Below, piece after piece: positions 1-47,044 of a stretch of 47,044 nucleotides of DNA; position 1 is the stretch's first letter, and each line of letters starts with the position of its first letter. The notes beneath the pieces were generated by a model. That model was given only the letters and a program-made list of their open reading frames with translations. It did not search any database and was not told the origin of the DNA. Origin of the DNA: Chiloscyllium plagiosum (lineage: Eukaryota); the NCBI RefSeq assembly GCF_004010195.1, contig NC_057746.1:9057631-9104674 (forward strand). The letters run 5' to 3'. The position numbers were made by a program, and so were the translations under genes.

Positions 1-354
1 ACATCAGTGAAGACACTTCACATTCCCGAGAAAGCAGTTTGGAATGTCCGGAACTTTTGGGAAAGAAGCATAATATAGTTTGGAAATGCTGACATCTCAG
101 TCATAAAGCTCACAGGTTTAAACTCCAATGATTCACACATCTGGATTCCACAGGCCTTGGGTCAAATGCTCAGGCCTCGCTACCAGGTCAAAGGCCTCTA
201 ACTCAGGCCTCTCCCATGCACCATTAAGCTGCCCTCCAAGTTTCACCCAAGGCCAGCTGCTTCAATATGCTTTCACCCCAAGGGCCTAATCTCCAGCCTG
301 TTCTTTGGAGGGGTGACTGAGTCTCGAGAGCCTCTAACCTGTTTGCTTGAGGAT

Positions 355-452
355 GATGTGTGTGTGTGTGCGTGTGTCTGTGTGTTTGTGTGTGTGCTCA
401 TGTGTGTGTGTGTGTGTGCGCGTGTATGTCTGTGTCTGTATCTGTGTGTGTG
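355..452. repeat. Imperfect (GT)n microsatellite
   Basis: Interrupted tg dinucleotide run. Confidence 0.9.
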
Positions 453-1346
453 CTGGGGGGAGCTGGTGACAGGGTGGGGTGGGGGGGTGTTGCAGTGTCC
501 ACTCCAAATTCTGCCTTCCTTCCCCAACCCACCCCCAGGCATTCCGGCAGACACCCGGGGGCCTCAAGTTTAATTTCAACCAATGACCAGACAGGTCCCT
601 CTTCCGACATCCTGAATGTCTTGGGGGGGGGGGGGGCAGGTATTTCGAACTGAGACCCCCAACCTGCAGCCCCCAGCCACCCTTCACTCTCCTGTTTCAG
701 CTGCAGCGACGATTGTAGGCATTTGGTGAGACCGTGACTGGAATACAGTCAGCTCCTTTAGTCTCCCTGTCGAAGGCACATACGTAGGCCTCATCACAAG
801 GATGATCCCAGAGGGTTGTCCTATGGTCAACTGAGTCAATTGGGGCCATATTCCCTGTGGTTCTGAAGAATTAGAGGTACTGTCAAGATTCTGAAATAAC
901 TTGACAAGGTAATACTGAGAGCGTGCCTCCTCATGCCTGGGGATTGTGGAACACACAGACAAGGCTAAGGGGGTTGATCGTTTCAGACTGAGATGGGGAG
1001 AGACATCCTCATTCAGAGAGGATAGTGAAGTTTTGCGATTCGCTAGCCCAGAGAGGTGTGAATGCTCCAGCCTCTTTGAGCCCTGGGGCAGACAGAGTTT
1101 TGAGCTGTCAAGGAATCGAAGGCACCGGGAGTGGGGAGTAATATGGGGATGGGGTGACAGATCAGCTGTGGCCACATTGCACAAGGGGACAGGCCCGATG
1201 GGCAGGTTGGCCCTCTCCGGCTCCTATTGCATGAGCGTTGGTTTCTCCTGAAGGGTGAAAGGCAGATGGGGTGGTGAGGCCGGTAGCGAGGTGTGCACGG
1301 GAGCTCTCTCGCTCATTCACCATCCTTGCCTGTGACCTTTCCTCAG

Positions 1347-1595
1347 ACTCTCACACCTTGCAGTATCGCTTCCTCTGTAACTACCAACTCCCGGAGCTGC
1401 CGGATCTCTCGGTGGTCGGCATGCTGGATGACCTTCAGACCGAGTACTATGACAGCTCCCTCAAGCGGACCGAACCCAGGCAGCAATGGATGACCGCCGG
1501 GGTCCCGGAAGTGTACTGGCTGGAGCAGACCAAGGTGGCTGATACAATTCAAACGCACATCTTCAGGAAAATCGCTCCGTTTGTCACCATGTTCG
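1347..1595 (+). CDS. MHC class I-like heavy chain, alpha1-domain exon
   Basis: Acceptor cctttcctcAG|1347 and donor G|GTGCGT at 1596; 249 nt, phase 1/1. Translates (D)SHTLQYRFLCNYQLPELPDLSVVGMLDDLQTEYYDSSLKRTEPRQQWMTAGVPEVYWLEQTKVADTIQTHIFRKIAPFVTMF, with class I alpha1 motifs SHxLxY, VGxxDD, YDS, EPRxxWM and YW. Confidence 0.93.
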
Positions 1596-1973
1596 GTGCG
1601 TCACGTTGGACCTACTCTCTGCTCAAACAGAACGCGGTTGGCATGATCAAGGGTTCATTGCTGAGGAAGGGGGCAGTTAGAGGGGGATCCGCACCTTTCC
1701 GGTTACAGATTTGAAAAAGGAAATATGACAACGCCAACTTGTATTTGTGTAACACCTTTAATTTGATTTGATTGGATTTATTATTGTCACATGTACAGCG
1801 AAAAGTTTTGTTTTGCGTGCAGTACATGCAGACCATACCTTATAAAACTGCGTAAAGGTCATAGAGGACAGCCAAGAAATAGTGTTAAGTCTGCAGAGGA
1901 GGTGTACAAGGTCCTCATTAAATCCCAAAGTCTGATAACTGTCTGTAATGTATTGGAATGTCCCAAGGTGCTG

Positions 1974-2310
1974 ATAGAATCCCGACAGGCCATTCAGCCC
2001 ATCAAGTCTGCACTGATCCTTCAAAGAGCATCTCACCCAGAGCCCCCCCCCATTCCCCAACATATTCCCATAACCCCACATTTGCTGTGGCTAACCCCAC
2101 CTCGCCTGCACATCCCTGGACACTCTGGGCAATTTCGCCTGGCCAATCTGTTTCACCGGCACATCTTTGGACTGTGGGAGGGAACCCACACACACACACG
2201 GTTGGGGCAGGGGTGTGATCGTGCAAACACCACAGAGGCAGTCACCCCCACGGGCTGGAATCGAACCCAGGCCCCTGGTGCTGTCAGTGCTACCCACTGA
2301 GCCACTGTGG
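1974..2310 (-). mobile_element. tRNA-derived SINE (shark HE1-like)
   Basis: Reverse strand has the A box gtggctcagtgg, B box ggttcgattcc and the family body. Confidence 0.8.
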
Positions 2311-2875
2311 TTCACAGGAAAAGGGGGCAGCAAACAAAACCTGACAACGAGTCGCCAAACCTTTGTCAAAGCATCGTTTGGAAGAGGCATCTTAAAGCCC
2401 GGAAAGTGAGGTGGAGAGGCAGGGCAGGAGTGGGAAGGGGCTCCAGAGTTTGGGTCCATGTGCCATTGAAGGCACAGCCACCACTTATGGAGCCGTCATG
2501 ATCAGACACACGCGAAAGCTCAGAAAGGTCTGACTCTTGCACCAGGGAGCCAGAGTTTAAAAATGAGGGGTCAGCTATTTTGACAGATATGAGGGAAAAA
2601 TGTTTCTCTTGGAGGGTTGTGTGTCTTTGGAATTCCCTTCCTCAAAATCGCCCGGTTGGAAATGTGGGTGTTGAGCAATATAGCGACAGATAAAGAAAAG
2701 GTGTGAAAACATTGATAGCACTCCAGGTACAAAAGCCATCAGGCCCAGGTGGGATTCCTCCTAGATTGCTGAGGGAGGAAAGGGAACAAAGTGTTGAGCC
2801 GTTGACAGAAATTTTCCAGGGTTAGACCCAAGGATTACAAATCTGACACTGTCATTTATAAAAGGGTGAAGGAAA

Positions 2876-3179
2876 GGGCAGCAGGGTGGCTCAGTGGTTA
2901 GCACTGCTGCCTCACATCACCAGGGACCTAGGTTCGATTCCAGCCTCGGGCAACTGTGTGGAGTTTGCACATTCTCCCCGTGTCTGTGTGGGTTTGCTCT
3001 GGTTTCCTCCCACAGACCAAAGATGTGCCGATCAGGTGAATTGGCCATGCTAAATTGCCCATAGTGTTAGGTGCATTAGTCAGAGGGAAATGAGTCTGGG
3101 TGGGTTACTCTCCGGAGGATCGGTGTGGACTGGTTGGTCCTAAGGGCCTGTTTCCACACTGTAGGGAATCTAATCTAAT
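2876..3179 (+). mobile_element. tRNA-derived SINE inserted into a CR1 fragment
   Basis: gtggctcagtggttagcact...ggttcgattcc head and tgtagggaatctaatctaat tail. Confidence 0.9.
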
Positions 3180-3878
3180 AACCCAGGAAACAATAGGACT
3201 GTCAGCTTCACATCGATAGTGCAGAAACCATTACATGTGGTATGATAAGAAAAATTAATTCATACATGGTGTTGTCAAGGGAAGGTCATGTGTGACAAAT
3301 TAATTGAGTTCTGTGATGGAGATGATAGACGCAATGAATGGTGTCGTGGATGGTGTACGTTTGGACTTTGAGAAAACATCAGATATGCCACATGGTAGGT
3401 TCCTTAGCAACTTAGAAATGTTTGGGATTGATATGTCCCTGGCCACGTGGCTAAAAGATAGGGAATGAAGGGCATAAATGGGCATTTCGTAGTCTAGAGG
3501 TGAGTTGAAAATGATGCCCTTGAGAGAATGCAAAAGGAGATTTGACAGAATGGTAACAGGATTGAAGGATTTTAGGTAAAACATAAGGTGAGAGAGATTG
3601 GGCCAATTCACCTTGGAGCTGAGAAGATTAAAAGGTGACCTTATTGAGGTGTTCAAAATTATGAAAGTTTTGAACGGGTAAAGAAGGATATTTTGTTTCC
3701 ACAAGTTGATATGTCAGTAACTAGGGGTTACAAGATTATCAGCAAGCGAGCTAGGAGTGAGATGAGGAAAAACGTCTTTACTCAGAGAGTTGTTAGGATT
3801 TGGAATGCACTGCCTGGGAGAGTGGTAGAAGTGGATTCCTTTTCAAAAGGGAGCTGGATATATATATAATTTATACAA

Positions 3879-4120
3879 TCGTAGAATCCCGACAGTGTGG
3901 AGGCAGGCCATTCGGCCCTTCGACCCTCCAAAAAGCAAGCAGCCCACAACCCTTGGCATTTCCCATGGCAAATCCACCTCGCCTGCACATCTTTGTCCTG
4001 TTGGAAGAAACCCGAGCACCTGGAGGAAAGCCACCCAGAGGCGGGGAGAAAGTGGGACAGTTGCCCAAGGGTGGAATCGAACCCGGATCCCTGGCACATG
4101 AGGCTGCAGTGCTAACTACA
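3879..4120 (-). mobile_element. tRNA-derived SINE
   Basis: Reverse-complement match to the 2876 SINE family (B box at about 4073-4083). Confidence 0.8.
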
Positions 4121-4736
4121 ATTTAGAGGGCTATGGAGATAGGGCTGGAGAATGGGACCCACTGGGTAGCTTTTTCAATGGGTCGAATGGCCTCCCTCTG
4201 TGCACGGTAACATTTGATGACAGTAAAAGTCAATGGATGCAGAATCGTTTGATATTTTTTAAGGCACAGGTTTGTAGATTCTTGAATACTAAGGGGATCG
4301 GGGGACGTGCAGGAATATAGAGGTGAGGTTGGAATCAGATTGGCCATGACTTTATTTAGCGGTGGGGCAGGCCTGAAGAGGTCCATGTAACCTACTGCTG
4401 TTCCATACTCATATGTTTGGAATAACTGAGGGTTGATACCTCTAACATGGGATTACAGAGACAGACCAAGGCAATTTGAAGACATTATAGAGATTTTAAA
4501 ATCAAGCTTGACCAGGAGTAAGTGTGTGTCAGCAAGGATTCAGGTGGTAATGAGAGACGGGACTTCCTGCACATAGGGCATAGGCCACATCTCTCCAAAA
4601 TGCTTGCCTCATTCCAGACAGTCCTTAAAACTCAACCCTTTCATCAACCCAATCTAATGTCTTTCAAAGTGCTAACTTTTCTTTTATAATGGCCCTGCAC
4701 AGCTCCTATGTCATATGAAAGGTGTTCAGCACCTCA

Positions 4737-5064
4737 ATAGAATCCCTACAGTATGGAAACAGGCCCTTCAGTCCAACAAGTCCACACCGACCCTCTGAAG
4801 AGTAACCCACACAGACACACTCCCCTACATTTCCCCTGACTATTGTACCTAACCTACACATCCCTGAACTCTATAGGTGATTCAGCCATGCTAAATTGCC
4901 CAATCTGCACATCTTTGGATTGTGGGTGGAAACCAAAGCAAATCCGCACATACACAGGGAGAATGTGCAAACTCCACTCAGACAGTTCCCCCAAGGCTGG
5001 AATCGAACCAAGGTCCCTAGCACAGTGCGGCAGCAGTGCTAACCACTGAGCCACTGTGCCGCCC
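4737..5064 (-). mobile_element. tRNA-derived SINE
   Basis: Reverse complement ggcggcacagtggctcagtggttagcactgctg...ggttcgattcc...tgtagggattcta. Confidence 0.88.
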
Positions 5065-5263
5065 GAAATCAAGTAGGACGTGGCTCAGCATTTGGTGAGA
5101 TACTAGAGAAATAGTGCATCCACAGCCTCTTATTGGGATCTTCACCTCTGTATCGTTCATTGCTGCTTAGCATACACTGTATAGGTCTGGGGAGCCACCA
5201 AATGCAGATGTGAATGGAGAGTTCTGTAATTAAAGTATAGTTGATCTTGTTGATCATTCCCAG

Positions 5264-5533
5264 GTATCACATACATCCAGGGTGTCCTGGGATGCACAGT
5301 GGAAAATGACCAAAGCACCAGGATGTTCATAAAGATAAACGTCAATGAGTTTGGAGATATTGAATGTGACATGGTCACAGTGCGTTGCTGGGGGACGGGT
5401 GTACTTACTTTTCTGACTGCAGAGTTTGAAGACGTCATCAACGATCTCACTTTTATCAAGTTGCTGAACACCAGTTGTGTTGAAGGACTCTACACCACAC
5501 TTCGAGCTGGTAAAACAGCCCTGCAAAGAAAAG
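5264..5533 (+). CDS. MHC class I-like heavy chain, alpha2-domain exon
   Basis: Acceptor ttcccAG|5264; 270 nt, phase 1/1; ends AAAG|GCAAGT (GC donor). Translates (G)ITYIQGVLGCTVENDQSTRMFIKINVNEFGDIECDMVTVRCWGTGVLTFLTAEFEDVINDLTFIKLLNTSCVEGLYTTLRAGKTALQRK. Has QxxxGC (C101-equivalent), CVExL (C164-equivalent) and the GKxxLQRK ending. Confidence 0.9.
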
Positions 5534-5596
5534 GCAAGTGGACCAGTACGACTAACTGCTGAGACCGACCAAAGCCGGGTGCTGAGTGTAATCCGC

Positions 5597-6095
5597 ACCA
5601 GGATTCCAATTATGATCCAAATCCGATTTCCGAGTGTGATACAGATCAGGATTATGATTATGATCCAAATCCGATTTCAGAGTGTGATCCAGATCAGGAT
5701 TCCAATTGTGATCCAAATCCGATTTCTGGGATTGTGATCCTGATCAGGATTCTGATTGTGAACCAAATCCGATTTCCCAGTGTGATCCAGATCAGGATTC
5801 GAATTGTGATCCCAATCTGATTTCCCAGTGTTTTCCAGATCATGATTCCAATTGTGATCCCAATCCGATTTCCCAGTGTGATCCAGATCAGGATTCCGAT
5901 TGTGATCCAAATCCGACTTCCCAGTGTGATCTGGTTTCTGACTGTGACTAAATCCAGTGTCCAATGTAATCCAGATCTGGATTCTGAGTGTGATCCGTCC
6001 GGACGCTGACTGCGAACCAAATCCGATTTCTGGGTGTGTAATCCAAATCGGGATTCTGAACGTAATCTGTTCGGTGAATAATGCAATACATTCCG
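5597..6095. repeat. Intronic minisatellite, 48-bp unit made of two related 24-bp halves
   Basis: Repeats of gtgatccaaatccgatttcccagt + gtgatccagatcaggattccaatt, decaying at the right end. Confidence 0.9.
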
Positions 6096-6136
6096 AAAAA
6101 GAGTGCCTTTCACTTTGGTTTCTGGTTCTTCCTCAG

Positions 6137-6412
6137 TTGCTCCCCAGGTGCTGGTTTTCAGTTTGAACTCCAATGCAGAGATGTCCACACCTCTCCTGTG
6201 CCTCATCACTGCCTTCTATCCCCGTGCCATCAGTGCCATGTGGCTGCACAATGGAGTGCCAGTTTCAGAGGACCTCACAGTGATGGTTCTGCCAAACCAT
6301 GATGCCACATACAGAATGGAGATCCTCATTGACATCAAGAACAATGACCCAAGTGGCTACTCCTGCCAGGTTCAGCATCGCAGCTTGTCCAAGACACTGA
6401 CAGTAATGTCTG
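6137..6412 (+). CDS. MHC class I-like heavy chain, alpha3 Ig C1-set exon
   Basis: Acceptor ttcttcctcAG|6137 and donor G|GTAAGG at 6413; 276 nt, phase 1/1. Translates (V)APQVLVF...LLCLITAFYPRAISAMWLHNG...VLPNHDATYRM...YSCQVQHRSL..., with C1-set motifs CxxxxFYP, W, LPNxDxTY and YxCxVxHxSL. Confidence 0.95.
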
Positions 6413-6839
6413 GTAAGGTATCCCAGAATGATGTTGCACCAAAAATGGCCATTTGAGTCATGTTGCCTGTGAAAAAATGGGCAAACTCCGCCTGCTCCTT
6501 TCACTCTTATTCCTGCTTGTGCATTCATCCCTTTAAGCAATTCCTTTTTGAAAGCCATCTGCTTCCTCCAAACATTCATTCCTGAAAACGACAGCACATT
6601 GTGGAAACAAAAATCTCCTCAGCTCTCCTTGGCCCTCTTAGCAAATCATTTTAAACCTGTCTCCTCTGGCCAGCAATTCTCCTGCCAATGGAGGGGAAAG
6701 TAATGTTTCTTTTTAAATTCCTGATAAATTGTCGGCCAATGAAATAGAAGGAGAGCTGGGAAAAACTTAGGGATGGGCGAAAGTCTAACTGTCAAGGTTA
6801 ACCAATGACAAGCTGGGAAGTCACTGAAACAACAAACAC

Positions 6840-7182
6840 AGCCAGCACAATGGCTCAGTGGTTAGTAGGAACAGCACCAGGGACCCAGGTTCGATTCCAG
6901 CCTCGGACGATTGTCTGTGTGGAATTTGCACCTTCTCCCTGTGTCTGCATGGGCTTCCTCTGGGTGCTATAATATCCCTTCACAATCCAAAGATGTGCAG
7001 GTTACATGGATTGGCCTTGCTAAATTGCTCATAGTGTCAGGAGGTGTGCGGGTTAGGTGGATTAGCCATGGGGAATGCAGGATTACAGAAATGGGAGGTG
7101 GGTCTGGGTGGGATGCCCTTCGAAGGGTTGGTGTGGACTCAATGGGCAGAATGGCTGGTTCACCCTGTAGGGATTCTATGAT
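6840..7182 (+). mobile_element. tRNA-derived SINE
   Basis: tggctcagtggttag...ggttcgattccag head and tgtagggattctatga tail. Confidence 0.88.
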
Positions 7183-7510
7183 TTGATTCGGATCCACCAA
7201 CAGTGGCTGACTTCAGGGCTCAAATGCTCCCTTACTGGTCTGCTGTGTTCAGGACTTCAGTTCAAAAAGCACGGAGAGTCAGTTTGATCGAGGTGATGTC
7301 ATTCAGGTCGTACGTTTAGGTTTTCAAAAGGAATTGGACAAAAAACCTGGTTCTGTGCTGTATGACTCTATAAGTAGATTCCTTCAACTTAAAAGTGCCT
7401 AAGGTTAGAAGAAATAGTGACATAGAATAAAGAATGTGATAACAAATGGGGTTGGCATAGACTCGTGTATTGTAGACAATTCTAGACACTTCCAGAAAAG
7501 TATAAAGATT

Positions 7511-8256
7511 CAAGATGTAAGTTTGCTTGCTGAGCTGGAAGGTTCATTTTCAGACATTTTATCACCCTACTAGGTAACATCATCAGTGAGCCTCCGGTGA
7601 CCCACTTTCTATTTATGTGTTTAGGTTTCCTTAGGTTGGTGGTGTCATTTCCTGTGGTGATGTCATCTGCTATGGAGATGTCATTTCCTGTTCTTTTCCT
7701 CAGTGAGTGGTAAATGGGGTCCAGGTCAATGTGTTTGTTAATAGAGTTCCAGCTGGAATGCCATGCTTCTGGGAATTCTTTTGCGTGTCTCTGTTTGGCT
7801 TGATCCAAGGATGGATGTTTTGTCCCAGTCAAAGTGGTGTTCTTCCTCATCTATATGTAAGGACACTAGTATCCACGATCCCTACTATCCTTACATACAG
7901 ATGAGAAAGGACATCTCTTCGTCTGGGACAACACATCCACCCTAGGACAAGCCAAACAGTGACATGCATAAGAATTCCTAGGAGCATGGTATTCCAACCA
8001 GAACTCATCAGCAAACACATAGAGTTAGACCCCATTTACCACCCACTGAGGAAAAGAACAGGAAATGACATCACCAACCTAAGGAAACCTAAACACATAA
8101 ATAGAAAGTGGGTCACTAACACCAGTGCTTCACCAGAGGCTCACTGATGTTACCTAGTAGGGTGACAAAATGTCTGAAAATGAACCTTCCAGCTCAGCGA
8201 GCAAACTTACATCCAGAACCTCAATCTGAGCTACAAATCTTCTCCAAACTCACTAG
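7511..8256. mobile_element. Penelope-like element 3' end with inverted duplication (fold-back), 11-bp TSD
   Basis: About 7513-7865 is the reverse complement of about 7890-8213 (HIxLDPIYHxLRKRTG on both strands). GTATAAAGATT flanks it at 7500-7510 and 8257-8267. Confidence 0.8.
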
Positions 8257-9352
8257 GTATAAAGATTTGAGAAAGGCTACAGAGGAGGCTTGTCAGACAT
8301 TGTCTCACCCTATGTAATGAAGAGAAATTGGGAATGTCAGGATGGTACGCTGTGAAACAGTGGGGTTCATCATAGGCGACAGAGTCGAAGTTGACTTAGA
8401 ATCAAAGCAAAATATTGCAGATGCTGGAGACCTGAACTAAAAACAGACAATGCTCAAGAAAAACAACAAGTCTGACAGTACCTGCGGAGAGAAGACATAA
8501 AGTTAATGTTGCAGTATGACTCTTCTTCAAAACTGCAAGCTGTTACAAAACAGTTTAGATTTTGATACTTTTAACGGAGGCAGAGGAGGGGTGAGAGGGC
8601 AGAGACCAAATGCCTAAGACATAAGGGTCATTAATAGTGAATAAAGGAAGGGATGTAAAATGGAGGCAAATTAAAGTGTGAAGGGGAGAGAAGGGGTCCT
8701 CTCTACTAACTGCAAAGAAAACAAGACACAAAAGAGATTGGAGGATAGACGTAACGTGGTCAGGTACCGAAGTTGATGAATTGGTTATTGAGAACAGCGA
8801 CCTTGGATACAGCCATCCTGACTCCCAACCCTTAATTCTAATGACCACCCATTGGCAAACCAAGGAGAGTGATTTTAATGGCATGGGGGAGTAACACAGC
8901 CCGGCAAAGCCCTTGCTTCTCAAAACCTGCTCTACCCCCCTCCTCACTACCTGAGCATGTAGTATTACGGTGAAATCCACCTAGCCTTTACCCAAAGGTT
9001 GCCAATAGACAATGGAATGCCACTTATCACAGATTGTGTGGAATTGCATTCCTTAAAGATGAATCCCACTGGGAACTGATGGGAAATCCAAGGCCGATAA
9101 CTCTGGAACTCACTCAGAGGACTCTCGTGTCATGCAGGCTTAGGGAAATTCCCGAGCCCGTTGGAAGCTGTCCAGTTCACCCGCTGCAAATCGATACCAA
9201 AGGAAATGCAGCCGGGATGAAGAAACAGGGAGCTCTCATAATGCTGGCATAATCAAACGCCCTGTGGTTTGGGCTGTGGAGGAAGGTGTGTCTGTTTGTA
9301 TTTCACTGCCACTGTCCTCTAATGGTTTGTGTGTGTTGTATCTGGCACACAG

Positions 9353-9438
9353 GAGTCGGTCGTGTCAGTCACAGTATTTGGCCTGGCCCAGCGCTGTGCC
9401 TATTCACCATGTTGGCAATGGCGGTAGGCGCGGTGTAG
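9353..9438 (+). CDS. MHC class I-like heavy chain, terminal hydrophobic (TM or GPI-signal-like) coding exon; exon continues to 9480
   Basis: Acceptor ggcacacAG|9353. A phase-1 join to alpha3 gives GVGRVSHSIWPGPALCLFTMLAMAVGAV then TAG (9436-9438). Strong donor CAG|GTGAGT at 9481. Only this frame is hydrophobic. Confidence 0.72.
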
Positions 9439-9588
9439 TGGACAAGTGCAACGAGGAGTGTGGGAAAGGTGCGAGCTCAGGTGAGTAAAGACCTGCTTCC
9501 CGGTCTGACATCCCATTCAACATCTAAAAGCAAGTGATAATAAGTGACAATATTCTATTTCTAATCACCTCCTTCTTCTCTTTCCCAG

Positions 9589-9780
9589 AGAAGCATTAAT
9601 TGCTGAGGCGTTGCTCGTCTCTCGCCAGTTGCCCAGCGCTGAATCCATGACTTCGAGGCTATTTCATGAAAGCAAACTTGAACTGTTTCAATGTCACCTC
9701 TAACACGACCATCCACTGGACTTTCCTGATTTGCATTGCTTATTTCTTTCTAATAAATTTTGAAATGTTTGTTAAGTTTC
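9589..9780 (+). other. Probable last (3' UTR) exon of the MHC class I-like gene
   Basis: Branch-like CTAAT at 9561, long pyrimidine tract and cccAG at 9587-9588 close a 108-nt intron starting at 9481. The 3' end is approximate. Confidence 0.6.
9752..9757 (+). promoter_or_regulatory. Polyadenylation signal AATAAA of the MHC class I-like gene
   Basis: AATAAA followed by T/GT-rich sequence, about 160 nt into the putative last exon. Confidence 0.55.
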
Positions 9781-10062
9781 ACTCCGCGTCTCAGATCTGT
9801 ACAATGGCCCATGATCTTTGAACCCTGACCCCTGTACAGCCTGCTGTCCTTTTCAGTCCTAAGTTTTCAACCATATCATCTTGTGGATGGGCCTGCAATT
9901 CCGGGGACCAAAATCACCGCTGTGTGCAACTCAAATGAAAAGAACCCCACAGGGATGTTTTTTTAAAAAGTGTTTTTTTTGTTTATTATTTCTCCAACTC
10001 CAATTTCCTGATTAAAACTGATTGGAATCCCACACACTGGACTGTGAGCCAAATCAAGATGG

Positions 10063-10375
10063 AGTGGCACGGTGGCTCAGTGGTCAGCACCGCTGCCTCA
10101 CAGCACCAGGGACCCAGGTTCAATTCCACCCTTGGGTGACTGTCTGTGTGGAGTTTGCATGTGCTCCCTATGTCTGTGTGCTTTCCCTCTCGGTGTTCCG
10201 GTTTCCTCCCATAGTCCAACTATGTGCTGTTTAGGTGAATTGGCCAAGCTAAAATCTCCATTGTGTTCAGGAATGTATCGGTCAGGAGGAACAGGTTCAG
10301 GTGGGATACTCTTCAAAGGGGTAGTGTAGACTTGTTGGGCCGGAAGGCCTGTTTCCACACTGTATTAATTCTAAT
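10063..10375 (+). mobile_element. tRNA-derived SINE
   Basis: ggcacggtggctcagtggtcagcac...ggttcaattcc head and family body. Confidence 0.88.
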
Positions 10376-10673
10376 CCTTTAAAAAAAAGGGGGTCCTGTA
10401 ACAGAATGAAACGAATATTCCAAATTAATTCTGTGACTTTTATTACTGAGCTTCTAGTTTGCCATGTGTCTTTTGGAGGTCTATAGTCATGCCTTTCAGA
10501 CTTGGTATATTCCCCCAGTCCATTTTACAATACTTTTGCAGGTGCTCACTGTTCTAACACAGGGGCTGATGCAACCAAATTGTGCACAGCAAGCTCCCGC
10601 AAGAAGGAATTTGCAAGTGACTCAAAATATTCTGTTTCTTTCCAGGTGTTTGTTATGTGGAATGAATTCACCT

Positions 10674-13600
10674 TGTTATGGTCCAGGTCAGACCCCTTCA
10701 AAACATGTCAAGAAGATAGCCCAAGACCCTCACTTTTCTAGCTGTTTGTAGAGTGGATATTCCAGGAGAGATACAGCTGGTCAAATCACTCAGTTTTCAA
10801 TGAAACAGAATTTATTTACAGACTACTGAATGAAGCAAGAAAAAGAAAACAGAATTTAGAATAACAGCTATTTCAGAACCCAACTGACTCGATAACCCCC
10901 AAAACTTAACAAAGAGCTTTTCTTACAACATTTCATAAACACACCCCTTGGCAAAAAGGCAAAATCAAACCCAGGTTCTGACAGGGGAGAGAGAGAGAGA
11001 GAGAGTTTGCAGGAATCATTAGATGAAAAATGGAATCTCTTCTTTTCCCAATATTTCTCGGGGTCCCCAGCTAAAACTCAACCAAGCTAGCGAAATCCCT
11101 GAACTGGGAGAACCGGCCAATTCCCTTGTTTGTACAATTGCTTTTAAAACAAACCAGAAAAGCCTTTTCTCTGATTGTTGCCTGAGGCAGTATCTGTTAG
11201 CCATAATCAAAGTGGCCAAAACCAGACAAAGTGGAACCCCTGCCTTTTACAACCGCTTTTGAGAGAAAAAAAAACAAAAGGACAACATAACCTTGTTAAA
11301 TGAGCAGCATTGTCGCACCATTCCCTTAAAAAAAGACCCATCAATATTCAAAGATGACTTCATTTTAACACCTCTTAATCTTACACTGTTAGTATACTGC
11401 AACACACCTGCATTAAATTGACTACAACCATGCAAACATGCATTACTGCGTTCTAAATCAGTCCATTTACTCCTGCCAACAAATGCCTCCATTTTCATCC
11501 TAGTCTCAAACATTCGTCAGCAATCACATTTTCTTGTCTCACCCCATGTACAATTCTCAAATTGAATGACTGTAATAACAAGCTCCATCTAAGCAGTCTG
11601 GAATTTTTGTCCTTAAATTTCCCCAAAGCCTTCAATGGGTCTCAGACACATTGCTGGCAACATGAATGCTGAAATGTTGTAACGCCAACACCAAGTTCAA
11701 TGTCTCCAGCTCAACTGATGAACATTTCTGCTGATGAGTGTTCAATTTCCTGGAGAAATACCCGATAGGTCTTACTATCTTCTCGTTGTCTTCCTGTAAG
11801 AGCACAGCACAACACCCACATCACTCGCATTGATAGCCACCTTGAATGGCTTTGTATAATTAGTTGTGGCTAACACTGGTGCAGTGGTTAACACTGTTTT
11901 CAGGCTGTCAAATGCCTTCTGATAATTCGCTGTCCACTGCAACTTTCTTGCCTTTCTTTAGTAATTCAGTGAGTGGAACAGCCACACTGCGAAAATTTCC
12001 AATAACATCCAGTCAATCCTCAGAACGGTAGTACTGCTCTGTTTGTCGATGGTATGGAAAACTGCCCAATTACCTGTGTTTTTGCACCCTGTGGGGCCAT
12101 TTGTCCATCTCCAATAACGTGGCTCAGAAAGGTGACTTGGGCTTTGGCAAATTCACTCTTCACTCAACCCTGCTTTCCAAAGTTGATTGAACAATTCTGA
12201 TAAATGTTGCAAATGTGCCTTCCATGTGTGATGAAAACTCACCAGGTCATCTGTATATATATTACAATTGGGTAATCCGGCAATGATGTTATTGGTTAGT
12301 TTCTGAAATGTGACTGGCGCATTTTTCATGTCAAATGGCGTGACTTTAAATTGATACGGTCCATTCGATGTTACGAAAGGCAAAATTGTCTTTACTGTTT
12401 CGGACAAAGGTATCTGCCAGTATCCTCTTAGTAAGTCCAACTTAGAAATATATGTTGCTTGTCCCCCCTTTTCTCCAGTCTTCCAAATTTGGAATCAAGT
12501 ATAAATCAGTTTTTGTAACCACATCGATTTTGCGATGGTCCACACATAATCTGGGTACCATCTGGTTTTGGCATCATTATTTTGGGTGAGCTCCAGTCAC
12601 TGCAACTTACTTTGATTATGTCGTCTTGGAGCGTGCATTCAATCTCCTTTTGAACCTGTGCCAACTTTAGAGGGTTAAGCCTATAAGGATGTTGCTTAAT
12701 TGGAACAGCATCTTCTACATCTACATCATGCATAATTCAGTCAGTACTTCCCAGCTTGTTGCCACATATATCCCCATGCAATAGCAATAACTCTTTCAGG
12801 TCATTTCAATTTTCCTCTGGAAGATAATTCAATAATTCCATCACAATTTTTGACAACTTCCTCATTGTCCAATTTAATTTGAAGAATGTCCAATTCAGAA
12901 TCCTCTGGACTTGGTTCTTCCCGCTGTGTTGTAACCAGCAACATCTTCTCCTTTTGCTGTCCTTCCCTGTCAAAGTACCTTTTGAGTATATTCACACAAC
13001 AGCCTCCTTATCAAGTCGTTTACCTCACTGAATCTCTATTCAACTTGATAAGATCCACTCAACCTTGGTTTTAAATGTTCACCTATTACTGAGGATAGCA
13101 TGGTGGCTCAGTGGTTAGCACTGCTGCTGCTTCAGAGTACTAGGGGCCTGTGTTCGATTCCTGTCTCGGACAACTATCTGTGTGGAGTTTGCACATTCTC
13201 CCCATGTCTATGTGGATTTTCTCCGGGTGCTCCGGTTTCCTCCCACAGTCCAAAAGATGTGCAGGTCAGGTGAATTGACCATGCTAAATTGCCCATAGTG
13301 TTAGGTGCATTCGTCAGGGGTAAATACAGGTTAGAGGAATGGGTTACTCTTTGGAGAGTCAGTGTGGACTTGTTGGGCTGAAGGGTCTGTTTCCGTACTG
13401 TAGGGAATCTAATCTAATACCAAAACTTGAAGTAACACTTTATCTCTGATAGCAAAATTGCGAGTTTTGATTTCTTGTCTGCTTCCTGTTTCCTTGTATG
13501 CTGTGATATTTCTAAATACCATCGAGCCAACTCCCCCACTCTATTTATTCATTCCCTAAAATCTGACAGATAGTCCAAATACGTGGTCTCTGAATTCTGA

Positions 13601-15965
13601 TTCACTAATTTCTCTTTAATCAATTCTAGTGGTCCTCTCACTTCATGCCCCAAAACTAATTCAAATGGATCAATTCAGTTGGTGATTGTAATAAGTACAA
13701 ATGGAATTCCTTTATCCCAACCATTGGAACAGTTTTGACTGTCAGCCTGACTGTATGTCTGATACCATTTTTCTAGCACTCCCTGCATGCTATCTGGGAG
13801 ATTCAAATTGTTTTATGCCTAGGTTGTCCATAACCTCCTTGAATAATTTTGATGTAAAATTTGACTCTTCATCTAATTGTATTTCTGTGGATAGTCCTTA
13901 TCTAGTGAAAGATTTGAGCAACTTCTCTCCAATCCTTCAAGCTGATGATATTGTGTAATGGAATGGCCTCTGGAAATCTAGTGGATACATCCATTATTGT
14001 TAACAATACCGATTCCCACTTTATGTTTAGGTAGAGGACCTACGCAATCAATTAAGACCCTTATAAAAGGTTCCTCAAATGCAGGGATAGCTATTAAAAG
14101 TTCTGGTTTTATTCCTGCCTGTATTTTTCCAGTTATCTGACATGTTTGACATATCTGGCAAAATTCAACGACATCCTTGTGCCGTCCAGGTCAGTAAACA
14201 TGTTTTTGTATTTTAGCTTGAGTTTTCCTTACCCCGCGATGACCTTCCACTGGTAGTTTATGTGCTGTCTGCAACACCTCCTTTCTATAACCCTACTGAC
14301 AATACTACTTGATAAACTGCTGCCTCTTTCTCATCTGCCTGAATGGTCTCTATTCCCTCATTACGACATCATTTTAAAGATAATAGCAGTCAGGGATATA
14401 CCTAGATTCTTCTTCCATGTTTGCCTTTTGATACAATTACTCTAGTTTCTCCCCTTTCTGTTGTAATTCAGTTAATTTTTCTGAGCTAAAGATGTCCACT
14501 TTGTCATCCATTGGCTCCTGTTTTGTCTCAACCATTTGATCTAACAGGGTCTCTGCCAATTCCACTTCTACTTCCTTATCTGTACTCTTTGATCTCTCCT
14601 GTTTCAACTGGTGACTTTGTGACCTCATTACCACACAGTCAGAATATGCTTCCTCTAATACCTCAGTTGTCTGCTTTTTTCCACTGGCATTTCAACCACA
14701 GTAGGCAGCACTCCTAGCTGTGAACCAGCTACATCATTAGCAAAGACAAATTGTATTCCTGGAGCTGAGAGTTTCTCCAGTACTCTTACCACGACTTCTC
14801 CACTCTGCACTGGATACTTGAACCTCATTTGCATAATTGAGCACTTCCTGTTCCACCATGAATTCCACTTAGTAGCACTTTTTCCGGTGATAGTCCTTCA
14901 GAGGTACGCATCTCCACATCTCTCAACATCAAAAGTTGAGAAGATCCTGTGTCGCTTAACATTGTAACTTTATGACCTGCAGCTCCTGGCCTATGTGAGT
15001 AAAGTTTACATTCACAAGTATATGGTTTAGGAAGATCTTGCACTTCCTCCTTAGCTAACCTCTGACCCGGTTGTACATTCTGATGCAGTTGTCCAGCCTC
15101 CACTGTCTTTCCATTACCACTCCAACAAAATTCACTGGCTTATCCTGTTTTCCTAGCACTGTTCATACCCTACCAACACTGTGATTTCATGTAACCTACT
15201 TTATTGCAGTGAAAACACCAGAGCTTTTTAACTTCTCCGTCCCCTTCAAGGGCTTCTTTTTTACCCTATGGTTAATTATCCCTATGATCTTCACCGAGCT
15301 CTGCTTTTCCCTTTCCACATGAGGATTTCTGTTTTCTGAAGTTTCTATCACTCATGCATTGAAATTAAGATTGGAAGCCAAACTTTGATTTATGGACCAA
15401 CTCATAATCATTAGCCATTTCAGCCACTAATTGTGCCGTTTCAACTCTCTACTCTTCCTCATGAGTTCACACTACCTCAGGAACTGAAATTTTGAACTAC
15501 TTCAAAATAATTATCTCTCGAACAGTGTCATATGTTTGCTCTATTTTTAATGCCCTTTTCCGCCTGTTAAAATTACTTTGATCCTTTGAAACTCAATGTA
15601 GATTTGACCAGGGTTCCTCCTCAGATTCCTGAAATGTTGTCTGCAGGCTTCTGGCACAAGCTCCTGTGCACTTACAATGGTGACCTTCACCTCCTCATAC
15701 ACCCCAGGTACCTACTCTGATAGTGATGCAAGTACCTCATTAGCTCTACCTACAACAAAACCCACATAGTCACTGGCCATTTCATTTGTTTAGCCACTTC
15801 CTCAAATGAGATGAAAAAGACTTCTATATCCTTCTCATCAAATTTATGCAATGCTTGGATATATTTAAACAGATTTCCCACCAGGCCTTCGGCCATGGTG
15901 GGCTTGCTCATCCTCACTCACTTCCTCACTAAGCTTACCATCTCCCTTCATCTCCACCCTTCAAA
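10674..15965 (-). mobile_element. Degenerate Gmr1-clade Gypsy LTR retrotransposon (3' LTR 10674-11317; 5' LTR missing)
   Basis: Minus-strand order: SCAN-like gag (PEACRQHFRNL...EIIIL, about 15400-15700), zinc knuckle CFHCNKVGY (about 15200), protease DTGS (about 14950), integrase (GVRKT...CQTCQ, IDCVGPLP; about 13500-14260), RT (PIKQHPYR, DLLRGYWQ, YTDDL; about 12100-12730), RNase H (about 11600-11870). Purine-rich tract next to the TG...CA LTR. Many stops and frameshifts. Confidence 0.85.
13093..13418 (+). mobile_element. tRNA-derived SINE inserted into the LTR element
   Basis: Same head and aatctaatctaat tail as the 2876 copy. Confidence 0.9.
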
Positions 15966-15969
15966 GCCA

Positions 15970-16840
15970 GCACTCTCTCAGTACTGACCCTCTGACAGTG
16001 TGGCACTCCCTCAGTACTGATCCTTTGACAGTGCGGCACTCCCTCAGTACTGAACCTCTGACAGTGCGGCATTCCCCAGTACTGACCCTCTGACAGTGTA
16101 GCATGCCCTAAGTACTGGCCCTCTGACAGTGCGGCACTCCCTCAGTACTGAACCTCTGACAGTGCGCACTCCCTCAGTACTGACCTTCTGACAGTGCGGC
16201 ATTCCCCAGTACTGACCCTCTGACAGTGCAGCATGCCCTAAGCACTGGCCCTCTGACAGTACGAGAATCCCTCAGTACTGACCCTGTGACAGTGTGCCAA
16301 TCCCTCAGTACTGACTCTCTAACGGTGCGGCTCTCCCTCCATACAGACCTTCTGACTGTGCAGCACTCCCTCAGTACTGACCCTCTGACAGTGCGGCACT
16401 CCCTCGGTACTGACCCTCTGACAGTGCAGCACTCCTTCAGTACTGACGATGTGACAGTGCGGCATTCCCTCAGTACTGACCCACTGACATTACCACACTC
16501 CCTCAGTGCTGACCCTCTGACAGTATGGCATTCCCTCAGTACTGACCATCTAGCAGTGTGGCACTCCCTCAGTATTGACCCTCACACTGGGTGTTTTCCT
16601 CAGCTGAGCTGAATTGTTACCATTCAGGAGTTACTTAAAATGATTGCTGTCACCCTCTGACAGTGCGGCACTCCCTCAGTACTGACTCTCTGATGGTGTA
16701 GCACTCCCTCAGTACTGACCCATTGACAGTTTCACCACTCCCTCAGTACTGACCCTCTGACAGTGCTGCACTCCCTCAGTACTGACTCTCTGACAGTGCG
16801 GTGTCCCTCAGTACTGACCCTCTGACAGTGCAGCACTACC
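15970..16840. repeat. 33-bp tandem satellite (two blocks, about 15970-16590 and 16652-16840)
   Basis: Unit cactccctcagtactgaccctctgacagtgcgg; gives the 11-aa periodic ORF STDPLTVRHSL. Confidence 0.95.
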
Positions 16841-17039
16841 TCTGTACAGATCTCTGTACAGATGTTGCCAGACCTGGTGTACCTCTCCGGTACACTCAAT
16901 GATTGTTTGAGATTTCCCGAGTCCACCATTCCTGGTGTTCGTTATTACATTATTACACACTTCTCGAGCAGCTGGAGCTTGAACCTGGGCCTCCTGGTTA
17001 AATGATTCACACTACCGCTGCACCACTGGGCTCTCTTAG

Positions 17040-18275
17040 TTCCTCAGGATAGAATCCTAGACTTAACCATCTTCAGCTGCTTCATTAATGGCCGTCCCCC
17101 CCATCCTCCGGTCAGAGGTGGGGATGTTTGCTGATGGTTGTACAATGTTCAGCACCATTCGTGACTCCTGAGATACTGAAGTCAGCTCATGTCCATATCC
17201 AGCAAGACATGGAAAATGTTCAGGTTTGGCCTGACAAGCGACAAGTAGCATCCAGGTCACGCACATGTCAGGCTATGACCATCTCTCACAAGATGGAATC
17301 AAACCATCGTCCCTTGATGTTCAATGGCACAATCATCACTGAATCTCCCACTATCAACCTCCTTGGTGGGCTATGGTTGACCAGAAATGGAACTGGAATA
17401 ACCATATAAACACTGTGGCTACAAAAACAATTCAGAGGCTTGGAATCTAACTGCAAGTAACTCATCTCCTGAGTGCCAGCGCCTGTTCACCAGCTACAAA
17501 GCACTGGAATATGCCAGAATATTCCTCAGTTTCCTGGATGAGTGCAGCTCCAACAAGCATGACATTATCATGGACAAATCAGCCTACTTGATGAATACCA
17601 CACCCACTCTTTCCATCCCCAAAGCTCAGTATCTGGAGGGTGTCAATACCCTCCAGCTGTGTAGAGTTTGTGACTGACACATGTCTCTGCATGTTTGTTT
17701 CCAGGACTGCAATGCCGCTTTCCTCTGGCTGGAGAAGTTTGACACAAGTCGCTCTTCTGCAGGGCTCTGCACTGTTCAACCCTTTCAGCTGCTCAAGAAA
17801 CTTGTACAGAGCTACACCTGGACCTCCTTCAGAGCTCCACTGCCTGCTCCTACATGGTAGTATGAAGTGATACCCTCTGCTTTTGTTGCACAATAGATGT
17901 TGCTCTAATGAGGGAGAACTCGAGGTTAGGTCTCACTCTTTCAATGTCTCATCCAAAAGACGAACTGCAGAAATTCACCAAAGATCCTGAGACAGCGTAT
18001 TCTCAACTCATGGCCATTCCCGTTTAGAAGGGCAAGGACGGTAGATCCACCTGCTGATCCCCCTCCAAGCCTTCACCATCCTGATTTGGAAATATATCAC
18101 TATTCCTTCAGTGATGTGGAATTCCCTCACTAATAGCATCGTGAATCTACCTACAGCACATGGACTGCAATGGTTCAAGAAGTCAACACTCAACTACCTT
18201 TGTCAGGGCAAACTAGAGATGGATAGTAAATGGGGGCCCGGCCAATGATGCCCACATCTGAACAAGGAATAAAGG
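17040..18275 (+). mobile_element. Degenerate CR1/L2-group LINE RT and 3' end, interrupted at about 17640-17960
   Basis: PQxxILxxTIFSCFIN...SEVGMFADGCTMF (FADD-like) and a WNSL 3' region. Confidence 0.7.
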
Positions 18276-18650
18276 AAAGAACTCAATGGCCACTGTCAGG
18301 CGCTCACAAGGCAAAGGTATGGAAACCCTCTGCTCAATTTAAACTGAAGTAGCAGGTTCAGGCAGGTCAGAAACTCAGGATTAAAGGGATAATTTAGTAG
18401 CTTAAGCAGATGAAGGCTAATGGGAGAAGAGACATGGATCATTACTGAGGCTGCAGAAAAGCCATGAGATCCATTCCCTAAAACTGCAATAAGGTCAGGA
18501 AGAATTTGTTAAACTGTAGAGAGCAGGATTCATCCAGGAAAAGAACCCTAAGCCAACAGCATAACAGACAGCGCCAATCAGCTATTCCAGAGCTGTTCAA
18601 TGAGAGTTGTCTTATCGAACTGCAAACACGGGGCTTCATTGAGTAAAGAT

Positions 18651-19280
18651 TTTTTTTAAATTTCAAAATTGTACTTTAATCATAAAAAAAATCTTTGTAT
18701 ATATACGTTGTCACCGATGCAGTTTTGTTCTGGACAGTATCATGTCAAGTAAACAAACCAACTTTGGAGTTTGACTTTATCCCAAGAAACCAAAAGCATT
18801 TCTTACACATGCAAGATCATATTTACATACACTGAGACACGAGGAGGGTCCAATAACTGAATGAACCCACAATTAAGTTCAATTAGGAAGACCTCAGGCA
18901 GTGGTCTTTCCCAATTGAGCCCTGCCCCAAGCTCACTGACTAAGATATTTTTTATTTCAAAAGTATACTTTATCCCAAAAGATCACTTTGCATATATACA
19001 CATTATCTGAAAAGCATTTCAGTTCTGTACATTTGCATATCAAATAAATAAACAAAACAGTGGATTTTGATTTTAACCAAAAAGCCAAAGCCCTCTCTTA
19101 CATGTACAATACTTTTATTGACATATATTTGAGGCACTGGGGGGTGGGTCCGATAACCGAACAGGACTCCCATTTACCTTCAACAGGAAGACCTCAGACA
19201 ATGATCTTTCCCAACTGTGCTTTGACAGCAAATGCCCAACGTTTAGTGTGTCCCTCCACAGGTAGACCTGGAACTTGGAA
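18651..19280 (-). mobile_element. Two head-to-tail 3' ends of an L1/Tx1-like LINE (about 18651-18932 and 18948-19280)
   Basis: Two mutually similar segments, each beginning with a T-tract (minus-strand polyA). The minus strand encodes SKFQVYLWRDTL and AVKAQLGKIIV*, resembling a Tx1-like ORF2 C-terminus. Confidence 0.7.
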
Positions 19281-22195
19281 GTCTGCAACACTCGGTCTGC
19301 AACACAAGTGCCAGTCTGCAACAGTCAGTCTGCTACACAAGTGCCAGTTTGCAATATTTGGTNNNNNNNNNNNNNNNNNNNNNNNNNNNNNACACAAGTG
19401 CCAGTCTGTAATACTCGGTCTGCTACATAAGTGCCAGTCTGCAACACTCGGTCTGCTACACAAGTACCAGTCTACAACAGTCAGTCTGTAACACAAGTGT
19501 CAGCCTGCAACAGTCAGTCTGCTACACAAGTGTCAGTCTGTGACAGTCAGTCTGTAACACAAGTGCCAGTCTGCAACAGTCAGTCTGCAACACAAGTACC
19601 AGTCTACAACAGTCAGTCTGTAACACAAGTGCCAGTCTGCAACACTCGGTCTGCTACATAAGTGCCAGTCTGCAACAGTCAGTCTGCAACACAAGTGCCA
19701 GTCTGCAACAGTCAGTCTGCTACACAAGTGTCAGTCTGCAACACTCGGTCAGCAACACAAGTGCCAGTCTGCAACAGTCAGTCTGTAAAACAAGTGCCAT
19801 TCTGTAATACTCGGTCTACTACAAAAGTGCCAGTCTGCAACAGTCAGTCTGCAACACAAGTGCCAGTCTGCAACAGTCAGTCTGCAACACAAGTGCCAGT
19901 CTGCAACAGTCAGTCTGCTACACAAGTGCCAGTCTGCAACAGTCAGTCTGTAACACAAGTGCCATTCTGTAATACTCGGTCTACTACACAAGTGCCAGTC
20001 TGGAACAGTCAGTCTGTAACACACGTGCCAGTCTGCAACAGTCAGTCTGCTACACAAGTGCCAGTCTGGAACAGTCAGTCTGTAACACACGTGCCAGTCT
20101 GCAACAGTCAGTCTGCTACACAAGTACCAGTCTACAACAGTCAGTCTGCAACAGTCAGTCTGCAACACAAGTACCTGTCTGCAACAGTCAGTCTGTAACA
20201 CAAGTGCCAATCTACAACACTCGGTCTGCAACGCATGTGCCAGTCTACAACAGTCAGTCTGCAACACAAGTACCAGTCTGCAACAGTCAGTCTGTAACAC
20301 AAGTGCCAGTCTGCAACAGTCAGTCTGTAACACAAGTGCCAGTCTGCAACAGTCAGTCTGAAACACAAGTGCCAGTCTGCAACACTCGTTCAGCAACACA
20401 AGTGTCAGTCTGCAACAGTCAGTCTGTAACTCAAGTGCCAGTCTGTAATACTCGGTCTGCAACGCATGTGCCAGTCTGCAACAGTCAGTTTGTAACACAA
20501 GTGCCAGTCTGCAACACTCGGTCTGCAACGCATGTGCCAGTCTACAACAGTCAGTCTGTAACACAAGTACCAGTCTGCAACAGACAGTCTGTAACACAAG
20601 TGCCAGTCTGCAACAGGCTGTCTGTAACACACGTGCCAGTCTGCAACAGTCAGTCTGTAACACACGTGCTAGTCTGCAACAGTCAGTCTGTAACACAAGT
20701 GCAGTCTGTAATACTCTGTCTGCAACGCATGTGCCAGTCTACAACAGTCAGTCTGTAACACAAGTGACAGTCTGCAACAGTCAGTCTGTGACACAAGTGC
20801 CAGTCTGCAACAGTCAGTCTGTAACACAAGTGCCAGTCTCTAATACTCAGTCTGCAACACATGTGCCAGTCTGCAACAGTCAGTCTGCAACACAAGAGCC
20901 AGTCTGCAACAGTCAGTCTGTAACACAAGTGCCAGACTGTAATACTCAGTCTGCAACACATGTGCCAGTCTGCAACAGTCAGTCTGCAACACAAGAGCCA
21001 GTCTGCAACAGTCAGTCTGTAACACAAGTGCCAGTCTGCAACAGTCAATCTGCTACACAAATGCCAGTCTGCAACACTCAGTCTGCTACACAAGTGCCAG
21101 TCTGCAACAGTCAGTCTGTAACACAAGTGCCAGTCTGCAACAGTCTGTCTGCAACACAAGTGCCAGTCTGCAACACTTGGTCTGCAACACAAGTGCCAGT
21201 CTACAACAGTCAGTTTGCTACAAAAGTGCCAGTCTGCAACAGTCAGTCTGTGACACAAGTGCCATTCTGTAATAGTCAGTCTGTAACACAAGTGCCAGTC
21301 TGCAACAGTCTGTCTGCAACACAAGTGCCAGTCTGTAACAGTCTGTCTGCAACACAAGTGCCAGTCTGGAACAGTCAGTCTGTAACACACGTGCCAGTCT
21401 GCAACAGTCAGTCTGCTACACAAGTGCCAGTCTGCAACAGTTAGTCTGCTACAAAAGTGCCAGTCTGCAACAGTTAGTCTGCAACACAAGTGCCAGTCTG
21501 CAACAGTCAGTCTGTGACACAAGTGCCATTCTGTAATACTCGGTCTACTACAAAAGTGCCAGTCTGCAAAACTCAGTCTGTAACACAAGTGCCAGTCTAC
21601 AACAGTCAGTCTGCTACACAAGTGACAGTCTACAACAGTCAGTCTGCAACACAAGTGTCAGTCTGTAACAGTCAGTCTGCTACACAAGTGCCAGTCTGCA
21701 ACACTCGGTCTGCAACACAAGTGCCAGTCTGTAACACTCGGTCTGCAACACATGTGCCAGTCTACAACAGTCAGTCTGCTACACAAGTGCCAGTCTGCAA
21801 CAGTCAGTCTGCAACACAAGTGCCAGTCTGTAATACTCAGTCTACTACAAAAGTGCCAGTCTGCAACACTCAGTCTGCAACACAAGTGCCAGTCTGTAAC
21901 ACTTGGTCTGCTACACAAGTGCCAGTCTGCAACAGTCAGTCTGTAACACAAGTGCCAGTCTGCAACAGTCAATCTGCTACACAAGTGCCAGTCTGCAACA
22001 GTCAGTCTGTAACACAAGTGCCAGTCTGCAACACTTGGTCTGCTACACAAGTGCCAGTCTGCAACAGTCAGTCTGTAACACAAGTGCCAGTCTGCAACAG
22101 TCTGTCTGTAACACAAGTGCCAGTCTGCAACAGTCAGTCTGCTACACAAGTGCCAGTCTGCAACACTCGGTCTGTAACACAGGTGCCAGTCTGCA
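19281..22195. repeat. 33-bp tandem satellite, about 2.9 kb (roughly 88 units by length; contains a 29-N gap)
   Basis: Unit acacaagtgccagtctgcaacagtcagtctg(ct/ta/ca) with variant ...gcaacactcggtctg. Confidence 0.97.
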
Positions 22196-24133
22196 AAATT
22201 CAGTCAGGGTCAACTCTTCGTTAAGTGAGTGGGTCAGGACGTAGACAGCAATGTACCTGGTTTCTAGCCACAGTGTGGGGTCATTGTCACACCAATACTC
22301 CTTCATTATCATGTTGACACAATGGAGATTTTGTCAATCATCGTGAATATATGAACCTTCCATGCTCGTTTTAACAAGAGTTCACTTTTAAGCAGGGGGC
22401 GAGGTGTATGGAGTCTGTTTTTGAAGAGATGCTTGACCATTTCTGAATTATTTATTGGGCTGCTCCAGTATTCATGCCTTTATCCCACTAGGATTGAGAG
22501 GTGACATCTCTAAGAGTGAGGCTGCTGTCCTCCTTAATCCTTGCTAATCCATTCCCATCCTTTGGCCCTTCCCATCCAATATCATCTCCTCTACTGTCTG
22601 TGTCCCTCTAATAATGGGTATGTTTTATCAGAATCTGAAGTTTCAAGTTGAAATATTCCTCATGCTTTCCCTGACTCGGTTTAAATCTGACTTCCTGCTG
22701 TTGAGCCTCTGAGCATACTGCGTTCTCATTCCGAAAGCAAAACATGGGAAATCTGAAATAATAACAGGAAACATTCAGCGGGTCAGGCAGCATGTGTGGA
22801 GACATAAAAGGAGCCAGTGGGTGTTGGGGTTATGCAGGAAAGTGAAGTTGAGGTCACATTAGCTGTCATCTTACTGAATGGTGGATCAGGCTTGAGGGGC
22901 CAAATGGCCTAATCTTGCTCCTAATCCCTATGTTCAAATATATTATAGAGACAGTTTACATTTCCATTTGACAATCTCACATCACAACAGAGCTCACATT
23001 TTAAATTTAGTTTTCCTGCTATGCCTACACCACTGCATAGTGCTAATTCATCAGTTTTGTTTCAAGCTGGTGAATCTTTTGGTCACAAGTTGATTTTCCT
23101 GCTCTGAGCTCGACTTTCCTGTCACTTGTGAATCTCTCATCTTCCAGCTTGCAACTCGTGCCAGCTATTCGACTGTGGTAGGTCCGTCACTCATCATGTG
23201 GCTCCATACTCACTGACACACGATTCCCTCTCCCTCTTGTAGGGCAGCTAAGAGGTACCTGGAGTCTGGGCAAGCGTGGCTGCCTCTGCCCATTGCAGCA
23301 AGACTGAGGTAACCTGGAGGCAAGGGTTCAGTCGGGGGGGGGGAAGACATTGTGCCAAGGTCAGGTTGGTCTGTAGCCCCGAGAGTAAGTGGTTTCAGGT
23401 CAGAGCTGAGGTGAGACAAAACAAAGAGCAGGAAGGTTGAAAAACACAGGCAATTGCTTTAGAAATCCAAATTGGGAACCTGAGTCTGAATGGGTAACAG
23501 TTGATGAAAGAAGCCGCTGCCACTGTTCTGTATTGCAGTGATGTCCTCTGAAATTGCCTGAGATGTTCCTATATCTCGCAGGTTTCAGGCAGTATCCAGT
23601 GAAGCTGATGGATACAACCAAAAAGGGGGAAATTGCATTGACATAGCACCATTCGTGACCCTATGGTGAAAACATAAGACACCCACTCCCAATTCTAGCT
23701 CTTTCTCTCTCTCTCTCGTCCGCTTGAGACACGCATCATCCCCTGAATCCAGGCACTTCCCAACATTGGGTTCCCTTCCTCGGAAGATGTCCTATGAGTT
23801 TGGTCTCCCCGAGTCAGCATTGGGCTTGGAGTAAGGAGAGCTGCCTCCCAAAGCGGGCCTCAGAGAGTGTGAGAGCTTTGTAGTGGTGAGACAGGCCAGT
23901 TATAAAATCATACAAAGAACTTGGATAAGCACATGGATGATGATGGAATAGTGTCCGGGGCGGGGTGAGCTTAGATTAGTTCACAGGTCAGCAGAACATC
24001 GAGGGCTGAAGGGCCTGTACTGCGCTGTATTGTTCTATGTTCTATAACTACAGGTGCCAGAAATCGCTCTGAACAACAGTCACTGGACTTGAAATTTTAA
24101 CTCTGTTTTCTCTCTGCTGACCTGCTAGGTTTC

Positions 24134-24794
24134 TCTTATGACGGGCCAGACCAAAACCCCTCAAAACATATCAAGGAGATAGCCTAGACCATAACTTCCA
24201 TTCAAAGGTAGTGTAAGACAGTGCATTCCAGATGTGTTTCAATTGGTCAAACTATTAGGATTTAAGCAAAATACACTTTATTCTTATGTCACAGTTAAAA
24301 CACAAACAAAAACAAGAAGAACTAGCAAAACGTTAACTCTATCAAAATACTTAACAAAACAATATATATTGCAACTGCTACTCATCAACTATTCCAAGAT
24401 AGCAGCATTTCATGAACACAGCCTTGGCAAAGGCAAATTCAGTAAAATAGAATTCCCTCACTTGCGACCTCCTCCAGTCCAGGAGAGGAAACACTGACTG
24501 AATGAATCTGGCAGAAGGGAGAGAACTCGAGCTTTTTGCAGCGTTAGAGAGCGCATTCTATCCAGCAGCTTCAACTGCAAGGACCCTAACTTCAACAACT
24601 GAAAGCAAAACAAAATCCTTGAGTCTGTGTCAGCGTGACTCCACCCACTCATGCTTTTGTCAACTTTTTAAAAAAGTCCCAAAGCTAATTCCTCTGCTTT
24701 CCATTGAGTAGATACCTGGGCATCACATTAATAACACTCCCCCTTCATAAGAACCAAGACAGACAAATTCCTCTCAAAGGGACATATTGTCACA
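24134..24794 (-). mobile_element. Solo LTR related to the Gmr1-like LTR at 10674-11317
   Basis: Shares acccc(t)tcaaaacat.tcaag.agatagcc, ccttggcaaa and the attgtc(g/a)ca terminus with the 10674 LTR. It sits inside a short Penelope-type terminal repeat. Confidence 0.75.
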
Positions 24795-25177
24795 CCCCAG
24801 GTATTTTTGCTTTTGTTTGTACCAGTTATAAGGCCTGCCCAACTTTGCTGGGATATTAAGTGAGTCCTGCTCATGGTTTTTTGGACTCCTTACCCTTCCC
24901 CTACCCTTCCCCCCTTCCACATACTCTTCCCATTCCCCTCATTTTCCTCATGACCCTCCCCAATTTCCTTATATTGCCCATTCCTTCCATACCCTGTCAT
25001 TGTGTCATGTGTTCTCCATCCTAACGTTCCTTCCCAAGTCCTCCATCACTCCCATACTCCTTTCATGCCTCCTGTGCAACATTGTCCATTCTGTCCAGAG
25101 TGAATGAGCCATTGGCAAATCTTTGAGATTCTCCTCAAATTGACAGAACACTTAAAGAGGCTTTGAAAATCTCGATT

Positions 25178-25470
25178 TGGAGATGCCGGTGTTGGACTGG
25201 GGTATACAAAGTTAAAAATCACACAACACCAGGTTATAGTCCAACAGGTTTAATTGGAAGCACACTAGTTTTCAGAGCGTCGCTCCTTCATCAGGTGATC
25301 GTGGAGGACTCAATCCTAACACGCAGAATTTATAGCAAAAATTTACAGTGTGATGTAACTGAAATTATACATTGAAAAATTGATTGTCTGTTAAGCCTTT
25401 CAATACAGTGATAGTTTCACTTCTTTCATGTGTAAATCACAAAACCATTTTTTAAACACAAGAATGCAAC
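25178..25470 (-). mobile_element. Penelope-like terminal repeat fragment with hammerhead-like core
   Basis: Reverse complement of 25263-25297 is CAC CTGATGA A GGAGC GAC GCTCT GAAA AC TA GTG. A partial second copy of the family lies at about 42170-42230. Confidence 0.6.
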
Positions 25471-25729
25471 TTTTTTAAAAAAAAGGTTTATCTTTGAAAA
25501 TCTCCTCTGTGAAAAAAAATGCTCAAAGTGTTAATCCACCAGAGCCATCAACAGTATCAATGTATAAAGCTTTAACACCTTTTAATTTTGTCCAAATAAA
25601 CAAAAAGGCACTGAAAAATTCCAAAGAAACCTTTTACAACTTGATAAACAAGTCAATCAGAAAAAGTGCGCACTCCCTATTGGGCTGAATCAGCAGACTC
25701 AAGCTAAGTTGAATGCATGAGTATTCGAG

Positions 25730-25895
25730 GCAGAAGTGGGTACTGTAGATGCTGGAGATTAGAGTTCAGATTAGAGTGGTGCTGGAAAAGCACAGCAGGT
25801 CAGGCAGCTTCCAAGGAGCAGGAAAATCAATGTTTCAGGCAAAAGCCCTTCATTCCTGGTGAAGGGCTTTTGCCTGAAATGCCGATTTTCCTTTT
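25730..25895. mobile_element. Penelope-type terminal repeat with inverted partial duplication
   Basis: ggaaaatcaatgtttcaggcaaaagcccttca / tgaagggcttttgcctgaaatgccgattttcc form a hairpin; same family as 35403 and 44856. Confidence 0.7.
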
Positions 25896-26344
25896 TCCTC
25901 CTTTTGTGAGCGACATGGAATGGGGGAAGGTTTAATTGTTGCTCCCTCTGGCTCACAAGGCACTAAAAAGAAACATATGAAGATCTCTAAAATATGGCAA
26001 ATAGAGGAAATCTTAAAGTCAGGAACTGTGTCTCTTCCCACAGATGCCAAATGTTCTGCTGTGCATATCTTTATTACTTGAGAAATGCTTTCTGAAGCTT
26101 CTGAAGTTACCCCACATCCAGTTACAAACTCACTTGTGTTTAAAAGAATGAGAGAAGGTCTAATGGAGATCGACAAGCCGCTAAAAGGGATTGAAAAGTA
26201 GACATATCGAAAGGATGTTTCATCTTGTAAGGAAAACAAATTCAAGAGGTCTTAGCTTTAATTTAAGTGGTGGCAGACATGATATCCATTATGAGGTGAG
26301 GAGGAAGTAGTTATCTCAAAGCATCATGAATATGTGGGGAACAT

Positions 26345-26555
26345 GATCAGAAATCGCTGGGAAACCTCAGCAGGTCTGGCAGCCTCTGTGGAGAGAAAGC
26401 AGAATTAACGCTTCAGGTTCAAGTGACCCTTTCTCAGAAGTCGACCCGAAACGTTCACTCTGATTCCTCTCTGCAGATGTTGCCAGATCCACTGAGCTTC
26501 CCCAGCAATGTCTGTTTTTATTTATTTCCGATTTATTGCATCCGCAGTTCTTCTG
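26345..26555. mobile_element. Penelope-type terminal repeat, inverted pair
   Basis: gctgggaaacctcagcaggtctggcagcctctgtggagag vs ctctctgcagatgttgccagatccactgagcttcccagc, with a cccgaaacgtt core. Confidence 0.6.
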
Positions 26556-26945
26556 GGGTTTGTACGAACCTATGGAATTCGCTACCCGTGAGGACTGAAT
26601 AATTTAAGGAGGAGATAGAAAGACTTTTCATTAGTAAATGGGTTAAAGGGTTGTGGGAAGCAGGCTGGAAAATGCAGTTGAGGCTGAGATGAGATCAGCC
26701 ATTGTAGTATTAAATGGTGGAGCAGGCCCAAGGGGTTAAGTTGCCTATTCCTGCTTGGAGACCTTATGACATGTAATAGCATCGTGAGAACCGGGCACAG
26801 ACAAGTCAACAGCCAACTGCTGTAAAAATGGCAACATGGGTTGAAGTTACATTTCATGATATTTTTGTTTTGCCAAACCCTTCCCTCCTGTTGGTGGGAT
26901 TCCTTAATGTGTGACAGTTCCGTCTTCGAGGGGAAGGACCTACAG

Positions 26946-27475
26946 TTAGAAACAACACAATTTAAGAGGGGCATCCTTTTTACCCACATTGTGCAACCCA
27001 GGATAGAAATAAGGGAAGAGATTCTCGGTGAACGTGTCAGTGAAGGTGTAGAGAACAGACATATCATCAGCGTTGTAAAAGGTCACCAGTCCGCCCTCAT
27101 AGTCCAGGTAAACTCCAATGCTCCTGGGTTTCACACTCGGACATAATGAATCAATGGCAGCTCCATATTCATTCTCATTTCTCAGCCACACAGCCCAGTA
27201 ACCATTCTCAGGACTTAATGTTACACATCCTTTCCTATTTGCAAACTCTCGAACTACACCCACATCCCAGTCAGTATTGTCCCCCACCTCCACCTCCCAG
27301 TAGTGTTTCCCTGAATTGAATCCCTGCGATCCCAGGACGCATGGAGCCGTGTCAAATCTCTCCGGATTACCTGGAAGCTCTAATACTGTCTCACTGTTTC
27401 TCACGCTGGTCAGGTCCTCAGACAGGATGAGGTTATGATGTGCTGTGTTTGGATCCAGGGTCAGTGAAACTGGAA
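26946..27475 (-). CDS. TRIM-B30.2 gene, terminal PRY-SPRY exon (zinc-binding protein A33/TRIM39-like)
   Basis: cccAG|TT CCA... Encodes [58 protein letters not shown] and LFPYFYP; stop at 26946-26948. Open frame throughout. Confidence 0.97.
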
Positions 27476-28687
27476 CTGGGTCAGAAGGAAAGATATCAGG
27501 TTAAATATTTTAGACAAAGGAAGGTGAACAGACACAGGTTAATATTATCTTACACCAGCCCATGTGTAAATACTGCAGATAAGAGACTGTGACAAATCTA
27601 TCTGCCAGACTCCAGTCTAGAACCAGAGGGCGTGGTCTGAGGATTTAAGACTGAGATGAAGAGAAATTTCTTTTTTCAGAGGGTGGTGAGCCTTTAGAAC
27701 TCCTTGCCACAGCTGTACAGGCACAATTTGTGCAGAATTTACAAGAATACTAATTCGAGGGGAATTCTAGCAAATTTCCCTGACAAGCGCAAGACAAAAA
27801 GTTGCAACCAAATGTGTCTTTTCTTGGCAACACTCCAGTTCCCTATGAACGTAAAGCTGGGTCCCCAGAACATCAGTTAAGTTTCCCAGATTAACAGTGG
27901 AGTGATAAGACCAGTGGGCCATCACCTCCCCTTACCGGTGATACTCTCAGGTCACCATCATAAACCGGACATCACTGCTATAATACTGCAGCTTAAATAA
28001 ATGCAAAACATAATTAATGTGTGTGAGAGACAGAAAGGAATGTTCACTAACACCATTAAAACTGTGAACCATCCCAAAGCAAACCATAAAGTGTTAATGA
28101 CCACATGACGCTGGCTCTATAGTATATATGTGTCAATGATCTGATGCTATTAATAAAGCCCTGCTCAGCAAGGTCATTTCATTTGATCATGTCAATTTTG
28201 CATTTATTTTTAGCTGGTCATATATTTCGGTGGATTGAATCCATTAACTAAATTCTCATGAAACCACAAGCATCAGCTTGAGTAAGTGCTCCATTGAGTC
28301 GGCCAAATCTGACCCGGTGTTTTAAGAATATGATTTTTCTGTAGAGTTTCTGCCCTGCTTCTGCTGAAGGTGGTGACTTAGACTCGGGTGATATTTCGAC
28401 AGCAGACTGGTCAGTAAGGTGAAATCCCTTTGTCAGGTCAGAGAGAAGTACAAGCAGACAGGGGACCAGGTCTAAACCTTGTCCAGTGAGTCACACTGGG
28501 AGGTCTGGCTGTCAGGGAAGAAGATCCTTTCTTTTCTGAATCACTCCAACCTGTGTCCCACAATCAGAACAGCCCCTCGCGTGTGGTCCTAGTGACCTCT
28601 ACCCATTAATGTGCAGCACCTTCCGAACGGTGGGAAGAGAGCAGGAAACTCCACAGGGGGTGGACACAAAGCTGTGGGGTCTCTTAC

Positions 28688-28908
28688 ATGGAGAGATGAT
28701 CTGTTTCATTTCCTTCCACACGGCGTAGAGTAATGGGCCTTGAAATCCCATGTAATTCTTTCTTGGAGATATTTGCATTTCTTCACCTTCATCTGCTGGA
28801 TATGCAATTTCTTCGAATACATATTCCTCCAAATCCTGGATTACATCATTGTCTTCTTCATCTTGTCCTCCATCTGCATTTCTCCCTTCCTCCCCTTTGT
28901 CCAGATAC
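28688..28908 (-). CDS. TRIM-B30.2 gene, linker exon (221 nt, acidic)
   Basis: aaacAG|G...T|GTAAGA, phase 2/1. Encodes YLDKGEEGRNADGGQDEEDNDVIQDLEEYVFEEIAYPADEGEEMQISPRKNYMGFQGPLLYAVWKEMKQIISP. GPLxYxVWKEM is typical of fish and amphibian A33/TRIM35/39/69-like proteins. Confidence 0.88.
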
Positions 28909-29001
28909 CTGTTTAAATGGGATTGATCTAATCACTCCCTGCAGGGTTTGAACTGTTTCCACCGTGTAAAAGCCACATGCGAGTAAGGATTAGATACTCA
29001 C

Positions 29002-29024
29002 ATTGCTTGCAATCCTTGCAGTTC
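29002..29024 (-). CDS. TRIM-B30.2 gene, 23-nt micro-exon
   Basis: ctgcAG|GAACTGCAAGGATTGCAAGCAAT|GTGAGT. The phase 0/2 23-nt exon is characteristic of class IV TRIMs and keeps the frame between its neighbours. Confidence 0.85.
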
Positions 29025-29227
29025 CTGCAGGATAGAAAATCAGAAACATGTTCATAGATATAATGGTGCTGTTCAGATGGCATTTATGTACAACCAGTAG
29101 TTTGAGTAAAAGGTGTACAGATCTGATGGGACATTAACTGAGAGTTTGCAGTGATCTGACAGCATGCTAGTTATTAAACCCCTTTTGCCCACAAACCACT
29201 GCCTTCCCCACTCTGATTAGACCTCAC

Positions 29228-29730
29228 ATAGAATCACAAGAGATGTGCAGCACGGAAACAGACCCTTCAGTCCAACTCATCCATGCCGACCAGGTATTCT
29301 CCATTAATCCACTCCCATTTGCCAGCATTTGGCCCATATCCCTCTAAACCATTCCCATTCATATACCCATCCTGATGCCTTTTAAATATTGCAATTGTAC
29401 CAGCCTCCACTACTTCTTCTGGCAGCTCATTCCATACATGAACCATGCTCTGTATGAAAAAGGTGCCCCTGAGTTCCCTTTTAAATCGTTTCCCTCTCAC
29501 CTTAAACCTATGTTCTCTAGGTTTGGACTCCCCCACCCTGGGGAAAAATCCTTGTCTACTTCCCTAATCCATACCCTTCATTATTTTAAAAACCTCGATA
29601 AGGTCACCTCTCAGCCCCTACTCTCCAGGGAAAATATCCCCAGCCTATTCAGCCTCTCCCAGTAGCTCAAACCCTCCAATCCTGGCAACATGCTTTTCTG
29701 AACCCTTTTAAGTTTCACAACATCCTCACT
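29228..29730 (-). mobile_element. CR1 LINE 3' end
   Basis: Minus-strand ORF GESKPREHRFKVRGKRFKRELRGTFF...VWNELPEEVVEAGT. Confidence 0.88.
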
Positions 29731-30057
29731 ATAGATGAGAAGAAGATTAGCTCCCCTCCCTTCTTAAGGCTCTCCTAATTATCTGTTAGGGAATGTTTAA
29801 GGGGCTTCTAGCAGCAATGGTTTATATCCCCGATAATATCTCTGCACACAGTTAGAAGTTATACTGTCGACTCATGACACAGTCAGACTTGGGGAAGCGA
29901 AACACTGCATAACTGATATTTAACAGCAATGGCTGAGTTCTGAATATCAGGCTCAGTGTTTAGTTTCAGCAAAGAGTGAACAGTCGCTCCTCACTTTATT
30001 AATATTACAAGTGCGAAGGCGTCCAGTGAAAGCTTGGTAAATTTGCTGGTTTAATTA

Positions 30058-30275
30058 CAGTCAGTTCTGCTATGACACGGTAGTTTCATTCTCGTGCAAT
30101 CCCGTGTTATTAGAAAATCATGTAATAGCAGCACTATTTAAACTCATGGGGCCAGAGCTGCATTATAACCAATGCACGCTTTAAAAGTTTGTGCTTTAGA
30201 AACAGTGTCTCCAATTTGTCAATCATGTTATAGCGAATTTGCATTAACAAAATGCTCGTTATAGCAGAACGACTT
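30058..30275. mobile_element. Tc1/mariner (Tigger-like) MITE
   Basis: ta|cagtcagttctgctatgac ... gttatagcagaacgact imperfect terminal inverted repeats. Confidence 0.65.
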
Positions 30276-30472
30276 CCATTCTGCAGGCAGTGTGAGGTGG
30301 TTTGGACCACGTGATACAGTGTCCAGACCAGTCAGAACTCAATCCCATTGGATATCCATTAGTCCTTAGCTACACTGCATATTGTCCATTGTTGAAATGG
30401 GGTTTCTACCCTATAACAAAGTGCCATGAACATTTATAGCAACAGCCTGGGGATTGAGTTATAAAGGATCAC

Positions 30473-30706
30473 CTTTAGAAAATAGATATTGTCTTGCTGC
30501 TGGATGACTTCACTCAGGTTCAAAATATTCTCCTCAAGTGAAAACAGCTCCATTTCAGTTCTACTCTGGTTCCCCACCATTAGCTGCAGGTCTTCTTCCT
30601 TTTGTCTCATGAGCTCTTCAGTTAAACATTTCTCTTTGTCTTCAAGATACTGATGGATTCTGGCAAACTGTGCGGAGATGTCCTTCTCCAAGGATGTCGT
30701 GAATTC
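30473..30706 (-). CDS. TRIM-B30.2 gene, second coiled-coil exon (234 nt)
   Basis: ctAG|GAA...AAG|GTGATC. Encodes EFTTSLEKDISAQFARIHQYLEDKEKCLTEELMRQKEEDLQLM...QQQDNIYFLK, a typical TRIM coiled coil (FxxxHxxLxxxE, ending FLK). Confidence 0.9.
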
Positions 30707-30786
30707 CTAGGTTAGTGAGAGCGATTGTTTAATCAGAGTGCTGTTGAGGGATTGCAATGTTTAAACTGAACTGAAGTCATACTCAC

Positions 30787-30882
30787 GTCCAGTTCTGCGA
30801 TCTCCCTCTCCTGCTGCTGCTTTAATTCACTCTTACTTTCCTTTTCTGCCTCCATGGAGTCCAAGGCTGATTTCAGCAGGTC
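30787..30882 (-). CDS. TRIM-B30.2 gene, first coiled-coil exon (96 nt)
   Basis: tttttAG|GAC...GAC|GTGAGT, phase 0/0. Encodes DLLKSALDSMEAEKESKSELKQQQEREIAELD. A 96-nt exon is typical for class IV TRIM genes. Confidence 0.88.
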
Positions 30883-31799
30883 CTAAAAATGGAATCAGAT
30901 CTCACCATGAACCAATGTCTGCTGTTCTAGCACAAACAGGTGATGGGACAACTGCTGGCAAGTGGGATTCGGGTAGAGAGTCAAATGGGTCAAATAGCCT
31001 TTTCTGTGTTGCAATGACAATGACGATGAAACTGTGAGGACAGTTGCTTTTAATGGCATACTCGATTTCACAGTGCAGCAAATGCAAGGTTACTGATATT
31101 TTATTAGGACTTCCAATGTTAAGTCAAACATTGCTTGTCAATGTTGATGTGAAACCACCAGAGATATTAATATCCTTACTCTCGAAATCATTCAAAATAT
31201 TTTTGGAAGAAATACATGGTCATTTTTTTCACTTATTAACTGAAACCTCTAATTTCCAAACAATGCTTTAAAAGAGCATTCCTAAAATAAACATTTTGTT
31301 CACAAAAATGTTATTAAATTTCACGATGGTGCCTTGACAGTATTTCATGATTTTGTTTTAAATTGGAAAGCCTCAGCCTTTTGCAGGAGACAGAGTTTGT
31401 AGGTGATTTTGTTTTCACCCAGTGTTTTGACTCGGTTTGCTGCAGATAGATTGTGTGGTCTGAGCTTCTTCTCATTCATCCCTAGGGTGTGGGTGTCAAT
31501 GGCTTGGCCAGCACATCCTGGCTATGGCTGAACTATCTGAATGGTGAAGGTGGTGCTGGTGGTGGTGGTGAGCTGCCTTCTTGAACTGCTCCATGCTCTG
31601 AAGTGTTGGGACACCCACAACATTGTGAGGAAGGGAATTCCAGGATTTGACCCAGCAACAGCGAAGGAACCGCAAAAAGGTCCAAGTCAGGATCGTGTGT
31701 GGCTTCGAGTGGCAGTAAAAGATATCCTACACAGTTGCTGACCTTACCCTTCTAGTTTACTGTGTTCTGTCTCACAGTGGTCATGCCATATCCCTTTAA

Positions 31800-32310
31800 G
31801 AGACATGCTCATTACTGAGATCCAGGTAGATCCAGTGTCCCTCCTCTTGGGTCTGCCGAATTTCCCCTCTTTTGATGCGCATGGGAATTTGTGTTAATGA
31901 AATGATCGCTGTTTAATATTCTTTCACATTGTGGCCATCCTGATGAGTTGGGTGTCGGAAAATCCCCCAGAACTTTCGGGGTGGCATAGGTTAGCTATAA
32001 AGCATGTTCTCCTGGGCTTCTTTACAAGTACGGTACACTAGAAAACGGAACTCTTTTTCGGATGTGGCGGACCTTTTTGAACTCCAGATCAACCTCGATT
32101 ATCCGAATGAGACAGGCAGGGAGTACTTTATTTGGATAATTGAGAGTTTGGATAATGGATTACTTGGATAATGGATAGCGTTTTTACGGGACGTCGAGAT
32201 CTTGTTTGGAAAATCCAAAATTTGGATAACTGATGCTCGGATAATCGAGGTTGCCCTGTATATAGATGCAGACTTGTCGGCCATATTGGTCAGGGCCTTT
32301 GTGTAGCCAT
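31800..32310 (+). mobile_element. L1-like ORF2 C-terminal fragment interrupted by a MITE
   Basis: DPVSLLLGLP...SWVSENPP...FLN | IDADLSAILVRAFV*; same family as 42700-43000. Confidence 0.7.
32085..32258. mobile_element. Tigger-like MITE
   Basis: TIRs aacctcgattatccga / tcggataatcgaggtt, ending ctg|ta; internal ttggataat repeats. Confidence 0.8.
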
Positions 32311-33839
32311 GAAGGCTGTGTCTGGAGGGCTGGGGGCCCCCGGGTGGAAGAATCCCAAATAAAGTGAAGGAATTCTGGGAAGGTGAGTCTAATAACTGTT
32401 TGAAAACCTAACTTCAGGCATCGGGGCCTCCATTTGCCGAGAGGTGCGAGGGAGGAGGGAAGGACTTCTGGGAAGGTTTTAAGTGGGTGAGATCTAAACC
32501 CGAGACCCTACACCATAGGGCGTCCCTCCCACCCACCTCTTCTAACCTTACTAAGAGCCTGTAAACTCAGGGACATATCAGGTAAGCATCTCTTCGATTT
32601 TTTTCCCTTTGTGTTAAGGGACTAGCAGGGATGGCAGTGCAGGGAAAGCAATGTTCCTCTGGCAGGATTTTGAGGTGAGGGACGCCATTAGTGTCCCATC
32701 CAAGTACATCTGCAGGAAGTGCACCCAACACCCGCCCCTCCAAGACTGTGTTAGGGAACTGGAGCGGGAGCTGGATGAACTTCGGATCATTCAGGAGGCA
32801 GAGGCTATGATAGATAAGAGTTACAGGGAAGTTGTTACTCCTAGGCATGAAGAAAGCTGGGTGACTGTTCGAAGGGGAAAAAAGCAGTCAGTCAAGGGAT
32901 CCCCTGTGGTCGTTCCCCTGAAAAACATGGATACCGTTTTGGATACTGTTGGGGGGGACGACTTACCAGGGGCAAGCAGTGGGGCCCAGGTCTCTGGCAC
33001 AGAGCCTGTCCCTGTTGCACCGAAGCGAAGGAGGGAATAAAGGAGAGTGTTAGTCATTGGGGACTCAATAGTTAGAGGGTCAGATAGGTTTGTTGGGAAC
33101 GAATGAGACTCGCGGTTGGTGTGTTGCCTCCCAGGTGCCAGGGTCCGTGATGTCTCGGATCGTACCTTTGGGGTCCTGAAGGGAGAGGGTGACCAGCCTC
33201 AAGTTATTGTCCATATAGGTACCAATGTCATAGGTAGAAAGAGGGATAGGGATGTAAGGCAGGATTTCAGGGAGCTAGGGTGGAAGCTGAGAGTTAGAAC
33301 AAACAGAGTTGTTATCTCTGGTTTGTTACCTGTGCCATGTGATAGCGAGGCAAGGAATAGGGAGAGATATCAGCTGAACACGTGGCTGCAAGGATGGTGC
33401 AGGAAGGAGGGTTTCAGGTTCTTGGATAGGTGGGGCTCAGTCTGGGGAAGGAGGGACTTGTACAAACAGGACGGTCTTCACTTGAAGCAGAGGGGTACTA
33501 ATATCCTGGGTGGGAAATTTGCTGGTGCTACTCGGGTGGGTTTAAACTCGCTCAGCAGGGGAATGGGAACTGGAGACATAGTGCACAGGAGGATGAGAGT
33601 CGGAAGGACAGGGACAGGATTTTAGGGTCACAGGAATGTGCTGGAAAACTGGTTTGAAGTGTATCTACTTCGACGCAAGAAGTATCCAAAATAAGGTAGG
33701 TGAGCTTGCAGCATGGACAGGTACCTGGGATTTGGATGTTGTGGCCATTTCAGAGACATGGATAGAGCAGGGTGAGGAATGGATATTGCAGGTTCCAGGG
33801 TTTAGATCTTTCATTAAGAACAGGCAAGGTGGTAAAAGA

Positions 33840-34396
33840 GTTTGGGTTGAATTTGTGGTAGGACTGTTTGTTCTAACCTTTGCATAACTGCCTCTGCTAT
33901 GAGTCCCGAGATTGGTGATCCTAATCAGCACACAACGGACTCATAACGGCACACAAACCAACAGCCACGCTCAGACAACAACTCACCAGAACGAAGGACC
34001 CGATACCCAACATGAGCAAAACTAATGTATTGTACAAAATACCATGCAAGGAATGCACAAAACACTATATAGGACAAACAGGAAGACAGCTAACAATCCG
34101 CATACATGAACATCAACTAACCACGAAGTGACACGACCAGCTATCCTTTGTAGCCAACATCAACCTGGACCCAATATACCAACCACTACAGCGGACAGCT
34201 GAAACTGACAACCGGAAGCGGCAGGGACAGACCACTATAAACACTGGAGGAAACATCAAAGAAGCGCTTCGCAGGAGGCTCCCAAGCACTGATGATGTCG
34301 CCTAGCCAGGGGACGAAATGTTTGCAACAAAAACTTCCAGCTCGGCGAACAGAACCACAGCAACGAGCACCCGAGCTACAAATCTTCGCTCAAACT
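33840..34396 (+). mobile_element. Penelope-like element fragment inserted into CR1 ORF2
   Basis: GIY-YIG NVLYKIPCKECTKHYIGQTGRQLTIRIHEH on +. Inverted RT piece GSPISGLIAEAVMQRLE on - (33840-33921). Terminal repeat with CTGATGA...GAAA at 34289-34318. Confidence 0.85.
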
Positions 34397-35402
34397 TGTC
34401 CAACGTGTACAGGAGGGTTTCCTGACACAGTATGTCGAAGGGCCGACAAGAGGGGAGGCCACACTGGGTCTGGTGCTTGGTAATGAACCAGGTCAGGTGT
34501 TTGATTTAGTTGGAGGTGGGCACTTTGGAGAGAGTGACCATAATTCAGTTAGGTTTAGTTTAGCGATGGAAAGGGATAGGTACATGCCACAGGGCAAGAG
34601 TTATCGATGGGCCAAGGGCAATTATAATGCGATTAGGCAAGAATTAGGATGCATAGAATGGGATAGCAAAATGCAGGTGATGCAGACAATGGAAATGTGG
34701 AGCTGGTTTAAGGAACAGATATTGCCTGTCCTTGATAGGTATGTCCCTGTCAGGTAGGGAGGAAGTGATAAGGTAAGGGAACTGTGGTTTACAACAGAAA
34801 TTGCATCTCTTGTTAAGCAGAAGAAGGAGGCTTATGTGTTGATGAGGCAAGATGGTTCAGATGAGGCGATGGAGAGTTACAGATCAGCTAGGAAGGATTT
34901 AAAGAGAGAGTAAAGAAGAGCAAACAGAGGACACGAGCAGTCTTTAGCAGATAGAATAAAGGAGAATCCTAAAGCTTTCTGTAGGTGTGTGAGGAATAAA
35001 AGGATGATTAGGGTAGGAATGGGGCCAATCAAAGACAGAAGTTGAGTGTGGACCCTGTGGAGATCGGAGAGGTGCTAAATGAACATTTCTCATTGGTTTT
35101 CACTCAGGAAAAGGAGAATATTGTAGAGGAGAAGAATGAGATACGAGATATTAGACTAGAAAGGATCGAGGTTAGTTACGAACAAGTGTTATCAATTCTA
35201 GAGGGAGAGAAAGTAGATAAGTCTCCTGGGCCAGATGGGATTTATCCGAGGATTCTCTGGGAAGCTAGGGAGGAGATAGCAGAGCCTTTGGTTTTGATAT
35301 TTGAGTCGTCATTGTCTCCAGGTTTAGTACCAAAGGACTGGAGGATTGCAAATGTTGTGCCTTGTTCAAGAAGGGCAGCAGAGATGACCCAGATAATTAT
35401 AG

Positions 35403-35492
35403 TTGAAACTTTATTGCTGGAACAGCACAGCAGGTCAGGCAGCATCCAGGGAACAGGAGATTCGACGTTTCGGGCACAGGCCCTTCTTCAGG
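35403..35492 (-). mobile_element. 90-bp Penelope-type terminal-repeat insertion with 8-bp TSD
   Basis: AATTATAG at 35395-35402 and 35493-35500; it splits the CR1 NYRPVS motif. Confidence 0.85.
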
Positions 35493-35495
35493 AAT
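35460..35495 (-). ncRNA. Minimal type I hammerhead ribozyme motif
   Basis: Reverse complement ATTC CTGAAGA A GGGC CTGT GCCC GAAA CG TC GAAT: CUGANGA and GAAA core, 4-bp stem II, 4-bp stem I, palindromic ACGU at stem III, GUC cleavage triplet. Confidence 0.7.
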
Positions 35496-35727
35496 TATAG
35501 ACCAGTGAGCCTTACTTCTGTTATAGGAAAGGTTTTGGAAAGGATTATAAGGGATAAGATTTATAATGATCTAGCAAGCAACAATTTGATTTCAGATAGT
35601 CAACATGGTTTTGTCAAGGGCAGGTCGTGTCTCACAAACCTCATTGAGTTTTTTGAGAAGGTGACCAAGCATGTAGATGAGGGTAGGGCAGTTGGCGTGG
35701 TATACTTGGACTTCAGTAAAGCCTTTG

Positions 35728-36227
35728 NNNNNNNNNNNNNNNNNNNNNNNNNNNNNNNNNNNNNNNNNNNNNNNNNNNNNNNNNNNNNNNNNNNNNNNNN
35801 NNNNNNNNNNNNNNNNNNNNNNNNNNNNNNNNNNNNNNNNNNNNNNNNNNNNNNNNNNNNNNNNNNNNNNNNNNNNNNNNNNNNNNNNNNNNNNNNNNNN
35901 NNNNNNNNNNNNNNNNNNNNNNNNNNNNNNNNNNNNNNNNNNNNNNNNNNNNNNNNNNNNNNNNNNNNNNNNNNNNNNNNNNNNNNNNNNNNNNNNNNNN
36001 NNNNNNNNNNNNNNNNNNNNNNNNNNNNNNNNNNNNNNNNNNNNNNNNNNNNNNNNNNNNNNNNNNNNNNNNNNNNNNNNNNNNNNNNNNNNNNNNNNNN
36101 NNNNNNNNNNNNNNNNNNNNNNNNNNNNNNNNNNNNNNNNNNNNNNNNNNNNNNNNNNNNNNNNNNNNNNNNNNNNNNNNNNNNNNNNNNNNNNNNNNNN
36201 NNNNNNNNNNNNNNNNNNNNNNNNNNN
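35728..36227. other. Assembly gap (500 N, probably a placeholder of unknown size)
   Basis: Run of N; the flanks belong to different elements. Confidence 0.99.
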
Positions 36228-36425
36228 AGCTGGGAATTTGTGTTGCAGACGTTTCGTCCCCTGTCTAGGTGACATCCTCAGTGCTTGGGAGCCTCCTGTG
36301 AAGCGCTTCTGTGGTGTTTCCTCCGGCATTTATAGTGGTTTGTCCCTGCCGCTTCCGGTTGTCAGTTCGGTGAACAGAACCATAATAATGAGCACCCGAG
36401 CTACCAATCCTCTCACAAACTATTA
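36228..36425 (-). mobile_element. Penelope terminal repeat with hammerhead motif (36245-36284)
   Basis: Reverse complement GCA CTGAGGA T GTCACCT AGAC AGGGGAC GAAA CG TC TGC; same family as 34200-34396, with a short + oriented tail after 36365. Confidence 0.75.
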
Positions 36426-36759
36426 ATTATTGCTTTAAAAAGGTCAGGAAGTTTTACTTTCAAGGTTGTTTTTTCTTGCCATTAGTACATAAATACATTT
36501 CATCCATTTTGTTTATTATCTAGACAAATGTATTCTCCCAGAGGTACCTGGCAATCTATCAGGTATTTGCTTTGCAAATGTGGCTCCCAATTGTTTTACT
36601 TTAGGTGCAAGGTTATTCAGGTGAAAAAGCTTAGTGACCCCTAAACTGCACTGAGTGTGTGTTACGCTCTGTCTTGTGCCCCTGGGCCCCCATTCCAATA
36701 TTAACATTCAGCTGCACATCTAGCCCTAGTTGTTACACCCTTAGCACCATTCGTCACCC

Positions 36760-37390
36760 GGTTACTCCTGCACATCTCATTTCTCAATTTCTCAGACCTG
36801 AACGCCTCACTCCTGCGTTTGTCACTCCTGCACCCTTAACTCTATATTCCTCAATGTACTCCACTCCACACCCTTCACTGCTGCAGCCTCTACTCACTGC
36901 TTCACCCCTCGCTGCCACAATCTCCTCCTCTACAACTCTCTTGCATCTGTCAATCCTGCACCACTCAGTGCCAGATCCCTCAATCCTGAATCCCTCACCG
37001 CTGCACCCCTCACTCCTGTAGCACTCACGCTTAGACAGGTACATGGATGGGATACGTGTGGAGGGATATGGACCAAACACAGGCAAGTGGGACAAGTTTA
37101 CTTGTGAAAACTGGGCTGCATGAGCAAGTTAGGCCTGTTGCCATGCTGTAGGTCGCGATGACACTCATTAACGTACCCCTCGTTCCTGTACAACATAATG
37201 CTTCACCACTCAGTCCTGCACCTTTCAGTTTTTCACCCCTCAGTCTGCCACCCTCACTTCTGCACACCCCCCGCCTCCTCACTGTTCCACCCTCGCTGCA
37301 CCCTTCACTGTCTCTACCTTTCATTCCTACACCCATCCCTTTGGACCCCTCACTGTCTTAAGTCTTCACTTCTCACTGCCACATCTTTCT
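36760..37390. repeat. C/T-rich low-complexity degenerate repeat (cacccctcactcctg-like), with a small CR1 3' piece at about 37030-37150
   Basis: Recurrent ctcact/ctgcacc motifs. Confidence 0.6.
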
Positions 37391-37393
37391 TTC

Positions 37394-37737
37394 GTAGAAT
37401 CCATACACAGTGGAAACAGGCATTCAGCCCATCGAGTCCACACCAACCCTCCGGAAAGCATTCCGCCCATATCCACGTCACTACCCTATCCCCATTTCCT
37501 ATTGCTAATCCAATTGAACTACACGGCCCTGGGCATGATGAACAATGTAGAATGGCCGGTCCACCCTAACCTGCACAGCTTTGGATTGTTGGAGGAAACC
37601 AGAGCACCCGGAGGAAACCCCACACAGACACAGGAAGAATGTGCATACTCCACAGATACAGGTGCCCGAGGGTGGAATCGAACCTGGTTCACTGACGCTG
37701 TGAGGCAGTAGTGCTAACCACTGTACCCCCATGTCGC
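37394..37737 (-). mobile_element. tRNA-derived SINE
   Basis: Reverse-complement head with B box ggttcgattcc and family body. Confidence 0.85.
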
Positions 37738-37796
37738 CCTGCTGTCCTCAATCCTCCATCCTTCACTTTTCCAACACTTACTTCTCAACCACTCAC

Positions 37797-39172
37797 CGAC
37801 CGATTAGCCGAACCTCGGTCATGGGTAAGATCCTGGAATCCATTGTGGAGGATGAGATTTCTGAATACCTGGAAATGTTTGTTAAAATAGGGCAAATACA
37901 GCATGGTTTCATCAAGGGGAGGTCATGCCTAACAAATCTTCTAGGATTCTTCGAGGAAGCAACAAGCAGGTTAGAGCAAGGAGAGCCAATGGATGTTATC
38001 TACCTGAACCTCAAGGAGGCCTTTGACAAGGTGCCCCACAGGAGACTGCTGAGTCAGATATGGGTCCATGGTGTTAGAGACAAGGTGCTAGCATGGATAG
38101 AAGCTTGGCTGTCTGGCAGGAAGCAGAGAGTGGGGATAAAAGGGTCCTTCTCAGGATGGAAGCCAGTGACAAATGGTGTTCCACAAGGGTCAGTGTTGGG
38201 ACCACAACTTTTCACTGTATGCATGAACGACCTAGATAAAGGAACTACGAGCATTCTGGCTAAGTTTGCAGACAATAAAAAGATAGGTGGAGGGAAAGGT
38301 AGCATTGAGGAGGCGCGGAGGCTGCAGAAGGATTTGGACAGGTTAGAAGAGTGGGCAAAGAAGTGGCAGTTGGAGTACAACATGGGAAAGTGTGAGCTCA
38401 TGCACTTTGGTAGGAAGATTAGAGGCAAGGACTATTTTCTAAATGGGGAGAAAATTCAGAAGTCTGAATTGCAGAGAGACTTGAGAGTTCTAATCCAGGA
38501 TTCTCTCAAGGTAAACTTGCAGGTTGAGTCAGTGGTAAGGAAGGAAGGTGCAATGATGGCATTTATTTTGAGAGGGCTTGAATATAAAAGCAGGGATGTA
38601 TTTCTGAGGTTCTATGATGATCTGGTCAGGCCACATTTGGAGTATTGTTTGCTGTTTTGGGCCCTGTAGCTCAGGAAGGAAGGGGAAGTTCATGAGAATG
38701 GTCTCGGCAATGAAAAGCTTAACATATGAGGAACATTTGAGGAGTCTGGGTCTAAACCCGATGGAGTTTAGAAGGATGAGGGCGATCTAGTCGAAACTTA
38801 CAGAATACGGAATGGTCTGGACAGAGTGGATGTTGGGGAAATGCTTCCATTGGTAGGAGAGACCAGGACCCGAGGGCGTAGCCTTAGAGTAAAAGGGAAA
38901 ACTCTTTAGAATGGAGATAAGGAGAAACTTCTTCAGCCAGAGCGTAGTGAATCTATGGAATTCACTACCACAGAGGGCTGTGGAGGCCGAGTCATTGAGT
39001 ATATTTAAAATGGAGATAGATAGGTTCTTGACTGTCAAGGGGATCAAGGGTTACAGGGAGAAAGCGGGAGAATGGCGTTGAGAAACTTATCAGCCATGAT
39101 TGTATGGCGGAGTAGACTCAATGGGCTGAATGGCCTAACTTTTGCTCTTGTGGTTTATGGTCTTTTGGTCTT
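37797..39172 (+). mobile_element. 5'-truncated CR1 LINE (RT and 3' UTR)
   Basis: QHGFIKGRSCLTNL, AFDKVPH, GVPQGSVLGP, KFADN and LVRPHLEYC; ends in a (tatggtct)n-like tail. Confidence 0.95.
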
Positions 39173-39309
39173 ATTTCTCTCTTTCTTTTCCTACCATTTT
39201 GCAGTCCCCATCAATTGCCTGTAACATTGATAAGGGGAAAGTAATTGATCGGTGGGTAATTGAATTTATCATATTCATTCCAACTGGATGAAATCATTTG
39301 CAAAATTTA

Positions 39310-40500
39310 TGAATGGCAGGCCAGCTCAGCCAAGCAACATGTCCATCCTGCGATATGTGGGAAGCCATGGGTGCACCATATGTCTCAGATGAATGTGCCT
39401 ACAGAAGTGTAACCAACTGTAGCAGCTTGAAATCGGAGTTTTGCAAGTGGTGGCTAGACTTACAGCTATGCAGCGTCAGACAGAGAACCATGTGTATAAC
39501 ATGGATAAGGAAGTAGTTACACCACATGGCAGTGGAGTGTGGTCAAGAGGAAATCACCCTCAGCAGTATTCAAAGTGGAAAACTGATTCACGGGCAATGT
39601 GGAAGTTCCCTGGTTCGATCTTGTTTGGATACTGGTGACAGCATTGGTCCCTCAGGCGAGTGCGACTGCAGCCCAGTCTGTGGCACCTCTAGGCATGCAG
39701 CTAAGTGGGAGAGGCTGAAAAAGTGTGCAAGAGTGATGGTGGTAAAGGATTCCATATTCAGGGGAACAAACCAGCATTTCCGAAGCGGTAAACGTGACTC
39801 CAGGATGGTGAGGTACCTCCTTGTTTCCAGGGTCAAGAATGTTCCAGAACATCTGCAGGGCATCCTTCTCCTGGATGGTAAACAGCAAAGGTTATGGTCT
39901 ACATTGGTATCAACGACACAGATTGGAACAGAGATGAGGTCTTGGAAAGAATATTGTAGAGAGTTCAGGAGGATTTTTTTTAAAACAAGGAGGAGATTAG
40001 GAGCAGTTATCTGATGATTACTCCCAGTGCTACAAGCATAGGATTAGAAAGTTGGATCGATTGAACACTTGACTAGAGCATTCATGTGGGAGGGAGGCAG
40101 CAGATATTGGGGTCAGTTCTAGGGCAGGACAGACAGATGCAAACTTCACGAGTTGCACCTTAACAGGACCGGGACTGAGAAGGAGATTTGCAATTGCTGA
40201 AAGATGTCATCTGACTCAGGGAAGCAGAGGAATAGCGCAAATTGGAAGGAGGCAAAACTGGTAACAGGAAATGAAAAAGTGGCAAGTGAAATTAGAAGGA
40301 GGTGATTTGCAGTCCAGTATCAACTTAGCTTAGATTCTAAAATGACAAGGTTAATGGCTGTCTACCTCAGTACATGTAGCATTCGCAATCAGATAAATGA
40401 TTTAAATGCACAAATAGAGGTAAGTGTGCATGATCTAATCGCCATTGTGGAAATGCGGCTATGAGATGACAAAAATGGCAACTGAATATTTGAGGACATT
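39310..40500 (+). mobile_element. Old degenerate CR1 5' part (ORF1 esterase and start of endonuclease)
   Basis: CPSCDMW, KDSIFRG, RDSRMVxxLxxxRV, HIGIND and DLIAIVE remnants. Confidence 0.7.
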
Positions 40501-40503
40501 TAA

Positions 40504-41755
40504 CATAGAGTTATGGAGTCTTCGAGCACAGAAGCAGACCCTTCGGTCTAACCAGTCCAGGCTGATCATAATCGGAAAATTCAACTAGTTCCACCTGCCT
40601 GTACTTGGCCTATATCCCTCCAAACATTTCTTAATCATGTACTTTTCTAAACATCTTTTAAACATTGTAACTCTACCTGCATCCAACACATCATCTGAAA
40701 GTTCATTCCACATGCAAACCACGCTATATGGAAAAAGTTGCCCCCATGTCTTTTTAAAATCTTTCTCCTCTCACCTGAAGAATATGCCTCATGCTCTTGA
40801 AATGCCCATCCTGGGGAAAATCACTCACCTTATCCATACCTGTCGGAGAAATTCAGCCCAGTGGATCAGAGACCACAAGGGAGAAATTGACAAGTGGTTT
40901 AATGTATGAAGCGATATTGCAGAAGAGAAGTTGACCAGGCTGACACAGAACTGATTCTCTGCACAGATGGTCAGATGCAATTCCCTGAGTGGAAGATACA
41001 GGAAGGCTTTATAGGGGTACAACACAAAGGTGAGAATTGTAAACCAGTTACAGTACAATGCTGAAAATTGTGAAGTGACTAAAACAAGAATAAACTGAAT
41101 GGAAATTAATCAAACGTCCGGCAGGAACAATTCATTTGTAATTGACAGGGGAGATTCCGGCCATCTCCATGAGTGGGTGACAATGTCTTCTACAGGACTC
41201 TTCACTGTATTTCCTGTCCATGCGAATATGTGTAAATGCCCCTTCTCCTGGCATTCAGGTCTGTCCATGGTGTTCTCCTGTAAGCAAAATCTTCCGGGGC
41301 CTCTCGGTTTGCCTGCTTGTTTATGCGGTACAGTTTCAATGGGAAATCAACCTGCCCTTCAGGCATTGGGACCGCCGTGCTAATCTGTGCTGGAAGCTTT
41401 ACTGCGAAGGCTGTTTGGGAAGTGTATTCTCTGGTCTGGGAGTAGCTTGGCCATGTCTGGTTTCTTTGTTAGCCTGTTTGGCCAAGCCTGAGGCATTGTG
41501 AGTGTTGGCAGCTTTGATCTCTGTGTTTCTCATTTGGTCATGCTGTGGGTGGGCAGGGTAGCAGATCTTTCTCCCACCATACCTTGCCTGATTTTATAAA
41601 ACTCTGTAACGTCACCCCTCAATCACCTACACTCCAGTTAAAAAGGTCCCAGACTATCCAGCCTCTCCTCATAATTCAAACCCTCCATTCCTGGCAACAT
41701 CCAGGGAAATCTCTTCTGAACCCTCTCCAAATTAATAATAACCTTCCTATTACAG
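40504..41755 (-). mobile_element. CR1 3' fragment split by a solo LTR
   Basis: CR1 3' sequence at 40504-40840 resumes at 41580-41755. Confidence 0.75.
40841..41579 (-). mobile_element. Solo LTR (739 bp), 4-bp TSD TACC
   Basis: TGTCGGAGAAA...TTTCTCCCACCA termini; TACC at 40837-40840 and 41580-41583. The minus strand has TATAAA (about 41010) upstream of ATTAAA (about 40900). Confidence 0.75.
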
Positions 41756-42389
41756 TTTAACAATCAATGAAAATAACGGGAAATCCCTCATTCCTGTGAC
41801 CATTCAAGTAAATCCCGTCTGTATTTTTTTTCCCAAGTGATCACGTCCTTCCTAATACGCAGAATGTGGACTTTTCTGGCTGGATCAGCAATTATTGCCC
41901 GTCCCTAATTGGCCTTGCGAAGGTGGTAGTGAGCTACTTTCTTGAACTGCTGCAGTCTGTGTGCTGTAGTGTCTTGAATTAAAGGCAGTCCTTCAACTAT
42001 CATAGGTAAGTTTCGCATAACTTTGTATCTACCTTACTTTATCCCTCTACCTGTCAAGCCCATGATTAGAAATACTTTATTAACTGTTTTGTTAGCCTGT
42101 TCTGTCATGTTTGTATCCAAGTCTCTCTAAGTTGCCCTATCCTTCCATACCGTTTTAACAATATTGACTTAGTTACAAATCACACAACACCAGGTTATAG
42201 TCCAACAGGTTTAATTGGAAGCACTAGCGTCCAGCTGCGGAGCACTTACAGGATCGGTATCCCTCTATTCCCTTCCTATTCATATATTCATCAAGGTGCT
42301 TCTTGAACGCTGCTATTCTGTCTGCTTCTAACACTCCTCTGGCAGCGTGGTCCAGGCACTCACCACCTTCTGTGTGAGAAACATCTCTT

Positions 42390-43100
42390 TTCTCTTACTG
42401 GAAAATGTTTATTCGTTTACAAAAATTTTTTAAATACAAAGATGCAGAAGAATAGAGCTAATGCAACATTATTATGTTACAGTAATATTAGCAATAAACC
42501 ACCTACAGGATACAGTCAACTATACTTACATAACACAAATTAAACTAAAATGAAATGAAATGAAATGAAATTACGTTACATTACATTACTCCACCTGTCA
42601 CACCTCCACCGACGCTCCCATCCACAGCAGCAACAGTTATTATACCTGTATTTATCCTCCTCCCCCTGGTTCCCTAGACTGCCAGATCTGTCCTCCATGG
42701 CTATACAAAGGCCCTAGTCAGTATCACCAACAAATCCGTGTCTATGTAATTTAAAAAGGGCTGCCCCATCTTATAAAATCGCTCTGTTCCATGTGCGGCA
42801 TACTTGTCAGATAGTCCTGGGGAATGTGCTCCATCACGAGTCTGCGTCACCTCGCAAGGTCTGGGGGGGTTTTCTGATGTCCAGTTCACTAGAATGTTCT
42901 ACCTCACACAGTGTTAAATAACCTCTTCCCATGCTCACCCAGAGAAGGCAGATTCGGTAATCCCAAAAGAAGAGAAACCTCAAGTTCAATGCCCAGGATC
43001 TTCTCCAACTCATTCACTATGGCACTCTAGTATCCATGAATCTTGCAACAGGACCAGAAACAATGTGTAAGGGTGCCTGTGCTAAATTTACATCTAGGAC
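42390..43100 (-). mobile_element. L1-like 3' fragment nested in a CR1
   Basis: Minus-strand NWTSENPP...FYKMGQPFLNYIDTDLLVILTRAFV*, with (aaatg)n/(acatt)n in the 3' part. Confidence 0.7.
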
Positions 43101-44265
43101 ATCCTGCACACGTCTCTTTTAAACATCCCCTCCCCCCTGCACTTTGAACCTGTGTCCCCTATGTTAGAAATGGGGTAAAGTGTTGTTTTTACAGATATAG
43201 AAAAAGCACTCAGAAAAGGGGTTCAGCAAGAGAACTATTAACCCTGCAGGTATTTAGGGAAGAGTATCTCTACTTTTCAGTGCATAATTATGGATAATTA
43301 AGTACTAACTTTAATGTAGATTTATTAAAGAAAATAATTCCTTTTACCATAATGTTTAAAACAACAGTTTCAGCAAAAAGCTAAGATTACTGAAACATAG
43401 AAGCGAAGCACGAAAAAGATACATTGTTAAGATGTATGTACAAGAATGGAATGTACCTAGAGATAATGAAAGAAGTTACAAAGGGCAAACATGGAGATAA
43501 GAGTTTAGCCATATGAGACAGCACGTGCAAGGGGGAAATTGCCAACTTGGAAAGAAAGGGGCAATGGGCGTGGAGCATAGATGGGTAGAGGTGAAATAGT
43601 AAGAGAGCTTGGGTAATTAGGAGTCTGGAGAGATTACCTCACTCAGCTCAAAGGGTATAACTGTACACTAACCTCAGTTCTAATTTGCTTTCATTTGCTT
43701 ATGCAATTGAAGCCCTTACTTGCAAGTTCGTAATAAATTGTCTTGTTTCCAGCTTTAGTGGCCTCGTCTAAATTTTATTGAATTTTGTTTCTAACACCTA
43801 GTAATTGACCCCTCCCCCTGTGAAAAAGCCTCATACTTTCCACTCTATCTATGCCATTCACAATCTTATAAACTTCTACATAAACTTATAACCTCAACCT
43901 CCTGCATTCCAGTGAAAACAAACCCATTTTATCCAACCTTTCTTCATAGCTAAAATCTCTTATAGCAGCCAACATGCTGGTAAACCTTTCCGGGGCTCTC
44001 CGCAAAGCATCCACATCCTTTTGGTGGTTTGGTGACCAGAAATGTATGCAATATTCCAAGTGTGGCCTAACTGAAGTTCTATAAAGCTGCAGCATAACTT
44101 GCTTCTCCTTGTAATCAATGCCCTTTTCAATGAAGGCAAGCCATAGGCCTTTTCAGATCCCTCTGCATATTCAGATCCCTCTGCATTTTAATACTCCTCA
44201 GGGTTCTGCCATTCACTGTATAATTTCTACCTTACTTGATTGTCCTAAGTGCATTACCTCTCATA
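43100..44265 (-). mobile_element. CR1 LINE 3' fragment (host of the solo LTR; its 3' end continues at about 42230-42390)
   Basis: MLQLYRTSVRPHLEYCIHFWSP...YEERLDKMGLFSLE. Confidence 0.85.
43162..43796 (+). mobile_element. Solo LTR (635 bp), 4-bp TSD CCTA
   Basis: TGTTAGAAA...TTTCTAACA perfect inverted termini; CCTA at 43158-43161 and 43797-43800; TATAA at about 43655 and AATAAA at about 43732. Confidence 0.9.
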
Positions 44266-44855
44266 CAATGGTTGACAAACAATTAGAGAAAGTGTACCTG
44301 GCTCAGGAATTAATACAACCTTCTTATGGCTTGTTGAGTGATAGCAGACTATTTTCTTCATCTGCAATCATTACCATCCTCAACACTGCACACTGGTTGT
44401 GCTGACAACACCCGTCTTGCTTGACAACGAGATTGAAGGCTATGGGAGTGGAACAGAATGTAGAGGCCACACTCAGATCAGTCATGAGCTCAGTCAAGGG
44501 CAGAATTGACGCAGGCGACCAAATGGCCTTCCCCTGCTCTTAACGTCTATGTTTGCACATCCATTCTTGCAACTCAGGGGAGAGGAACCGAGCCTTTTGG
44601 AATCGGGAGCGAGTGAAAGAGTTATGGAGGGTGGAGGGTGGGCAGGGGTGTGGAGTTGAGGCTGAAATTAGATCACAGTAAATGCTGGAGCAGGCCCGAG
44701 GGGCTGGATTGCCTCCTCCTGCTTCACATTCCTCCATTTGTATTTCCTTTAGCTGCTTCCGAAAGCCCAATACCGGCTCCTCATTTCATCCCAACCGTTC
44801 AGACAGTGTGATCTCACAGTGTGCATTCCTGTTTACAACTCAGTCCGAAGCACAT

Positions 44856-45033
44856 TTCAGGCAGCATCCGAGGAGCAGGAAAATCGACATTTCGGGCCAG
44901 AATTCCTGATGAAGGGCTCCAGCCCGAAACGACAATTTTCCTGCTCCTTGGATGCTGACTGACCTGCTGCGCTTTTCCAGCACCACATTCTCAACTCTGA
45001 TCTCCAGCATCTGCAGTCCTCACTTTCTCCCAA
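44856..45033 (+). mobile_element. Penelope-type terminal repeat with inverted 5' piece and degenerate hammerhead
   Basis: CTGATGA A GGGC TCCA GCCC GAAACGAC at 44906-44933; possible TSD aagcacat/aagcatat. Confidence 0.75.
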
Positions 45034-45324
45034 AAGCATATCTTGTCACTCATTACATTGCTGGATGTGGGATCTTGCTGTGTGTAAATTGTGATTCCCT
45101 GAAAGTAGAGACTCTTCAATAAAGCACTTTTTGACTCCAAGTGTGGCCTAACTAAAGTTCTATAAAGCCGCAGCATAACTTGGCTATCCTTGTACTCAAT
45201 GCCCTTTCCAACGACACATCCTGAGGCTGTGAAAGATGTTATATCAATAAAGCCCTTTATTGATAGCAATTGTTCAGTTGACCTTAGCATGGATCAGGAG
45301 TGGGGCCACTGTAATAACCTTCTG

Positions 45325-46462
45325 AGCTACAGCCATGGGCACCCGCATGGGCCCCAGCTATGCCTGCCTCTTCGTCGGATAGGTGGAACAGTCCATCTTC
45401 TGCAGCTACACTGGCACCATTCCCCCACATTTTCCTCCGCTACATTGATGACTGTATCGGCGCTACCTCGTGCTCCCACGAGGAGGTTGAACAGTTCATC
45501 CACTTTACCAAAACCTTCCATCCCACCCTCAAATTTACCTGGACCGTCTCAGACTCCTCCCTCCCCTTTCTAGACCTCTCCATTTCTATCTCGGGCGACC
45601 AACTCAACACGGCCTTTTACTATAAACCGACCGACTCCCANNNNNNNNNNNNNNNNNNNNNNNNNNNNNNNNNNNNNNNNNNNNNNNNNNNNNNNNNNNN
45701 NNNNNNNNNNNNNNNNNNNNNNNACTGGTCCTCACCTACCACCCCACCAACCTCCAGATACATCGTATCATCCTTCGTCATTTCCGCCACCTCCAAACAG
45801 ACTCCACCAGCAGGGATATATTTCCCTCCCCTCCCCTATCAGCGCTCCGGAAAGACCACTCCCTCAGCGACTCCCTCGTCAGGTCCACACCCCCCACCAA
45901 CCCAACCTCCACTCCCGGCACCTTCCCCTGCAACCGCAAGAAATGCAAAGCTTACGACACCCCTCCCCCCTCACATCACTCCAAGGCCCCAATGGATCCT
46001 TCCATATCCGTCACAAATTCACCTGCACCTCCACACACATCATTTACTGTATCCGCTGCACCCGACGTGGTCTCTTCTACATTGGGGAGACAGGCCGCCT
46101 ACTTGCGGAACGTTTCCGAGAACACCTCTGGGACACCTGGACCAACCAACCCAACCAACCCAACCCCCCCGTGGTTGAACACTTCAACTCCCCCTCCCAC
46201 TCCACCAAGGACATGCAGGTCCTTGGCCTCCTCCATCGCCAGACCATGGCAACACGACGCCTGGAGAAGGAGCGCCTCATCTTCTGCCTATGACCCCTCC
46301 AACCACGAGGGATGAATGCAGATTTCTCCAGCTTCCTCATTTCCCCTCCCCCCACCTTATCTCAGTCCCAACCCTCGGACTCAGCACACCGCCTTCTTGG
46401 CCTGCAATCTTCTTCCCGACCTCTCTGCCCCCACCCCCTCTCCGCCCTATTACCCTCACCTT
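45325..46462 (+). mobile_element. Penelope-like element, RT and GIY-YIG endonuclease fragment (gap inside)
   Basis: AMGTRMGPSYACLFVG, FLRYIDDCIG, LPFLD and YYKPTDS; CTSTHIIYCIRC...YIGETGRLLAERFREH. Confidence 0.92.
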
Positions 46463-47044
46463 GTGAGAAACAAAAGCTCACTCACTTTAATAATTTCAGT
46501 CCGAGACGAATATCTGAATAACCGCTTTTTTTATCTATACACCTATAGGCGGGTGTCTTGTCTAATTACCAGGTAAGGTAATTACAGAATGCACACTATA
46601 TCCAAAAAACCCTCGCAATTTATACCATATGTTTTCCTTATTCCATTGTCTGTTCCCTGCTTCGCTTACGTCACTCATTTCCTTAAGACTTATCCCACAA
46701 CTTCTGTTTATCCTGTCTTGTCCGTGACAAACTCTTATCTCTGACTCCCATAAGGGTGTTTGACGTCAGTCTACTGCAGGTCATTGATTAGGCATATCTT
46801 TTCTTCTATCAGCATCTATTTCCATCCAGAGGCCACTTTGACCTCTTTGATTAGGGTTAGTTCCTGTGTCTTCAGGAAGGGAAACAGATGCTTTCCTGTT
46901 TGCCCATATATCCACCATTGTTCTGTATTCACGTCTCATGCTAACATATCCTTTCTTTTTGCTGAATATGTATTTTCTCATTCCCATTCTGTATCAGAAT
47001 TTATACTTGCAGAAATAACATTAATTCATTTATATCCCACAAAC

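Follow-up and report, generated by a model that had tools for sequence, protein, structure and literature searches.

The closest described system to the gene reported here is UFA of the nurse shark, which was deposited under the entry title 'shark nonclassical MHC class I, UFA' (PDB 8GM8, released 2024-11-27). In a passage of PMC10751288, UFA was called CD1-like in its binding region and biophysics from 'unpublished data', and its orthology to CD1 was called hard to assess; section 2.1 of a review, which also describes CD1 as targeted to endosomes, attributes to UFA the binding of CD1d-like lipids by crystal structure and mass spectrometry as a 'pers. communication' (PMC12562908). Our literature searches for UFA, 8GM8, and 9CH4 turned up only secondary mentions, and no primary UFA paper was located. 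Another shark lineage, UGA (9CH4), has also been called CD1-like.

CD1 (chicken CD1-1, 3JVG, and CD1-2, 3DBX; human CD1) and PROCR share with UFA a hydrophobic groove without peptide anchors. CD1 possesses a transmembrane anchor and a cytoplasmic tail, through which endosomal targeting occurs. Mouse Qa-2 is a GPI-anchored class I-like protein, and ULBPs have no alpha3 domain. Further GPI-anchored precedents, according to passages in the sources cited, are the ULBPs and MICA*008 (PMC10316631, PMC4410604), which, like UFA, have the class I fold and a hydrophobic C-terminal end without a tail, but are mammalian and not closely related to it. In the present study, we analyzed a stretch of 47,044 nt from the bamboo shark Chiloscyllium plagiosum (contig NC_057746.1; hereafter, the window).

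A class I gene with four coding exons

The bamboo shark UFA gene was confirmed to be a real gene with four coding exons (Table 1). Splicing gave 292 codons plus a split first codon, reproducing the open 293-residue mature class I chain read in an earlier note on this DNA, and the frame stays open provided that alpha2 is spliced at a GC donor, which the note had not mentioned. This donor has one mismatch to the consensus MAG/GTRAGT, against 3-4 at the nearby GT sites 5510, 5538, and 5546, which were dropped as weak; the use of site 5510 would also remove 8 codons. The alpha2/alpha3 junction obtained from the GC donor is identical to that in two Chiloscyllium punctatum proteins, P0004 and P0005; the P0005 model starts and ends differently. 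P0004, which is annotated as 'hereditary hemochromatosis protein homolog', is the direct orthologue, with 94% identity across 263 columns of the ectodomain, and its identity to the bamboo shark exons was 99% in alpha1, 89% in alpha2, 93% in alpha3, and 93% in the membrane exon; therefore, the gene pattern is not a product of chance.

Table 1. Positions in the window of the exons and the GC donor of the bamboo shark UFA gene.
Feature	Position	Strand	Remarks
alpha1 exon	1347-1595	+	249 nt, 83 codons; classical class I residues Y84-N86 absent
alpha2 exon	5264-5533	+	270 nt, 90 codons; sole N-glycan sequon
GC donor	5534-5539	+	GC-AG intron 5534-6136; AAG/GCAAGT
alpha3 exon, Ig C1-set	6137-6412	+	276 nt, 92 codons
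Membrane exon	9353-9480	+	coding 9353-9438, stop TAG at 9436-9438
Membrane exon, non-coding rest	9439-9480	+	consensus donor at 9481
Last exon, 3' UTR	9589-~9780	+	AATAAA at 9752; acceptor read from sequence; 3' end approximate

Against Pfam, alpha1 matched MHC_I at an E-value of 4e-6, which is weaker than the curated cut-off, alpha3 matched C1-set at 2e-12, and alpha2 by itself had no match. As the earlier note had described, alpha1 is short, an N86 sequon is absent, and the only sequon, NTS, is located just before the C164 equivalent. Besides C101/C164, alpha2 carries an additional Cys pair at the HLA-equivalent positions 126/133.

Regarding the leader, a scan of positions 1-1346 for an ATG followed by a phase-1 donor gave only TG-repeat artefacts, and tblastn of the 26-residue P0004 leader against the window revealed no leader exon. 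An exon-like stretch at 701-725 was rejected as a leader because of a stop in the required frame. An N-terminal signal peptide is present in P0004; that of the bamboo shark gene would lie outside the window, and the description of this gene as intact, which had been made before, is demonstrable for the mature chain only. A UFA gene would be expected in the MHC-Ib cluster together with UDA and UEA; no other class I exons were found in the window by tblastn, and Rfam gave no match in it. The only neighbor in the window is a TRIM-like gene.

A pseudogene or crippled allele, in which the GC donor and the membrane-exon stop are lesions, is a very unlikely explanation of this copy. The GC donor at 5534, a TAG within the membrane exon with an open frame beyond it, the lack of a leader in the window, and the loss of the alpha3 sequon that most relatives possess may be read in this manner; however, apart from its C, the GC site fits the donor consensus perfectly, the stop position is common to sharks and rays, all four exons are open with 89-99% identity to P0004, and the terminal branch in our tree is short (0.015). 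The stop is also 42 nt 5' of the last junction, within the limit of 50-55 nt for escape from nonsense-mediated decay.

Relationship to nurse shark UFA

In PDB searches with each domain, 8GM8 was the first match for alpha1, alpha2, and alpha3. Its chain A was found at E-values of 9e-30 with alpha1 (next, 9CH4_A of UGA, 5e-11), 5e-26 with alpha2, for which it was the sole PDB match at E<=1, and 1.5e-42 with alpha3 (next PDB match, 3e-15), and P0004 matched 8GM8 at 2.5e-111 and UGA 9CH4 at 1.5e-30. Identity to nurse shark UFA was 62% in alpha1, 57% in alpha2, and 78% in alpha3. UGA, the second-best match for alpha1, reached 27% identity with no alpha2 match at E<=1 and, unlike bamboo shark UFA, has a longer alpha1 with an N86-type sequon as well as W133. 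Chicken CD1 ranked fourth for the whole chain and was the best class I-type match after UFA for alpha3, with scores close to those of other class I chains; identity to CD1 and PROCR was 22-26%.

Supplemental file 10 of PMC10751288 contains a sequence under the label Gcirratum_UFA, with which the 8GM8 chain agrees; when compared by eye, P0006, an ectodomain construct, corresponded to the alpha1-alpha3 rows with this label. The UFA marks of the published rows, namely, the Y84-N86 deletion, Cys126, Cys133, K115, and G122, are all present in the bamboo shark; among 24 UFA family proteins, C126 was found in 19, C133 in 18, K115 in 22, and G122 in 21. The published rows bear names in the style of transcript assemblies (PMC10751288), which we counted as support for expression of the lineage.

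Among 34 proteins, a gap in scores separated 29 family members (E<=1e-79) from the remaining 5 (E>=2.6e-28). Most of the family proteins are automatic gene models, and their automatic database names (HFE-like, MR1-like, CD1d-like) are uninformative. The tree comprised 29 rows with 4 teleost proteins as the outgroup, without other shark class I lineages or CD1; P0005, P0017, P0020, P0031, P0178, and P0182 were left out, and the 1602 matches at E<=0.001 from a representative search, the best 150 of which were listed and which carried no names, were not used for it. Within this set, the bamboo shark chain formed a clade with C. punctatum and nurse shark UFA (support 98/100), the branching mostly mirrored the relationships of sharks and rays, and the bamboo shark terminal branch was short. 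One copy per shark species was found among the matches, and the family is expanded in stingrays and mantas.

Based on these comparisons, the bamboo shark gene is almost certainly orthologous to UFA, and thus belongs to a non-classical class I lineage that is old in sharks and rays. The earlier note had suggested an undescribed lineage; since the chain nests in the characterized UFA lineage, the outcome that the note itself had named as decisive, the novelty of the lineage is refuted, and this locus is a further species in a named, crystallized lineage. The uninformative names of the relatives and the rarity with which UFA in this sense is named in the literature leave an undescribed lineage a vanishingly small probability, given per-domain identities of 57-78% to crystallized UFA, whereas identity is approximately 27% with UGA and 20-27% with the other class I chains of solved structure.

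Groove residues and lipid binding

HLA-A2 numbering was obtained by mapping the window via nurse shark UFA onto the published UFA/HLA-A2 alignment. The peptide-end anchors Y7 and Y59 are kept, Y84-N86 lie inside a deletion, and the other anchors have changed (K146 to E, W147 to F, Y159 to L, W167 to G, and Y171 to T), as had been read by eye. The reported loss of T143 depends on the register because a one-residue gap can be placed differently: the published register has Thr at 143 (Ile in the nurse shark), and the loss arises if the gap is moved. Thus, from the classical class Ia (UAA) anchor set Y7/Y59/R-Y84/T143/K146/W147/Y159/Y171, two are kept, five are lost, and 143 is register-dependent.

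The floor residues L5, Y7, F9, C11, L22, and V24 were as stated before, and the groove is further lined by V66, A67, I70, I74, I95, L99, I114, I116, I124, F147, F156, L159, and L160. The lining was accordingly shown to be mostly hydrophobic, with most peptide-end anchors lost. Polar residues face the groove at Q63, H73, K77, S163, and T171, and position 24 is Arg in 12 of 24 family proteins; therefore, pockets vary within the family. Nurse shark UFA (8GM8) resembles the bamboo shark chain in its short alpha1, extra alpha2 Cys pair, and lost anchors, and differs in having two sequons, neither near C164, and larger floor residues; the changes Y11 to C, M24 to V, V97 to G, and W99 to L may widen the bamboo shark pocket. 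A structure model of P0004 (pLDDT 71.5, pTM 0.60, rmsd 6.2 Å to 8GM8) was too coarse for the pocket.

These residues are compatible with lipid binding, and they support, together with membership in UFA, the previous view of a non-classical class I molecule with a hydrophobic, non-peptide groove. The guess of a lipid presenter also fits the CD1d-like lipid binding attributed to UFA in the review section mentioned above (PMC12562908). The UFA groove is very probably lipid-filled, and we lean, with less confidence, towards a lymphocyte receptor as the reader of UFA.

A different role for the lipid, as a structural filler that stabilizes the platform in an EPCR- or stress-ligand-like molecule whose partner is a plasma protein or NK-type receptor and not a lipid-reading T-cell receptor, appears unlikely. 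HLA-equivalent positions 115, 117, and 122 are K, N, and G in the bamboo shark, and we take Q115, A117, and D122 to be beta2-microglobulin contacts of classical class I, such that several of these contacts are altered. This alteration, the single copy per shark species, the lack of a tail and thus of endosomal sampling, and a GPI-like end similar to those of ULBPs and MICA*008 are in line with a filler. On the other hand, a full alpha3 is kept and is the best conserved domain across family members, with a mean top-residue frequency of 0.73 versus 0.63 and 0.55, and the stingray and manta expansion with changed floor residues fits ligand diversification.

The tail-less C-terminus

The coding part of the membrane exon consists of small residues, a polar spacer, a 16-residue hydrophobic end, and the stop. 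The chain ends directly after the hydrophobic stretch, the last 15 residues of which have a mean hydropathy of 2.33 and no charged residue, and zero residues follow where CD1 has its cytoplasmic tail. This ending had been missed in the earlier note. P0004 ends in the same manner, and the deposited 8GM8 chain ends at alpha3; therefore, the C-terminus is not visible there. A tail-less hydrophobic end was found in 24 of 29 UFA family proteins of sharks and rays (23 of 27 named family proteins plus the unnamed P0017; 12 genera) and in none of the 5 outgroup class I proteins of teleosts, which have 19-53 residues past the hydrophobic stretch. The five others are P0006, P0012 (a partial model), P0020 (198 aa), P0018 (isoform X2, with a hydrophilic end), and P0005, in which the membrane exon was read in another frame. 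The trait appears to be common to the whole shark-and-ray lineage.

GPI signals follow rules of spacer and size, and the layout of the UFA end, as a layout only, is that of such a signal: a small-residue site, a hydrophobic propeptide, and no tail. A small-residue attachment site and a hydrophobic C-terminal propeptide are also the definition given in a passage of PMC10316631. UFA is thus predicted, with good probability, to be GPI-anchored. That the hydrophobic end is instead a short tail-less transmembrane anchor, or that UFA is a soluble ZAG-like lipid carrier, seems improbable: the GPI signal was judged by sequence layout only, the P0004 model draws residues 306-318 as a helix (pLDDT <50), and a few models (P0018, P0005) have hydrophilic ends, but the stretch of approximately 16 residues stops exactly at the C-terminus without basic stop-transfer residues and is preceded by a conserved small-residue patch and a polar spacer.

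No mention of a GPI anchor on a shark class I molecule was found in the literature covered, although the primary UFA paper, which we did not locate, may state one; 'GPI' has 0 occurrences in PMC10751288. In one of the matched papers, 'GPI' refers to LY6. The tail-less end common to sharks and rays therefore looks like an unreported trait, and the chances that a GPI anchor has so far gone unreported are about even.

Taken together, a UFA orthologue with a lipid-filled groove, a GPI anchor, and a lymphocyte reader is the overall best explanation and, as a whole, a fairly likely one. The chain would enter the ER by means of a leader whose exon lies 5' of the window. There, the alpha1-alpha2 platform would fold on alpha3, probably with beta2-microglobulin, and the groove would be loaded with a self lipid and not with a peptide delivered by TAP. 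Close to the small residues that come after alpha3, a transamidase would cut off the C-terminal propeptide and add the GPI anchor. Since there is no cytoplasmic tail, UFA would not have a CD1-type endosomal sorting signal, and its lipids would come from the ER/Golgi or the surface; innate-like T cells or a receptor encoded in the germline would read them. More tentatively, and less likely than not, UFA may represent a GPI-anchored lipid-binding lineage that has retained this anchor since before the shark/ray split, unreported and without a tail-directed endosomal route, and that is diversifying in stingrays and mantas.

Since the family is mislabelled as HFE-, MR1-, or CD1d-like, the list of orthologues can correct its annotation. 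UFA bears on the timing of the origin of lipid display in jawed vertebrates, and its tail-less GPI-like end offers a means of telling an 'ancient CD1' from an EPCR- or stress-ligand-like reading. If the GPI anchor is true, lipid loading and trafficking in UFA would differ from those in CD1, and UFA would be a lipid display system without the tail-directed endosomal route of CD1.

Identity of the Class I Gene

Splicing the four coding exons (Table) yields an open chain of 293 residues, and every junction of the gene in the window is in phase 1, as had been described in the earlier note. GT sites near the end of the alpha2 exon have 3 or 4 mismatches to the donor consensus, more than the GC donor, which gives the junction found in both Chiloscyllium punctatum proteins, P0005 and the direct orthologue P0004. 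A leader exon was not found within the window by a scan of the sequence and a tblastn-type search, and P0004 carries a 26-residue leader; the leader exon of this locus is, therefore, most likely located upstream of base 1. Regarding the possibility of a pseudogene, the conserved stop position, open exons, and short branch make it unlikely, and the locus is a real, well-formed gene.

In PDB searches with single domains, the nurse shark (Ginglymostoma cirratum) UFA chain 8GM8_A was the best match for alpha1 (E 9e-30) and alpha3 (E 1.5e-42) and the only match at E<=1 for alpha2 (E 5e-26). The entry, released on 2024-11-27, is entitled 'Crystal structure of shark nonclassical MHC CLASS I, UFA', and its chain is P0006, listed as a G. 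cirratum protein in the protein collection, which agrees by eye with three Gcirratum_UFA rows in supplemental file 10 of PMC10751288. Fold searches with the predicted model of P0004 gave 8GM8 at Z 23.5 (rmsd 6.2 Å, 256 aligned, 65% identity) with a runner-up at Z 18.4; 9CH4, named UGA, showed 27% identity. Identities over alpha1, alpha2, and alpha3 were 62, 57, and 78% with nurse-shark UFA and 99, 89, and 93% with P0004; the latter values make a bamboo shark near C. punctatum the most likely source of the DNA.

A profile search returned 34 proteins, comprising 29 from sharks and rays (E<=1e-79) followed by 5 from teleosts (E>=2.6e-28), with none from chimaeras among them. In a tree of 29 ectodomains, the window sequence grouped with C. 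punctatum (100/99) and then with nurse-shark UFA (98/100), and the family stood apart from four teleost outgroups (100/100). The tree contained the family and these outgroups and no other shark class I lineage; the split from UGA and UAA comes from PDB scores and a reading of the published alignment, not from the tree. The suggestion of an undescribed lineage fails, since UFA has already been named and crystallized and the window sequence nests with the nurse-shark protein; this gene is a further member of that known lineage.

UFA and UGA are single- or low-copy according to passages of PMC12562908. Copy numbers in some rays seem higher: Mobula birostris has four UFA proteins and Hemitrygon akajei has five that are full-length, counts to which alleles or isoforms may contribute. 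The apparent expansion involves Mobula, Hemitrygon, Hypanus, and Pristis (P0015, P0169, P0171, P0172; P0022, P0170, P0173, P0174, P0176; P0014, P0019). Myliobatiform proteins form two subclades in the tree, and in many of the proteins listed the groove floor includes Arg24 and Tyr9.

Other Features of the Window

The DNA is vertebrate genomic with abundant SINE, LINE, and LTR remnants, and a tblastn-type search detected no second class I gene in the window. RING/B-box exons of the TRIM-like gene were not located in it. The LTR-retrotransposon-like region is interrupted by stops and frameshifts, long open frames in the larger 33-bp array are probably by-products of the repeat, and a retroelement-like piece (45300-46300) had no Pfam match. 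A 48-bp tandem array (5585-5931; 7.2 copies, 85% matches) occupies the intron after alpha2, beginning ~50 nt past the GC donor.

Table. Features located in the window
Feature	Position	Strand	Remarks
UFA coding exons	1347-1595, 5264-5533 (alpha2), 6137-6412 (alpha3), 9353-9438		
GC donor AAG/GCAAGT	3' end of 5264-5533		1 mismatch to consensus
UFA stop codon	9436-9438		42 nt upstream of last junction
Final UFA exon	from 9589		untranslated; AATAAA at 9752
LTR-retrotransposon-like region, degenerate	~11300-15900	minus	RVT_1 12156-12494, E 2e-15
33-bp minisatellite array	15970-16847		26.5 copies
33-bp minisatellite array, unrelated to the preceding	19280-22205		~85 copies; 99-bp higher-order period
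TRIM/B30.2-like gene	26946-30880	minus	PRY-SPRY exon 26946-27500, Pfam E 3e-24 and 4e-24
Acidic ORF of TRIM-like gene	28599-28931	minus	
Coiled-coil-like exons of TRIM-like gene	30520-30880	minus	
LINE remnants	32600-39100		GDSL/esterase-like ORF1 piece 33107-33622; RVT_1 37704-38666 (Pfam)

Groove and Probable Lipid Binding

HLA-A2 numbering was transferred through pairwise alignments and the published alignment with HLA-A2 and nurse-shark UFA (supplement, PMC10751288). The reported retention of Y7 and Y59 and replacement of K146, W147, Y159, W167, and Y171 by E, F, L, G, and T held, whereas the claimed loss of T143 depends on gap placement, as the published register puts a Thr there. Y84-N86 lie inside a deleted segment, consistent with the missing Y/R84 and N86 glycan of the earlier note, and the sole sequon is indeed NTS just ahead of the C164 equivalent. 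The groove-facing set is mostly hydrophobic, as proposed, although Q63, H73, K77, S163, and T171 are polar. An alpha3 sequon, NAT, present in 14 of 15 other scanned proteins, is absent from the window chain and P0004. Additional cysteines replace L126 (19/24 family proteins) and W133 (18/24); because they lie on adjacent strands in the predicted model, a C126-C133 disulfide is plausible.

Passages of PMC10751288 describe UFA as 'very similar to CD1' in its binding region and biophysical features, citing unpublished data, and place it in an MHC-Ib cluster alongside UDA and UEA. CD1d-like lipids were suggested by a crystal structure and mass spectrometry according to a personal communication quoted in PMC12562908, and the function guessed from sequence, lipid or small-molecule presentation, is consistent with what these two papers report. 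Supplemental file 10 also names a UHA lineage (Pamandae_UHA), which is not discussed in the passages of either paper searched.

Tail-less C-terminus and Possible Function

After alpha3, the chain reads VGRVSHSIWPGPALCLFTMLAMAVGAV and stops, and the frame beyond remains open up to the donor. The last 15 residues are the most hydrophobic 15-residue stretch of the C-terminal region in 23 of the 27 named family proteins. A nonsense lesion was rejected because these proteins and the unnamed P0017 share the same tail-less end. The hydrophobic end was thus scored in 24/29 family proteins, which represent seven genera of sharks and five of rays. Of the five misses, one was the construct used for the crystal, one a partial model, and one a model 198 residues long; the other two were an isoform whose end is hydrophilic and P0005, which was counted as a miss because it takes the same exon in another frame. 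All five teleost outgroups have 19-53 residues beyond the hydrophobic stretch. By sequence, the family end is arranged like the GPI-attachment signal that PMC10316631 describes, with a small-residue patch, a short polar spacer, and ~16 hydrophobic residues; a rival reading is that the protein is secreted or has a short transmembrane anchor. Precedents for a GPI anchor among class I-like proteins include ULBPs and MICA*008 (PMC4410604). No statement that any shark class I is GPI-anchored was found in the literature searched; as the primary UFA paper was not found there either, this absence argues only weakly for novelty.

UFA would most likely be made with a leader encoded upstream, fold around a self lipid in the groove, be transferred onto a GPI anchor, and show the lipid at the cell surface to innate-like lymphocytes. 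CD1 is routed through endosomes, whereas UFA, having no tail, would lack such routing. The main rival is that the lipid is retained but structural, the partner being a plasma protein or an NK-type receptor. The window chain shows Q115K, A117N, and D122G at beta2-microglobulin contact positions of classical class I, and Arg occupies groove-floor position 24 in half of the family proteins examined; both speak against a simple mechanism. The GPI-like end is the part of the finding that merits a cheap follow-up.
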